Assembly (NCBI GenBank): GCA_043228905.1
Contig: JBHGNT010000010.1
Coordinates: forward strand, 16,120,001-16,184,000
Reading direction: 5' to 3'
DNA: 64,000 bases
Source of the DNA: Azolla caroliniana
Taxonomy: Eukaryota > Plantae > Polypodiophyta
A program made the position numbers and the translations under genes. How positions within the stretch are numbered: position 1 is the stretch's first letter; each line of letters opens with the position of its first letter. This document shows, piece by piece, positions 1 through 64,000 of this stretch. The notes under the pieces are model-generated. The model ran no database searches. It saw only the letters and a list, made by a program, of their open reading frames with translations, and had not been told where the DNA came from.

Positions 1-154
1 ACACTAAACACGTGGGATTCACAAGATTTATTTCTTGCTTCTCTTTCTACCTATTTCATAACTAGCCTTATATTGTATTCTTCTTTCTCCTAGTCCAACA
101 ACTCAGTGGTTCCCACCCGACTCACGCAACGATCCGGAGCCGTAAGGCACGACA
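1..154 (+). repeat. 5' LTR of element A (3' part only)
   Basis: Near-identical to 26111-26264; ends ...GACA just before the PBS. Confidence 0.9.
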
Positions 155-159
155 CAAAG

Positions 160-176
160 TGGTGAACCCGACGTGA
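160..176 (+). other. Primer binding site of element A, complementary to the tRNA-Trp 3' end
   Basis: TGGTGAACCCGACGTGA is the reverse complement of ...TCACGTCGGGTTCACCA, the plant cytosolic tRNA-Trp 3' end as recalled. Confidence 0.85.
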
Positions 177-193
177 AACCGGGTGACAAGGAG

Positions 194-1110
194 ATGGAAA
201 ATCAACCGGGGTCTAACAACATGATGGCGATGTTTGAGCGGATGCTACAAGAACAACGCGCAATGTCAGAGATTGCGGTGGCAGTAGAGCGGCTCGTGCA
301 ACAGAACGGGCAATTCAACGGGAAAGACGTGTCACGATATTTGCGAGATTACAAGGCGGAAATGCTACGGTGCGGGATTTCGGAAGGACTGCAAATGACA
401 TCCTTCAATCGGGTAGCGACCGATGGGCTTCAAGGGAGTATCCACGAGATACGGCAGCAAAATCCGACGTGGGAGGCATTTGAAGACGCGCTAAAGACCA
501 CGTTCTCCATCGAGGACTCCTCCAAGGCAACGAGGAGGAGATTTGAAGATTGGGTAAAAACACCGCATAAGGGGATGAAGGTCCTCGATGTATTTTCTTC
601 ATTCGAAAGTCGGTTCGGGAGGTTTTCTACGAGAGATCAAGCTATCCTCGCACCGGACAAAGTGATCATGTTCCTACGAGCCGTGGACATTCGGGACCGG
701 AAAGATCTTGGAGTGCTTTTGGAGGACATGACCACTAAGAGTGGCCTCACCAAAACATGGGAAAGCGTGTGGGATATCATCGCGTGATACACGAAGATGG
801 GGCAATGGCTTGCTAATGAAGAAAAGAGGGTTTCAGAACCGATTCCGAAAACAAGATCCGGACTGGAAGACCATCAACCGCGGGCTCAGGAGACTACAAC
901 CGAGAAGGGAATCGACGCAACCACGGTGGAGCAGTTGCTGAAGGAGATGGAGAATCTAAAAATCGCGATGGTGAAGAAGTTGGATGACTGTCCCACAAGC
1001 TCCAAGTACATGGACCGTCGGTGCATATGGTGCGATAGCACCCAACATGATCGGAGGGATTGCTATGAGCACAAGGAAACGTTACGACGGGATCTTATCT
1101 ACTACGATGG
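194..1110 (+). pseudogene. gag: Element A gag, 5' part (capsid region, degenerate Zn knuckle), premature TGA at 785-787
   Basis: ORFs 173..787 and 797.. share a frame; GQFNGKDVSRYLRDY motif and CIWCDSTQHDRRDC knuckle. Confidence 0.85.
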
Positions 1111-1131
1111 TGAAAACGTAAGTGTTTGTGG

Positions 1132-1781
1132 TGTCGAGGTATTCCTCGCGGATGCGTGGAATGAGGCGGGACCTCGGGGGTCTTGTACCGAAGAGCAAGA
1201 GAGAAAGGAGAAGGGAAGGGACCCACTAGGTGCGAGCGTAGATCCACAGGGACACGGCCCTTCGACACGAAGACGCGAGCGGGAGACCAACACAGAGAGA
1301 CACGAAGGTATGTATGTATATATTAACAAAGGCAAACAACAAGAAGCACGAAGTCGGTTACAACCGAACAGGCCGGCGAACAGATGCCGATGCCTGTTCG
1401 CAAACTCTCAGAAAGAAAGGAGTAGGTTGGAGGTGCTGCCGGAAGCACTCGGGCATTCCTCAGAGCAGCGTGAGCCTCCCCGAAACCCTGCACTGAAAGA
1501 AGCTACGGAGTATGGAAGAGAGAGAAGCCTTCAACCGAAAACCCGACAGCACTTCGTCCTCTCTGATTCCTCGATGATCCCTTCCTCCTCCCCGTCTCCC
1601 TCCTTTTATAGGCAAGAAAGGAGTCGTTTCCCATTAACTTCCTACCTACCGAATCTACCTACCTAGGATCTTCTATGTACCCAATTCTCTCTTATGTACA
1701 ACATAAGATGTTCGTGCATGAAGAGCCGGTTCCTACGTTCCGGTGCACCGATTCCGCTTGTGGACGGTTTTCTTCACGACA
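1132..1781 (-). repeat. 3' LTR of element C
   Basis: Direct repeat of 7480-8129; minus-strand TATA (CTATAAAAG) near 1604-1612. Confidence 0.95.
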
Positions 1782-1854
1782 TCCGCCCCCACCTAACCGC
1801 GCATCCACCGGCATGCACCAAATTGAGTTGGGACGGAGAAAACCGGTCCAGCCT

Positions 1855-4800
1855 TCATTCCCCGCCCGTCGGTTCTTCCTTGGTTTCGGATCGTTCGTCG
1901 TCGCGGTCCAGGTTAACCGGATCCGGCTCGTCGTCGTGACGCTTCTTGAACGCTTTGATCCGCTTCCTAGCTACCGGTATCGTCATTCTCGTGCCGTCGA
2001 GTTCCGCCAGATGGTACGTCCCGTTGTCGTTGGTACTTTGGACCACGTAAGGCCCGAACCACCTTCTTGCGAACTTCCGTGACGCTCGGTGCTGGTTGTC
2101 GAGGCTGCTGTCGTAGACTAGCACCCAGTCGCCTTCCTCGATCTTCTTTGGTCGGAGCCGGTGCGTCCGGTCGAACCGGGCTTTGTTCCTCGTCCTTGCC
2201 ACCCGAAGCTTTCTCGCGGCCTGTTCCACATCCTCTGGTCTTCGCTCGAGCTGTCGTATGCGGGCCGCCAACAGTTCCTCCCGGCTCATCTCGTCTTTCC
2301 AGTCCACGGTTGCCCATGAGGAGATCGTACGTTCCATCGGCATGATCAGCTTCTGCCCAAACATGAGCTCTGCCGGCATGAATCCCGTTACCGAACTATG
2401 CGTAGTTCGGTCCGCCCACAACGCGTAAGGCAATAGCCGCGGCCAGTTCCCGACTTGTCCTCCGCATGCCCGAACTAACGCCTTGACGATCGGTCCGTGT
2501 CCGCGCTCCACCTTCCCATTCGCCTCCGGATTGTACGCAGTGGTAAGCGAGAGCTTGACTCCCAGCCGGTCGAACAGCTCCTCAGCCTCTTCGGCGTCCA
2601 ACTCCCCACGATCAGCCACGATCTTCCCGACGCACCCGTACCGGCATATCACGTCCTCGATCAAGAACCGACATACGGCCGCGGTCGTTTTGTTCTGAAG
2701 GGCTCGGCCTTCCACCTGGTTCGTCAGATCTTCCCGAGCCAAGACCAGATACCGCATCTGTCCTACTCCCATCGGCATCGTCACCAGGTCTACCATCCAT
2801 TTGAAGTGGATGGTCGGAGGGTACGTAGGGTGAAGCTCGTCCCGATGTCGGACTATGGAGTGCATCTGACAGCTCTCGCAAGTTGTCACGAACCGATGCA
2901 CGTCCCGGTACAGTCCCGGCCACCAGTACTTCCCCTTTATCTTCTCGAACGTGGCCCACGTTCCACAGTGTCCAGCCCAAGGGCTATCGTGGTAGGCCGT
3001 CAGCAGCTCCTCCTGTTCTTCCTTCATCGCCACCACCCGGAGCGGGACGCCGTTCCTCTTCTTCGGGTGCTTCCATAAGTATCCGTCCCGGAGAAAGAAT
3101 CGGTATGCTTTCTTCCGGATCCGGTTGGTCTCGTCCCTTGTCCATGACGCATCCGGCGTCATGGTCCTTAAGAACCCACCGATCTGTAGCCACTCGCCGT
3201 CGTACTTGCTCTCGTCGAAGCCGTTAAGTGCCGGAGTGCTCGTCCCATCGGTCGTCACGTACGCTGCCTCGAAGAAGTCCACCCCGACTTCTTCGTCCTC
3301 CGAAACCATGCCGCCCTCGTCATCAAACCTCGCCCTCGAAAGCATGTCGGCCATGGCGTTGTCTTTTCCGAAAATGTGTCGTATTTCCGGGTCCAGGGAT
3401 TTGATGTACGCTATCCACCTGAGCATCGCCAGGTCCGGTGTCGCGCATCCGGAAACCATGCCGAGAATTGGTAGGCAATCCGTCTCGATAATCACTTATG
3501 TCCCGATCAGGTAGTCTTTGTCGGCCTTTACTGCCGAAACGATACCCCAGAGTTCGCGTTTAACCTGGGCGTACCCTCGTTGTCGCTCACTGAGGACCTT
3601 TGCGCCGAATCAGATCGGGAACCGAATGCCGTCCTCCTTTTCTTGGTTGACGACCCATCCGATCCCGGTCAGACTCGTATCCACCGTTATGTATACCGGG
3701 GTACCCTTCTCGTAGACAGCCTTCCGGAGCGCCGGTGTTGCTCGTCCCGCCACTCGAATTTTCGCCCCTTCTTCAACAACCCGTATAGCGGTTCCGCAAC
3801 GTGGGCGTAATGCGGGATCCATATATGGTAGAATGCACATGCCCCCAGGAACCTCCGAACTTCCATAACCGAGCTACAGTCGGTCTTCATCGCGGAGATG
3901 GCTTCTACCTTTGCCGAAGACGGCTTCCGGCCATATGGTCCACATAGGTGTCCGACCACCAGGATTTCTGATTGCCCGAAGGCCGATTTCTCCCCGGAGA
4001 AGGTGAGCCTCGCACCCTCTATCCTTTGTAGCACCCTCTCGCAGTCGTCGATGTGTGTTGCCACGAATCGCCGGCATCCGTCCGGCCCGAGTGTCTCGTC
4101 CTTCCCTTCCACCGGGCACCCCTTGATCGGGATATCGTCTAGAAACGGCATGGTGATGTCCGGGATGCAATCCCTTAGTACTTTGTTCATTGCATTCACC
4201 ATGTGGGCCACCGAGTTGGTACCCCCTTGTGGCAGGGTACACATTCGCACTAGGCCGAGGGGAGTTCGCATCGTCGTAATGTCTCTGCTCTCCACGGCTA
4301 GCTGGAACTGGTCGTACCCCGAGTACAGATCACCGACCGAATAAATCGACCTTCCGGCGAAGGCCTCCGCGAACTCGTCTATGGTCGGTCCAATTCCTGC
4401 GTTCCGAATGGTCACTCTGTTGACCGGCTGCAGGTCTTGAATGAAGCGCAATGTTCCGTTTTTCTTTGGTACGGTAAACCATTGGTTCGAGTATGGGGCA
4501 CTTGACGGTTCGAGAATGCCCATATCGACTTTCTGCCTCAATAGCTCCATCAACTTCGGGATGTGAGCTCTCGGTACTGGAATCAGCTTGAGATTCCACG
4601 GCACATGCGGTACCGTGAATATCACCATCGGCTCCACGATTGTCGGGTCTACGCACCCGATCTCTTCCGGTGAGAATGCGAAGGCTTTCCCGTGCCTTCC
4701 GAGCATCCTCCGAAACCGGTCTTCCTCTGCCGGCAGTAGGAACCCACCCCCACCGATTTTGAGCTCCCAGAGCGTCCCGTTGGTGGAAGGTGTGTCCTAT

Positions 4801-5319
4801 GCAGACCGGATCTCGCAAACTGGGGTCCGACGCAACCCCTCTAATCCGGGACTCGCTGCCCTCCGGTAAGGGTGCCGCGACTGGCCTTACCTTCCGGTCC
4901 ACAGTCTTCTACTTCGTGCTAACCCGGGCCGTCCGATCCGGCTCGAGCCCCTGACTGAAGTTCGCGATGACTTCGTACATCTCTTCGGAACATACCGGTA
5001 TCGTCCGGTCTTCGTTAAGGTCTTCTCCGGCTACCTTCCTCAGCATCCCCAAGGTGTCGTCGAAGGAGACCGCCTCCACGGCTCTGCTGATTTCCTCGTC
5101 CGGGCCGAGAACTCCGCACGCTCGAAGTCGCTCCTCTGCCCTTGCCTTTTCTCGGCCAACGATGCCGACTATCATACACCCTCCGTCGTTGGAGAAACAA
5201 AAAATTTTACCCATCGTACAAGGTTTCTTCGGTTTCGGTTCTATCGTACAACTGTGGGGTCTTTCCCGAGTGTCCGGACTGTCTCGGCCCCACGCCTTGG
5301 CAGCCCTCTCTAAAAATCC
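1855..5319 (-). pseudogene. pol: Element C pol (linker-RT-RNaseH-integrase) with a few stops, frameshifts and a small deletion
   Basis: ORFs 4909..5214, 3687..4706 (DLYSGYDQ, LPQG, FLDD), 3610..3840 (TVDTS RNaseH) and 1855..3495 (HHCC zinc finger, VDLV...DRGE...E core). No chromodomain. Confidence 0.9.
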
Positions 5320-7436
5320 TCCCGGTTCTCGCCACCGAGGGATTCACGGTTTCGCTCGTGGTTCGGTCGCACCGTCAGAAATTGGACCGAATGGCGCCCG
5401 TCCTGGCTTTTGACCCTCGCGTAGGCCGAACCGTTGTCTAGCACCTTGGTCTCCATCCGCGCCGCCGTGATGTATGGTTCCCCTAATATGACCGGGTGCG
5501 AGGACGTCTCCTGTACGAAGAAGTGCTGGTCAATCTCGACGTCGCCGATCTTGACTCGCACGTTCGGGCAGGCCCCGTGCAGTTCCTCGGTGGCGCGCAT
5601 CGCCGCCCGTATCTTCCACCCGTGCTTGGTGTTGATCGGCCACTTTCCCTTCTTATAGAAGTCCATGGACATCAGGTTTATTTCCGAACCGTGGTCCACC
5701 AGTGCCACCACCGGTTCCTGAACATCTCCGATCTTTACCGGGGTCTCCGTGGTCGCTCGGGCCCAGTGCGGCCTTGCATAGTGGCTCTCCGCCCACTCAT
5801 CTTCCAGCGCCATGTCGTCGATGTGCGACGTCCGCACCTCCACCGGTCTCTCCGGTTCTGTCTCCGTCGACAGCCTCTTCCGCTTCACCAAGTCCACAAT
5901 GGAGTCGTGGAACTCCTTCTTAGCGATCCCTAGCACCTCCCGCAATGGCAGCTCCACTTTGTTGTCGAGGATCCGTTCTTCTAGGACCTTTCATAGGTCC
6001 GTGGTCCTTTCTATTTCCGTCCCCAGTCGGTATCCGCCCTTCCTGGGGTTATCTTGCGCGCTGGACCCACCGGCATCGTTCCGTTGTTGCCCGAATCGGG
6101 TCTCGTATCGTTGTGAGGGCCCGGCCGCTCCGGCTTTCCCCACTCGTTTGTCTTCTACCAGAGCCTCGTAGTTCCGGCAGGCGGCTTCTACGAAGCCCGT
6201 CTTCTCCTCGACCGGGTCGCTTCACCCGGTTATTTCCCGGACCCGTCTCTCAGCGCGGTCCGCTTCATCTTTCCTCAGCCGTGCGCCGGCGAGGCCTTCC
6301 AGCATTGCCGACCAGAATCCGTCTTTGCTCTCCTTTCGGGCCTCGCTGCCCCCGACCCGAATGCCGGCCGACGCCGAGTAGTGGATGGCCTCCACGTGTC
6401 GGGCCGTTGCCTCTTCCATCAGTCTCTTCATACCTCCTCGCCCGTCGTTCCGGTTTAGGGCCCTTCTGGTATCGCCGGCGTGCACCCGGCCTTCCCATAG
6501 GTATACCACCCGGTTCCTCAACGCCTCTGCGAAATCGCCGCAGTCCTTCCGGATGTGGCCGACCTCGTCGCACCACATGCACCTGTTCCCTGCTGCCGGT
6601 CGTTGGTCACGAGCCGGTTCGCTGCCTTCCCTTCAAGTCTGGGCGATCTAGAGATCCTTTATAGCCCGCGTCAACTCCTCCAGCGCTGCTCCTCCGGACG
6701 AGTCATTGACCATGCCGGTCGGAGCCGAACCGGTTTCGAGCCACTCTCGGGTCTCTGCCCTTCGCCCTTGTGGTGCCGGTTCAAGCCTCCTTGCTGTGAC
6801 AGAGCCCGCTCCGGTCGCCCCGTTGTCAGCCCATTCTCGCCGTTTGTCGAAACGGCCACAGACTCTCTTAACCGCAGCCCAGTCGGTCGTCAGCCCATCT
6901 TTGGTTTCTAGCAAGGAGCCGACTTGATCCCGGTCCCGCTCGTCCACCGACTTGACGAACAGTAGGACCCGGCTCGTATCCAGAACGGTTCGGTCAAGCG
7001 CCGAAAGGCGCGCTAAGCGTTCCTCAAACTCCCGGAGGAGTGCCGACGCGTTTCTTCCCTTGCCGGGGGACTCCACCCATTCCATGAAGTCCCGTTTCGA
7101 AAGCCGGAGCGCGTCGTCCAGCCCGTATTTTTCTAGGAGTCGGCCTTCGAACTCCTCCCAAGTACGGCTCTCCGCCCGTACCTCGAGCACCTCCGCATGG
7201 ATGCTCGGCATCGCCACTCGAGGGAACCCGGCAAGACGCCTCTCTTCCGGAATGTCCCGCATCAGCATTTCTGCCCCATAGGACGCCAAATACTTCGTGG
7301 CATCCTTTCCGCTGAACCGGCCGATCGTACCGACGACCACCTCAATGGCTCTGTCGAGGGCGCCGGTGCCCTCCCGCGCGCTCAATATCCGATCCACGGC
7401 CGAAGCCATGGCCTCCGCAAGATCCGACCCCTTCAT
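5310..7436 (-). pseudogene. gag: Element C gag-protease ORF with nonsense mutations; ends EDF-stop at the frameshift site
   Basis: ORFs 6648..7616, 6222..6578 (CMWCDEVGHIRKDC) and 5310..5957 (ALVDHGSEIN, VILGEPY). Confidence 0.88.
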
Positions 7437-7459
7437 CTTCTGCTCTTCTCCCGCCTCCT

Positions 7460-7476
7460 TCACGTCGGGTTCACCA
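7460..7476 (-). other. PBS of element C (tRNA-Trp)
   Basis: TCACGTCGGGTTCACCA on +, 3 nt from the 5' LTR. Confidence 0.88.
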
Positions 7477-7479
7477 AGA

Positions 7480-8129
7480 TGTCGAGGTATTCCTCGCGGA
7501 TGCGTGGAATGAGGCGGGACCTCGGGGGTCTTGTACCGAAGAGCAAGAGAGAAAGGAGAAGGGAAGGGACCCACTAGGTGCGAGCGTAGATCCACAGGGA
7601 CACAGCCCTTCGACACGAAGACGCGAGCGGGAGACCAACACAGAGAGACACGAAGGTATGTATGTATATATTAACAGAGGCAAACAACAAGAAGCACGAA
7701 GTCGGTTACAACCGAACAGGCCGGCGAACAGATGTTGATGCCTGTTCGCAAACGCTCAGAAAGAAAGGAGTAGGTTGGAGGTGCTACCGGAAGCACTCGG
7801 GCATTCCTCAGAGCAGCGCGAGCCTCCCCGAAACCCTGCACAGAAAGAAGCTACGGAGTATGGAAGAGAGAGAAGCCTTCGACCGACAACCCAACAGCAC
7901 TTCGTCCTCTCTGATTCCTCGATGATCCCTTCCTCCTCCCCGTCTCCCTCCTTTTATAGGCAAGAAAGGAGCCATTTCCCATTAACTTCCTACCTACCGA
8001 ATCTACCTACCTAGGATCTTCTATGTACCCAATTCTCTCTTATGTACAACATAAGATGTTCGTGCATGAAGAGCCGGTTCCTACGTTCCGGTGCACCGAT
8101 TCCGCTTGTGGACGGTTTTCTTCACGACA
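7480..8129 (-). repeat. 5' LTR of element C
   Basis: Direct repeat of 1132-1781. Confidence 0.95.
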
Positions 8130-8524
8130 GCGGAAAACGTAAAACAGAGAACAACACACAGGGAGAGAGAGAGAGCGAGAGAGACAGAGAGAGCAGAACA
8201 CAATTTCCAAAATTATATCAAGACTCTGTACTACACACTGTGCTAAGTAACACTATTTATACAAGTCCTCTTGGGACTGACAGAAGTACCATGTACTTCA
8301 ATGCTCACACGAGCATCTGACACTTACTACGAGACTATAGATACCTAGTAGTCTATCCTATTCTAGGCTTCCGATTGGACTACCGGTTACGGATTGCACC
8401 CGGCCTCCACTGCTTGCCGGTTCGGTTGCTCACCGTCATACCGATCTGTTTCGCCCGATCCGTCTCGCTTACCGGCTCCGGCTTATTCAGCCGATTCGGC
8501 TCCGGTTGAGCTTGCCGCTCAACA
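8130..8524 (-). repeat. Main part of the 3' LTR of Copia B (the remaining 21 bp lie at 1111-1131)
   Basis: Matches 13673-14067; adjacent to PPT TTGAGGGGGAG (- strand). Confidence 0.93.
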
Positions 8525-8542
8525 CTCCCCCTCAAGCTCAAC

Positions 8543-11500
8543 CTAAGGTGGGGTCGTAGTGTCGACCTCTGTGGCAGTCGGTTCTTCCAACCGACTTCTC
8601 CTGGCGTCACTCCGCCTTGCTCGCGCTCCTCGTCCGGTCCGGTCCCGTTTGCCGCGACCCCTTTGGTTCTGCGCGCCTCGACCCTCTTGGTCGGTATGTC
8701 TGCTCAATAGGCCCATCTCAGCAGTCACGTTGTTGTGACTCCGGCGCTTGCCGATCCGTTGGTTTTCCCACGATGGCATCGACTTCCGCTGTGTCTGTGT
8801 CCCCTTGGCCTTCAGTCGATCCGACTCATCCGGGTCCATCTGTTGATCCGAGTTAGCTGTATCCAACTCGTTCCAGCTCTTGTCCGAATCGGTACACTCC
8901 GATTCGACTTCCGGCTTCAGGCCTCTCACCACATCGGACCACTTCCGAGTCTTGGCCTTCTCCATGCTTCCCTCGGCTTCTTCAGCCGGTGAACCGAAAT
9001 CGAATTCTCCATTCGACTCCGCATCATGGTCAGTACCGTCGTGATGACCTCCGCACAGCATGCACTTCTCTTCCTGAGTGCACAACTCTTCTTCACAGCC
9101 GCTTGCTCCGACCTGTTCGGATGTGTCGACTTCCTTCGTCGACTCGGCTTCCTTCATCTTCTTGTCTCCTCTTCTTCCGGCTCTCCTCTTACCGACGGGT
9201 TCAACAGTTTTTTTGCCTTTGCCCGTTTCGATAGGGATTTTGCCCTTGCTTCTCCCCCTCAAGTGTGGCACGTCGAGACGCTGAATACCAAGCATGTCGG
9301 TAAAGTGCTGCAACTTGTCCGATCCGAGCGGCTTGGTGAAGATGTCGGCAACTTGCCGATCCGTATGAACATACCGTAGGTCAACTTCACCGCTCAGGAC
9401 CCGCTCACGCACGAAGTGGTAGTGCACCTCGATGTGCTTTGTGCGAGCATGGAACACAGCGTTCCTGGCGAGCTGCAGGCTGCTCATGTTATTGCAGTAA
9501 ATCGGGATCGGGGTCGGCACCTCGATCCGCAAGTCTCGCAGCAGTCGCCGAAGCCAGATGGCTTCACAAGTGGCAACGGTAGCGGCCCGGTACTCAGCCT
9601 CAGTGCTTGACAACGCCACTGTGGGCTGCTTCTTGTTGCTCCACGCAACGGCCGCGCTACCTATGGAAAACATGTATCCGGAAGTGGAGCGGCGATCAGA
9701 CGCATCGCCGGCCCAGTCAGCATCGGTGTAACCGACAAGCTCTTCGGGTATACCTCGCCGGTATAGCAGTCCCCGGTCCTTAGTGCCGCTGACATACCGT
9801 AATATTCTTTGCGCGCACTGAAGGTGCTCCACGGTCGGCTTCTGCATGAACTGACTTACCATGCCGACCAGATAGCTGATGTCGGGTCAGGTGATGGTTA
9901 AGTAGATCAGGCTTCCGACAACCTGTCGGAACCGTTTCTCATTGCAGGCCGGTCCGGAGTTGGGACGGAGCTTCTGGTTCCGATCCAGGGGTGTGGAGAC
10001 AGGTCGGCAATCCAACATGCTGAACTTATACAGCATATTCAACACGTAATGTCGTTGTGAGAGAAATATGCCGTCGGGGGTCCGGATCACTTCGATCCCA
10101 AGAAAATAATGGAGGTCCCCCAGGTCCTTCATTTCGAATGCGTCCGACAACTGGGACTTGACGCGGTTGATTTCGAGAAGACCCGGTCCGGTGATGACTA
10201 AATCATCCACATACAAGAGTATACATACCGGACCGTCAGAGCCTTGCCGGATGAACAACAAAGAGTCCGACTTAGAGACAGCAAACCCCAGCTTACGCAA
10301 CCGGTGCGTGATCTTCGCGTTCCAGGCTCGGGGGGCTTGCTTCAAGCCGTAAAGCGACTTCTTCAATCGGCATACTGCCGACTTGTTCATCTCCGAGTGA
10401 AATCCGGGGGGCTGAGTCATAAAGACTTCTTCTTCAAGCTCTCCTTGAAGGAAGGCGTTCTTCACATCCATCTGGTGAAGATGCCACCCCCTTGCCGCAG
10501 CAACCGCCAGTACCACACGAACCGCCGTCATCTTCGTCACAGGAGCGAAGGTCTCATCGTAGTCGATTCCGTGGGTCTGCGCGTATCCCTTCGCCACTAA
10601 CCGGGCTTTGTACCAGTTAACAGAACCGTCGGCGTTGTACTTGACCTTGTACACCCACTTGCATCCGATCGGTTTACAGTGACGGGGAGGATCAACTAGG
10701 TCCCAAGTTTCGTTGGCATCGAGTGCCCGCATTTCTTCGTCCATAGCGGCACGCCAATTTGCGTCCTTTGCCGCTTCTGCGTAGCTCTTCGGCTCGCGCA
10801 CTTCTGTCACCTTAGTCATGTACGCATAATGATGCGCCATGTATTCATTGTACCTGTACCGCACGACGGGATCCTTCTGACGGGTTGATCGGCGCAACAC
10901 ACCGTCACCTGAATTGAGGCCCATCTTGGCCAGTTCGGTCTTCGTTGCCGAAGATCTGCCTTTCTCCTTTCCGGAGTCAGATACGCACCGATCCGACTCA
11001 TCGTTGCCGGTTTCGAATTCCGGCAGCTTCCTCTTCCCCTTCTCTTTGCGCGTGAACCGTTTCCTCGGTTCCTTGCGCGGGGAGAGCACGGTAGAGTCTC
11101 CACCACTTGCCGTCTCTTCATCTGACTGGTCCAACCGACCCAGTCGCTCATTCGGTCCACTCAACTGTAACGATTCCGGACTCTCATCTTGAGTCCCGGC
11201 TTCATCATCCTCTGCCAGGGCTGATTCAGGCTCACTGGCCTGATCTTCCGGCATTGGGTCGGGATCGGAAGTCGGAGTCGGTACGGAGTACCAGGATGCC
11301 AATTCGTCAAACTCGACATCCCGGCTAACTCGGACTTCCTTCGTCCGGGGGTTATAGCACTTATACCCCTTTTGCTCTTCAGCATAGCCAACTAGGATGC
11401 ATTTTTCCGATTTTGCATCCAGCTTTCTCCGCTTCTGATCCGGCACATGCACATACGCTATGCTGCCGAATATCCGAAAGTGTCTCAAGTTCGGCTTGCG

Positions 11501-13561
11501 CCCAAAATACAGCTCATGAGCTGACACCTTGTCACCAATGCGGTTTTGTATGTAGACGGTCGTCTGGACCGCCTCCGCCCAGTAGAACCAGGGCATGGTC
11601 TTCTCCTCCAGCATTGTCCTCGCCACTTCGACGAGTGTCCGGTTCTTCCTTTCGGCCACACCGTTTTGCTCCGGTGTGTATATGCAGCTGACCTCTCGCC
11701 GAATTCCCTTCTGTTGCAGATAACGAGTGAATTGGCCGGAAAAATATTCCTTTCTGCCATCCGACCAAAGGCATTTGATCTTCCTCTCCGATTCCCGTTC
11801 CACCATCTTCTGGAGGCTCCGGAAACAGTCGAAGACTTCGCTCTTCCGCTCAATGAGGTAGATCCAAGTATGTCGAGTATAGTCGTCGATGAAGGAGACG
11901 AAGTATCGGCTCCCGCCAAGGCTTACACTTTGTGCCGGTCCCCACACATCCGAATGGATGAGATCGAGCTTGTTACGGCTCCGGTTCCGTTCGGTGGGGA
12001 ATGGAAGCCGGTGCTGCTTCCCAAGTTGGCAGGCTTTACAAATTTCGGCTCTCCGGCCGCTGAACTTCGGCAAACCGAAAACGACTTGTTTCGTTTGCAG
12101 ATCTTGAAGCCTCCGGTAGTTGACGTGGCCTATCCGCTTGTGCCACAGGTTGATGTCCGACTCGACCTTCTGTCGTTTCGCGAACAGAGCGGTGCCAAAG
12201 TCATTGGTGTCGAGGATAAACATCCTCCCGTCTCTGCGCCCTTGCGCAATGACTTCGCCCTCATCCTCAATGAAGCACCCGAGGTGCATAAACCGCACCT
12301 GCATCCCCTGGTCGACAATCTGACCGACGGACACCAGGTTCTTCGTGATCGTCGGAACGTGTAACACGTTCATCAGCTTCCCTTTCTGTCCGACGTGGCT
12401 TAGAGGGACTTCTCCGACGTGCACGATTGGGTGAGGAGTGTCGTCTCCGGTTTCGACTACTCCTGGTTGATCCAGTCTCTCCAGAAAGGAGAACCACTCT
12501 TTGTGGCTCGTCATGTGGTTCGACGCGCCGGAATCAACATACCACACTTCCTCCGATTTGGAAGTGGTCTTCTTCATTGAATTTGCCTTGTGATTCATCA
12601 CCAAGGCTGGCCCCTTACCGGCCTTTCCGGTTCCGGATCCTCCTGATCCGTTTGCGTAGTGCGAGTTTTGCCGGCCATCCTTACCGGTCTTGGCAGATCC
12701 GGATTTGTCCGAATCGGCACGCTTTCTCCAGCACTCGCTTTCCCTGTGGCCTTTTTTGCCACAGTACCAGCATTCCGTAGCGGATTTGTCTTGCCGGCCT
12801 CCGGCACCGCCTTGACTCCCCCTGCTTGTGGAAGTCCCGGAACTACTGTCGGCACACTCATAGTACCTCCGTTCCTGCTCTTGCCGGCCGCCTCCATTGT
12901 GTGCCGACCCACCTCTTCCACCACGCCCACAGTGCCGATCCGTTCCCGTGTACAGCATTCGGCTGTCCGGAGATGCACTAGTAGATGCACCGGCGTGGTT
13001 CTCCTCTACAAGGAGCATCAACTGTAAGTCGAAGAATGAGGGGGTATTCTCCCTTGTACACACCGCAGTCCGGAACGCTCCGAACTTGGACGCCAGGCCT
13101 CCGAGACATACTTGCACCATCTCGTCTTCCTCTACGGTAACATTGATAGAGGGGAGCGAGTCGCAGATCTCCTTTATCCGGCCCGTGTAATCTGCTACGG
13201 ACATGTTCTTTTGTCGAACATTGCTCAACTCCTGTCTGAGTTGCAGCTTCCGGGCAGTGGTGCTTGCGGCAAAAACCTTTTTCAGGTTCCCCCAAGCATC
13301 CTTCGGTGTCTTGGCGTCACGGATGTGGCTGAGCAGCTGATCGCCGACACTGGACGTGAAGCAGTACATCACCCTGCTTTCCGCCTGTTCCCATACCGGG
13401 AAGTCCTTGTGTGCCGAGTCTGGCGCCCCATCATTCACTCCTTCGACATAACTCCAGTACCCGTGTCCAAGCAGGTACTAGTGCATCTTGTAAGACCAGG
13501 ATGCGTAGTTGCTCCTGTCGAGCTTCTCCACCGGGAGCGACGTAGCCATGCCTCTATCCAT
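8543..13561 (-). pseudogene. pol: Copia gag-pol polyprotein with two in-frame stops (13478-13480, 9887-9889) and a ~235-aa C-terminal extension
   Basis: KLDRSNYASW N-terminus, CWYCGKKGHRESEC, WYVDSGASNHM, WHKRIGH...C..C, IHSDVWGP, KARLVAKGY, LLYVDD, YTDADWAG, TKHIEVHYHFVRE, ADIFTK. Confidence 0.93.
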
Positions 13562-13642
13562 GTCTTCTACTGTGTCTGTTCTCGACCTGTTAGGGTTTTC
13601 TTCTCAAGAGTAAATGTCTGCAGCAGAGGTTCTCAACCCTCG

Positions 13643-13655
13643 CGCTCTGATACCA
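13643..13655 (-). other. PBS of Copia B (tRNA-iMet)
   Basis: TGGTATCAGAGCG on the minus strand, directly next to the 5' LTR. Confidence 0.92.
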
Positions 13656-14067
13656 TGAAAACGTAAGTGTTTGCGGAAAACGTAAAACAGAGAACAACAC
13701 ACAGGGGGAGAGAGAGAGAGAGAGATACAGAGAGAGCAGAACACAATTTCCAAAATTATATCAAGACTCTGTACTACACACTGTGCTAAGTAACACTATT
13801 TATACAAGTCCTCTTGGGACTGACAGAAGTACCATGTACTTCAATGCTCACACGAGCATCTGACACTTACTACGAGACTATAGATACCTAGTAGTCTATC
13901 CTATTCTAGGCTTCCGATTGGACTGCCGGTTACGGATTGCACCCGGCCTCCACTGCTTGCCGGTTCGGTTGCTCACCGTCATACCGATCCGTTTCGCCCG
14001 ATCCGTCTCGCTTACCGGCTCCGGCTTATTTAGCCGATCCGGCTCCGGTTGAGCTTGCCGCTCAACA
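13656..14067 (-). repeat. 5' LTR of Copia B (412 bp)
   Basis: TGAAAACG...CTCAACA; matches the split copy. Confidence 0.95.
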
Positions 14068-14612
14068 GATCGAAATCGGATCCATTCGATGGACTCTCAA
14101 AAGCCACTCCGACCAAACTTTCGAAAAGGCGGCATGAAGAAGGTTGTAGAGGAGGAGATCGCGGCGAAAAACAACTATGCGACAACCGTGGGAATACGTG
14201 TGGGGGAGTCATCTGGAGCAAAGGCGTCTTTTTGGCCAGAAGCAAAGAAAGCCGACCATGATGACATCCGAAGCGCCACAGAATGTATCCGGGAAGCTAC
14301 GGGATGGGAGTGTCCCGTAGATAAGAATAGCGTACATGTGCTATGTCAATTGCATGAAGTGTATGTGGATGAACAACGGCGGCGCACGGATGATGCGGCT
14401 GGACCATCAAAGACGCCGGAGAGCTGGAACTCCGAAGGGAAGGGGAAAGGAAAAGCAATTCTGGCATTCAAACTCGCTTCGGACATCGAACAACAGACGA
14501 ACCTAAAGAAGGTGTTTGAAGAGAGAATCCTTGATAGTCGGGTGGAATTTTCGCTTCGGGAATTACTCGGAATAGCGAAGAAGGAGTTCCACGACCTTCT
14601 TGTGGATCTCAT
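14068..14612 (+). pseudogene. Element A gag-PR linker, middle part
   Basis: ORF 14089..14661 (FSLRELLGIAKKEFHD) is homologous to element C LPLREVLGIAKKEFHD and continues the 797-1110 frame. Confidence 0.85.
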
Positions 14613-15674
14613 TGTCGTGATGATCCGTCACTACGCACGGATCGTGAGGCGGAACCGCTAGGGTTCTGGACCGGAAGGACTCGAAGTTGGCGCAAGCTTT
14701 AGCGAGAAAGGAATTAAGATAGATTGAAAGAGAGAGATTGAGATAAGATAGAGCGCTTGATTTTAGATTGAGAGAGAGATTAAGAACTCTTGACTTTAGA
14801 TTTCAAGAACAAGGTATATCATCCAAAGGATAACGAATTTTCTTCTTAATATTAATTTTGATTTAAAGTACAAAGCTTTTTTTTATCAAAAAAACCCCAT
14901 TGATCTTTTTTTTCATTCCCTCTTTTATAGATGCCCTCATGCATTTGAGGGTTCAAGACATGCATAAAATGCATGTTTGCCATTTGGCACTCATGTATTA
15001 CATGTGGTGCATGATAACCATGTCACTCATTTTAGCTCTCATGTATGAGAATTTATATGTAAAAGTAAAATGATATAAATATAAATTCAACTAAATGTCA
15101 TAGCTTAGTGGTAAGCCTATTGACTCTTAACTAAGAAGTGCAAGGTTCGAATCCTCACTTGCCCTCCTTGTATATTATGTGATATTTATTTATTAATTTG
15201 GTCGCCGATTGCCGGTTCCACCGGCTCGCTGGCTCCGTTTCCGTCGGATGACGGTTCCGCCGGATCACCGGCTCCATCGTCGGTCCAGTTTTGGTTGGCC
15301 AAAACCTTTACAAGTAGCTAGGCCACCTCCACTCTTAGTTCAAGTTACCTTGAACTCTCTATTCTCCACACATAGACACAAAGATAATAACTTTTGCTCC
15401 ACCTTATATATGGTGAGAGCCTTATTCGTCCTGTCTATGTGGGATATCTCATAATTTTCTCTTTTTCTTTCGCAACTTCTTACCCACATAAGTTGACACT
15501 TAGATGTCTGTTTCTTATGTAGTAAAGTGCACCTCTTCAAGATCTTCGTCTTTTATACTAAGATATTAAACTTACTTAGAATTAGTATATTCACTATTAT
15601 TGTTTTATATGATTGACACTTGATTTTGTACGTTTTATGTGATTTTCACACCATTGCCAAAAATCTTCACGACA
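14613..15674 (-). repeat. 3' LTR of element D
   Basis: TGTCGTGA...TCACGACA; similar to 20008-21150; minus-strand TATA near 14924-14931. Confidence 0.9.
15094..15165 (+). other. tRNA-like Pol III module (A box + B box) in the U3 of the D LTR, antisense to the element
   Basis: TAGCTTAGTGG at 15101 and GGTTCGAATCC at 15144. D-arm GCTT/AAGC pairs; anticodon and acceptor stems are poor. Confidence 0.7.
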
Positions 15675-15794
15675 TCCACCCCCACCAAACCGCACGTCCT
15701 CCGGTACGTGCCAAGAAGAGAGAAAGTAAGATTTCGGCAATGGTGATCAGCATGACTCCTCCACGTCGAGCATGTCCTTTCCTTTGCACTCAAA

Positions 15795-17911
15795 TCATGG
15801 TTGCCAGCCAATCCACCATATCATTCGTCTTTTCTTTGCTTTACCATGACTTGTTGTCATGGCCCCTTGCTCCCTTCCTGAGAATAATCGTTTAAGTCTC
15901 ATAAATGTACCACCTTTGTCTTGATCGTCTCCTTGCTCAAGGCACTTGGACTCATTCACAGCAGTGTCTTTGATAGATGTTTTGATCACATCCGTCAAAT
16001 CCTCATGGCTCGCTTGGCCATCGCTATCCCTTGCCATATTTTGCGCAAATTCTTCGTTGCACGCATCAGCTTTAACCCTTACTTCTTCCCCATCACTATC
16101 CTTCTCTTGGGTCTTACATCAAGTAAAGCCCAAGTCTCCGGAAAGAGTGTGGAGGGACCTATACATTTCCGTCGTTTGCCTTTTTCGTGCCGCACTTAGC
16201 CATTTCCATCTTAATGTTTCTTGAATCAGCATTGATCTTTGCCTCCTTGTCGTCGTTGCGCGAATCAGCATTGACCTTTGCTTCCTCGCCGCCAGCTTCT
16301 GTCTTTTGCCGTATGTATTAGTTTCGGCCTTCGGTTCTTCGCCATCACCTCCCGTCTCTTGGGTCTTACATCGGTTCTCGGACGCAATTGCCCAAGTCTC
16401 TGGAAAGAGTGTGGAGGAAATTTGGTCGTCGTCATTATCTGTACTATCTTTGTCCTTGTCTTCCTTTTTGCCACCATTCGTCTCTCCGGTCTCACGTTGG
16501 TTCTCGGACACAACTGCTGAAGTCTCTAGAGTTAGTGGGCCGGATTCCTTAGTATCACCTTCCTCCATCATTTCGTCCATAGCCTCCTTCTCGGCTATCT
16601 CTTTATCATATACATCGGCTTTGACCTTTGTTGTCTCTCCTCCATCTTCCGTCTCTTCGGTCTCACCTTGCCTTTCGATCGCAACCGCTGAAGTCTCTGT
16701 AGTTAGCAGTGGGAAAGTCTCAACAGGACCAATTGCCATTGACTCGTTCATAGCCCTCTCCAACTCGATGTCGTTTTTCGTGGCTATCTCTTCAATCTCA
16801 TGGGCCTCGCACCCATTGACTCTCTTCATCGAACAAGCTTTGATTATCCTTCTCTCTTTAGCTTCGACCTCTGGTTCTTCGCCGCCACCTCCCATCTCTT
16901 GGGTCTCACGTTGGTTAGCGGATGTAACTGCCCAAGTCTCTAGTACAGCTGCGGAGAAAATCTCACCATGGTCGTTGTCGACTCTTGTTGTCTTCATATA
17001 GCCACCTCCTCGATTTTAGTGGTTAGATCCTCTATCATGTCGATCTCGCACTCTTTATCTCCTTTAATGCAAGCTTCGATTAGGCTTGCTCCTTCATCAT
17101 TCTTTGTTTCGAACACGACGCATGTTCTGAAACATTTGTCCTCCTTTGAAATGGTCGTCATCGTCCTCGACTCATCATCAATCTTCTTTTCATGTTGCAT
17201 GTGTTCTTTAGGCGTCTCTACTTCTTTGGATGGTTTTGCTTTCTCTATGATCAGCCTTACCAAGTCAATACCATCAAGCCATTGACGACGTCTATCGATC
17301 TTGTTGCATGCTTGCTTCACCGTAACCTAGTCCGCCACAAGCCTGTTCGCTTGGGTATCATCTTCGAGGAGAGTCCCCAACTGTCTTCTATCCTTCATGT
17401 CCACAACTTTTAAGAAGTATAAAGTCTTGTCCTCTTCAAGTAGCACTTGATCCGTGTTGGGGAGACGACCAAACATTTGGTTGAATTCGTCGTACACCCT
17501 CGAGGTGTTCATCTTCTTATTCTTCTTCTCTATCCACTTCATCAGGGCATGTCGAGTCATCCTTGTTGAGTCTTCAGTCGCGAACTCCACAAATATCGTT
17601 TTCTCGAACTCGGACCATGTTGTCTTCCCTTCTTGAAGTTCGATGACGCGTCTTTGAACGTTGTTGGCGACAACTCTCTTGAAGCTTGCAATTTGACGTG
17701 CTTCAGACATGTCCCTTTGATTCATCTCCCTTCTATATGCATCAAGGAACTTCGTAACGTTCCTTCCATCAAATTGGCCCTCGAGCTTTACGACACAATT
17801 GATAGCCTTCTCCACGCTCGTGTCGTTGTCCCGAGATCTCATCATTTGCTCGACGATTAGCATCATCCTTTCGAGCTCTCCCGCTTTGTTGCTTGAGGAC
17901 GCCATCTCCAA
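15795..17911 (-). pseudogene. gag: Element D gag followed by an acidic, repetitive ORF; broken by stops and frameshifts
   Basis: 17327..17911 (GQFDGRNVTKFLDAY, homologous to A gag), then 16994..17320, 16119..16997 (repeats of ET[WS]AV.S.NQ.ETQE.GG.GEE) and 15795..16037. Confidence 0.75.
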
Positions 17912-17972
17912 CTATTAATCTCAGCTTGATCCTTCCTACCGCCTCGTTCACATCGGGTTCACCACTTAATTA

Positions 17973-19959
17973 TGTCGTGAAGATCCGTCACTAGGCGCGG
18001 ATCGTGAGGCGGAACTGCCTGGGTTCTGGACCGGAAGGATTCGAAGTCGGTACAAGCTTTAGTGAGGAAGTATTTAAGATAGATTGGGAAAGACAGAAGT
18101 TGAGATTAAACGCTTGAACTTCGATTGAGAGAGATTGATTGCACTTTTATCTTTAGATTTAAGAAACAAGTTACACGATCAATTCGATAGCGAATTTTCT
18201 TCTTCTTAATTTCATAACCAATCCCTTCTTTTAAAGATGCTCTCATGCATATGATGCATGTGAGGGTACAAGACATGCATAAAATGCATGTTTGCCATTT
18301 GGCGTTCATGTATTACATGTGGTGCATGATAACCATGTCACTCATTTTAGCTCTCATGTATGAGAATTTCCATGTAAAAGTACAATGATAGAAATATAAG
18401 TTCAACTAAATTTCATGGCTTAGTGGTAAGCTAATTGACTCCTAACTTGGAGGTGCAAGGTTCAAATCCTTACTTGCCCTCCTTGTATATGTGTATATAT
18501 ATTTATATATTTATTTATCTCGTCGTCGTCCGCCGGTTCGCTGGATGTCGTCGCCTCGCCGGCGTCAGATGCATTGATTAATCACGGATCGGAGATCAAT
18601 TTGATGTCCAAGGAGTTCTACCGGAAGGGGAAGTGGCCTACAAACACTAACCATGGATGGAAGATCCGAGCAGCCACTAAAGCAACGGAAGATCTATTTG
18701 CGGCTTCTCCGGATCGGCAACATCAAAGAGCTCATGCTAGCATTGATTAATCACGGATCGGAGATCAATTTGATGTCCAAGGAGTTCTACCGGAAGGGGA
18801 AGTGGCCTACAAACACTAACCATGGATGGAAGATCCGAGCAGCCACTAAAGCAACGGAAGATCTATTTGCGGCTTCTCCGGATGTGAGGGTGAAGATCGG
18901 GGATGTCGAGATCGACCAAAATTTCTTCGTACAAGACGAGGTCTCACATTCCGTGATCCTACGGCAACCCTTTATCGCAGCTTCACGGATGGAGACAAAG
19001 GTGCTCGATAGCGGTGTGGCTTTCGCACGAATTCGGAGCCAAAGCGGAGGGAAATCCGTCCAATTCCTAACTGTGCCGGAAAATCATGAAAGGAACAAGA
19101 GAGAGGTCTTGTCCCAAACAAGGATGGATTTTTAGAGTGGACTATTGCGGAGTGGGGAAGTGATAGTCCGAGAAGCCCTGATACCCTACACAGGAAGAAA
19201 ACTCTCGGAGCAAAACAAGTACGAATCGGTCCAGATGGGGCATCTACGTACACGGTCGTAACTGGAGGAAAGAAGAAAGAATACCGAAAAATAGAGGATA
19301 AGTTGCGGTCGGCATCAATAATAAAAGAAGACGAAGAAATCATGGGGGTAGTCAAAGAAGTGTTCTATGGGATCACGCTACAACGGCTTGAAGAGCTTCT
19401 AGAGGATAAAAGCCGAGGAGACCGGGTAGTCCCGGTGGAATCGGTCGAGATGTACGAGATCATTGCGAAAATGGGGTAAGCTAATTGACTCCTAACTTGG
19501 AGGTGCAAGGTTCAAATCCTTACTTGCCCTCCTTGTATATGTGTATATATATTTATATATTTATTTATCTAGTCGTCGTCCGCCGGTTCGCTGGATGTCG
19601 TCGACTCATTTTAGCTCTCATGTATGAGAATTTCCATGTAAAAGTACAATGATAGAAATATAAGTTCAACTAAATGTCATGGCTTAGTGGTAAGCTAATT
19701 GACTCCTAACTTGGAGGTGCAAGGTTCAAATCCTTACTTGCCCTCCTTGTATATGTGTATATATATTTATATATTTATTTATCTAGTCGTCGTCCGCCGG
19801 TTCGCTGGATGTCGTCGCTCTTGAAGACCTCCATCATTTTGTACTTAGATATTAAACTTCTTTAAAATGTTATCTTCACTATTATTGTTTTATGTGATTA
19901 ATACTCGATTTTGTACGTTTTATGTGATTTTCACACTATTGCCGAAAATCTTCACGACA
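17973..19959 (-). repeat. Middle LTR of D: diverged variant containing a 907-bp filler from element A and internal duplications
   Basis: Starts TGTCGTGAAG next to the PBS and ends CTTCACGACA; 19475-19602 and ~19603-19817 repeat parts of 18340-18553. Confidence 0.8.
18571..19477 (+). repeat. 907-bp duplicate of the element A protease/linker region 21333-22239
   Basis: Nearly identical (about 7 substitutions by eye), including the same 169-bp tandem duplication. Confidence 0.9.
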
Positions 19960-20007
19960 TCTCCTCCATCTTCCGTCTCTTCGATCTCACGTTGCACCAC
20001 TTAATTA

Positions 20008-21150
20008 TGTCATGAAGATCCGTCACTACGCGCGGATCGTGAGGCGGAACCGCTAGGGTTCTGGACCGGAAGGACTCAAAGTTGGCGCAAGCTTTAGCGG
20101 GAAAGGAATTAAGATAGATTGAAAGAGAGAGATTGAGATAAGATAGAACGCTTGATTTTAGATTGAGAGAGAGAGTAAGAACTCTTGACTTTAGATTTCA
20201 AGAACAAGGTATATCATCCAAAGGATAACGAATTTTCTTCTTAATATTAATTTTGATTTAAAGTACAAAGCTTTTTTCTATAATAAAAAAAGTCCCATTG
20301 ATCTTTTTCATTCCCTCTTTTATAAATGCCCTCATGCATTTGAGGGTTCAAGACATGCATGTTTGCCATTTGGCGCTCATGTATTACATGTGGTGCATGA
20401 TAACCATGTCACTCATTTTAGCTCTCATGTATGAGAATTTATATGTAAAAGTAAAATGATATAAATATAAATTCAACTAAATGTCATGGCTTAGTGGTAA
20501 GCCTATTGACTCTTAACTAGGAAGTGCAAGGTTCGAATCCTCACATATATGTGATATTTATTTATTTATTTGGTCGCCAGATGTCGTCGGTTACCAGTAG
20601 TTGTCGTCGGATGCCGATGCGCCGGCGCCGGTTACCGTATGTCGTCGCCTCGCCGGCGCCGGATGCCGTCGGATGTCGGTTCCACCGACTCGCTGGCTCC
20701 ATCTCCGTCGGATGACGGTTCCGCCGGATAACCGGTTGCCGGTGTGCCACCGTCGCCGGTCCAGTTTTGGTTGGCCAAAACCTTTACAAGTAGCTAGGCC
20801 ACCTCCACTCTTAGTTCAAGTTACCTTGAACTCTATATGCTCCACACATAGACACAAAGATAATAATTTTTGCTCCACCTTATATATGGTGAGAGCCTTA
20901 TTCGTCTTGTCTATGTGGGATATCTCATAATTTTCTCTTTTTCTTTCGCAACTTCTTACCCACATAAGTTGACACTTAGATGTCTGTTTCTTATGTAGTA
21001 AAGTGCACCTCTTCAAGATCTTCGTCTTTTATACTAAGATATTAAACTTACTTAAAATTAGTATATTCACTATTATTGTTTTATATGATTGACACTTGAT
21101 TTTGTACGTTTTATGTGATTTTCACACCACTGCCGAAAATCTTCACGACA
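20008..21150 (-). repeat. 5'-most LTR of element D
   Basis: TGTCATGAAG...CTTCACGACA, flanked by TSD TCGT; tRNA-like module at 20487-20540. Confidence 0.9.
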
Positions 21151-21897
21151 TCGTGAAGAGAAAAAGACAACATACGGAGGAAAATGCTTCAAGGGTAAAT
21201 ACGAACATGGTTTTAATGAATGACACCGAAGTGGAGGACGAAATTACGAACTCCCACTACACAAGGCCACACTGGGCACGTGCAACTACGGAGACTCCGG
21301 TCCGAATCGGCAACATCAAAGAGCTCATGCTAGCATTGATTAATCACGGATCGGAGATCAATTTGATGTCCAAGGAGTTCTACCGGAAGGGGAAGTGGCC
21401 TACAAACACTAACCATGGATGGAAGATCCGAGCAGCCACTAAAGCAACGGAAGATCTATTTGCGGCTTCTCCGGATCGGCAACATCAAAGAGCTCATGCT
21501 AGCATTGATTAATCACGGATCGGAGATCAATTTGATGTCCAAGGAGTTCTACCGGAAGGGGAAGTGGCCTACAAACACTAACCATGGATGGAAGATCCGA
21601 GCAGCCACTAAAGCAACGGAAGATCTATTTGCGGCTTCTCCGGATGTGAGGGTGAAGATCGGGGATGTCGAGATCGACCAAAATTTCTTCGTACAAGACG
21701 AGGTCTCACATTCCGTGATCCTACGGCAACCCTTTATCGTAGCTTCACGGATGGAGACAAAGGTGCTCGATAGCGGTGTGGCTTTCGCACGAATTCGGAG
21801 CCAAAGCGGAGGGAAATCCGTCCAATTCCTAACTGTGCCGGCAAATCATGAAAGGAACAAGAGAGAGGTCTTGTCCCAAACAAGGATGGATTTTTAG
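21151..21897 (+). pseudogene. Element A protease region with a 169-bp frameshifting tandem duplication
   Basis: HWARATTETPV, ALINHGSEIN (catalytic D replaced by N), ends MDF-stop; 21306-21474 repeated at 21475-21643. Confidence 0.85.
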
Positions 21898-24800
21898 AGT
21901 GGACTATTGCGGAGTGGGGAAGTGATAGTCCGAGAAGCCCTGATACCCTACACAGGAAGAAAACTCTCGGAGCAAAACAAGTACGAATCGGTCCAGATGG
22001 GGCATCTACGTACACGGTCGTAACCGGAGGAAAGAAGAAAGAATACCGAAAAATAGAGGATAAGTTGCGGTCGGCATCAATAATAAAAGAAGACAAAGAA
22101 ATCATGGGGGTAGTCAAAGAAGTGTTCTATGGGATCACGCTACAACGGCTTGAAGAACTTCTAGAGGATAAAAGCCGAGGAGACCGGGTAGTCCCGATGG
22201 AATCGGTCGAGATGTACGAGATCATTGTGAAAATGGGGTTGGATGCGCTCCACAGAAGAAGCAATGGTAAGTACAAAATACAAGACCGTGGAGAAGAAAG
22301 TGAAACCGGCCACGGAACCGTTACCCTCCGATAGCAAGCAAAAGAGGAAAGAAGTCTCGGGAGATCCGACACTTTCGGAAGTCCGTGGATATCAGACATG
22401 CCTTCACGGATGAGACCCAAAAGAAACTTTGGATCGGTGGAGGTGGTTTCCTTTTACAAAATCAAGAAGAATGATTCGTGGGATGTTGGAACAACATGGG
22501 AAAGCATTTGCATTCACATCGAAGGAGATAGGGTGCGTTGATCGAAGATAGTGGAACCGATGGTGATCTTCACGATTGACCATGTGTCGTGGAACTTGAA
22601 GCCGATTCCGGTGCCACAGACGCATATTCCCAAAATCATCGACTTGCTCAAGGAGAAGGTGGCGATGGGGATTCTAGAGCCATCAAACGCTCCGTACTCA
22701 AATCGATGGTTTACGGTTCCGAAGAAGAATGGGTCACTCCGATTTATCCAAGACTTGCAACTGGTGAACAAGGTCACGATCCGGAACTCCGGAGTCGGTC
22801 CAATAGTGGACGAATTTGCGGAAACATTTGTCGGTCGTGCAATATACTCCATCGGAGACCTATACTCGGGGTATGACCAATTCCAACTAGCCATCGAGAG
22901 CCGAGACATCACTACCATGCGGACACCGATAGGATTAGTTCGAATGTGCACACTACCACAAGGAGCGACAAACTAGGTTGCACATATGATGAACGCGATG
23001 AACAAGGTGCTTTGAGATTGCATTCCGGAGATACCGATGTCGTTCCTAGATGACATTCCGATGACAGGATGCACGGTAGAAGAAAAAGATGAAACTATGG
23101 ATGATCGGGGATGCCTAAAGTTTGTAGTCAACCATATTCGTGATTGCGAGAAAGTGCTTCGAAAGTTAGAAGATGTGCACCTAACACTTTCCGGGGAGAA
23201 ATCGGCATTCGGGCAAGAAGAGATATTGGTACTCGGACATCTATGTGGGCCCTACGGCCGAAGACCGTCTCCAACCAAGATCGATGCGATTCAAGCTATG
23301 AAAGAAGTATGCGAGTCATAATCCGAAGTCCGAAGCTTTCTTGGAGCTTGTGCATTTTATCACATATAGATTCCGCACTATGCACATATTGCGGACCCAC
23401 TCTATCACTTATTGCAGAAGGGGAAGAAGTTCGAATGGAAACCGGAACACGCCAAAGCCATGAAGAAGCTCAAGAAAACATTACGGAGGGCTGAAGCACT
23501 TAAGAAGCCGAGCTATGAGCGACCAATCATAGTAATGGTTGATACAAGTCCAACCGGGATCGCATGGGTCATCAATCAAGCCGACTCGGATGGTTTGCAA
23601 TATCCGATCCGATTCGGAGCAAAGGTTCTTAACGAAAGGCAACGCGGATATGCACAAGTCAAAAGAGAATTATGAGGAGTCGTGTCAGCAATCAAATCGG
23701 ATCCAAATTATTTGATTGGAGCCAAAGTAGTGATCGAAACGGATTGTTTTCCGATACTCGGGATGATGTGGTGTTGCACGATACCGGATGTGGCTATGCC
23801 AAGGTGGATTGCATATGTTAAGTCACTTAACCCGGAGGTACGACACATCTCCGGAAAAGACAACGTGGTAGCAGATATGCTATCAAGGGCTCGGTTCGGA
23901 GACGACATAACCGAATCCGATAATGAAGAAGTTTCTGAAGACTACTTTGCTTCGGAGCACATATGCCGGGTGAACGTAATCCGAGTATTCCGGGAAGAAG
24001 AATAGGAGGGAGAAAGCTTGTTGATCGGGAAAGTGCTACAAGAAATGGAGGAATCATCGGACAATAAAGAGAAGAGAGCCGAGATCCGAAGTAAGAAGCG
24101 GCAAGTTCGAAAGTTCTTCTTGAAAAATGGATTAATATGGAGGGAGCCAAAAAGACCGGATGGCATACCACTTTGAGTAGTCAGGACGAAAGAGCAACGA
24201 AACCGGATAATGTCCGAGTTTCACGAATCTGATTGGGCTGGAAATCAAGGGACATGGGCAACTTTTGCGAAAATCAAACAAAAATATTGGTGGAAGAATA
24301 TGTAAAAAGATATAGCGGAGTTCACGGAAAGCTGCGAGAAGTGTCAAATCTACTCCGGAGTTCGACACCGAGATGAGTTACATCCGACATTCTCACCGAC
24401 AATCAACTTCAAATGGATGGTCGACATTGTAGCCATGCCAACCGGGATCGAACAAAAGAAGTACTTGGTGTTAGCTCGGGAAGATCTCACAAACCAAGTA
24501 GAAGGTCGGGCGCTACGAAGGAAAACGTGTTCTACGGTATGCGAATTTCTTTTGGAGGAGGTGTTTTGCAGGTACGGGTGCGTAGGACAAGTGATTGCGG
24601 ATCGGGGAGAACTTGACTCTAATAAAGCTAGGGAATTCTTCACCAAACATGGAGTTCGGTTAACACTAACAACGGCATACAATCCGGAGGCCAATGGGAA
24701 AATCGAACGAGGACATAGTCCAATCGTCAAAGCACTGCATGCAACGGAAGGGCGAAGGATTGACCGCAGATGCTCCTGTATGCACTATGGGCAGATCGGA

Positions 24801-25420
24801 CGACGCATAGCTCTGTAACCTGTTATATGCCGACAGAACTTATGACCGGACAAGCACCGGTAATGCCGATGGAAACCGCGATCGCGACATGGACAATGCT
24901 ACCGTGGAAGGAAGAGATGAGCCAGGAAGAACTACTAGCGGTCCAGATACGACAACTAGAGGGAAGACCGGAAGACATAGCGGAAGCAACACGCCGACAA
25001 CAAGAAGCGTGATTCCAGATCAAAAGCCGATTCGATACAAAGCACCGACTACGACCACGGAAGATTGAAGAAGGAGATTGGGTGATTGTCTATGGCAGTA
25101 GTTTGGATCATCAACATACAACGATACGGAAGTTCGCGAAAAGGTGGTTCGGGCCATACGAGGTTCAGAAAGTTTTCGACAACGGAACTTACCGACTATG
25201 CAAGTTGGATGGAACGATACTACGAGTGCCTATAGCACGGAAATGGGTAAAGATCTTCAAGAAGCGAACTGACGATGAACCCTATGTAACCCTAGACAAG
25301 ACCGACAATGAGGAGCAACCGGACAAAGACCGCAGTGATGCGGAAAGCGAAGAAAGTGGACTTCAACTCGTAGTCAACATAAGGGGAGAATCGGAGAGTG
25401 TTACGGATGAAGGCGAATAA
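21888..25420 (+). pseudogene. pol: Element A pol (RT-RNaseH-integrase), many stops and frameshifts
   Basis: Fragments DLYSGYDQ, LPQG, FLDD, MVDTS, ETDC, VDIVAMP, DRGELD, AYNPEANG, WFGPY. Confidence 0.9.
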
Positions 25421-25476
25421 TGAGCATTGGAAACTTCGGCACATACCGGAGGATGTGCGGGTTTGGAGGGGGCGAG

Positions 25477-26264
25477 TGTCGTAGTGTAAATGGCACACTA
25501 TGAGAAAATTGCATTTTTGGTTCCTCCGGATGGGACGAAGCAGAGCCGGCAAGAGCCGGATGAAGAAAGTCGGTAAGAACCGGTAAGGAGGATCCGGTAA
25601 GAACCGGAACAAGCAGAACCGGCAAGAGCCGGATAAAGAAGGTCGGTGAGAGTCTCTCACCGGATGAAGAGACAAATTTGTAAAATAGAAGAAAATATTT
25701 ATTACGTGCATAGGGCAAGATTTAAACCTTGTACCTCCACGTAGATAAACCCCAACCTTACCATTGTACTAACTTATCCTAAGTGTTCTAAATATAGATT
25801 TAATACGTACAAGACCTTTATTTACGCCTACCTTTATTAAAAGGTAATTCATGCATTTTTAGAATGCGTGAATACTTTAATTATAAGAAAAATGTACACC
25901 AATAAAAAATTACCCGTGCACATTTAGTGTGCATGAACACTTTAGAAAAAGCATGAAACTATGCTTAGCCTCTTCCATCCTTATATAATATATTCGTGGG
26001 ATGTATGAGGTTGTTGATTTTTTACAAGGATTGATCAATCTAATATATTCATGGGATTCACGAGTTTATCATCAAAATTCTCTTTCTTATAATCTAAATA
26101 TTGATTAAATACACTAAACACGTGGGATTTCCAAGATTTATTTCTTACTTCTCTTTCTACCTATTTCATAACTAGCCTTATATTGTATTCTTCTTTCTCC
26201 TAGTCCAAAACCTCAGTGGTTCCCACCCGACTCACGCAACGATCCAGAGCCGAAAGGCACGACA
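25477..26264 (+). repeat. 3' LTR of element A (788 bp)
   Basis: TGTCGTAG...CACGACA after the PPT; CCGG-rich short repeats at 25545-25665; TATA near 25982. Confidence 0.9.
25706..25778 (-). other. tRNA-like Pol III module in the U3 of the A LTR, antisense to the element
   Basis: Minus strand reads TAGTACAATGGTAAG...GGAGGTACAAGGTTTAAATCTT, with the same 43-nt A-to-B box offset as the D module. Confidence 0.55.
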
Positions 26265-29200
26265 ACGTGCATCCTAACACCATCACCAACAGCCAGATCC
26301 GGTCGGTGTTGGGCCTGCAGCGAGGCGAGGACCATGACATCGAGCCTCCACCTCAGAACGTCCTCGAAGCTTATTTCAAGTAGTACTCGGTGTCGGCAAA
26401 GGTGTATCGTATACAAGGCGGCCCTAACAATTTCTTTGGCTGCCAAATTTCTTTTGGAATTCGGCTGCATGCACGCTAATGTGTACAACATGCCGCAGAA
26501 GAAGGAAAGAATAATCATCACCGCCTACAGAGGCAGTGCACTGAATTGGGGAATCATCACAAGGGAAGGAGTTCGCGTCGGCTTGTTGGCTTTCCAGGTA
26601 GGGAAACAATTCTTGCCTGCCTAGCACACTTCTTATTTGTGGTTTACCCCCCCCCCCCCCCAATCCACTATCGTACCCCACCAAACCCTCACCCTCCCCA
26701 CCCACCCTAGTGAAACGACAATGAGATTTACAATTAGCTCAAGAAGAATGGCAAGATGATACGTCTGTCCAAACTCCCACCGCGCCACGACCGACCATCG
26801 ATACTAGGGCCCATGAGCACGAAGACAATTTCACCATAAGGGGGTGCAACAAACCTAAGTCATCTGCCCTGGTGGAAAAACCAAAACTAAAAGTGCCCAA
26901 GCCGCGAAAGAACCGCAGGGAAGAGACCCGGACAATTACAATTGACACCAGTCGGTCATCCGGGGAGCAACCGAAATGGCTCAGAGAATATAGTCAGCCA
27001 ACGCGACAAAAACCTCCCACATGAGCCCTGGCAAGAAACGTCGCAAGTTGCACCGACACAATGAAGAAGCGAAGAGTGAAAGAACTCCTCAGCCGAACAC
27101 CACCAATGGGTCATCGCTCTCGAAAAGAAAATCAATGTCATCCCAGAAAAAGCCATGTCGTTGATAGAGATTACGGAGAAGGGACAAGCGTCCCCTGTCT
27201 TGAAGGAAGAAGTGATGACCTTCAGGGACATGCCCACCGAAGCCTATGAGCTCAGTGCAATCTTACAACACGGCATGGCGTACGAGATAATCGACCTTCT
27301 CACTCCTCTCCAGTTTGTCACGGCAGCACGAATGGCCCAGGAACATGTCGAGTAACAGATGGTCCAACGGGCGCTCACCAACGAGCTCGAATCAGACGAG
27401 GAGCCACAGCTGTAGAAAATTGACCGGAAACGACAAACTATGTCCCGTCACACATGAATTGAGTTACCTGAGCTGAACACGGCCCTAGTCGAACCTTACC
27501 AAGAACTGGACAAGATGACCTGCGCAACTAAAGATATGGAGACCAGTAGAAAACAAGCACGCAAACAGGCCAAGACGGCCACAAAACTGTGGGAGGCTTC
27601 GGAAAGCGGAAGAGCCGAGCTTGAGCAACAGCTCAAAGAAAACGGGCAAACAAACACTCTCGCCCTTCCAGCCCCAGTTTTCAACCATATGGATGTGTCC
27701 ACACAGACCGATGACACAATCGACTCGATGTCGGCCACTGAAATGATCGAGGTCCCTCCACCCACCTACGAAGAGGAGCTTGCAGCACTATTGGCAATCG
27801 CTGAGAAAGAAAAAGAGCGCTATGAAGCAGCCAAAGTAGAAGCCAAGAAAATCCGGGAGCAGGCAACAAAACGCAAAGCTGAACTACAAGAACGGCTCGA
27901 CACACACACAACCAAGCTCCGAGAAATTGAAGAAAATGCCGCACTTGCTTTTTGGGCAGCAAACGAGGCTTTTGTGGCTAAAATACATGATATTGAGGAA
28001 GGATACCAACGGGTTGCGGCCATTGCCAACGACCAACTCATCAGTCTCCAAAACGAGCACACATAACTCCAAGAAAGTTTCAACCGGCAGCTTGTAATGT
28101 TGGAAGAAGCGGTGCAGGACAAATATACATTGTCGAAGTCCCTCCACCAGCATTGCACAAGACCGGGAATGGGAGCACAAACGGTATCTGCATGAGTTAG
28201 CCACGAATTCAGATCGGCTTCTCCGACACTACAACCAACATACGGAAGAAATCGAGGCAAAGCTCGTCGGGGTTATCGCGTCTCTCGAAATCATGAAAGC
28301 CAAGCTCGTGATTGACGTTGCAACTGCCAAAGAGGAATTGGACACCCTACGTGCCAAATACAAGATGGGCGAAGCACGAGTAAAGGCACTAGTTGCAAAG
28401 CACAGGATCAAGCTGAATTAGAAGATCGAAGAGGCACTAGCTCACGGATGGAAAGAATGGTCAGCTCAAGAAGCTGAATTGTAGGTCTTTCGAGCAGATG
28501 CCGAAAATCGGAAAAAAGAGGGCCGCGGATTTTCCAAAATGGATGATAACATCATTCAGATCCTCCGTGAAGACCTCACCAAGGAATTCCAAGCTTTGGC
28601 CCGAACACACAACACTGGCATTGGAAACCTCCTAGAGGAATTTAACGATGATCAACTGTTTCCCATGATTGAAACAGAAGGTTATAAACGTGCGTGTCTC
28701 CAAGCCGAAAAGGAAATAGAAACCGCAGCACAAGCCTTAGCAGGCAAGATGACCGAGGAAGCAGCCCAGGAGCTAAAAGAAGAAGAAAACTAGGAGCCGA
28801 AGGAAGAAGAGGCGACACACCCCGGCCCGGAGATGGAACAAGTGGTTGAACATGACAGGAACTACACGCTCCGTTTAAACAACTCTCGGCCACAACCGAG
28901 CCTAGAATAAAACACAGAAAATAGGGAATGAAACACAACACGATAGAGAGAAGAGTACACAGGATGTTTACGTGGAAAACCCAAACTCGGGAAAAAACCA
29001 CGGCAGCCCACAGACCGCAAATTATCACTATGTCAGAATGTATAATAAGAAAGCACCGAGGCCACGACCTCGAGCTTGCTATCTTCGCCACAGGCGGCGG
29101 TTACAATCAGAGGCAACGACCTCTTCCTCTCTCTCGCTCTCTTTGTACACAGTTGCACGCTCCAATCTTGCGCCAACAAGAATGACAACAACTATCATCA

Positions 29201-30439
29201 TAAACAAAGTTTGCCCTAAGTCATATTTATACTAATATGACTTTTTGGCTATTTACAAATATAGCCCCGATGGACTCTCAGGAACATATTTACAAATATG
29301 TCCCTTCATCCGATGAGCACTCCTCACTGGGCCTTCATCATCCGGCTCTTGTCGGGTACTCCTCATCTGGTTCTCACCGGGTCTTCCATAGCCGGGTACT
29401 CCTCATCCGGTTCGCACCGGATCTTCCGTAGCCGGGTACTCCTCATCCGGCGCTTGCCGGGTACACCACATCCGGTTCTCACCGGGTCCTCCATAGCCGA
29501 GTACTCTTCATCCGGTTTCTCACTTCCCATCCGGAGGAACCTGTTTCCCAACAGAACAGACCATAGAGCCAAAGCAGGAGGAAGTGGCTATGGAAGCTAC
29601 ATACCAACGGCTCGATTTGTTAGCCGAGTTCCACACGAACGAGCCAAAACAGGAGGAGAAGACTCAAGAGCCAGTGGAACAAACTACATCCCAAGAGAAC
29701 ACGGAACAAAGGGTCGATCTCAAACTAAGGGAATCGGAGCAACCGAAGGGCATCACATCAATTTTGGAAGAAGACTGAGTGTAGAAATAGCATTTTTTTC
29801 AGCTCTTTCAAATAACCCTATTCTCAAATTCTCGATTTCGATTTTTTGGAGCGATTTTGTCTTTTTGGGTTCAACGTGCAAGGCACTGTCCCATAGGCAT
29901 GCCAAATGTTATCCATGGGACAAAAGGCACGAGGTGTGAAACGAATCTTAAAGAGCCGAGTAGGTCAAGTATGTAAAAAGGGAATCGACCGAGCACTCGT
30001 TGCCAAGGAAGGTAGAATGAAATACATGCAGCCGAGAATAAAGGTCGTGAATTAGGAGGAAGTAGATAAAGCGCGCCAAGCAGAGAATAGGCTATATAAA
30101 TCATGGAAGAGCAGAAGGAAAAGGAGGAGTGAATATATGCATAGGTTATGATATAGAAGAGAGTGTGTGTGTGACTAATAGTATCGGCCTATGTTGCCTG
30201 GTAATCAATACGTGGAGTAATCAATATACATACTTTGTGGGTCATCTCTATGTCTGTTCCATCTTAATCTGTACTTTCAATTCTGTTATTCTAAGTCGTA
30301 AGTGGAAAGCCGGTTGTGGCCGACTATCGTGTAACGGTTCGGCCTACACGGCCCTATCATAGTCCCCTATGTAACCATGATTCCTTGACCCGATTACCCA
30401 GGGAGTAATCGAAGGTGTTATTCCAAGAAGGAGATAACA
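26265..30439 (+). mobile_element. Element E: 3' part of an LTR retrotransposon with a long degenerate extra ORF and probable 3' LTR (29935-30439)
   Basis: Broken sense ORF 26265-29778 (ITNSQIRSVLGL..., NWG motif, coiled-coil and acidic C-terminus). Purine-rich stretch, then TGTGAA...GATAACA with a TATA at ~30093; F pol resumes at 30440. The second LTR lies outside the window. Confidence 0.6.
28853..29553 (-). mobile_element. Solo LTR (Copia-like), 701 bp, inserted in the extra ORF of E
   Basis: TG...CA ends and perfect 5-bp TSD GAACA (28848-28852 / 29554-29558); TTTACGTGGAAAACCC...AAAAACCACGG motif; internal tandem CCGGGTACTCCTCATCCGG repeats at ~29338-29533. Confidence 0.9.
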
Positions 30440-31320
30440 TGGGGGCTTGGTGATATGCGCGTAATGGGGAATCCAAATGTGGTAGAAGGTGTGAGCTCCC
30501 AGGAACTGTCGGACCTTTGTGACTGGCCTGCACTCTTCCTTCATCGTCGTGATGGCCTCTACCTTGGCCAGAGACGGTTTCCGACCATAAGGTCCACACA
30601 GGTGTCTGACCACCAAAACCTCCGATTGTCCGAACACCGACTTCTCCCCAGAGAAGGTAAGTCGAGCGCCCTCAAGCCTTCGCAACATTTCTCGTAATCG
30701 GAGATGTGGTCTGCAACGAATTTACGACATCCATCTGTTCCAACTGTTTCGTCCTTCGTGTCCTCCGAACATCCCTTAATCAGGATATCGTCTAGAAACG
30801 GCATGGTGATGTCCGGGATGCAATCCCTCAGCACCTTATTCATTGCATTCACCATGTGTACCACCGAATTGGTACCTCCTTGAGGTAGGGTACACATCCG
30901 AAGTAAGCCGAGAGAGGTGTCAAGATTCGAACTCTTGACACGACCATGTTATAATCTACTATTATGAGTTAACCAAGATATCTAGTACTAGTTATGTATG
31001 TAATTGGTCCTTATTATTTTGCTAGCATCGTGTGCATAGTTGCTCCCTTGTAGTATTTACACTTGGCACATGCATGCATACCTACATGCTCTATTGTAGA
31101 TTCACATGCGTGCAACAAGTATGCATGCCATGTAGTATAAATAGAGGAGTTCACCTTGAAGGAATTCAAGGTGAACAACACCAGTTATGGAGTCTTTCCT
31201 TTAGTACTATCTTCTTTCTTGTCCATTTGGTTATCTTCTTGGTTGTCTCTCGAGTTTATGATCTGTGACAGTTTGTTCACCTTCCCATCCTCATAGCTCT
31301 CCCTCTCATAAGCCATAGCT

Positions 31321-32337
31321 ATGTCCGACTCAACTAGTGAGTTAGGCCAAATAATGGTAGCCTTACGACAACTACAGCTTGAAAATGAAGCTCTTCGAAA
31401 TTCTTTACAAGAACTTCAAGTCGGTACCTCCCTATCCTCACAACCCCCGAACCCTAGTCTCCCACAACAACCTAGCCTAGAGCCCGATCTTCTACCAACA
31501 TCTAGCCTAGCTTCGTCACAGTTTCTTGAGCCTAAGGTTAGCCTCCCAAAAAAATTTGATGGAACGAGGTCGCGTTTCCGAGGGTTCATCAACCAAGTTC
31601 GACTTATCATTCGGCTACAACCTCAACGTTATGGAGATGGTCTTCGACAAGTCGGCCTTGTGGGCACCCTTCTCTCTGGTCCGGCCCAAGCTTGGTTTGC
31701 ACCATTGGTAGAAACCTCATCACCTTTATTGGAGGACTTTCCCACCTTCCTCGCCGAGTTAGAGGCCACATTTGGAGAGACGGACCGACGACGTACAGCT
31801 CTTAACAAGATTTATGCACTCGAACAAGGTTCACGTGCAGCTTCGGTCTATGCTTCCGAATTTCGACAACTAGCATGCGACGTCAATTGGGATGATCAAG
31901 CTTTAGCTGATCACTTTCGGCGCGGTCTTCGAAGCAATGTCAAGAATCTTCTCTTAAACTTTCCGGAGCCCACCTCGTTATCCCAAGCGATATCACAAGC
32001 AGTCCATTGTGACAATCGTCTTTTCGAATTTCGCCAAGAAGAGCGCCGGACTTGGGTTCCACCTCATTCACTTCCACGCCACGCCCCGGTCATACAACCC
32101 CAAGCATCCTCACACTCGTCTACTTCGGCAGATGCTCCTGTCCCCATGGAAATTGATCAAGCCCGATTTCGGCCATTGACTGATGCTGAACGACAATTTC
32201 GGCGGGCTAATGGCTTGTGCATGTATTGTGGCGCCTCCGGTCATGTCGTTCGCCATTGTCCTAGGAGTACTCGCCCACAATTCCATCGAGCTAACAGACC
32301 CCAACATCCGGAAAACGACATCGTTCGGTTGCAGTAG
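31321..32337 (+). CDS. gag: Chromovirus Gag (intact ORF, 338 aa)
   Basis: PKKFDG, LEQGSRAASVYASEF major homology region, PMEID, CMYCGASGHVVRHC knuckle. Confidence 0.9.
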   Translation: MSDSTSELGQIMVALRQLQLENEALRNSLQELQVGTSLSSQPPNPSLPQQPSLEPDLLPTSSLASSQFLEPKVSLPKKFDGTRSRFRGFINQVRLIIRLQPQRYGDGLRQVGLVGTLLSGPAQAWFAPLVETSSPLLEDFPTFLAELEATFGETDRRRTALNKIYALEQGSRAASVYASEFRQLACDVNWDDQALADHFRRGLRSNVKNLLLNFPEPTSLSQAISQAVHCDNRLFEFRQEERRTWVPPHSLPRHAPVIQPQASSHSSTSADAPVPMEIDQARFRPLTDAERQFRRANGLCMYCGASGHVVRHCPRSTRPQFHRANRPQHPENDIVRLQ

Positions 32338-35300
32338 GAGCCATGCAACTGGACATCTCCCGTCGCCCACATTCTCTTGGTTCCATTGCCGGACCATCAG
32401 GCAATTTCACATTGGAGGTATAGCTTTCGTTTAACTCTAGTTCCATTCAGTCTGTTGCTTTACTTGATTCTGGGGCATCTTCTTGCTTCATCGACGTCAT
32501 GTTTGCCCAAGCACATGGCGTACCTGTCGTTGGCCTCTCAAAACCCATTCCAGTTGAAGCCATCGACGGGTGCGTCCTCTCGTCAGGTGCAATTACTCAA
32601 GCTACAATCCCATTAGGGCTTTGGGTGGGCTCACACCAAGAGGAGCTCACCTTTTACCTCATCGCATCTCCTCGACATCTGATCGTCTTAGGACTAACGT
32701 GGTTGGAGGCGCACAATCCAATAGTGGATTGGTGCAACCGCTCGATCACATTTAGCAAGTCAAGATGCTCGTGCAAAAGTATGAAGGTAAATTCAGTTTC
32801 CTATCCTTCGGAGACGGTCGACTCCGAATTGACTACCCCATCATCCGTCCAGGATGGGTTTGTTTGTGGCGCCGTTTCTAACACACTCCATGTTATTCCC
32901 GAAAAATACCAACACTTCTCCGACGTATTTGAAAAATGTAATGTTGATCGGTTGCCTGAACACCGGCTCTACGACTGTCCGATTGATCTTCAAGAAGGTG
33001 CGTGTCCACCATTTGGTCCTCTATATGCGTTGTCTGCACCAGAGTTGAAGGCCCTTCGTGTGTATCTCGATGAGAACCTCGAGAAAGGCTTTATTCAACC
33101 TTCTAAGTCACCAGCCGGGGCCCCCATTTTATTTGTGAAGAAGAAGGACGGCTCTCTACGCTTATGCGTCGACTACCGAGGTCTCAACAAACTCACTGTG
33201 CGCAACCGCTATCCGCTACCTCTAATCCCCGAACTCCTTGATCGGCTCCGAGTTGCGCGTGTCTTCTCCAAAGTTGATCTGCGTGGCGCGTACAATCTAG
33301 TACGCATCAAGCCGGGGGATGAATGGAAAACCGCATTTCGAACACGGTATGGGCATTTCGAATACAAGGTAATTCCTTTTGGTCTTACTAACGCTCCCGC
33401 AGTTTTTCAACATATGATGAACGATATTTTCCAGGAATATCTTGATCTTTTAGTTGTCATTTACCTCGATGATATTCTCATTTTCTCGCCAAACATGGAG
33501 GAGCACACTCGCCAAGTCCGATTAGTTCTGGCCAAACTTCGCGAGCATGGCCTTTATGCCAAAGGCGAGAAATGCGAGTTCGACCGTACCTCGATCGAAT
33601 TTCTGGGCTACATCATCTCGCCCACTGGCATCACCATGGATATGAAGAAGGTCTCTGTCATTCAGGCGTGGGCGACTCCAAGGCGACTTAAATATGTGCA
33701 ATCCTTCCTCGGCTTCGCGAATTTTTACCGTCGCTTCATCAAGGGGTTTTCCACCCTAGCACAACCTCTTATCGCTCTCACCCATAAAGGCACTCCATTT
33801 TTATGGACCTCGGAGGCACAAAATGCGTTCGACTCACTCAAACACGCATTCATCACTGCCTCGGTGCTGCTACATGCCGACCCCACAAAACCCTTCCAAG
33901 TCGAAACCGATGCCTCTGACTTTGCCATTGGCGCCATCTTATCCCAAGCAGACGACAACAACCTAATGCACCCAGTGGCTTACTATTCCCGAAAATTTAC
34001 GGCATCCGAAATCAATTATCCCATTTACGACAAGGAGCTTGCTGCTATCATTGCTGCCTTTGAAGAATGGCGACCCTACTTGGCCGGCGCACAACATCGT
34101 GTCCAGGTAGTGACTGATCATAAAAATTTAGTTTATTTTTCCACCACTCGTACTTTGAATCGAAGGCAGGCCCGTTGGTCTACATTTCTCGCCGACTACG
34201 ATTTTGAGATCGTATTTCGACCTGGTGGCCAACATGGGAAGGTTGATGCCCTTTCTTGCCGAGCTGACCTTGCACTCCGCCCTGGGGATGCTGCTTATGC
34301 TCAACAATCTAGACGTTTGTTGAAACCCGACCAATTGCATCTGTTTGCCACTTGTATGTTGCAGGATGATTCTTTACTCCAACAAATCACTGATTCGAGA
34401 TAGTCTGCAAAACCCCTCCAAGGCGACCAAAAGGAAGGATATTGACACCTTCACCATACAAGAGGGTTTGTTGTTCTGAGATCATCTCTTATACGTCCCA
34501 GAGGGCCCATGTCGCACCCGGGTGTTGCGGGAATGCCACGATGACCCACTTGCAGATCATTTCGGGGTCGTGAAAACCCTCGAGCTAATCTCTCGGGGGT
34601 ATTGGTGGCCACAACCATGGAAGTTGGTCAAAGAATACATAAAGAGTTGTGAGGTTTGTGCTCGCTCCAAAGCCATTCATCATCGGCCATACGGCTTACT
34701 ATAGCCGCTTCCATGTCCTCGTCGTCCTTGGGCCTCTATCTCTATGGACCTGATAACTGATCTACCCTTGGTCAATAGCTATGACTCGGTGTTGGTCGTT
34801 GTCGATCGGTTTACGAAGATGGCTCACTTCACTCCATGCTCCAAAACCATTTCCGGAGAAGGAATGGTGCATCTCCTACTCAACAATGTAGTACGCTTGC
34901 AAGGACTCCCTGATGATGTCATCTCGGATCGCGGACCCCAGTTTGTCTCTCACTTCTGGCAGCGCCTGCTACAAACTTTAGGCATCTCTGTCAAGTTGTC
35001 CTCCGCTTATCACCCCCAAACTAATGGGCAAACGGAGTGTGTCAACCAAATCCTTGAGCAGTATCTTCGGTGCTCGGTTAGTTACCAACAAGATGATTGG
35101 GTCAACTTACTTTCGCTCGCGGAATTCGCCTACAATAATTCTCTCCATGCATCGACTGGCGTCACTCCCTTCTTTGCCAACTACGGTTTACATCCTCGCT
35201 TCAACATTTCCCTTCCTACCACTTCCGTGAACCCTTCGGCGGAGGATCGTGCCCGCATTTTGGAAGAAGTACATCATGATTTATCCTTGGAGCTTAGTCT

Positions 35301-35859
35301 TGCTAGTGAACGATACAAGAAGCAGGCTGATCGCCATCGATCTTCCACTCCACACTTTGTCGTTGGAGACATGGTCTGGTTGTTACGTCGACACATCTCT
35401 ACTACTCGTCCATGTGCGAAACTTGATTACAAGAAGTTGGGACCATTCCGTATCATCGAGTGCATCAATCCCGTCGCCTTCCGGCTCGCCCTTCCATCCC
35501 ACTTCCGGATTCACGATGTTTTTCATGTCTCCCTCCTCGAACCCCGTTATGCTTCACAACTCCCAAGCCGTCAAGCCCCACCACCACCACCTGTGCAATT
35601 GACGACAGGGGAGGAATACAAGGTCGACCAAATCCTTGACTCGCGTTGGCACCGTCGACACTTGCAATACCTCGTCCTATGGAGGGGTTACCCCATGTCT
35701 GAGGCCACATGGGAACCATCGGCAAATTTACAAAATGCCCCAAAGGTCGTCCAAGATTTTCATCACCGATATCCCCACAAACCAGCGGCCGATTTGGGAA
35801 GGCGACGTAAGAGGGGGGATAATGTCAAGATTCGAACTCTTGACACGACCATGTTATAA
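32310..35859 (+). pseudogene. pol: Chromovirus Pol (PR-RT-RH-INT-chromodomain) in the -1 frame, with nonsense and frameshift lesions
   Basis: LLDSGASS, YLDDILI, ETDASDFAIG, DKELAAI, HHCC, SDRGPQF, GPF, and EYKVDQILDSR...YLVLWRGY...TWEP chromodomain. Stops near 32420, 34401 and 34702. Confidence 0.92.
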
Positions 35860-38800
35860 TCTACTATTATGAGTTAACCAAGATATCTAGTACTAGTTAT
35901 GTATGTAATTGGTCCTTATTATTTTGCTAGCATCATGTGCATAGTTGCTCCCTTGTAGTATTTACACTTGGCACATGCATGCATACCTACATGCTCTATT
36001 GTAGATTCACATGCGTGCAACAAGTATGCATGCCATGTAGTATAAATAGAGGAGTTCACCTTGAAGGAATTCAAGGTGAACAACACCAGTTATGGAGTCT
36101 TTCCTTTAGTACTATCTTCTTTCTTGTCCATTTGGTTATCTTCTTGGTTGTCTCTTGAGTTTATGATCCGTGACAAGAGGTATGCATCGTCGTGATGTCC
36201 CTACTTTCAACGGCTAGTTGGAACTGGTCGTACCCGGAGTATAAGTCTCTGACTGAGTAGATGGACCTTCCGACGAAGGCCTCCGCGAACTTATCGATTG
36301 TCGGCTCAACCCTTGCGTTACAAATGGTCACCTTCTTGACCGGCTGCAAGTCCTGAATGAAGCGTAGAGTGTTGTTCTTCTTTGGCACTGTGAACCACCG
36401 ATTTGAGTACGGGGTACTCAACGGCTCGAGGATCCCCATATCGACCTTCTCCTTGAGCAGCTCCATCAACTTCGAGATGTGAGCTCTCGGAACCAGAATC
36501 GTCTTGAGATTCCACGGTACATGCGGTACTATGAAGATCACCATCAGTTCCACAATTGTCGGGTCGACGCACCCGATCTCCCCCGGCGAATATGCAAAGG
36601 CCTTCCTGTGCCTCTCGAGAATTCTCCGAAACAAGTTCTCCTCCACCGGTAGTAGAAAGCCAGCCCCACTGATCTTCAACTTCCGAAGTGTCTCTTCGGT
36701 AAACCGGTGCCCTATGCTAGCCGGATCTCATAGACTTGGGTCGGTCGCGACCCCTCTCATCTGTTCCTAGTTGTCCTCTAGTAAGGGTGGCGCAACTAGC
36801 CTTACCTTCCGGTCCACATTCTTGTACTTAGTGTCCCTCTAAGCGGTCTGATCCGTTCCGACCATTCTTCCAAAGTCCGCAATGACTTCGTACATTTCGA
36901 CTAAACTAACTGGAATCATCTAGTCTTCGCTTAGATCCTCTTCAACTACCTTCTCAATCTCCTTGATGGTGTCGTCAAATGAGACCGCCTGCACGGCACC
37001 ACTGATCTCATCATTGGGGCCCAAGGCTCCACATGCCTTAAAGCGCCCTTCGACCTATCTTTTCTCCTGGCCACCGATGTTGGTTATGGTACAACCTCCA
37101 TTAACAGAGGGCCAAAATTTCCTACCTATTGTACAGGTATGGGGATTCTTCTAGACGTCCAGACTATCGCGACCTCTTTCAAAAATCCTCTCGGCTTTCG
37201 CCGCCAAGAGATTCTATGTTCCTCTCGTGGTTCGGCCTAACCGTCAAGAACTAGACGGAGTGTCGTCCGTCCTGGCTCTCCACCCACGCATATGTCAAGG
37301 ATGGAAACCGGGGTCTCTATCGCAACCCTTGCCCAGTGTGGCTTCATGTAGTGACTATCCCGAAAACCCTCTTCCATTACCACTTCTTCGATGTGGACCG
37401 CCTTCACCTCGATCGGCTTCTCCGGCTTCGGCTCCTCTTCACGAGGTCAATGATCGAGTCATGGAACTTTTTCTTTGCAATTCCCAGTACTTCTCTTAAC
37501 GAGAGTTCCACCCTCTTGTTGAGGATCCACTCCTCCTCTAAGACCTTCCGCATGTCTATTGTCTTCTCGATCGCCAAGCTCAACCAGAAGCTCAGGAACT
37601 TCATCCTCTCCTGTGAGCCAGCCGGACCCCCGTCATTTTTCTTCGGTCCGCTCCAAGTGTTGTATTGGTTAGAGGGATCGGCCCCTCTGGCCTTCATGGC
37701 CCGCTTGTCTTCAACCAGAACCTCGTAGTTCTTGCACGTGACTTCCACGAAGCCGGTTTTGTCCTCCACTGGATCACTCCATCCAGTGTCCTTTTAGACC
37801 CGCATCTCCACACAGTCTTCTTCTTCCCTCTTCAGTTTCTTCCCAAAGAAGCCTTCCAGTATAACCAGCCAAAATCCGGTGTTGCTTCTGGAGCCAGTGC
37901 CCTTTTCTCCACCTACCCAGATGTCGGCTCAAGCCGAGTAGTGGATGGCCTCGACATGCCGCACCGCAACTTCTTCCATTATCCTCTTCATCCCCCCTCA
38001 ACTAGTGTTCAGCTCGAGGGGTTTCCGAGTCTCACAAGTGTGTACTTGGTCGTTCCACAAGTACACGACATTGTTCTTGATCGCGTCGGTACAATTAGTG
38101 TAGTCTCTTCGAACATGGTCGACAACGTCGCACAACATGCATCTCTAATCTATCGGTGGGCGTCAATCGCGTGATTTTAACCGCCGCCTTCCCTCTGGGG
38201 CTGAGCAATCTAGAGGTCTCATACCATCTTCGTTAGCTCCTCCAAAGTTGCGTCCCCGGATTGCCGCTTGACCACGTTGGTCGGAACCACACCCGACTTG
38301 AGCCACCTTCTTGTATCTCCAGACCGAGTCGGAATCGGTTCTTTCGACCTCCTCTCGGCAGCCAAGCCAGCCTTTGACGACCCCGCGTTGTTCCATTCTC
38401 ACCGTTTGTCGAAACGGCTGCAAACTCCCTTAACCACAACCCAGTCAATCGTGACGCCGTCGTCCGTCTCCAAGAGGAGACCAACCTTCTCACGGTCATG
38501 CAGGTCAACCGACTTGATGAAAAACAACACCTTGCTCATGTCGAGCACGGTCCGATCTAGCGCCGATAATCCCGTGAATCGCTTCTCGAATTCTTGGAGG
38601 AGCGTTGATGTGTTCCATCCTTTGTCAAGCGACTCAACCCACTCCATGAACTCCCTTTTAGACAACCAGAGCGAGTCGTCGAAGCCATATTTTTCGAGGA
38701 GCCGTCCCTCGAATTCCATCCAATTCCGGCATGCGGCTTGAACCTCGAGCACTTCCACGTGGATGCTCGGCATTACGACCCGAGGGAATCCTCCGGGATA

Positions 38801-39028
38801 TCCCTCATCAGCATTTCAGCCTTGTAGGCCTCCAAGTAGCTCATTGTGTCCTTCCCATTAAATCGTCCTAACGAGCCAACTACCGTCTCTATGGCGTTAT
38901 CAAGGCCACTCGTGCTCTCCCAAGCGTTCACTAGGCGGTCGACGGCCACCACCATCGCTTCTACAAGTTCACTTCCTCTCATTTTGGGCTCCTCAGCTGC
39001 CCATGTTTCATGTCGAGTTCACCAAAGA

Positions 39029-39841
39029 TGTTGCGGATATCCGCGCGGATGTGTCAAAACGGGGCGGGATCATCGGGGGCTCAGACCAAGGAACCGGTAA
39101 GGGAAGAGAGATTATCCGATCCGGACCAGTCTCCAGATGTCGGATGGTGAGCGCATGGGCTCAGAGATGTGTATTGTTCCGGACCTATCGTCGAGTAGCG
39201 AGCGATGAGCTCATGGGCTCTCACACTTGGGTATGCACACGCAAACGAGAAGGAGCAGAGATAAGAACACAAGCAGAGACGAGAAAGACAGAAAATCCAA
39301 AAACAAAGAGGTAGTCTATTATTCTATAAAGAAGAGAATTATAATCGGACTCGGCCAGCAACCGAGCTTCGAGCTCCCTACACATACACTCGCAGATGCT
39401 AGTGAGCCTCCGATCGGGAGCACATGGGCTACCAGTACGAAACGGGGGCCTCACAACACAACAACAGAAATTGAGGATAGGAAGACAAGAATCTACACTT
39501 CGTTCTCCCCCAAATCATGGATCCCCCCCCCCCCCAGTCTTATCTCCTGCCTTTTATAGCTCCAAGAGAGAGAGAGGAGTCGTTACATCAGGCCGTTAAG
39601 ACATTCGCTTTCTCCCTGATTCTCTCCTCGATCTCCTCCAATCAATCACCTTTATTCCTCTATTTGTGTGACCATAAAGTACCTATTAACTCACTCATGC
39701 CTAGTATTCATCAACATTCAACTAATACTATGTTATTTACACATGCTTGTACATAAAGACAGTTTCGTGTGCATCTGTACACACCCCCGTTCACACGCAC
39801 CCGCCCCCCTTTTCTTCCCATGGCCGGAATCCTTCATGACA
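39029..39841 (-). repeat. 5' LTR of element F
   Basis: TGTTGCG...CATGACA next to the PBS; minus-strand TATA near 39551-39559; resembles the C LTR ends. Confidence 0.75.
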
Positions 39842-42800
39842 TCGTTTGGCATTTGCCATTTGGAACTCATGTATTAGCATGTGCGAGGTGACAACATCTC
39901 ATAATATTATGCACATATTCTAAATTATCTATAAAAGTTACGATTAATATTTTGCATAATATGTTATACTAGTGGTTATTGTTATGGGTACCCTTCAAAG
40001 GAGTCATGGGTTTACATCTCTATATGTCATTTTGTATATATGTTCATAGCAAGAGCATATAGTGTTCACCAATTCAATGGAATGACAAACTTGAATTGCA
40101 ACTCTTATTGAACTCGGTTTATGAACATATTTTAGTGTTACTGTACTTTGGAGTAACTTTATATCCACACCCCTGCTCCTTTCCCTAACCATTTCTTTTG
40201 TATATAATACTCTCTGATTTTACATTTTTGTAACCCTTTGGCACTTTTCTTAATACTAATGAAGGAAATCTTTTTGAAAAAAAAAAAACTTTATATCATT
40301 TTTGCTAACAATGCTTATTCATGAGGGAGTTCTTGCACTCGATATCTTTATGGGAATGGACAACACGGCCAAAGAATCTCACGATTTGAAAGTCACCACA
40401 TTAGGATGGGAACAATGAGTCATGATACGCCCACTTCTTACACGTGACACAATCGAAGATTATCTCTATTCGTTGTTAAATAATCGAACTCTATTTGTTT
40501 GTATTGGTAAAAGCTTTGTATATGTATTCTTTGTTATGTTTAATTCGATGTGAAACCCATACATTTATTTGATGTTGACCTTAGCTATGCATTGGTAAAG
40601 GTAGATAATCTCTTTTATGTATCAATCGCAAGGTAACTTTTTGAGTTCAACAAGTTTTTTTTAAATATCTTGTTATACTTTGTCTTTTGCATACGGACTA
40701 CCATATACTTGGGTACCAACCTTATATATCACAATAGTGCCTTACAATGGAACCTTTAAATTATTTGATACATGGCACCTTAAATTAAGTATTATTAGAA
40801 CTTATCAGAAGATAAGCAATATAATCTAATAATAAAATTGGTGACATTTTTTTAAGCAACACAATGGATAGATGTTTGACATCATTCCCTTTATGACTTG
40901 AAGATTCACACATTTATGCATCATCTTGGCGCTATTATCCCAAGCAACATACACTCATGAAAGGAAAGTTTATCAAGTTTTTTCTACTTCTGAGTGGCGA
41001 AAATATTTCCTTGGGACCACTTAATCTAACTTTCAGCTTTTGCACAAGGTAATTATATGTATTCATAGATTAAATGGCCATCTTTATGTCATTTTCCAAG
41101 AAAAATCTTTGTCTCTCTAGAAGAGAGGGTACACACACTTGAATGTAGAGTAGGGGCTCCACAAAAAATATCCATTAACAACGTTGAGAACAAGTTGCAA
41201 TTCAGCAGAGCTTGTAAAAACTAGCATCCTAAAAATAAGAATTCTTTGTCTAACAAAAAGAATTTTGTTCTTCAAATATGTGACAGCCATTTCTGTTATT
41301 CCACGTGTAATGGATTAAAACAAAGATGCTTTGTTCCCTATTTTCATGTGTCATTCTTAACATCATTAGATGCATTTGCTCTTTGTGGGACTATATTGTA
41401 ATTAATAAGTGAGAGTTGTATTGTTTTCGAAACAAAACTATCATAATTGAGCATGAATCATTCACCTTCAAAAAGATTTTAGAATTTAAGTATTTAGCAT
41501 TTATGGCCCTTACCAAGTCCCATTTGTGGGTTCTCATTTTCAAGATAATAAAAATATTTCCAAGTTTATTTTGTAGAACATTTAACCTATTAGTAATGCT
41601 AGGAAATGTAGGGATGATTGCTAGCAAGCCATTTTATTTATTTAAGATCAATCCCTTTTTATCAATAAACAATCAATTGCACATCCAAATTTATACTAAA
41701 AATATATTGTCAAAAGAATTTTCAAGAGAGATTTTTTTTCATTGCCCATCTATTATAAATCCTCCCTTGGACTATTCATTCATTTGATTTTAAAGACATG
41801 GAAACTGTTCGATATTAATTAACGTGATACATTTTTCTTAATAGCTTATGTGTTAGAAAATATAAACAATTCTTCATTTGGATATGTATATGTATGTATA
41901 TGTATGTATATATATACATATACATACATACATGTACATATATGTCATAGCATGCCTTTCATGTTGACAATTAAATAGTGGCTCACACATGTAAGAAAGT
42001 AGTATTTAACGACTTTTGCTTGAGAAATGTATTAATTCTCTCCATATTTATTCATTCATATGTGTACATAACGTAAATTATGAATGGATATATTTTCTAT
42101 ATGTTAATGTCAGCTATTTGGAATAAATTATCAGAGGTGAAGGTTGTTACCCTTTTGATATGTACTTTAGAATTTTGAATTGGAAATGATTTTGACATAA
42201 ACGTTGTGTTGAAAACAGTTAGACACATACATGTGATTGGTTATCCTAATGATATCATTTGATGCATGCACTTTGTGTACTAAAGGGGGAGGATAGTTGT
42301 AGGGGAGTGGGGGGGAATGTGAGACATCAGGGTTGGTTTTCAAGAGAAGCACAAGTATGGTACAAGACGAGAATCGAAGCTAAATGGAGAAAAGAGGAGA
42401 GAAGTGAAGAATGGATGGATGCATGAAAATGTTCAAATTTCGGTGGTAAGGAGGTTGTAACAACGTAACTCGTCAGAAAAGAAAAGATGACGACGACCTA
42501 AGAGTGGTGTGAAGAGGGTGGGTGAACAACCTAGGGATAATAGTGGTAGTGGTGAGCCTTGTGTATTAAAAGGGTTGAGAGTCTTCGCGAGACTATAAAA
42601 GAGTTGGGAGAGACTTTACATAATTAGATGTAATAGTTATTCAAGTCACATTCAACCTCTAGTAAATTTTTTAGTACCAGTTGTAGCATGCAAAAGGGAT
42701 AAGATAAATTAGAGCATGATTAAGTGGTAGTTGGGTGTTGGACGATGGATAAAAGTAGAAACATGTATAGTTTTGGGTGTAAAATGTGTGCAATTTCTAG

Positions 42801-45800
42801 CCATGACACCTTGCAACTCTCCGGCTTTTAAATTAGTAATACTCCTTCCATTTCATTTAGTTTCATTTTCATGTGTTCAAAACTCGTTTTCACACAAGGC
42901 ATTGATTCCTCACTGCGAGACAATGACTTTCTCTCTCTTCTCTTTTCTTCTCTCTCAATTCATTGATAGCCTTTTGCTTTCAATCTCCACCCCCCACCCC
43001 CTTCCAACCCACCACCACCACTTAAAAAAGAAAAAGAAAGTGAAAGATTAAAATATGCTTTAGATACATCTCCTAAACACCTTTGTTTTTTTGAACACGT
43101 AGAAACCAATAATGTCCAAAGGCAAGAGTTGTCATCTCTTTAAGAGAGAGAGAGAGAGATACAAGAGGGGGGGGAATGGCACTGTTATTGTTTTGACTAG
43201 AATATGCATATGTAGAGGTAAAACATGTCATCACTCACCAAAACTTGAATTGAATTTTTTAATCAGTCGGTTCAAAATGTCTAGAACCAAACAAGTATCC
43301 GGCATAAATTATAAGATTTCTATTATTCTATGCTATAAAAGGAACCCGTCTAAATAATGATTGTGCATGAGAGCTTCAAATTCCACGTTTCGGCACCTAA
43401 TAAAATAATAAGTGTTGAATTTTCATTGAGGGTTTGCTTGCTAAGTTGTCTTTCAACTCATTAACTATTGTTGTGGGGACATAGTTTAAATCTTGTGCTT
43501 GGTGGTAATATCTAGCCATTCTTGGTTTGTTGTGGAAGATCGTTTTCAAACTGCATCGATGGAAAAACGATTACTTTTTAACACTTTTTGGGTGGAAAGT
43601 TGTCTTCCGCCACCATAACACTTCACACACATATCAATAGGAAATAGTGTAACCTTTCACATCTCTCTTTAACTTTTTTACTCTTCAGACTTCTCCTCTG
43701 TACTGTCTCTACATAAGCAAGGAATTAAATCAAAAAGTGGTGTCTCTTCCATCTAAAAAGCTATTCGACAAAAGGTTCCCTTGTGTGCATAAAATGGTGA
43801 GATGAGAGAACCTTGGAAACTAGAATAATGATTTGCTTCTTAATTCCTCTTAACTAATAACAATGAGTCTTCAAAATGAAAGTCTTTTTTTATTGGACAA
43901 ACACATTTCTAAAATCTTCTAATGATGTACCTTGAATCTAAGAGTACACATATGTTCCCAAAAACATGCCTAGGCAAGTATCAAACATTTGACCAACTTG
44001 TTGAAGTCCACGCCTCCTAAAGGGAATGTACAATGTCATATGGAGATCCAATTAGTTATTAAGATGTTTGTATTGTGCATGTATCATATATATTAGCAAT
44101 GCATGTAGAGAAAAATCAAATCATTATCCAACAAAGAAACTATATTCCCATAATGAGGAAATATATTTAGCAAATAGTACATATCTACATTGTTTCCCAT
44201 AAGGAAGAAGGGAACGTCTATTTGTAATATTTTCGAGTATATATAGATGTGAAAATACGAATTAGAAACATGTCACTATGTTATAACAAATGTGTCATAT
44301 GTGTGTTAGAGACCGGGTGTGAATGTGGGTATGAGCAGGCACTTACATTCATGTACTTGGTAACCTAAACCACATAACGATTGCTACTTGTGAATACATG
44401 TGCATCATCAAGGTTATACAATGTTATTATGACATAAACAACAATATCACAAGTCATGTTCTATATAACTATGTGACTTTGTGGTTGTGCAATTGACTAT
44501 GTTCAAATCCACATCTACATGTGCATGTAAGTGAACAACATAAGACACTCCTTAATGTATGGTGTGGCTCATATATCCATATAGTTGTATATGCATATGT
44601 GTTTTTAATTGTTTAATCACATAGATTAATGGTTGTTTATTCAATAGAACTGCTCTAATTCCATTATTCTTCGTGTAGCCTTGATTTGTTAATCATCCTT
44701 TCTAATGTTTGTGTATTATCCTCCATGCTTGTAGGGAATGCCAATATATGTTAATGTTATCCCCACAAGTATGTAATTTCCATAAAATTGTCCAAATCTA
44801 ATTTGTTGAGTAAATATTTGACAAATTAAATTTGCTCATTTTCAGACAAAATACAAATATTATGCTAATTATGCACACAATCAAACATCCTGGCTAGTTA
44901 TGCATGTTGTATGTGCACGTGCATGTGATATGTCAAATTATTTTGCATATATCAAAAAGCCAAAAACATGGTCCCAAAGTGACTGTTACTAGAAAGTCTC
45001 GTTTACTGATCCAAAGGGCATAGCCACATGTGGATCATGTAATTTTTGGAGGATAACTCCTATGGTTAAGTAGAAAACCTATACATGTGCTTAAAATGGG
45101 AATGACTGGTTTGGTGTTTTTGTATGGGAGAGCTTATGCTAAGGTTGTAATTGATGTTGCGAGCATTATTAGATGGACATGAATGTAACATATGTATGTA
45201 TTGTGGGATGTCTTCATCCACAACATCATGATTAGATCAAAGAATGCAAATGCAATTTGACCTAGTTTTAAATGTCATGACTATGAGTGTGGAGGAGAGT
45301 GATTGTCCATCTTGTGTTAAATGGATGGGAATTTTGATGTCCCATCATCTTCTAGTACTTGACCCAACATGTTGACTTCTTAGTGTGTATAATAGTAAAT
45401 ATAGCAATGTGCTATTCTTGGCATCCTTGTATCCTTTCATTTGTGTGCACATCTACAATACATGATTGGATGTTTGTCATGAGCATATCATTGGTGGATA
45501 GCTCAAATAACGTTGGCATATTCTCTCTAAAACCATTTGCTTATATTTTGTTGCCAACTAGAACATAGGATTTGCTTTTATTTTTCCAATGTGCAATGTG
45601 CATGCCTCTATTCCCTTTACTTTAACCATGTACTTTTGGACTCTCATACACTCTCTAGTTTGATGAAAAGTAGCCAAAAACTCTCAAATACGGTTGAAAT
45701 TTGGAGTTAAGCAAGCCCACTAACAGTATTTGCAATATGTCGCATTAAACTTAAAATGAAGGCATAAATATGGTCGTGAACATCATTCCATGATAGACAA

Positions 45801-45996
45801 CAAATATAAAGGTGTTGTTTAAAGTGAAAAACTTGAACAATTGTATGGATTGGGTTTCAAGATCGGCTTGGGCTTTGTGGCGGCTTTGGGCGTCTCATCA
45901 TCGTCTTTATGGACCCCATGGCAATGGTTTTTTATCAAAGTTGGTTGGCAATGAAACTTGTTCATCTATCCTACATTGGTATGGGACTGCTTCAAT

Positions 45997-46415
45997 TAAC
46001 ACTCGGCAATGGTTCGGTTTGAACCGAACCGAACTGCGAAACCATGGCTTAACGGTTTAAACGGTTTTTTATTTTATATATATTTTTTAAATTGTAAAAT
46101 AATAATAATAATAAATTAAAAAAAAATTTAAACAATCTTTTCATTTTCATGCCTTATTCTCACATTTTAGGAAAATCTTTAAATTTTTGAAATTTTAAAT
46201 AATGAAATATTTTAAATTTTAAATTTTGACCTAAGCCAAAAACCGAAACCGAACCACAAAACCGTGGTTTTGCCAATTTAATGGCTTAATGGTTTGAACT
46301 TTTTTTAATGGTTCGGTTTAACAGTTTCGTGGTTTGGTTTGGTTTAGATTTCAAACAAATTTTAACGATTTGAGTTTGACCCTCTCGAACTGAACCGAAC
46401 CGTTGCCAATTGTTA
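45997..46415. mobile_element. Non-autonomous hAT-type DNA transposon (MITE)
   Basis: Imperfect TIRs TAACACTCGGCAATGGTTCGG / CCGAACCGTTGCCAATTGTTA, 8-bp TSD GCTTCAAT, subterminal AACCG repeats, AT-rich core. Confidence 0.85.
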
Positions 46416-46707
46416 GCTTCAATTCATCCTCCTAATCAACTCAATTGTGATGTGTTCCCTCCGGGGCACTTAGACACATCCATTCATTGGAAATCATTAA
46501 TTGATTCATGAGGAACCATGTAAACTCTAAATTTATGCTAGCTCTAAGGACAACCATGAGGTTTTATGTTGTAGTCAAGACTCAAGAGAAGCAACTCTTT
46601 GTAGGGTGTCATAAGAATTGGTTGCAATGGTCACCCTTAACAATGTACCTTAGATAGGAGCCAATGGTGAGGTTGCCCGAGGTTCTTGTGATTCTATAAA
46701 AAACAGG

Positions 46708-46824
46708 GATGGCCTATGGAGGGGCCAACTCAAAGATGAGAATCTTGTGGGAAAAAAAACAAGGATGGGTTTGATCGAGATGGCCTACGGAGGGGCCAAC
46801 TCAAGGATGAGAATCTTGTGGGAA
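46708..46824. repeat. Two ~46-bp direct repeats
   Basis: GATGGCCTA[T/C]GGAGGGGCCAACTCAA[A/G]GATGAGAATCTTGTGGGAA at 46708 and 46779. Confidence 0.85.
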
Positions 46825-49779
46825 TATGACCTCATCGCCTGGACATGGACAACACAAAGTATATTCTTTGATCTATGATTACAAAGTATATATGGTTGTA
46901 GCTAGCCTTGCAATATTGTATCCATTTTTCTGGTTGAAGGGTTGCAGTGTAGATTTCTCCTTGGAGGCGCCAAAAATGTTTATCAATACTTGAGCTATGT
47001 TTCACCCATAAAATAAAGGCTCCGCCCAAAAGTAGTTTGAATCTCAATCTAAAGGGAAATAATATGCTTATCAAGATCGTATGATGTGTCTTTGTCGTAT
47101 ATTGGAAAAGATAACATAGTCCCATTTGACATAACAATATTTGTGATGGTCTTTATACTTGTCTAAGATATAAAGAAACCTTACAAGGCTCTAGTTGGGA
47201 TAATAGTCCTTGAAATTTGACATTGCAATGGATACTATTGAGATTCACTGAATTTACCTTGATTGCATATTCTCTATATCACTTGGGATGTTTAACCACT
47301 TTTTCCAAAACACGCACAAACAATATAAATGTACATAGTCATGTATGGGAAGGAAATATTAACCAAACATTCTAATGAACTTGCCAAACTTGGAGGCTGA
47401 GTAATACTTCACATTTTCTATTTGTGTGTCCTTGATAGATCAAGTTTACCTATGTATGTATCATGTGATGAGTTTTTCTACGTCTATATGTGAATGTAAG
47501 ACATGTGAGTGTGTACTTGTTTTATTATGTTTCCTTTATGTGTGTGAGTGTGCTTTGTTGAGAGAGATGTATGAGTACATGGGTTGGAACAAAATGAAGG
47601 TGAGAAAATCCCAAGAGTTTGGACTTCAAATAGAAGTAAAAATAGAGTTATTAAGCCCCAAGAAGCACCACAACTAACCCAAAACTAAGTGCAAAATGAT
47701 TTCAATTTCTAATGACAATCTGGATGGTATCCTTAGTAACTTGTCACTACCCCCATGTCGTTACTCATCAACAGAGTTCGGCCTACTTTTGTTGTTCCAT
47801 TGTTAAATGGGTGCATGATGTGATCATTATTATGTAGCTCAAATTTCGTAACTACGGACTATGTTGGAGGTGATCATGTGACTTCCGGTTGGTTCATCGT
47901 GAACTTAAAATCAGTTACACATAAATTAATTTGTTATATAGGTAAATGCATTCCTCACATGGATGAAATTGATATCAAGGAATAAATCTTCCAAAAGAAA
48001 AGAGATATTTCAAATGTTCATCTTTGATGATCGTGTCTTTGCAATAAATCAACTTGGTCTAGAATAACTTGACATTGGTTCATTTAATAAAGGTTGTGTA
48101 GTTTTTGTCCATTTGGCTTGCTCAATTTAGGTCCATTCAAACACTCGAGTATTTTGTGTGTCAAACAAGGAATCATGCTCTATGTTACATGGAAGGCCAT
48201 ATTTCCATTTAACATAAATATGTATATGTCATGCTATCATTGGAAAGCATTTAGGCCGTAGAAATGATAAAGGGAGAAAGAAGAAGACAAGGAAAAAAGG
48301 GAGAGGGTGGACCCAACACTTAGAGGTGCAAAAATGTGATGAAATTAAGGTTTATATACATGTCTGCATTTAATAAGTATTTAAGCACATGAAAGTTATA
48401 TATATGTATGTATTTCGTAAAACTAGTAAATGGCTATGTATTTAAATAGATACATAATACTATCGCCACATGTGGAATTGAAGGTTCGGCATCATAAAAT
48501 CCGTATGTCTCTAGACGATTGCTTCTATTACGTTTGCTTTAATTGAACATCTCGAAGAGACTAGAACAATGTTCATTTCTAGCACAAAAGTAGCATAAGA
48601 GAGATTTGAGGAAAATGTAGAAAGTCGAAAACATGTTACTCCAAAGGTTTCAGGAGTCATTATAGCTTAGCTACTTGAAGTCATTACTGAGAAAGTATGC
48701 TAATCACATTTTACTCTTGGGTGCATGACAATAACTCATGCTTTTGTAGAAGAAGATAATAAAGGGAACCCAAGGTTCTTTATAGAAGCAGATACATGAC
48801 ATTGAAGTCAAAAACTTGAATGAGAATATGTAATCATGGTGTTGCATGGCTTTTATTGGAGGGATCTTTTTTTTTTTTTTGGGGGGGGGGGGGGGGGAGA
48901 GAGAGAGAGAGAGAGAGCAATACCCATGTTTTGGGTGCTTTCTCTTGGTGGGTGCTTTCTCTTGGATGCTTAAGGTAGTGTCACAAGGTCTCAATCTAAA
49001 CCTTGGAAATAAGGCGTTTGTGGAGACATGGTGATAATTTGTTGCAAAAAAGCTGAGGATTTTTGAAAGGGGATCCATCTTCCTTTGTTTATGTATTTGT
49101 ACATAACCAAAAACAATATATCATGTTCTTGTTGTATGGAGAAACGGTATAATACCTGAGGCTTGGCTTGGATTTGTATGGTGTCATCCTTGGAAAAGGG
49201 TTGTGGCATTGGCATGAGTGTAAATGATTGATTGGTTGAGGATGGTAGGTATACTTGAAGGTAGAAACGTATTCAAATCATTTTGGCATGGCAATACATT
49301 ATTGGCCACTGGTAACTATGTTTTGAGAGCGATAGATACTTAAGAAAACTGGGACCTCAAGTTTGGAAAGACATTTTCTAGTGAATTACACCTAGTTTTC
49401 TAGGCAAAATAATATAATTATGTTTCAATATTGTTTGGTTATGAAAAAAGAGGTGTGAACACGGGCTACAAATCGAGTTCCAAGCCCATGACATTTCATT
49501 TTCTTGCATTGAACATGGATGGGGGTGAGGGGGGGCATGCCACATGGGCTCTTTCTCCTCGTGCAACAATAACATTATGCCTTTTGAAGCTTTTCGAAGC
49601 TTTGTGAAGCTCAGAGTGAGGTGAAGAAAGAAAAGCATACACATAAAAGAGCCATACACATTATACGTTATATACGCATACGCATACATGTATTCAAGAT
49701 ATGCATACACATACGTACGCATATAATGTTCGTATTCACAATGTATGTATACACACACATGCACATAATAGCTATGGCT

Positions 49780-50775
49780 CAGATGTGAGAGAGAGAGAGA
49801 GATACGTATACATTAACGTCTTTTAAGAAAGGGGAGAGAGAGAGTGTGTGTGTGTGTGTGAGTGGGTACAAATTCCAAAGTACACTTTGCATCCCATGTT
49901 TAAATGGGTGTGTGCTGTAGAGAGAGGGTGTGCGTGTGTAGAGAGAGAATGAAGTAAACTGCGCGCGTGACGTGTCAGCCGGCGATTGGTGGGAGAGTCT
50001 CGTGCTATGTTCAGATTTTGTTGGTCTCCCCCCCCCCCCCCCCCTTCTTCTTCTTCTTCTTCTTTTTCTCAAAGTCTGACTCCCTCTCTCTTCTTTCTTT
50101 CTTCCTGTCTCTATCTTCATCAGCTCTCTCTCTCTCTCTCAACATATCTCTTTCTTTATCGCCACATAAACATGATCTCTCTCTCTCTCTTTCTCTCTCT
50201 CTAGAGTTACCAACATTCCATAGAGTAAAACCCATCTTAGCTTTCAGTCATTCATTCTATCTTGTCTACCCCCTCCCCTCCTCCCCCCCCCCCCTTTGAA
50301 GTCTGCATTTCCACCTACTTTGCCCCACACACCTCACTTAAGCCCAATCCGAGCACTCAAGAGGCTAAACACAAGTCATCCCAGGGTAGGGATTGGTTAA
50401 ACTTGAGGAGAGTTGAAGAACTCGTGGGCTTTAGGAGACAATGCCTGAGGCCTCTCACCACCTGGGAGAAGAATGAGACATGCTCTCGACAAATTTTGAA
50501 GAGACCTTGTGGGGAGCCACCATAGGGATTTGCGGCAAGTCTCCTTAAGTATAGTAGACATGATTGATTACACCCTTTTTTTGTGCTTAACATTTGCTAA
50601 TTTTAATTTCATGAATAGACTGTATACTAAGCATATTGGTTGGTTTGGTCTCGTAGGCCACAACAACCTCACCAAAGAGCTTAAGACACTTCTTCTTCCA
50701 ACAAACAAACATTCTAATGTCCACCTTCAAAAATATTTGTAGAGGACACTCACGAATCACACACACACACACACA

Positions 50776-50842
<67 letters not shown>

Positions 50843-50865
50843 GCACACACCCTCTCTCTCTCTCT
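49780..50865. promoter_or_regulatory. Microsatellite-rich promoter/enhancer-like block (GA/CT, CA, CTT, poly-C) with ACGT and CCAAT motifs
   Basis: (GA)n, (GT)n, (CT)n and (CA)n tracts; TGACGTGTC at ~49968 and ATTGG at ~49985. Function is inferred. Confidence 0.4.
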
Positions 50866-53555
50866 AATTAACTGTCATGCAATGTCCATTCCATATATAA
50901 GAGAAAAAAAAACACTTTATCCCTTTCTCTCTAACCATGTAACATTTCAATGTCCACCTCCAAAAGTACCCCTATACAAAAAAACACTTCCCCTATCTCT
51001 CTCTCTAACTAACTGACTGACTGACGTTCCAATGTCCACCTCCAAAGATACCTCTATATCGCACACACAAATACGTGCTTTCTCTAAAAGTACCCTTGTA
51101 AACTAACTAACATTCCACCTCTAAAAGTACCCCTATAAAAATTAACGTGTTTTGTTTCTTAGGCACGTGTTCCTATGATTCCAAGTCTCCTTCCCCTCCA
51201 ATAAAACCCCTTTGGTACACCCATTTTTATCTCCCCCTTCCCAGCACTTTTGTACACCCTTTCTTCCTTCTCATTTCTCAATGTTTGCACCCTATTTTGT
51301 TAGCAAAATTTTCACTTGTCCCTAGCACCTCCCAAATGTACTTATCTCTTTCGTCTATCTTATCACTTCCTCCATCATATATCTATCTCGATATTAGTAA
51401 AACAAGCCATTTGATTTGGCCCTTTTTTCATTTGTCCTTTGCAATCAAGAAACACAAACTTGGAATCAACAAATAAAATCATCTCGTTTGGCTCCTTTTT
51501 ATTTGTCTATCACAATCACTAATCACAAGCTTGAAATCATCACACAATACCATGTGGTTTGGTTCCTTCTTATTTGTCCTTAGCCATCTCACATCACAAG
51601 CAAAATGTAGTGATAATATTAGCTTAAAGGAAACAACATTCTACCCCGCCAAAACCTCCTTTGTTTCTATTTATCCCTAAAAGTACACAAAATTTATGTG
51701 TCAAATTTATTACATTGCCAACCCAACTAGGTTTCGAGGCCTTGTACAAATTCGGAATTCTGTCATAGATGTGTTTGACATCATTTCATTTACAAATTAA
51801 GTTGTAATTAATTTTGCAATAAACTCTCTTGTTTTTAGAGCGATTAAAATTAAGTTTGGTCATTGCACATGTTTTCATGTTGAACTATACTCCATGTGAT
51901 GTTTCGCAATTATAGAAGATGTCCATAAACAATTCGTCAATGAAAAAATCGTCAATTGATTGTGTGATTTGTTTTACTATAAGTTTTCGCATTATTCGCA
52001 TCTATCTCAATGAGTGGCATCTCAATGAGAGGTTCAAGTCCAGAAATCAATAATGAGGGAATGAAATTGGGACATGTGTGGTGCCCACTACTTATCGATC
52101 ACGAATTCCTAGTTGTGTAATGTGATGATGCCTTCTGACTTGTTTGCTATGATGGAAGCTTGTATGGCAATGTGGGCACACCAACATTGTCCAATGGTAA
52201 ATTTGGAAAAGCAAGCAATAATGTACGCAAAAAGAAGAAGTTATGAAAGATGGATGAAAACTTTTTATTCAAGAGGGTATACCTATGTACACAACCGTCG
52301 CATTGTTAGTGATGAAATTTCTTTGTTGTTGGAAGTAGCTCATGTGTATAACAAACACTTGAATTGAATGTACAATTGCTTAGAAATAGGCTAGAAAAAC
52401 ATGTTGCTCATGCAATATATACATTAATTATAACTAGGTAACTATTATAAATATTGGCTTAGCTCTAATTGTGTAATTTGATAATGTGAAGCACATTTAT
52501 AAGCACAAATTCCATCATAAGATATTCAGACCTACGTAATGTTATCGGGGATCGATATTCCTTAGGAAGTGATGTGACAGTATATATAGTGTCACAATAT
52601 AGTACAAGTTTCATCTTGCAATCCTGTACAAAACTTCTTGTTGTTGTAATTGAGTCCAATGTGCATACAACTTCATACATATATAGTATTGTATGGCCAT
52701 TACCAAGAGGGAATCATCAATCAAACTTGATTGCCAATCTCCATTGGTCTTGTCACTGTGTTACTACCATAGTGTGTTGATGTTGCAACACGAATTCGAT
52801 ATAAGCAAGGCACATTCAAGACAATATTCTTGTTGATGACCATATATATTGGGAAATGGTTGTGACATGGTTGGGTGAATGAAAGGGCAATACTTCGTTG
52901 GATGCAATGTTGATCAAGCTACTTGGGATTGCCTAATGATTTATATAGTACATAATGGCCATGTAACTGAACAATGGGTAAGTGAGGGTGTGCGTAGAGC
53001 CCCAAACAAATGATTCTAACAGACTCGAGGGGTTGGGGGTTGGATAGAAATAATGGTAGATTTGATCATCGTAAAGAACCGAAATGAAACATGAACTCTA
53101 GGACCAAGTTGAAAGATTTTATTGTAGTATGTGTTTCAAGCTGATTATTGACTCTGGGTAGTGAAGAAATCTATCGATGAAGGTTGCAATTGGGAGTGCA
53201 TCGTGACTGCGAGAGAAATGTGTATCGGGCGGGGTAAGTTTGGATTCACAATGAGGGGGAGCTAGACTCGAATGTGCAAAGAGGCATTCTAATAGGGAGG
53301 GGTGATATGTATATGTATACTTTAGGGACACACGAGATACGTTAGGTGCACAACATGTTCATTGGAAAGGGTGTTCATAAAATTTGAATGCAAAAAGAAA
53401 TGGATATGGAGGGGGGGCAAGGAAGGGGTGGGCATGGGAAAGGCTGTTAAAAACAAATCAAAATTTGAATGAGAGATATGCTATATAGGAATGTGTGTGT
53501 GTTAATTGGCTCACAATAACTCAAAGGCAGCTTGTCAAACCTTTATAATTGATGG

Positions 53556-53598
<43 letters not shown>

Positions 53599-54340
53599 GG
53601 AAAAGGGAGTGTGTGTGTTGTGTGGGGCCAACGAAGGATCACTATCTGGGCAGCCTTATAGTATAAGTAAGTAAAAGAAAAAAAAAAGGCCGGCTGGCTA
53701 AATGATAATAAGTGTTTTTCACTTTATTTATTTATGCGTATATATAACATATATTTATCGTTCTCTTTTCTCTTTTTTACCATTATTCATTTTTATTGAT
53801 GATTTATAATTTTTTTACCTTATCTCCCCCCCCCCCCCCCCTTCCTCAAACACAAATACATATGCATGCATTTTCATAATGTATAATTATTATTCATTTT
53901 TTTTACCTGTGGTGTTTTTTGATGGATTTACACGGAGTCGTTGATAGGTAGATAAGTCACACAAGCGATGACAGACAAAAGTGTATGTATGTGTGTGTCT
54001 GCCTGGTCTTTCTTTTTCTGTGTTTTTTTTTTTAAAAACAATTTCTCTCTCTCTCTCTCTCAAAAAAAAGAAGGTTTCCATTTCGTTTCTTGTCCGGACA
54101 AAAAGGAAAATCAAAAAAGAAAAAAAAGGGAATCGACTCTTGTGTTGTGGGGTGTGAACACAAGGGGGGGGGGACCCGTAACAAATTTTACTCTGTTTTT
54201 TATTTTTCTTCTCACCACCTGAAAGACATTCTCTCTGTATATATATTATATATGCGATGCATATGCATATATAAATAAATAAATAAATAAATAAATAGAT
54301 AAATAAATAAATAGATAAATAAATAAATAAATATTATACA

Positions 54341-54401
<61 letters not shown>

Positions 54402-54713
54402 TTCATAGAGTATACTCCCCCTTCTGTTTTACCATTGAACCTATCTATCTATAACCATGGCGAAAAAAGAAAGAAGCCTCTTCTATTACTGATTCTTACA
54501 CACAATTCTGTTGTTTGCCTTCTTAATTTATGTCCATCATGCTAATCATCCTCCCTAATTTCCCCCATCTTCCTTCTCCCTCTTCTTCTTCTTCTTCTTC
54601 TTCTTCTTCTGATTATTATTATTATTATTCTAACCAGAATTCTACTACCTTCTTTTCTACTTCTATTCTCTCATTAGCTATCACTTCTTTATTACTACTA
54701 ACTACAGCTATTA

Positions 54714-54750
<37 letters not shown>

Positions 54751-55328
54751 TTACTTCTTCTTCTTCCTCCTCTTCCTTAATCCCATGTATTTGCTGCTGT
54801 AATTCCATATCCTTCCATTCTGATTTGATCTACAAACAACAACTCTAATGAATAATAAGACCTCTTGACCTAATCTTACTTATTATGCATTATCGCGAGT
54901 TAAACGAAATCCGTTATATAACTATATAGACAACTATGCCGATGATAGTGTTCAAATTACAAAGGACCCACCTAGGGATTAGTATGAATGGGATCATATA
55001 CAAAATATTGGTGCTTATATATAATATGTTTCTCTATATTATCATTGACCTCCATCTACAGCTACAAGTACTTCCTACTTGTAAGTTTCGCTTCCAACTA
55101 TAACTAAAAAAGGTACTACTACTATACAAACAGAATGGATTCTCTACATAGATAGAGATATATATGTATATGTGTGAATTGAATGAATGATAGCTAGCTA
55201 GCTAGCTTTCTTCTCTTTTCTTACTTTGTTAGTAGTACTTTAATCAATCCAACAGTCCGGGCTGCGCTCTCCTTCTTCTTCTTCTTTTTTGATTGATTGA
55301 TTTTATTTTTATTTATTTCTAAAGTACC

Positions 55329-58300
55329 ATGAATTCATTAGCCAACTTGAATTCTATGGTCAATAACAACAACAATAACAACAACAACAACAACAGTAAT
55401 GATAATATTAATCATAATCATAATGATCACGATGATCGTCACCACGATCATGGGCAATGGTCGCCCGGTGCGTGGGACCAGCCGCCCGTTGCAGCTCAAG
55501 CCATATCATCATGTAGCGGCGGGGTCCTTATAAACCATCACCATCATCAACACCATAGCAACAACAATGGCAACAATCATCCAGGGTCCGAGCATCGGTT
55601 TCACACTCTTTCGTCCGATGTGATTACGGCCGCCTCCGCTGGATCGTGCCGGCCCGAATGGGATTGGTCGGAAAATCATCTCATCTTAGCTTCCCAGTAT
55701 GCCAACTCTTCGGCCGCCCCGGCCATGACCGACCATACCTCCACTACTAGTACCCACGACGATCACCATCATGACCACATGGAATGCAAACCTTACATCA
55801 TGATGCAAGCCGCCGGCCACCACGATGACCAACATGACCTTAATCACACTACAGCTAGTGTAATTAACCCAAATGCTAATGCTAATTCCGCTTCCGCTCA
55901 AGCCGGGCAGCTCCGCCAATTATATAGCGGGTTCCTTAACACCAATGGACATGTACTAATCAATCACAATGCGGCCAGCTCCCCATGGCCGTTAAACATC
56001 GCAATAGCGAGGCAAAACATCGGAGCTAATTTGGATCTCCACCACATTTCATCTTCATCGCCGTCATCGTCATCATCTCATAATGCTAACAGCAATACTA
56101 ATTACTCACAAACGATAAGCTATAATGGATTAGGGGCGGCCGTCGGGAACATTAGTCCGTCGTGGATAACTCACGCGGCCGCGACAAACAGCAGCTATAA
56201 TGATCATCCTGGTGGCAATATTAGCATTAACCTAAACAACTATTTGTCCGGGGTGGGCGAGAGCACTAGGAACAACAACAATGGCGGCAATTGCAATGGC
56301 GGTGACAATCATCACGAGACAAACCATGTCATGGCGGCCGAGCAACGTTTGCACAACCAACTTCTAGGGTTAGCTAGCATCGAGCAGCAACGCCGAATTC
56401 AAGACATATTCAAAGGGGGCTTATACAACAACACTAGCATTGGAGGCGGGGCTGCCGGATCGAGCCCGAGCGGGGCCAACATAGGCAGTGGGGGAATACA
56501 CGGGGGTCACGATTTCAACAGCACGAGGATCGGACTCAATCTGGGCGGTCGCACATATTTCTCGGCCGAGGACAGCGCCAACTATGCTTTCGCGGCCCGG
56601 TTCGGGAAACGGTTCCACACTATGAACAGCCTGCCCGGTGCGAGTATGCAACATGTCCCGCTATGCCAAGCCGAAGGATGTAAAGCTGATCTCAGCATCG
56701 CGAAGCATTACCACCGCCGCCACAAAGTGTGTGAATATCACTCCAAAGCTTCGACTGTAGTGATCAATGGCAACACGCAGAGATTTTGCCAGCAATGTAG
56801 TAGGTAGGTAGTACATATATGTGCAATTCACATTTGATCCCATGTGTGTTTTGTGATTAAATTTAGGTCCGAAACACATGGAATTTTAGGTCATTAGGAA
56901 CTAGCTGTAACTTGACTAGACAAATTTGAATGTACATTAGGTATGTATATGTTAATGGTATGGTTTTCTATGCACAACTTAGTGCTGGATCCACAACACC
57001 ATGTTGATGATGCATGTTTTGGTTGTGTTCTACTTACGAAAAAAATCATTTTAGGTTTCATGCATTGCCGGAATTCGATGAAGGTAAACGGAGTTGTAGG
57101 AAGAGGTTAGCCGATCACAATAGGCGGCGTAGGAAACCTCAAGCCACACCCACAACCGCGACCACACCGGCAACAACTTCCTCGTTAACAACTTCGACTA
57201 CCCCTAGTACTTCCACCACTACTAACACCACTATTACTACACCTAGCGGTTCGGCTAAGAATGATGCCAAACGAAACTTCAACAATGATGAATGCAAACA
57301 AACGTTATTAATACAAGCCGATGGGCTAGGTACCGGTACCACGACCACAACAACTACCACCACGACCACAAGGAGCACCTCCCCCGTGATCGATGAATTA
57401 GAACAGCATGGTGAAGTACTATGTGCTTATATACTACTATAATAATGGCAAAATGTATAATCTATCCTCATGGTGAAGTATATGCATCATGAAGATATTT
57501 TTATTAGGTGGTCTAGTATATAATAAGTATTGATGGATCTCATGTATATTGTGTGAGTAGGAGACCAAATGATTAATAAGGTGGTAGAGGTGGATCATCA
57601 AGCATCACTCGTAATGGGCCATCATGATCGCGAGGATATAAGCTCCGACAATTCCACTTCATCTCATCTAACAGCTCCGGCCACCACGGCCCCGCCCCCA
57701 GCATTAAATATATTGGCGCCGATGTTGTCATCATCGACTGATAATATCCATAATATCGGTGATGTCGATGATGATGATGACCATCACATGGCCGCGCCAT
57801 CCGTATTGCTCACACTTCAGAATCATCTCGACATCAATAACAATAACAATGCCAACATGAATGCCAATGACAATCATAGCTATATGAATATGAAAGAGTC
57901 GAGCACGGCTAGTGCTTCGACGTATTTCCTCAATGGCGGGCCGAGCCTCTCCCTAGACCTATCCAACAACAATGGTAGTACTACTACTACGACAACTAAC
58001 AACAATAGCAATAGTAATAGCATGGATCGTGCGGGATCATTGTCAAGTAATATGATTTCTGGTAGTGTGAACAATGGTAACATTAGTGGTACTCATCAAA
58101 GATCGGGTGTCGCTACTCCACGCCGTAGTTTAGATGAGGTTGAGCTTTCGGTCCCATGGTTAAGGCAACACCAACACCGGCATCAACAACAACAACAACA
58201 TAATAATAATAACAACAACACCACCAACACCATGGATGATCATCATGTGGCAGATAGTATCAACATTGCAAGCCATGTCAATGTGAGTGCTAATAATCCC

Positions 58301-58984
58301 AACAAATTAGGGGTGGATGGTGGGGAACTAGTAGGGTTACCAAGCAATGTTAGTACCCCTAGTGGTTCATCGATGATATTAACGAATAATATTATCCGTG
58401 GGGGGATGAATGCAGGGCTACAAATATATAATATGAATGCCGAGGAGCATGGCCGGTTGCTCGCGGAGCATATACAGAGCTTACAATCGGCGGCATCTCG
58501 TGACAATGATAACTACAACACCAACAACAACAACAGTGATGATGGGGATGATGAGGAGAATGGTCATCATAACAAGGCCAATGATCATATGATTCTTCAT
58601 CCACATGGTTTGCATATGGGAACAAAGCTATGGGAGCAGAGCCCTAATAATCCTAGTGGTAGTGACAATAATACACATGTGTTAAGCTTGTTAGAGACCT
58701 CTACACTAAGTGGGCAAAATCATCATCTGGGCTTTTTACATCATCATCATCATCAGAACCATCATCATGCTAATCATATCAATATACATGAGGATTTAGA
58801 TCTTCAGCAGCCACAGCCACATCTTCGTCCATATCATCACAATACTGTGCAACAGGGTATTTTGAGACCCCTCATGAATGTCCATGAATCTCTCCACACT
58901 GCTAATGCTACAGGGATCAATACTTCTTCTTCTTCTACTACTGCTACTAGTACTGCTGATTTCATGAAAGATGGATTTGTCTAG
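55329..58984 (+). CDS. SPL8: SBP-box (SQUAMOSA promoter-binding-like) transcription factor, SPL8-like; exons 55329-56803, 57055-57410, 57561-58984; ~1084 aa
   Basis: SBP domain [11 protein letters not shown]...[11 protein letters not shown]...RFCQQCSR|FH...[22 protein letters not shown] split by the conserved intron. [12 protein letters not shown] motif upstream. GT-AG junctions keep frame (3255 nt). The second intron is less certain. Confidence 0.88.
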
Positions 58985-59189
58985 CTTGTGATCATCATTT
59001 ATATAGTGGAGTACATCATCATCATCATCATCATCAACAACACACAGACACACACACACATACAAAAGCAAGAGCATTCCCAATCCATCAATCTAGATTC
59101 TTAATTTTCTCACTCTCTCATTTTGCCTTTCTTTTTCCTTCTTCGGTTCTTAATTCCATCCGATTGTATTAACAAATCAATTTGTATGG

Positions 59190-60105
59190 ACCTTATAATC
59201 CTTTGGATAAATTTTTTGTTTTTGTTTTTGTTTTGTTGATTGTTGTTATTATTAAACCATCTTTGTTTGATGTCCGTGATCCACAGTTCAATTCAATGTT
59301 TTACATTTTTTCTTCTAATGAAAATTCAGGAACATTTTGTAGCCAAATATATTGCATTTATGTAATGGTCATTGTGCAATTCCGTTGAATTCCTCAAGGT
59401 TTTATGTATAGACCTCATCCTAATCTGGATAAATTTTTTCTTTTGTTTTTTTATATTGTTATTATTGTCATCATGATAACAAAATGCATCTTTGTTTGAT
59501 TCCCATGATCCATAGTTCAATTAATTCATGTTCTCGTTTTTTTCCTTTTAACGGAAATTCAGGAACATTTTGTAGCCACAAATATTGCCTATATTGTAAT
59601 GGTCGTTGTGCAATTCCATTGAATTCCTCAAGATTTTATGGATAGACCTAATAATCCTAATCTAGATCAATTTTTTCTTTTGTTTTTTTTATTGTTATTA
59701 TTAATATATCATCATGATAACAAAATGCATCTTGGTTTAATCCCCATGATCCATAGTTCAATTAATTCATGTTCTCGGTTTTTGTCTTTTAAGGAAAATT
59801 CAGGAACATTTTGTAGCCAAATATATTGCATATATGTAATGGTCATTGTGCAATTCCGTTGAATTCCTCAAGGTTTTATGTATAGACCTAATCCTAATCT
59901 GGATAAAATTTTTCTTTTGTTTTTTTTATTGTTATTGTTGTCATCATGATAACAAAATGCATCTTTGTTTGATTCCGATGATCCATAGTTCAATTAATTC
60001 ATGTTCTCGGTTTTTGTCTTTTAAGGAAAATTCAGGAACATTTTGTAGCCAAACATATTGCCCATATGTAACGGGCAATGTGCCATTCCATAAAATTCCT
60101 TAAGG
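59190..60105. repeat. Tandem repeat, ~235-240-bp unit, nearly 4 copies
   Basis: AATTCAGGAACATTTTGTAGCCA recurs at ~59323, 59557, 59797 and 60029. Confidence 0.9.
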
Positions 60106-60874
60106 TTACATTGTGATGGAATTGAACGATGCCACTTTTGGGCAACAAAATCTCTCTATGACCACCATATCAAGATCATCCAACCCAACAAATCAATGGG
60201 AAAAAAATCAAGGAACCCAATTTCACGATTGACACCAAGTGAGCGAAAACCTTCACTTGAAGATGTGCATGATTATCAGCAAGAAGAGCATAATTTATCT
60301 CACCCATGAGCCAATGCATCAATGGAACCAACAAAAAGGCAGACAAAGAAACAAAAAATCTCATTGTTGTAGCCTGTAGGTATATATATAGGGAGTTATA
60401 GAGAGGAAACATCTAGCATTTCCTAGAACACACACCATTTTTCACGAAATCCCCGAATCACCAAACTTTGTTTCTCCAAATCATGAAATCTCTTTGAAAC
60501 ATTTGTGTTTCACTCCCACACTTTGTGTCCGCATGCACAATCTTTCATTAGAAACAAAGAGAATGGGTAAGATGGGAAATTGAAAAAGAGTGAATCGAGA
60601 GAGAGAGAGAGAGAGAAAGAAAGAAATATTAACGTCTTCTAAGGCCAAAATTAGCCCATGAGAGAGAGATGTAGGGATTTGAATGACAGGAAAAAGCCAT
60701 TTTGTGTAGAGATGCTCCGATTCCTCTTCATTTTGCCTTATTACCGAATAAATAATAGCGAATGCCAAATTTATAACACTTACATGGAAGCTTCGCTAGA
60801 ATTCTTTAGTCTTCCACCTTCAACGAAGTCGTTGCAGAAGACTGAAGAAGGACAAGAAGCTTCCAACTATTGAC

Positions 60875-60907
<33 letters not shown>

Positions 60908-61129
60908 GTCCAAAATCCTGATCTATCGAAACAGCGAGACGTTTTTTCTTCATTCATCCTTTTTGATGCTGCCAATCATGATCATCTAACGGTATATATT
61001 TCTTCTTCTTCTTCTGTTTTCTTTAATTCTGTACTCCCATGTCTAAAGCTTGGTAAGGAAACCAATAAGCCGTTATTTGCGATTCATTTCATCCGTTTCC
61101 TATCGTTTTATTCAAGTTTGTTTTGTCTG

Positions 61130-62480
61130 AAAAAGTCATCGCTAAAGGTTTCTCCAAATGCTGACATACGAGTTGCGTTGCTATGTCTTTCATTCTTTCG
61201 CTATCTCTGAACGGCCAGCTTGCTCAAAAGAACTGATAGATTAGCTTGCTCACAAGACTTAATTAGTTGTCTTCCATGTCTTTCCCTAAAGCTGTTCACC
61301 ATATGTTTCATCTATTTGATATGTCTAAAAGGGCATAGATAAAGATTGCTTGTAAGAGCTAACTATTTGTCTTCCATGTCTTTCATGTTTTTGACACGTC
61401 TGAAACGCCTAGCTGAATCATTCTCACAGAAATGACTAAATGTCATCATATTACAACACACTAGTGCTTGCCATGTCTGCCATTTGTTTCCTATGCTAGA
61501 AACTCCATTGCTAAAACTTTCTCAAAGAACTAACTTGAATTTTCTATATCTGAAAAGCCATCACTAAAGCGTTGCTAAATCAGCTTTCTTTTGGTTATAT
61601 TACTACAGACTAGTTGGCGTCTATATCTTTCAACTGTTTTCAATGTTTGAAATTCCACAACAAAAACTGGTTCAAGGAACTTATTAGTTGTGTGTCTTAA
61701 TCATTGTCACTAAAATGTGGTCGAAGAACTGACTTAATCTGGTTATATTAGGAAAGACTAAATGTTTGCTATGTCTGAAACACAATTACTATAGTCTGGT
61801 CAAGGAGTTTGTTAATTTCTATTTCTGAAGTGCCATTGCTAAAGTTTGGCCAAAGATCCGACTTAATTTGGTCATATTTCAAAAGTTTAATTGTTTGGGA
61901 AATACCATCACTAAAGCGTGATTAATGAACTGATTTTTATCTCATATTACCATACTCTAGTTGTTCGTAGTCCAACATGCCATAGCTAAAACTTGCCCAA
62001 AGAACTGATTTTTCATCATACAATGGTTAGTTGTTTGGTATGTCTGAATTTCCATTGCAAATCTGGTTCAAAGAACTTGCTCATTATGGTCATATTGTAA
62101 CAGACTAGTTGTTTGTTATGACTGAAGTGCTGCCTTTTAGTTCATAATACAACAGACTCTGTTTGCTATGTCCAAAATTCTATAACTGAAGCTCTCCCAA
62201 AGAACTGATTTCTCATCATACAACAATTAGTTTTTTGTAAAGTCTGAATCACCATTTGTTCAAATAACTTGTTCAATATGATCGTATTATAACAGACTAG
62301 TTGTTTGTGTTTGTATTACAATAAACTAGTTGTTTTCAATGTCTTAAATACAGTAAGACGCCGTTAAAGATTTATCAAGGAACTGACATTTAGCTATATT
62401 ACAACTGATTGCATCTTATTCATCTGTTGGCCATGTTTGAAACGTCATTGCTAACACTTGCTAAAATACCTTTCGTGGTC
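61130..62480. repeat. Degenerate minisatellite-like array, probably intronic
   Basis: Recurring AAAGAACTGA...TAGTTG...TATGTCTGAA...CCATTGCTAAA motifs with irregular spacing. Confidence 0.6.
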
Positions 62481-62543
62481 ATAGCACAATACGTCTCAGA
62501 GTATGCTCCGAGTTCAAGAATGGAGAATACAGTTCTACTCTAG

Positions 62544-62690
62544 AGTTCAAGAATGAGGACACTCTTCTTTCCTATGGTTGTGAATCCACACTCAAAGGCT
62601 GTTCAAAGATGGAACAAATTCTTTGTAATCGCATGCTTGGTGGCAATATTTGTTGATCCACTATTCTTCTTGCTCTTTTCAGTAGATTCA
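62544..62690 (+). CDS. CNGC: Exon of a cyclic nucleotide-gated channel (CNGC, group IV-A-like), S1 region; partial gene
   Basis: VVNPHSKAVQRWNKFFVIACLVAIFVDPLFFLLFSV followed by donor GTGAGT at 62691. The 5' boundary (acceptor at 62543 or ATG at 62553) is uncertain. Confidence 0.78.
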
Positions 62691-62760
62691 GTGAGTATTT
62701 TATTTCTAAAGCATTTCTTATTTCATTTTATAATATGATTATCGAAGTTGGAACTAGCTG

Positions 62761-62808
62761 AGCGCTTCGCATGCGAGAGGCATGGGGATCGATACCCCAC
62801 TTCTCCAA
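62761..62808 (+). pseudogene. 5'-truncated tRNA-Ala(CGC)-derived fragment inside a 178-bp insertion
   Basis: CGC-TTCGCAT-GCG anticodon arm, TGGGG-ATCGATA-CCCCA T arm, CTTCTCCA end; 18-bp direct repeats at 62743-62760 and 62939-62956. Confidence 0.7.
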
Positions 62809-62956
62809 TGTATAAGACAGCAAGATTATTATTCGGAGATATTCAACCATGTACTTCAACCTATAAATACGAACTACATAAAAATGACATGAATATATGG
62901 TGATTGTTTTATAATATATGTATGTTACTAAATCAGGACGAAGTTGGAACTAGCTG

Positions 62957-63395
62957 TGGGCCCTAGTTTGGCTCAAACCAAACTGAACTGTTAAGCCATG
63001 GTTTTAATTGTTTATTGGTTTGGATATAAGTAATTGGTTTGGTTTGGTTTCAAATATTATAAATGGTTTTGTTCTACAACTAGGGTTTATCACTTTATAG
63101 GTTTAGGTGGCTTGGTTTAATGGTTTATTGGGTTTTTGTTTAACTTTTTATTTGTTTCCCTAATGGTTTAATTAATTTAACTTAACTGCATTTATTAGTT
63201 TAATGTTTTCTTTTGTTTAAATAATTTAATTTATTTTGACGTATGGTTTACATTTGTGATTAAATAGTTCAGTTTGGTTTCAAAATCTCCTTCGATGGTT
63301 TGGTTTAAACAAGTCAGTTTCACTTTGGTTTGGTTTTTGTTATTTATAAATGGTTTGGTTTAGTTTGAAGGCCAAAAAACCAAACCAGGCTTGTA
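62957..63395. mobile_element. Degenerate MITE related to 45997-46415
   Basis: AAACC/GGTTT subterminal repeats; AACTGTTAAGCCATGGTTT is nearly the reverse complement of AAACCATGGCTTAACGGTT in the first MITE. Ends are unclear. Confidence 0.5.
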
Positions 63396-64000
63396 TCTAA
63401 TTGGAACAGAGAACCAAATGCTGTAGAAGATGTATTGGTTGTTATGATGTAACATGTCAAAATCCACACATCTGTTACTTGTCCGTGGGTGGATGAGGAG
63501 TTGTATGGTTCAAGGACACACTACCAATATTATCTCTACATGGGGTTCTTTCCCAAGATCAATAATATCAATCTCTTAGACTTGCTTGACCCTTTGATCA
63601 TGTAAACCAGATTGGTGGTTAAGGTGACTTTTGTGTAGGGTCATGGATGAGTGGATATAAAGTAACCTAGATATAAAACCAATTCAGTTCCTTAGGCCAC
63701 TATCAAAAGAGAGTGAACAAATATAGCGCTCCGAAAAAAGACAAAGAAAGAGAGAGGATAATGAGGTAATGCGAAACGATCCAAACATTGTAAAAGCTAT
63801 AACAAACGTTTTTATACTTCTTCACTTATAGAGAACTTGAGCTACAACTTGTTTTCTTTGATCTTATTGTCTCATTATTCAAATCTCATCGTAAAGCTCA
63901 AGTGTTGAGAAAGAAGCTCAACTCGTGTGAACATGTGCTTATGAAGAAAAGCATGATGTGTGAAAAAGTGCATGAGCACACTTTATTGTCATCTGTGTGA

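Follow-up and report, generated by a model that had tools for sequence, protein, structure and literature searches.

Gag and protease (PR) lie together in avian leukosis virus, and the slippery heptamer of red clover necrotic mosaic virus is GGAUUUU. In the available passages of one review, the avian leukosis virus protease is in one place assigned to pol, MMTV and HTLV have a -1 shift at pro-pol, and a 2003 survey is cited in which two plant types had split frames, both +1 (PMC5009743). The usual spacer for -1 programmed ribosomal frameshifting (PRF) is 5-9 nt (PMC7618472, section on spacing). A -2 slip is optimal with a spacer 1-2 nt shorter than that for -1, and AG_GUU_UUU is the -2/-1 site of PRRSV, according to the parts of PMC7618472 and PMC3458567 that deal with this site. 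Among plant elements, Ogre and Retand (Tat clade) carry Gag-PR in ORF1 and RT-RH-IN in ORF2, and the ORF organisation of the Phygy lineage was entered as ND, in the available part of Neumann et al. 2019 (PMC6317226). The available text of PMC7466625, PMC11963269, PMC2864245 and PMC3248453 describes no frameshift signal where the protease finishes; the literature searched, mostly outside subscription journals, gave no account of one either, and no paper was found under 'DUF4100'.

Here we analyse element C, located in a window of 64,000 nucleotides of Azolla caroliniana DNA. We are confident in classing it as a Phygy-type Gypsy LTR retrotransposon, present here as a broken copy, whose lineage probably uses -1 frameshifting.

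Element C and its protease end

Element C spans positions 1132-8129 of the window on the minus strand (6998 bp). Self-BLAST identified two 650-bp LTRs, the 5' LTR at 7480-8129 and the 3' LTR at 1132-1781, which are 98% alike (13 differences). Just past the 5' LTR, the 3' end of tRNA-Trp finds its complement at 7459-7477 (minus strand), the primer-binding site, and this stretch equals the end of genomic tRNA-Trp(CCA) genes at all five loci scanned. A first, stricter tRNA pattern had no genome matches, and a looser one gave 122 tRNA-Trp-like 3' ends genome-wide. Such ends also occur in dense tandem clusters (G000 C8:17.79-17.83 Mb, C16:4.96-5.11 Mb and C5:10.10-10.13 Mb). The 4-bp target duplication reads GCGG at 8130-8133 (plus strand), with GTGG as the left copy at 1128-1131, and the empty target site is preserved in the other LTR of the Copia element that hosts element C. 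The nesting extends over 146-14661: element C sits inside one LTR of this Copia (8130-14067; LTR parts 98% alike), which itself appears to divide a further Phygy-type element within its gag (pieces at 146-1100 and 14053-14661, plus strand).

The gag-protease frame of element C (5310-7440, minus strand, 5' end approximate) encodes a DUF4100-type Gag, a zinc knuckle and the aspartic protease motif LVDHGSE, and contains four premature in-frame stops. RT, the RNase H region and integrase follow at 1855-4908 (minus strand), interrupted by frame breaks and stops. Pfam searches with seven ORFs matched RVT_1, Integrase_H2C2 and rve; these ORFs gave no match to a chromodomain or to Pfam RNase H.

The Gag-PR frame ends GAG GAT TTT TAG, and pol lies in the -1 frame. 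On the minus strand, the slippery heptamer G_GAU_UUU (GGATTTT), in the Gag-PR frame, occupies 5313-5319 and adjoins the UAG stop at 5310-5312, from which a 6-nt spacer (5307-5312) leads to a predicted pseudoknot. Covariation defines the two 8-nt arms of stem 1 (5' arm 5299-5306, 3' arm 5276-5283), and pairing with the own partner defines those of stem 2 (GUGGGG at 5288-5293 and CCCCAC at 5254-5259). The initial annotation had read all these parts correctly from the sequence: heptamer, stop, 6-nt spacer, GGGCTG (5306-5301), CAGTCC (5281-5276), GTGGGG, a 16-nt gap and CCCCAC are found where it put them. Its stem 1 of 6 bp, GGGCTG/CAGTCC, has the right arms and is too short, the stem being 8 bp in relatives and 11-12 bp in some families; in element C itself, the longer stem (5306-5299 with 5283-5276) contains one C·A mismatch. 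Likewise, the -1 frame does run open into the pol linker (4912-5319, minus strand), which is open from the heptamer onward and lacks a conserved AUG, and the ORF at 4909-5214 assigned to it is merely the ATG-started portion of a frame that is free of stops from 5343 to 4912. Among the scorable close copies, only element C has the stop at 4909-4911. No Rfam family matches 5100-5450.

The string GGATTTTTRR occurs five times in the window where 1.14 occurrences are expected, a count reached in none of 100 shuffles, and four of the five lie at protease ends. A second family carries the same signal at 21888-21953 (plus strand), with a partial duplicate at 19126, and a third, decayed element has the same heptamer and stop at 37179-37188 (minus strand), with the 5' arm of stem 1 absent. 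GGATTTTTGA at 49057 was considered as a further signal, had no protease ahead of it and was taken as chance. At 18571-22239, an element of the second family is rearranged and contains duplicated protease-linker blocks, nearly identical to each other, as well as repeats of 169 nt; the window also holds tandem repeats of ~235 nt (59183-60107) and ~200 nt (61919-62308).

Conservation of the junction in relatives

With its gag stops and pol frame breaks, element C is broken, and its own signal is therefore unusable by this copy. A frame change in a broken copy proves nothing, so we examined whether the junction is shared among copies. GGATTTTTAG is kept in 29 of the 30 closest genomic copies. Eight of these 30 could not be scored for the offset between the protease and KYKTV, a motif preceding RT; the offset was -1 in 21 of the other 22, and the exception is a private 1-nt loss. 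In the second family of the window, 13 of 15 scorable copies had the -1 offset. A set of 80 metagenome contigs, mostly from one assembly series, covered the protease end in 76 cases and reached RT in 60, of which 55 were at -1, five at -2/+1 and none in frame. Protein searches of the genome found no open frame longer than 1040 aa among the 150 + 150 overlapping protease matches listed, so no PR-RT fusion appeared there. L002, L031, L052, L168, L189 and L197 have offsets other than -1; private indels occur in them or every frame carries stops, and we attributed the offsets to decay.

We compared 40 full-length stretches, the copies being picked for long Gag-PR frames. The 16 closest relatives of element C are older (LTRs 96.5-98.8% alike where found) and mostly broken. 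Among 12 young copies from four -1 families (LTRs 98.9-100% alike), nine have an unbroken pol of 1158-1172 aa that begins 13-37 nt ahead of the stop. The initial annotation had raised the case of intact young copies with PR and RT in one frame; the young unbroken copies keep them in different frames. For 31 non-redundant representatives, the pol frame is stop-free for 450 nt past the site in every one, with 4-25 stops in the other frames; upstream, the pol frame closes within 3-114 nt, and the first AUG lies anywhere from 9 to 333 nt. Written as a pattern of 32 places, the signal has 2480 exact genome matches against none for its control, and the common junction persists among families down to ~52% protease identity. 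One distant protein, P0149 (a single ENA record lacking the start of gag), combines protease and RT in a single ORF, as an in-frame variant or a broken copy. A search of viral_contigs returned no relative. The two-frame layout is thus real and lineage-wide.

The heptamers of the 31 representatives are GGATTTT (25), GGATTTC (2), GGGTTTT (2) and GGTTTTT (2). Elsewhere in the protease, Phe codons are TTT in 64 cases and TTC in 88, and G precedes Asp or Gly in 94 of 523. In the X_XXY_YYZ form of -1 PRF heptamers, read in the zero frame, G_GAU_UUU is a published tolerated form. The same site is visible in protein tails. For the 99 sequences with a full protease tail among 120 homologous proteins listed, 70 end in DF, GF or NF, 24 have DF or GF five residues before the end, two end QVFx and three otherwise. 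The preceding residue can supply the first base of the heptamer in 94 of 94 proteins, against a background of 0.73. Named homologs come from Physcomitrium, Riccia and Adiantum; Gag-PR homologs ending in [DGN]F occur in mosses and a liverwort, with more distant ones in mushrooms, and a search from the distant P0165 gave three proteins. Some families (L188, L190, L196, L171, L199; P0032-P0062) have their stop five codons past the slip site, within stem 1 (up to 11 bp). In these families the stop has shifted while heptamer and stems hold register, which points to the heptamer rather than the stop as the anchored element.

In mushrooms, DUF4100 Gag-protease is encoded in an ORF of 750-870 aa that ends past the protease. 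The 32 mushroom matches comprise 14 that end DF or GF, six with DF or GF 1-2 residues earlier, four with another xF and eight that end otherwise. At protein level, the parallel to the element C lineage is a lead. These basidiomycete DUF4100 elements are perhaps Ylt1-like/SN_1006. The Ganoderma-type proteins P0233-P0236 carry QVF ~17 residues ahead of the end, without a terminal DF; these residues, the same as in the clade described in the next section, may reflect chance or a parallel G_GUU_UUU site.

The RNA structure was analysed in a nearly ungapped alignment of 33 rows, from which L168, L189, L197 and near-duplicates were left out. The initial annotation had proposed covariation across genomic copies as a check, and both stems bear it out. 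For stem 1, the 11 pairs tested are 84.8% paired and both sides change at nine of them; covariation is 0.408 against 0.240 after shuffling (reached in 0 of 500, the shuffle ignoring kinship), and slid controls stay at or below 0.17. The first eight pairs are kept in 30-33 of the 33 rows and the last three, outer pairs in 15-18. The partners of stem 2 change together (GUGGGG/CCCCAC, GCGAGA/UCUCGC, GUGAGGGU/ACCCUCAU, CAAGG/CCUUG), and its pairing score is 15.9 with the own partner and 13.6 with permuted ones (0 of 5000, again ignoring kinship), so that stem 2 follows its own loop. Taken alone, stem 2 is better than its own shuffles in just 13 of 33 rows (element C, p 0.056). The spacer to stem 1 is 6 nt and ungapped throughout the -1 rows. 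Because the fold of the 75 nt of element C equals its shuffles (z 0.13), with part of the loop paired internally in the MFE structure, the structure rests on comparison with relatives. Between stem 2 and the 3' arm of stem 1, element C has a gap of 4 nt, more than a classical H-type knot, and long-stem families such as L072 have 0-1 nt. The comparison predicts a local H-type pseudoknot with two covarying stems.

A shorter junction and the routes to pol

In one genomic family Gag-PR ends CAG GTT TTT GAC TAG, and the stems downstream are the same. Compared with CAG GAT TTT TAG this junction has one base fewer and a spacer of 5 nt, with the stems and the pol-frame register unchanged; the -1 frame shuts at once, and pol is in the -2/+1 frame. 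The short clade has 83 exact junction matches in the genome and includes L201-L212 (G000), L067-L076, L167:2836 and L179:2498. Eight of 12 copies compared have a pol of 1164-1182 aa beginning ahead of the stop; their LTRs agree at 96-100%, reaching 100% in four copies. Two metagenome contigs have the short junction and no stop in the pol frame, one of them at an RT distance of 0.2 substitutions per site. Four short-clade rows form a single branch (100/100) in a tree whose root is not established and from which 4 of 38 rows were left out as too short. Changes in the linker fall on third codon positions of the -2/+1 frame in 49 of 89 cases. Downstream of the site lie a 12-bp hairpin (z -2.5) and an 8-bp stem 2. 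RNA reads on this family number 5, 9 and 4, all away from the junction.

For the -1 lineage, we consider it very probable that ribosomes enter pol through programmed -1 frameshifting, with the predicted pseudoknot as stimulator. Paused at the pseudoknot, they would hold GAU in the P site while UUU occupies the A site; the paused tRNAs would slip back to GGA and UUU, and reading would continue G-F-L... into pol. Most ribosomes would terminate at the stop, so Gag-PR would outnumber Gag-PR-Pol, with protease made one-to-one with Gag; this supports the initial annotation's reading of abundant Gag-PR and rare Gag-PR-RT-RH-IN, the rarity being expected from the model. The frameshift itself is deduced from comparative sequence evidence.

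Other routes account for less of this evidence. That the offset is decay of a dead copy and the motif chance would suit element C, with its several unrelated stops and frame breaks, and deserves practically no credence, since young copies with unbroken frames have the same junction, and so do families as distant as ~52% protease identity. Removal of the stop region by splicing has a precedent in Ogre, which uses such an intron (PMC6317226, part on Ogre). The short clade even carries CAG|GT at its site, and database gene models P0031 and P0144 link PR to RT through predicted introns. However, GT is absent from the site of the common junction, and in all 31 representatives the linker stays open from the heptamer onward and reads as coding sequence. 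Over the junction of a -1 family, polyA RNA of a related organism (mostly 90-95% alike) gave 166 + 107 reads in two runs, at a depth of ~4-15 and in both orientations, and these low-depth reads contain no splice joint and no indel. This is weak evidence against the Ogre-like intron that the initial annotation had put forward as refuting frameshifting, and with the open linker it makes splicing extremely improbable. Gene finders also fuse protease with RT over the junction or run past it in P0031, P0144 and others, which are spurious models. Translation of pol from its own AUG, whether on a shorter RNA or by reinitiation past the stop, with the stems serving packaging or dimerisation, is very unlikely: in-frame AUGs are present in the linker (5214 in element C, for example) and the hairpin adjoins the stop codon, but the place of the first AUG varies over 9-333 nt, and the heptamer that is fixed even at synonymous positions, the spacer that stays at 6 nt and the families in which the stop lies five codons downstream with heptamer and stems unmoved are left unexplained.

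Frameshifting by -1 at the heptamer thus remains the preferred route for the common junction, and the short clade probably needs a -2 slip. A +1 shift would give the same product frame, since in DNA the frames for -2 and +1 are identical, and UUU_U/G permits a forward slip of tRNA-Phe, which is perfect in six-U variants (L179; 7 of 83 genomic matches). Yet 76 of the 83 have UUU_G, where +1 re-pairing is poor, and the stem of the short clade begins within the stop codon. At stop-dependent +1 sites, the stem is not known to start inside the stop codon. A stem 5 nt past UUU is moreover the geometry of a backward slip (PMC7618472, PMC3458567, parts on spacing), and we regard +1 as doubtful. Taking the -1 and -2 readings together, we lean, with considerable reserve, towards an old Gypsy lineage of bryophytes, ferns and mushrooms with a pseudoknot-driven shift past the protease, in which one active clade went from -1 to -2 by loss of a single base.

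Relation to known elements and viruses

Element C fits the Phygy lineage by primer site, target duplication and domain order. Both have a tRNA-Trp primer site, a 4-bp NCGN target duplication (ACGC, ACGG, GCGG, CCGG, ACGT etc. in the copies compared) and an interior filled by the coding region; both lack a chromodomain match, and homologs are named Physcomitrium patens. Phygy is listed at 7.7-10 kb from one species, whereas element C has 6998 bp, its relatives are mostly 7.0-8.0 kb, and they reach Riccia and Adiantum. The analysis supplies an expression strategy for a lineage with thousands of genome copies and an ORF layout previously entered as ND. Among plant retroelements, the border between protease and RT thereby gains a probable case of -1 frameshifting driven by a pseudoknot. 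A Gag-PR stop at the slip site explains the many 700-900 aa 'DUF4100' database proteins that end in DF, and the frame change accounts for the spurious introns that gene finders place at this point.

The initial annotation had set this architecture apart from typical plant Gypsy elements. As to the split between Gag-PR and RT this does not hold, because Ogre and Retand have it; the mechanism does differ. Ogre has an intron and Retand mostly a single in-frame stop, whereas the element C lineage has overlapping frames, a slippery site and a predicted pseudoknot; the non-coding spliced spacer of the Ogre type was not found, the linker being open and coding. Tcn1 and Selgy of non-seed plants also have overlapping frames (GAG:o:PROT), but the break lies ahead of the protease (PMC6317226, entries for these lineages).

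Among viruses, G_GAU_UUU had been taken as an established slip site from a dianthovirus; the heptamer is published as the site of pea enation mosaic virus RNA 2, and G_GA is given for dianthoviruses in general (PMC5009743, passage on plant viruses). Umbraviruses and dianthoviruses share the heptamer and a nearby stop, and they have a stem-loop with long-range pairing where a local pseudoknot is predicted here (same passage). The 6-nt spacer fits the 5-9 nt range of -1 PRF. MMTV and HTLV are retroviruses with other heptamers and require a first shift before pro, and the alpharetrovirus gag(-PR)/pol junction likewise belongs to a retrovirus with another heptamer.

What is new is the clade with AG_GUU_UUU, one base shorter and with pol in the -2/+1 frame, the Gag-PR|RT split being already known from Ogre and Retand. 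If the -2 reading is true, loss of one base at once altered the frame, made the arterivirus motif and cut the spacer by one. A eukaryotic retroelement would then have a natural -2 frameshift that is essential to it and driven by RNA structure, and would offer a ready test for the mRNA-tension model. The paired natural -1/-2 alleles, with the same stimulator and a spacer difference of one base, would make the spacer-tension rule, hitherto shown on engineered HIV sites, testable natively. The arterivirus nsp2TF site has the same eight bases, AG_GUU_UUU, of the form RG_GUU_UUU, and product frame -2. The resemblance is in the slip site only: PRRSV works without a downstream RNA structure, through a C-rich motif and protein trans-activators, and its shifted product is accessory, whereas in the short clade the site is followed by a structure that covaries, and the whole pol lies in the shifted frame. 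The element C lineage thus very likely uses programmed -1 frameshifting, a known mechanism, at a border where it is unusual, and includes a candidate natural -2 offshoot.

What the first reader, a model, noticed from the sequence alone, without database searches (positions are those of the whole stretch)
15074..15295. tRNA-like Pol III cassette built into LTR U3, antisense and divergent from the LTR promoter (element D)
Seen: all three D LTRs carry T(A/G)GCTTAGTGGTAAGC...GGTTC(G/A)AATCC (A boxes at 15101, 18416, 19680, 20487; a B-box-only copy at ~19509). The D-arm pairs perfectly, box spacing is tRNA-like, CAA and an AT-rich tract lie just upstream, and the module sits ~170 bp upstream of the Pol II TATA, pointing away. 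The anticodon and acceptor stems do not fold, so it is not a tRNA gene. The boxes persist between two clearly diverged LTR variants. Established: Cassandra TRIMs carry 5S-derived Pol III promoters in their LTRs, and TFIIIC-bound B boxes act as chromatin barriers in yeasts. Inference: a tRNA-type counterpart, giving each LTR an insulator/anti-silencing module or a short antisense Pol III RNA (first TTTT at ~15289). Best candidate here for an undescribed system.
Basis: partly seen in the sequence, partly recalled or inferred. Interest (0 to 1): 0.85.

Follow-up and report, generated by a model that had tools for sequence, protein, structure and literature searches.

The report
Backwards tRNA relic in plant LTRs
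The end repeats of an abundant plant jumping-gene family, and of a distant relative, carry a worn, back-to-front piece of tRNA-like DNA with RNA polymerase III promoter boxes; it is likely an old insertion carried along as a dispensable passenger, though weak signs of selection leave open that it still docks the polymerase III factor TFIIIC.

Summary
A/B boxes 43 nt apart sit at the stated positions (0 of 3000 shuffles give such a pair), antisense in the U3 of a high-copy Phygy-like Ty3/gypsy LTR. The four window copies are only two independent variants. All 8 informative outside LTRs, found by a flanking motif, carry the module. A decayed homologue lies in the same orientation and spacing in the LTR of a second family (25712-25771; gag 34% identical), so the capture is likely old. 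It is not a tRNA gene and shows no sign of being a free SINE. Evidence for function is mixed. Key box positions vary less than the rest of the module (1/12 vs 26/57, p=0.014) but not less than LTR flanks (p=0.14). Only 3 of 8 outside copies keep a consensus B box, a young subfamily shares C56T, there is no fixed terminator, and two related families lack it. tRNA-type boxes in LTRs are published (Helenus, Kojima 2024); this differs by being antisense, in a long LTR of a gag-coding element. This scan noted a similar backwards relic in another genome. Verdict: new variant of a known kind; passenger about 50%, retained TFIIIC site about 33%.

The parts
14613..15674 (-). LTR of family D, variant 1 (3' LTR next to the PPT); TG...CA ends
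15101..15169 (+). tRNA-derived module (tRNA position 8 to a 3' end resembling the acceptor strand), antisense to the element; A box 15101-15111, B box 15144-15154
15061..15100 (+). AT-rich tract with CAA (15088-15090) upstream of the A box; 86.6% pairwise identity, CAA in 8 of 11 copies
15170..15200 (+). variable (TA)n/AT-rich tract after the module; possible old retroposon tail, no target-site duplication found
14923..14930 (-). predicted Pol II TATA of the LTR; the same TTTTATAG motif occurs in the LTRs of families A (1604, 7952) and F (39552)
14961..15060 (.). CATG-rich block between TATA and module; best-conserved stretch measured (about 94%)
15675..15689 (-). polypurine tract
17327..17911 (-). 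gag-like ORF (194 aa), 34% identical to the gag ORFs of elements A and H'; no pol found in this copy
17947..17964 (-). primer-binding site (tRNA-Trp type; the assignment is recalled, and Trp is the dominant Phygy PBS in PMC6317226)
17973..18570 (-). LTR variant 2, truncated on the U3 side; module 18416-18485 on +
19475..19959 (.). scrambled duplicates of variant-2 LTR pieces; B-box-only copy at 19509, full module at 19680
20008..21150 (-). second variant-1 LTR (31 substitutions in 1036 aligned bases vs 14613); module at 20487 with its 3' part deleted
25712..25771 (-). decayed homologous module in the LTR (25477-26264, + strand element H) of a distant family; antisense, 43-nt spacing, C11T and C56T
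   Evidence: (nhmmer E=1e-4)

Best explanation
A tRNA-like A/B-box segment sits backwards in the U3 of this LTR family and of a distant relative, and is likely an old insertion (a SINE head or tRNA retrocopy) now carried mostly as a dispensable passenger. Shown: the module is a fixed part of the LTR in every informative copy examined, points away from the element's own transcript, does not fold as a tRNA and has no fixed terminator. Inferred: it inserted once, before or during the split of families D and H (or moved between them by LTR exchange), and has since been copied with U3 at each retrotransposition. Being antisense it cannot supply the element's genomic RNA as the Cassandra promoter does, and lineages with a broken B box likely still amplified. 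Some past or partial selection on the boxes is not excluded.
For: The module is at the same LTR position in 8 of 8 informative loci picked by a flanking motif. A consensus B box survives in only 3 of those 8: C56T in L002, L004 and L006, deleted in L008, T60A in L003. L004 and L006 differ at 1 of 553 sites and both carry C56T, so the change likely passed through a transposition round. The B-box CpG has decayed both ways, to CA and to TG. Boxes (A 90.7%, B 88.2%) are not more conserved than the CATG block (94%) or the TATA flank (90.7%); key positions vs flanks p=0.14. The first T4 ranges from +12 to +659. There is no compensatory pair change in the tRNA-like or the alternative hairpin, 0 of 9 and 0 of 10 pairs. 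The LTRs of related families A and F show no module. Blastn to phage tRNAs gives 73-79% identity over up to 81% of the module, mostly at weak E-values and to mixed isotypes, consistent with tRNA ancestry.
Against: Key box positions vary in 1 of 12 columns against 26 of 57 in the rest of the module (p=0.014, 8 outside copies only). The A box fits consensus in 11 of 11 D copies and the spacing is 43 in all 11 and in H. Between D and H the spacer is near random (3-5 of 14) while the V-loop/B-box side is 17-21 of 25 and key positions 10-11 of 12 (p=0.07); for 2 of 3 D LTRs this is the best ungapped 24-mer between the two LTRs. Laid contigs show no variant at >=4% across 15138-15166 in 4 of 4 runs, although this is probably a seeding artefact. 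L004 and L006 may be collapsed assemblies of one locus.
Confidence: 0.5

Rival explanations
1. The module is a retained TFIIIC-docking (and possibly Pol III-firing) element that helps the LTR, for example as a barrier or anti-silencing site 170-210 bp upstream of the Pol II TATA; useful but not essential, so some lineages lose it.
For: Box-focused conservation within D (1/12 vs 26/57, p=0.014) and between D and H. Fixed 43-nt spacing and the same orientation and position in two families with 34% gag identity. A-box variants at >=4% in four runs fall only on tolerated positions 15102, 15106 and 15108 (seed bias applies). CAA at -7..-3 in 8 of 11 copies, as at Arabidopsis tDNAs (PMC7544208 passages). 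H's two violations are C>T changes in a copy whose pol has at least 10 stops, so they may postdate insertion.
Against: C56T in 3 of 4 copies of one subfamily, two of them 99.8% alike; not more conserved than flanks (p=0.14); no terminator; absent from A and F. Clustered, methylated tDNAs with intact boxes are repressed in Arabidopsis (PMC7544208 passages). No occupancy or expression data.
Confidence: 0.33
2. The relic is kept because part of it was co-opted as ordinary Pol II enhancer sequence of U3, not as a Pol III element.
For: The stretch best kept between D and H extends about 14 nt upstream of the B box and tolerates loss of C56. It adjoins the conserved CATG block and TATA.
Against: The within-D conservation falls on A- and B-box key positions in particular. 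No factor was identified.
Confidence: 0.1
3. A free, active tRNA-SINE family has inserted independently into a few LTRs.
For: tRNA-like head followed by a simple-repeat tract; a few loose ends at 15105-15153 in X1, X3 and X19 show divergent versions.
Against: Identical position in 8 of 8 outside LTRs; no target-site duplication longer than 6-7 low-complexity bases in 12 copies; only 0-6% of laid contigs run on into unlike sequence; those loose ends resemble LTR or H-like flanks.
Confidence: 0.04

Closest known systems
Helenus (TRIMp3; Kojima 2024, PMC10886601; text parts 1-5 of 6 read, supplement passages seen)
   Same: tRNA-derived sequence with boxes A and B inside LTRs, no functional cloverleaf, no complementarity to the PBS, proposed origin by SINE insertion into an LTR; one plant family (Selaginella). 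The paper also says that 'not a few' Repbase LTRs contain part of a tRNA.
   Different: Helenus are non-coding TRIMs of 311-1263 bp. In the Helenus-1_SMo consensus the tRNA part is sense to the PBS and is proposed to transcribe the element. Here the LTR alone is 1.06-1.19 kb, the element has a gag ORF and a TATA-type promoter, and the module is antisense.
Cassandra TRIMs (5S promoter in LTR; as described in PMC10886601; 10.1101/2023.07.14.548913 abstract and outline seen)
   Same: Pol III promoter sequence carried in plant LTRs.
   Different: 5S (type 1) rather than tRNA (type 2) boxes; drives the element's own transcript and is highly conserved. Here it is antisense and the B box is often broken.
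Simian foamy virus LTR Pol III miRNA units (PMC3993851, passages read)
   Same: A/B-box Pol III units inside a long LTR that also has a Pol II promoter.
   Different: Proven transcripts with terminators and processed hairpins. Here there is no fixed terminator, no covariation and no expression data.
Phygy lineage of non-chromovirus Ty3/gypsy (PMC6317226, passages and one supplementary table row read)
   Same: NCGN 4-bp targets and a Trp-type PBS.
   Different: This copy lacks pol; no tRNA-like LTR module appears in the passages read; the lineage was not tested by phylogeny.

Membership tests
Helenus / TRIMp3 | tRNA-derived sequence with boxes A and B in the LTR | tested here: met
Helenus / TRIMp3 | short non-coding TRIM (311-1263 bp in total) | tested here: not met
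   LTR 1062-1190 bp, 2.3-kb internal part with a 194-aa gag-like ORF
Helenus / TRIMp3 | Pol III promoter oriented to transcribe the element | tested here: not met
   module is antisense to PBS and gag in D and in H
Helenus / TRIMp3 | Pol III transcription | not testable with these tools
   no run on record as RNA among the holders
tRNA gene | cloverleaf with acceptor and anticodon stems | tested here: not met
   acceptor 0-1 of 7 in 10 of 11 D copies (5 of 7 in L008, where deleted sequence is replaced), anticodon stem at best 3 of 5; ARAGORN 0 at default; relaxed calls are inconsistent in isotype
Free tRNA-derived SINE | dispersed copies outside LTRs with TSD and tail | tested here: inconclusive
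   no TSD in 12 copies; 0-6% of laid contigs run on unlike; no whole genome to search
Phygy (Ty3/gypsy) | 4-bp NCGN target | tested here: met
   non-internal flanks CCGT, CCGC, ACGT, ACGT, ACGC, GCGT in L001, L003, L005, L009, L006, L008 (L001's other flank reads CCAT) and TCGT at 21151
Phygy (Ty3/gypsy) | tRNA-Trp primer-binding site | tested here: inconclusive
   PBS at 17947-17964 is shared with elements A and H'; its assignment to Trp is recalled, not from a call
Phygy (Ty3/gypsy) | RT/RH/INT phylogeny | not tested
   D has no pol here; no reference set held
TFIIIC barrier / insulator site | TFIIIC occupancy and boundary activity | not testable with these tools
   needs ChIP and reporter assays

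The most novel reading that the evidence does not exclude
Phygy-like gypsy elements of a plant lineage have kept, across families as distant as 34% in gag, an antisense tRNA-type A/B cassette 170-210 bp upstream of their Pol II TATA as a TFIIIC-docking barrier or anti-silencing element: a Pol III module used as DNA architecture in a protein-coding LTR element rather than as the element's promoter, and spread as thousands of mobile TFIIIC sites.
Probability: 0.3. Interest if true: 0.7.

Novelty: new variant of a known kind. Interest (0 to 1): 0.33.

Why it matters
If it is a passenger, it is a clear case of a tRNA relic amplified to high copy by an LTR family, relevant mainly to repeat and tRNA-pseudogene annotation. 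If the boxes are selected, a plant retrotransposon would be using TFIIIC next to its own promoter. Natural alleles (intact, G57A, C56T, deleted) already exist in the family, which makes the open question of TFIIIC insulators in plants directly testable.

Tried and rejected
No whole genome is held, so no genome-wide LTR census was possible. The flank motif and module patterns found 0 hits in viral contigs and genome contigs. No RNA holder was listed; this says nothing on expression. The invariance of 15138-15166 in laid contigs was set aside as probably a seeding artefact: the window's own variant-2 letters at 15149 and 15156 are absent although linked variant-2 letters at 15118, 15127 and 15133 reach 38-82% in X1, and the 94% variant at 15056 is missing. 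Summed depths were not used as copy numbers or to rank parts. Self-priming was rejected: no complementarity between module and PBS. A conserved RNA fold is not supported: variant 2 folds well (z -3.0 to -4.3; variant 1 z -0.8 to -1.3) and a hairpin with the B box in its loop is 90% paired, but 0 of 10 pairs covary. The Rfam hits (snoR79 E=0.14, SpF41 E>=6.6) are below gathering score and taken as chance. An apparent module remnant at 39842-40050 is not significant (118-394 of 500 shuffles score as high). No empty-site LTR was found; deletions across the module are single low-depth contigs. A landing-pad role (earlier finding e1-10420520) found no support: the 100 bp upstream of the A box are LTR sequence in 8 of 8 loci. 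The tRNA isotype was not resolved. A homologue search of the gag gave 63 unnamed hits and no lineage. The tree of 11 copies is poorly supported (most nodes 41-75%). Capture by read-through of a primer tRNA was considered; the module does not match the family's PBS, so it is left as a minor possibility.

Full report
Setting. The window is a nest of plant LTR retrotransposons beside an SBP-box gene (Pfam). No whole genome is held. DUF4100-like gag regions, NCGN target flanks and a shared PBS point to Phygy-like Ty3/gypsy elements (PMC6317226: passages, one supplementary row), probably in a non-seed plant; the host was not identified. Element D reads on the - strand: PBS 17947-17964, gag-like ORF 17327-17911, PPT 15675-15689, no pol. 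Its outer LTRs (14613-15674, 20008-21150) differ at 31 of 1036 sites. Between them lie a truncated variant-2 LTR, a 99.2% copy of host sequence (18571-19477) and duplicated LTR scraps.

Four A+B pairs at 43-nt spacing and one B-only copy sit where stated, and 0 of 3000 shuffles of the LTR give a pair. Three of the five are near-identical duplicates, so the window holds two independent variants. It is not a tRNA gene. Blastn against phage genomes matches tRNA-Trp, -Lys and -Asn genes at 73-79% over 64-81% of variant 1, mostly at weak E-values; this fits tRNA ancestry without fixing the isotype.

The module belongs to the family's LTR. The LTR is held, in whole or part, by 20 of 22 listed runs from 10 studies, and 1329-5830 contigs per run were laid on it in 4 of 4 runs tried, so the family is abundant in several related organisms. 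A scan of metagenome contigs with a flanking motif that ignores the boxes gave 9 loci. One (L007) ends before the module; the other 8 all carry it at the same place, including L003, only 69-79% like the others. No target-site duplication flanks it in 12 copies, and 0-6% of laid contigs run on into unlike sequence. A free SINE is therefore unlikely, though it could not be excluded genome-wide.

A second family has it too. The LTR of the host element H (25477-26264, + strand) carries a decayed homologue at 25712-25771 on the - strand (nhmmer E=1e-4; 0, 0 and 5 of 500 shuffles score as high for three D modules). It is again antisense, with 43-nt spacing, about 210 bp upstream of a TATA-like motif at 25980. 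The H-type LTR at the window start (95% to H) leads into a gag only 34% identical to D's. The LTRs of families A and F, which share the PBS or TATA context, show no module. The capture is thus old, or U3 was exchanged between families (inference).

Is it under selection? For: the A box fits consensus in 11 of 11 D copies. The 12 key box positions (set from the recalled tRNA consensus; PMC10886601 gives TRGCY, YGG and GGTTC) vary in 1 of 12 columns against 26 of 57 in the rest of the module, using only the 8 outside copies (p=0.014). H keeps 10-11 of 12 key positions and 17-21 of 25 on the B-box side while the spacer is near random (p=0.07). Against: the key positions are not significantly more conserved than LTR flanks (45 of 167 variable, p=0.14), and pairwise identity of the boxes (90.7%, 88.2%) is below that of the CATG block (94%). 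Only 3 of 8 outside copies keep a consensus B box. C56, which is critical for TFIIIC binding (recalled; PMC11724288 passages show the B box as the high-affinity site with base-specific contacts), is T in L002, L004 and L006. L004 and L006 differ at 1 of 553 sites and retain 18 of 20 other CpG sites, so the change is likely inherited through transposition, although the two contigs could be collapsed views of one locus. The first T4 lies 12 to 659 bases after the B box. No stem covaries. Dropped before counting: 19509 and 19680 (duplicates), L007, L008 after its deletion, and 20487 after its deletion. The apparent invariance of the B box in laid contigs favours selection at face value but is probably a seeding artefact (see Tried and rejected).

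Mechanism. The most likely reading (0.5) is an old tRNA-derived insert fixed backwards in U3 and copied with it, now largely a dispensable passenger. Position, orientation, family-wide presence and lack of fold or terminator are shown; origin and dispensability are inferred. The main rival (0.33) is a retained TFIIIC-docking element that helps but is not required; nothing here tests occupancy, transcription or barrier activity.

Comparison with what is known. tRNA-type A/B boxes in LTRs are published as Helenus/TRIMp3, with one plant family, and the author notes that many other LTRs hold tRNA parts (PMC10886601). D fails membership: it is not a TRIM, and the module is antisense, whereas it is sense in the Helenus-1_SMo consensus seen (orientation was not checked for the other families). 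Cassandra (5S) and foamy-virus LTR Pol III units (PMC3993851 passages) are further precedents. Searches (listings only, apart from the papers named) found no paper on an antisense tRNA-like module in Phygy-type LTRs; the library lacks most subscription papers and Repbase. The scan's own notes hold a similar backwards relic in another genome (e1-9852194; unchecked). Verdict: a new variant of a known kind, interest 0.33.

Noticed in passing
window 25712-25771 (-): Homologous tRNA-like module in the LTR of the distantly related host element H, same orientation and spacing.
   Followed up: yes
window 39842-40050: A 32-nt match (94%) to the CATG-rich block of the D LTR directly after the end of element F's LTR; may be an old D-like LTR relic into which F inserted at a TCGT site. 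The module remnant there is not significant.
   Followed up: partly
window 18571-20007: Element D holds a 99.2% copy of host sequence 21333-22239 (including a 169-bp tandem duplication) and shuffled LTR scraps joined at short microhomologies, suggesting template switching or repair after insertion.
   Followed up: no
window 18449-18482 and homologues: The 3' half of the module can form a 10-bp hairpin with the B box in its loop (90% of cells paired in 9 copies, no covariation); H lacks 5 nt of the 3' arm.
   Followed up: yes
window 15403-15450 and 20879: A second TATA-like motif in the D LTR whose context resembles the H LTR's TATA region at 25980, on the opposite strand relative to the element; the D LTR may be a composite.
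   Followed up: no
loose ends at 15105-15162 in runs X1, X3, X19: More divergent versions of the module with H-like upstream flanks, hinting at further LTR families that carry it.
   Followed up: no
window 14730-14791 and 20125-20186: Weak Rfam match to plant snoR79 (E=0.14-1.1, far below gathering) in the AG-rich U5 region; probably chance.
   Followed up: no
window 1132-39841: Nest of elements: Phygy-like A (1132-8129) holding a copia element (8130-14067), H holding D, and a chromodomain-bearing gypsy element (30918-36175) inserted in the RT region of F.
   Followed up: partly
window 55323-58984 and 59183-60107: SBP-box gene with a long His/Asn-rich N-terminus, followed by four tandem copies of a unit of about 235 bp.
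   Followed up: no
L002, downstream of the module: A truncated D LTR ends in a microsatellite next to what reads by eye as exons of a host gene; not tested.
   Followed up: no

Follow-up and report, generated by a model that had tools for sequence, protein, structure and literature searches.

How reverse transcriptase (RT) comes to be translated in a retrotransposon whose Gag-protease frame closes ahead of it is the question raised by element A, one of the LTR retrotransposons nested in a 64,000-nt stretch of Azolla caroliniana DNA (contig JBHGNT010000010.1, positions 16,120,001 to 16,184,000; hereafter the window). The protease frame of this element terminates ...RMDF* at a motif spanning 21888-21951, which an earlier note on this DNA had described as a frameshift pseudoknot, and the motif is present base for base as described there: GGATTTT TAG with a 6-nt spacer, a 10-bp stem that can form between GGACTATTGC and GTGATAGTCC (2 G-U among the 10 bp), a loop GTGGGG that can pair with CCCTAC 14 nt past the stem, and an open -1 frame across the site (Table 1). 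The most probable answer, to which we assign a probability of about 85%, is that this is a programmed -1 frameshift signal, G GAU UUU with a predicted H-type pseudoknot 6 nt later, lying between protease and RT in a Phygy-like Ty3/gypsy lineage.

Table 1. Coordinates of the putative frameshift signal and of associated features in the window
Feature	Position	Strand	Remark
Element A primer binding site	160..177	+	complementary to tRNA-Trp 3' end
Element C signal	5254..5319	-	element C = 1132-8129, 7.0 kb, 650-bp LTRs, 98% alike
Second copy of the signal, in duplicated piece (~18571-19476)	19126..19189	+	identical to the copy at 21888
Element A Gag-protease frame, protease end	21367..21897	+	decayed; downstream of 169-nt internal duplication
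Open -1 frame over the site	21852..22334	+	start of linker toward RT
Slip heptamer G GAT TTT	21888..21894	+	last two codons, Asp-Phe, of Gag-protease frame
6-nt spacer	21895..21900	+	contains TAG stop (21895-21897); TAA, TAG and TGA all found here in relatives
Stem 1, 5' strand	21901..21910	+	conserved core 21901-21908
Stem 2, 5' strand (loop GTGGGG)	21914..21919	+	
Stem 1, 3' strand	21922..21931	+	core 21924-21931
Stem 2, 3' strand	21946..21951	+	CCCTAC here, CCCCAC in 28/28 other A copies
Element A RT, RNase H and integrase remains	22270..24882	+	stops and frame breaks in window copy
Element A 3' LTR	25477..26264	+	92.7% to 5' LTR, whose end is window position 154
Element F signal remnant	37130..37188	-	retains slip site and TGA; deletion of 5' stem arm and loop

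The elements carrying the signal

The window is plant nuclear DNA (an SBP-domain ORF lies at 55323) made up of nested LTR retrotransposons. Element A is interrupted by such insertions, its gag being split by those at 1132-8129, 8130-13972 and 14600-21150, and its protease/frameshift region occurs twice, at 18571-19476 and 21164-22240, in near-identical form, each with a 169-nt internal duplication. The signal copy at 19126, as an internal duplicate, is therefore not independent of the one at 21888. The window copy of element A is decayed and is unlikely to yield any product. Among its neighbours are a nearly intact Copia polyprotein ORF at 9887-13477 (-) and a chromodomain-bearing Ty3/gypsy element at 31312-35859 (+), itself inside another element, with 300-nt repeats at 30918 and 35823. 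Ordinary G-rich purine tracts precede the 3' LTR of element C (1782-1800, -) and of element A (25443-25476, +).

By primer site and target duplication, elements A and C match the entry for Phygy, a non-chromovirus Ty3/gypsy clade, in the plant LTR reference set, and may belong to it. Both have tRNA-Trp primer sites, their target duplications (GTGG/GCGG for C, GCGT/ACGT for A, with one mismatch each) are NCGN-like and 4 bp long, and no Chromo match was found in the integrase ORF of element C. A tRNA-Trp primer site, a 4-bp NCGN-type duplication, the lack of a chromodomain and homologs in Physcomitrium patens are features that A and C have in common with the Phygy clade as presented in the available text of PMC6317226, which lists Phygy elements at 7.7-10.0 kb, longer than the 7.0 kb of element C, and gives their polyprotein organisation as not determined. 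The Gag-protease region bears DUF4100, and its nearest atlas clusters include proteins from Basidiomycota and Mucoromycota, which we take as a lead only. Elsewhere in the genome, matches to the tRNA-Trp 3' pattern cluster at C8:17796786-17823371 (with ~1.2-kb spacing) and C16:4989495-5105657, and these clusters are possibly tandem tRNA gene arrays.

Slip site and reading frames among relatives

A slip-stem-loop pattern matched 2378 places in the 523 Mb of genome searched, against 0 for the reversed control; the matches are repeat copies, and further families were found among copies chosen by protease motif alone. A metagenome scan gave 80 related loci, 74 of which have a slip-type heptamer at the end of the ORF (one of the others ends before its stop and five are without such a heptamer). 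The heptamer is GGATTTT, directly before TAA (28), TAG (25) or TGA (11), in 64 of these 74 loci. In the 0 frame, G GAT TTT is a variant of the strict X XXY YYZ form.

Gag and protease form a single ORF, ~600-830 codons long, that stops at the slip site or a few codons later, and the linker and RT lie in the -1 frame. The KYK motif that precedes RT could be located in 57 loci; it is in an open -1 frame in 54, in a -1 frame with a stop in one and in the +1 frame in two. In nine long contigs, the 0 frame upstream of the site runs for 591-828 codons without a stop and includes a CCHC knuckle, and an uninterrupted -1 frame extends downstream over 654-1000 codons. Protease homologs occur in Physcomitrium patens (gene models), Riccia and Adiantum; homologs end in DF in 53/120 and 65/120 cases, other ends being GF, NF, or DF/GF followed by five residues, and none of the 113 testable longer homologs has an RT motif in frame after the protease. 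In three families (L144, L157 and L158, the last with the heptamer G GGT TTT) the Gag-protease frame stops only within the loop of the predicted pseudoknot, five codons past the slip site, with unchanged geometry. This stop-in-loop class, which includes proteins with a VPL end from P. patens and Adiantum, was not found in the present genome, and a scan of viral contigs recovered no relative.

Poly(A) reads from a related organism cover element C in both directions (119 and 86 reads, with a depth of ~13x and 8x in the junction bin); these thin data, in which DNA carry-over is possible, list no RNA joint on element C. Across the site in element A there are ~2 reads, all from a single one of three runs, and coverage this thin, like that of element C, is not used as evidence.

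Under the proposed mechanism, most ribosomes would stop at the end of the ORF and yield Gag-protease, and a minority, held up by the pseudoknot, would move back by one base and yield Gag-PR-linker-RT-RH-IN, so that slippage would set the ratio of Gag to Pol and bring RT into the particle. In wheat germ extract, the G GAU UUU of pea enation mosaic virus (PEMV; PMC4737148, text available in part), which has a stop close by, promotes -1 frameshifting, and frameshift stimulators are located 5-9 nt downstream of their slip sites according to the accessible part of PMC5009743.

Two other routes to RT were considered. Splicing, with TTTTTAG as the 3' splice site or with an intron across the stop, would follow the example of Ogre, for which the consulted section of PMC6317226 describes a spliced non-coding gap of ~274 bp. 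In the present elements the frames overlap at the slip site, beyond which the -1 frame stays open, leaving no non-coding gap, and the length changes of C-type copies preserve the frame. The TAG of the supposed acceptor is replaced by TAA or TGA in 39 of the 64 GGATTTT-stop loci, and the occurrence of all three stops after the slip site argues against a splice acceptor; with the stop free to vary and no gap to remove, splicing is the least probable reading of all. Nearly as improbable is that RT is reached by termination and re-initiation or from an internal start, the structure serving some other step such as packaging. In the +1/-2 family discussed below, a pol-frame ATG does precede the slip site by a few codons, but all 28 of the -1 families are without a Met in the short -1 stretch before the site and their first Met is unconserved, ranging from codon 3 to codon 111, which makes such a start unlikely. 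It would also leave aside that the slip heptamer is kept at the nucleotide level and at a fixed distance of 6 nt from the stem.

The predicted pseudoknot downstream of the slip site

The structure was examined in 29 families, picked by hand from the 74 loci as one per distinct sequence type, with near-duplicates and most damaged low-depth contigs excluded, and drawn mostly from a single set of assemblies. Together with window elements A and C they gave an alignment of 31 rows, which MAFFT returned without gaps and which was thus not fitted to the structure. Stem 1 pairs in 87.1% of the 310 cells of this alignment, with two-sided changes at 8 of the 10 pairs; neither the paired fraction nor the score was reached in any of 500 shuffles, and partners slid out of register pair in 24-44% of cells. 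The conserved core is 8 bp long (pair 9 fails to form in 15 of the 31 rows and pair 10 in 18), and the same 8-bp stem was recovered unprompted by RNAalifold. This stem and a 6-nt spacer occur in 28 of the 29 families, the spacer being 5 nt in the remaining one. When the -1 frame peptide of each family was kept and its codons were redrawn synonymously, 138.8 +/- 5.9 of the 232 core cells were paired (maximum 159 in 1000 redraws) vs 226 in the real sequences, an excess so large that protein constraint does not explain stem 1. On the protease-RT tree there are 35 changes of state among the eight core pairs, with only 6 of the 232 cells unpaired. Tree-aware contrasts are of low power, with 1-2 independent ones per pair, none opposite in direction and none significant. 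Taken on comparative sequence grounds, stem 1 may be regarded as established.

In element A itself, a 41-nt hairpin is more stable than its shuffles (z -5.2, 0/200 equal or better); 75-nt regions folded with the pseudoknot term omitted gave z -0.86 for A and 0.13 for C, no better than their shuffles. Rfam holds nothing near gathering score for the signal (best E 4.6). A second hairpin, upstream of the slip site and ending right at it (window 5320-5345, -), was seen in C-type (L084, L093) and L119-type families with z -2.6 to -4.2, and resembles an attenuator. As a general feature it was rejected, z being below -1.64 in only 6/29 families vs 10/174 control windows.

The earlier note had argued for selected RNA structure from elements A, C and F, and that argument fares less well than the structure it was meant to support. 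The compensatory change it saw between the stems of A and C (GGACTA/TAGTCC vs GGGCTG/CAGTCC) does not hold up: the sole two-sided difference is stem pair 6, A-U in A and G-C in C, and 24 of 28 other copies of the A family have G as their sixth base, three have T and just one has A. As the sixth-base A, like the T of CCCTAC, which is C in all 28, is a change of the window copy, the A and C families differ by one-sided changes only. Element F does keep G GAT TTT TGA, GATAGTC and CCCCAT, as had been noted, but is uninformative on pairing because its 5' stem arm and GGGG loop are missing; it scores 18.7 bits (E 0.18) under a model that gives C and A 65-77 bits, both of these being in its training set. 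It is on the 29 related families, rather than on covariation among A, C and F, that the conclusion stands, and selected RNA structure at a putative -1 frameshift site is supported by them.

Stem 2 is likely rather than established. In a fixed register it is 76% paired, and 71% at a slide of +2, the latter because the loop of C-type elements is 2 nt longer. Five families that are quite different in sequence (L156-L158, L128 and L100) retain both stems, and for their loops the family's own downstream window is beaten or equalled by only 0-5 of 28 others. It could nevertheless be that the -1 frameshift is real and that the hairpin of stem 1 is its only stimulator, the pairing of loop and downstream sequence being weak or absent in some families. 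Against a protein-preserving null, stem 2 reaches p<=0.05 in 14 of the 29 families and is not significant in the other 15, Trp-Gly and Pro-His codons partly account for the G-rich loop and its C-rich partner, and in some families the stem has just 4-5 bp. At the Tca2 gag-pol junction, a predicted pseudoknot failed a reporter test (PMC7175516, seen in part). We consider a hairpin acting by itself improbable, though less so than splicing or an internal start, as in 24 of the 29 families the best partner of the loop is the expected window (compared with up to eight later windows, the window having been chosen post hoc) and A-U for G-C swaps are found on either side of stem 2.

A +1/-2 family and the place of the signal among known systems

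One family in this genome (family E, e.g. L161-L180) departs from the -1 layout. Its site reads CAG GTT TTT (G/T)AC TAG, with 92 exact pattern matches in the genome and 0 for the control, and 16 of the 20 copies examined read the protease in frame 0, with KYK lying in +1; among the other four, later indels are seen or implied in three and an earlier indel in one. The metagenome locus L128 (2497-2571) shares this layout, with 757 open codons before the site and 987 after it. Between L128 and nine genomic copies, dN/dS is 0.03-0.05 for the protease, 0.06-0.08 for RT and ~0.24 for the linker; such low values indicate purifying selection and, at dS 0.7-2.0, imply that the +1/-2 arrangement has long been replicating and is not that of a dead copy. 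In a subgroup of family E (C4:8854874, C4:9268899, C10:8496539 and others) TAG replaces CAG just before the slip site, and these copies would be inactive.

Family E and L128 retain both predicted stems, but their spacer measures 5 nt, not 6, and they slip at a putative RG GUU UUU site. This is the arterivirus -2 motif (PMC5644247), and a spacer shorter by 1-2 nt favours -2 over -1 slippage (PMC3458567), as far as the available text of either paper goes. G GUU UUU and the spacer shorter by one nucleotide would thus give a -2 slip onto the same pseudoknot, and the family is likely a naturally occurring change from -1 to -2 slippage. The main alternative would be polymerase slippage on the T run or a +1 frameshift, +1 and -2 events yielding an identical frame that the sequence alone cannot separate. 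We nonetheless think this unlikely, though it is the strongest of the competing explanations considered here: the motif is the one on which arteriviruses slip by -2 (PMC5644247), the downstream structure is retained, the spacer has changed in the direction favouring -2 (PMC3458567), and in most copies tRNA-Phe would come to rest on UUG after a +1 slip. Restart at the nearby ATG could, on sequence, also provide RT in this family. The layout of L160, one low-depth contig of a family not found in this genome, fits the spacer-length rule, with G GUU UUC, a 6-nt spacer and RT in -1.

Resemblance of family E to the arterivirus nsp2TF site (PMC5644247, bioRxiv 10.1101/2021.11.17.468997, both in part) extends to the shared RG GUU UUU. 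In arteriviruses a protein complex is bound 10 nt downstream at a C-rich sequence and no RNA structure is involved, as described in the accessible text of PMC5644247, whereas family E has a predicted RNA stem 5 nt downstream; the family may function as a -2 site, though by a system other than that of arteriviruses. The -1 signal has its closest counterpart in PEMV RNA2, with the same G GAU UUU heptamer, a nearby stop and a 3' structure within 5-9 nt; the PEMV structure is a large hairpin with long-range pairing and its stop comes 3 nt later (PMC4737148, in the part available), in contrast to the compact local pseudoknot predicted here in a nuclear retrotransposon.

Among retroviruses, Rous sarcoma virus has its protease at the end of Gag. 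At its gag-pol junction, too, a -1 slip takes place close to where the first ORF ends, a pseudoknot is present, and an RT-containing precursor results (PMC5009743, in part). The present elements differ from it in being plant LTR retrotransposons, in their heptamer and in the linker of 120-155 residues before RT. The literature searched on moss, plant and related fungal retrotransposons, in which few subscription papers were covered and Repbase lay outside the search, describes no such signal, and neither ORFs nor frames are mentioned in the accessible part of PMC7466625; with the same limited coverage, no matching description was found in the literature on -2 sites with pseudoknots or on the heptamer. 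What we have is likely a known kind of mechanism in a new place, after the protease of plant nuclear elements, with a -1 to -2 switch in one family. On balance we favour, at odds a little better than even, an old moss, liverwort and fern lineage that would use a pseudoknot-driven frameshift after the protease to make RT, and in which one long-lived family would have turned from -1 to -2 through the loss of one spacer base and a change of GAU to GUU.

If this is right, these elements would provide a high-copy -1 signal in plant nuclear DNA with some 29 natural variants, and would account for gene callers ending these proteins at DF. The signal would then likely be present in the model moss P. 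patens too, to judge by its protein endings. The -2 family, if truly such, would provide a naturally occurring case, in a nuclear element, of -2 frameshifting driven by RNA structure and, as one of a pair of signals built on one structure, a natural test of the model linking spacer length and mRNA tension (PMC3458567, as far as its available text sets this out).

Follow-up and report, generated by a model that had tools for sequence, protein, structure and literature searches.

Reversed tRNA-type promoter boxes in the LTRs of protein-coding Gypsy retrotransposons of two lineages in a plant genome

Why should the LTR of a retrotransposon with its own apparent Pol II promoter carry, in reverse, a sequence laid out like a tRNA gene? 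The question is raised by element A, one of several LTR retrotransposons whose nest fills the first 40 kb of the window, by which is meant the whole 64,000-nucleotide stretch analysed here (C10:16120001-16184000, from a plant genome of 523 Mb); an SBP-domain gene lies at 55.3 kb of the same window. A preliminary description had reported a tRNA-like cassette in the 3' LTR of A, homologous to one in element D, and had taken it for an ancestral module retained in one sub-lineage while the rest of U3 turned over. The elements concerned lie as follows:

25477..26264, plus strand: 3' LTR of A, 788 bp, identical to the 5' LTR at 745 of 786 positions
1..154, plus strand: end of the 5' LTR of A, the rest of which extends about 648 bp upstream of the window
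about 160-177, plus strand: primer site of A, an 18-nt match to the genome's tRNA-Trp(CCA)
1132-1781 and 7480-8129: LTRs of B
14613-15674 and 20008-21150: LTRs of D, an element on the minus strand

Elements A, B, D and G have in common an 18-nt primer site matching the genome's tRNA-Trp and 4-nt, CG-centred target sites (CG at flank positions 2-3 in 6/6 ends inspected), and the integrase frame of B gave no match to a chromodomain. Short, non-chromovirus elements with a tRNA-Trp primer site and an NCGN target site are described as Phygy in the relevant passages of Neumann 2019 (PMC6317226). By these described traits (NCGN site, short element, tRNA primer, no chromodomain), rather than by reference RT placement, A, B, D and G are Phygy-like non-chromovirus Gypsy elements. 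Element C is a Copia element and F a chromovirus, making these two unsuitable as sister controls for A, whereas B and G belong to A's own lineage, are valid controls and lack the module. Taken together, these lineages suggest a seedless land plant. B sits inside one LTR of C (window 1107-1131 and 8130-8524), the RT region of G is interrupted by the insertion of F, and E (window about 28850-29553, minus strand) is a Copia-like solo LTR, labelled by eye. E and the 5' end of A's LTR (25580-25684) have CCGG-rich repeats in common, 77% identical over 108 bp, which suggests exchange of U3 sequence between superfamilies.

The module of A and its surroundings comprise:

25771-25761, minus strand: A box, in U3 of the 3' LTR of A
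25728-25718, minus strand: B box, in the same U3, its CpG decayed in this copy
25718..25771, minus strand: whole module, consisting of A box, 32-nt spacer and B box
25692..25695, minus strand: first T4 run after the B box, a possible Pol III stop
25980..25989, plus strand: TATA-like box of A's Pol II promoter, inferred from its position, with similar boxes in family copies

Most of the layout first reported for this module is borne out. From the start of the A box at 25771 to the B box (25728-25718) the offset is 43 nt, the module is antisense to the element in both A (plus strand) and D (minus strand), and the TATA-like box has its start at 25980-25982, some 210 bp from the A box. A TTTT does follow, 22 nt past the B box, but it is not clearly nearer than chance, T4 being equally near at 29-31% of positions in A-type LTRs. 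Similarly, the B-box mismatches had been put down to C-to-T decay, which holds for the CpG, where the changes from the canonical box are C>T and G>A; the final T is not simply decay, since it is common in the family and often found in both LTRs. The local match of this module to that of D', a rearranged D-family insert, scored 33 versus 16.6 +/- 2.1 in 1000 dinucleotide shuffles of A's LTR, none of which reached it (0/1000), and the module is also present in A's 5' LTR. A's LTR retrieved 30 loci, 29 of which span the module site. Canonical boxes with decayed CpGs are seen in these family copies: the A box is the same in 22/29, and the centre of the B box reads CG in 7, TG in 11, CA in 5, TA in 1 (the window copy) and otherwise in 5, so that CG or a deamination product is found in 24/29. 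The assignment of the module therefore stands, because the A family has canonical boxes and the match lies beyond all shuffles. Outside the module the LTRs of A and D are indeed dissimilar, with no BLAST match at E<1; the modules of A and D' are identical at 34/54 nt in register. None of the LTRs of B, C, F, G and E stands out in the comparison that exposed A's module, and a lone B-box-like match at 52031 was rejected as lacking an A box.

Both LTRs carry the module in A, in D and in 16 further A-lineage elements, and both boxes are present in all 30 D-family loci. The copies within D and D' are:

15101..15154, plus strand: module in one LTR of D (LTR 14613-15674)
20487..20540, plus strand: module in the other LTR of D (LTR 20008-21150)
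18416..18469, plus strand: module in D'
19680..19733, plus strand: second full module in D'
at 19509: third module of D', shortened to a B box only

D' (17973-19961) thus holds two and a half modules; it also includes a 907-bp copy of A's internal region (18571-19477 versus 21333-22239, 99.2% identity).

No module had been found in the LTRs of C and F. There is nothing in C, but an antisense B box stands at the start of each LTR of F, accompanied by an A box that is degenerate:

30923..30933, minus strand: B box of the 5' LTR of F, 5 nt inside the LTR, in a T-arm-like hairpin; A box degenerate
35828..35838, minus strand: B box of the 3' LTR of F, as in the 5' LTR

The start of the F LTR forms a perfect 8-bp inverted repeat around the 7-nt T-loop of the B box (30918-30940, 35823-35845). 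The F family is very young, with 40/40 scored copies 99-100% alike, and encodes Chromo and SH3_Tf2-1 domains; after the 5' LTR lies a sequence complementary to a stretch inside the LTR, as read by eye. The passages of Neumann 2019 (PMC6317226) on Tcn1 chromoviruses describe a chromodomain element with apparent self-priming, and F and its relatives are Tcn1-like chromoviruses as judged from their domains and apparent self-priming rather than from a reference tree. The relatives were sampled as 40 loci fetched of 150 scored SH3 matches, with the LTR located in 36. In one clade (16 plus F) an antisense B box lies 5-31 nt from the LTR start in 17/17 rows, with a good A box in 11/17, whereas the other clade has no such box in the first 200 nt of the LTR (20/20). 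As F is nested among families with full modules, it has likely lost its A box.

RT trees of the non-chromovirus elements were built from 60 fetched of 150 scored DUF4100 matches (58 chosen for long open frames) and 20 targeted loci; for the final tree 14 close rows were thinned (54 to 40), L098 was rescored for an insertion in its 5' LTR, and L104, which carried another element's RT, and the near-duplicate L100 were dropped. The module falls in the A clade, in the D clade and in two deep rows (L123 and L127), and it was found in 20/20 A-lineage elements retrieved through an integrase search. It was not detected in the B clade, nor in two clades more closely related to D than A is; for these two sister clades of D, the 0.7-1.5 kb before the primer site were scanned. 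A single RT clade of A and D is rejected (p-AU 0.0003), and one of all carriers has p 0.033. Spacer identity defines three classes of module: an A/D-type class, with 15-27/32 identity within it and intermediates such as L149 and L111; class 2, with 19-27/32 within it and 8-15 to class 1; and a chromovirus class, with 10-15/32 to the others. Since intermediate forms bridge them, the modules of A and D are homologous, and the classes may represent separate captures. The original account was thus correct in that the A/D module persists while the neighbouring U3 turns over, but not in confining it to one sub-lineage, given the rejection of an A and D clade and the other module classes in deep-branching relatives and in the chromovirus clade that includes F. 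Ancestral gain followed by losses is indistinguishable here from repeated capture or swapping of U3. What is observed is a module that is real, common in the genome and spread well beyond the sub-lineage first proposed. Comparison with copy number or age reveals no link, young families existing with and without it; the B clade and one chromovirus clade that lack the module include very young copies with LTRs 99.9-100% alike, and the existence of such families indicates that the module is optional.

All carriers are protein-coding Gypsy elements, 5-7 kb long and equipped with a TATA box; the module lies 150-256 bp from the TATA in the nine non-chromovirus LTRs measured. The module is antisense in the LTRs of A, D, class 2 and the chromoviruses and is found in sense orientation only in the L112 family, where a class-1-like module lies about 150 bp upstream of the TATA in 12/12 copies examined, with T4 about 20 nt after it; no RT was found around this family in 11 stretches, and it was left off the tree. 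The class-2 LTRs of L123 (C18:12334564-12344464) and L015 have two tandem antisense modules, and L123, L015 and L116 have a further degenerate sense module about 80-100 bp downstream of the TATA, with a similar one in L155. The LTRs of A, D, L117, L123, L127 and L149 contain CATGCA-rich repeats, presumably an RY-like motif, directly before the TATA; such repeats are found in families with and without the module. One A-lineage family is very young: of the 150 copies listed, dozens have the same integrase score and an intact pol frame of 1241 aa.

In 1.15 Mb of loci, a set that is enriched by design and overlapping, 169 box pairs were scored, with an offset of 43 in 156 and of 44 in 7, and none was scored in 393 kb of shuffled sequence. 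The module thus consists of tRNA-type (type 2) internal promoter boxes, A and B, 43-44 nt apart in 163/169 pairs. An exact 21-nt pattern has 928 matches in the genome and its reversed control 0; the first 30 of these matches are 24 D and 6 A-type copies, all LTRs. A second exact pattern has 3549 matches (control 0), of which the first 30 comprise 26 chromovirus-type and 4 class-2 copies. The A/D-type pattern also occurs in five metagenome contigs, within A-like LTRs that are 70-86% identical in the flanks. At C8:17.80-17.82 Mb, C16:4.99-5.11 Mb, C5:17.98-18.02 Mb, C2:20.11 Mb and L131, tRNA genes are arranged in tandem, each array being made up of a single isotype (Trp-type 3' ends, Lys, Ile, Leu) and some arrays including decayed copies.

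One explanation of such a sequence is that a SINE or a tRNA once inserted into U3 and left behind a neutral relic, which hitch-hikes there. Its patchiness on the tree and its dispensability are what a relic would show, as is the resemblance of the D module to tRNA-Arg(TCT), which is marginal (spacer score 19 versus a shuffled maximum of 18, in an incomplete panel of 28 tRNA sequences) and comes with an AT-rich tail after the module. A free SINE was found nowhere among the 60 pattern matches sampled (30/30 and 30/30 LTR-type), a sample of chromosome-1 matches to patterns derived from LTR copies, and similar modules occupy the same LTR position in two unrelated lineages, both of which count against a relic. 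A difference present in both LTRs of an element predates its insertion, and differences shared in this way were used as pre-insertion changes. In the A lineage (20 LTR pairs) the key box positions vary in 4/14 columns versus 105/170 others (p 0.016), and in D (9 LTR pairs) in 2/14 versus 84/170 (p 0.010), tests in which indel-rich flanks inflate the contrast and three of the A pairs are assumed from proximity. Tests of the B core by itself are not significant (p 0.10 and 0.28). The B core of A differs at 0.053 per site versus 0.22-0.32 in the flanks, whereas in D it is no more conserved (0.10) than the spacer (0.08), so that in D the whole module is conserved and not the boxes alone, as a relic would have it. 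Across 20 family representatives, C56 is present in 18/20, G53, T54, T55, A58 and C61 in 20/20, A14 is invariant and an unscored AGGT precedes the B box in 18-20, versus modal shares of 0.47-0.57 in flank and spacer; this comparison is partly circular because the modules were recognised by their boxes. In the youngest, high-copy A subfamily the edges of the boxes have changed and the B core is the same. After insertion, the CpG of the B box has decayed in 8/22 LTR pairs versus 117/763 for other CpGs of the LTR (p 0.015), and in resident copies it evidently has no protection against decay of the methylation type. The boxes are, therefore, conserved while the surrounding DNA changes, and the sequence pattern indicates that the module is probably under selection. 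With box positions spared as spacer and flanks turn over, and a hypermutable CpG maintained, a neutral relic is improbable.

What, then, might be selected? The main rival to the explanation preferred below is an active Pol III promoter, making a short RNA that starts divergently from the Pol II start (about 85-95 nt long in A), is antisense to U3 and regulates the element or its silencing; such activity may coexist with a protein-binding site. The conserved A box, the 43-nt offset and the AGGT fit a working Pol III promoter equally well, both boxes and their offset are kept in most families (156/169 at 43 nt), T4 follows the B box at 22-23 nt in A-type LTRs and at about 20 nt in the sense family, and the foamy-virus LTR cassettes, as described in part of PMC3993851, are a tested precedent. 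The predicted RNA itself is less constant. The spacer is wholly different between classes (8-15/32 identical), no RNA fold is conserved across the modules, F has lost its A box and the orientation flips in one family. In eight LTRs the distance from the B box to the first T4 ranges from 5 to 128 nt and is for the most part no shorter than expected by chance, and the chromovirus modules reach the LTR end without one. The module of A has no cloverleaf, its stems pairing at 3/7, 2/4, 1/5 and 3/5 positions, ARAGORN finds no tRNA in the window and Rfam gives no tRNA match there at E<=10. Two polyA data sets labelled with the same species name yielded 71 and 64 reads over 6.3 kb, the majority <95% alike. 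About 17 and 12 of these lie over A's module and point the same way as reads that pass from the LTR into the primer site; they look like one variant copy and show no pile of ends. A chromovirus LTR drew 17, 12 and 12 reads. As libraries of 150-nt polyA reads cannot show a short Pol III RNA, the reads are no evidence either way. On balance, a Pol III promoter as the selected function is rather doubtful.

A role at the level of genomic RNA is another alternative. Pairing of a tRNA with U3 sequence assists priming or strand transfer in Ty3 and, through U3-R, in HIV-1, and the 3' U3 of these elements could likewise pair with the primer tRNA or with other tRNAs. The antisense orientation is what pairing needs, and D-type modules rank the primer tRNA-Trp 3rd-5th of 28 tRNAs by predicted duplex energy. 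For A-type modules tRNA-Trp ranks 17th-28th of 28, so that pairing with the primer tRNA is not supported for A, and neither the sense orientation of one family nor the presence of modules in chromoviruses that are apparently self-primed, with no tRNA primer site, is in line with this idea, for which the chance appears slight.

The explanation preferred here is that the module is kept as a binding site for TFIIIC that flanks the Pol II promoter on its outer side, a proposal whose prospects of being right or wrong are evenly poised. The core of the B box is the motif for which TFIIIC has its highest affinity. A tRNA gene or the head of a SINE would have been the source of the module in U3, captured more than once or moved by recombination of U3; TFIIIC would bind the DNA of this putative site and act as a barrier or chromatin opener for the element's Pol II promoter, and Pol III may transcribe some copies as well. 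This TFIIIC-site reading is favoured because what is invariant is the B-box DNA motif, and not an RNA shape, a terminator or a direction, and because TFIIIC barriers are known in yeast. Against it stand the observation that the module is dispensable, being absent from the B clade and from one chromovirus clade, the non-significant tests of the B core by itself, the B core of D being no more conserved than its spacer, and the decay of the B-box CpG in resident copies. It also counts against the proposal that a barrier role of TFIIIC in plants would be an analogy with yeast and mammals.

Several known systems are related to this arrangement. The sections of Kojima 2024 (PMC10886601) on Helenus and Cassandra/Ajax (TRIMp3) describe elements whose two LTRs each contain sequence derived from a tRNA; it is conserved near boxes A and B but includes no functional tRNA, and TRIMp3 is proposed there to have arisen through SINE insertion into an LTR. 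TRIMp3 are short, non-autonomous TRIMs of 311-1263 bp that are thought to be transcribed by Pol III; the same sections expect Pol II use by autonomous partners and mention, with no analysis, the presence of tRNA-like parts in 'not a few' LTRs of Repbase. Having tRNA-derived sequence in both LTRs is the likeness. The present carriers differ in that they encode RT and integrase, many of A's integrase relatives having the 1241-aa frame, and in that their module mostly points away from the element, being in sense only in L112; because size, coding and orientation differ, they do not belong to Helenus. Foamy viruses, according to the relevant parts of PMC3993851, likewise have an A/B-box Pol III promoter cassette inside the LTR of an autonomous retroelement, but make defined hairpin RNAs with terminators, whereas the modules here have neither a conserved RNA fold nor a conserved terminator and are laid out like a decayed tRNA gene. 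In yeast, as outlined in PMC12409998, TFIIIC-dependent barriers are formed by ETC sites and tRNA genes, which resemble the present modules in an invariant B box, an A box that can be lost and a position at the edge of a transcription unit; they are known as host loci of yeast and mammals, whereas these are putative sites carried by plant retrotransposons. The relevant passages of Neumann 2019 (PMC6317226) make no mention of Pol III boxes in Phygy or Tcn1 LTRs, and the word 'tRNA' does not occur in the text available of PMC7466625 on moss retrotransposons. Searches of full-text papers, few of them from subscription journals, gave no account of autonomous plant elements arranged in this way; Repbase entries and the supplements of PMC10886601 and PMC6317226 may list such LTRs.

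LTRs with Pol III promoters are thus on record from foamy viruses and from TRIMs, which are tiny and non-coding; in the present case Pol III-type boxes occur, reversed, in abundant, recently active, protein-coding plant elements of two lineages. Read more boldly, and tentatively, the sequences would suggest that two unrelated Gypsy lineages repeatedly captured tRNA promoters as portable TFIIIC insulators that shield their Pol II promoters from flanking heterochromatin, and in doing so seeded the genome with thousands of TFIIIC sites that would far outnumber its real tRNA genes. At least 4,400 exact matches that contain the B box could titrate TFIIIC or shape chromatin. The natural relatives with and without the module, together with A-box-less and inverted variants, make these families suited to testing TFIIIC insulation in plants, and to asking whether retrotransposons recruit Pol III factors of the host to counter silencing.
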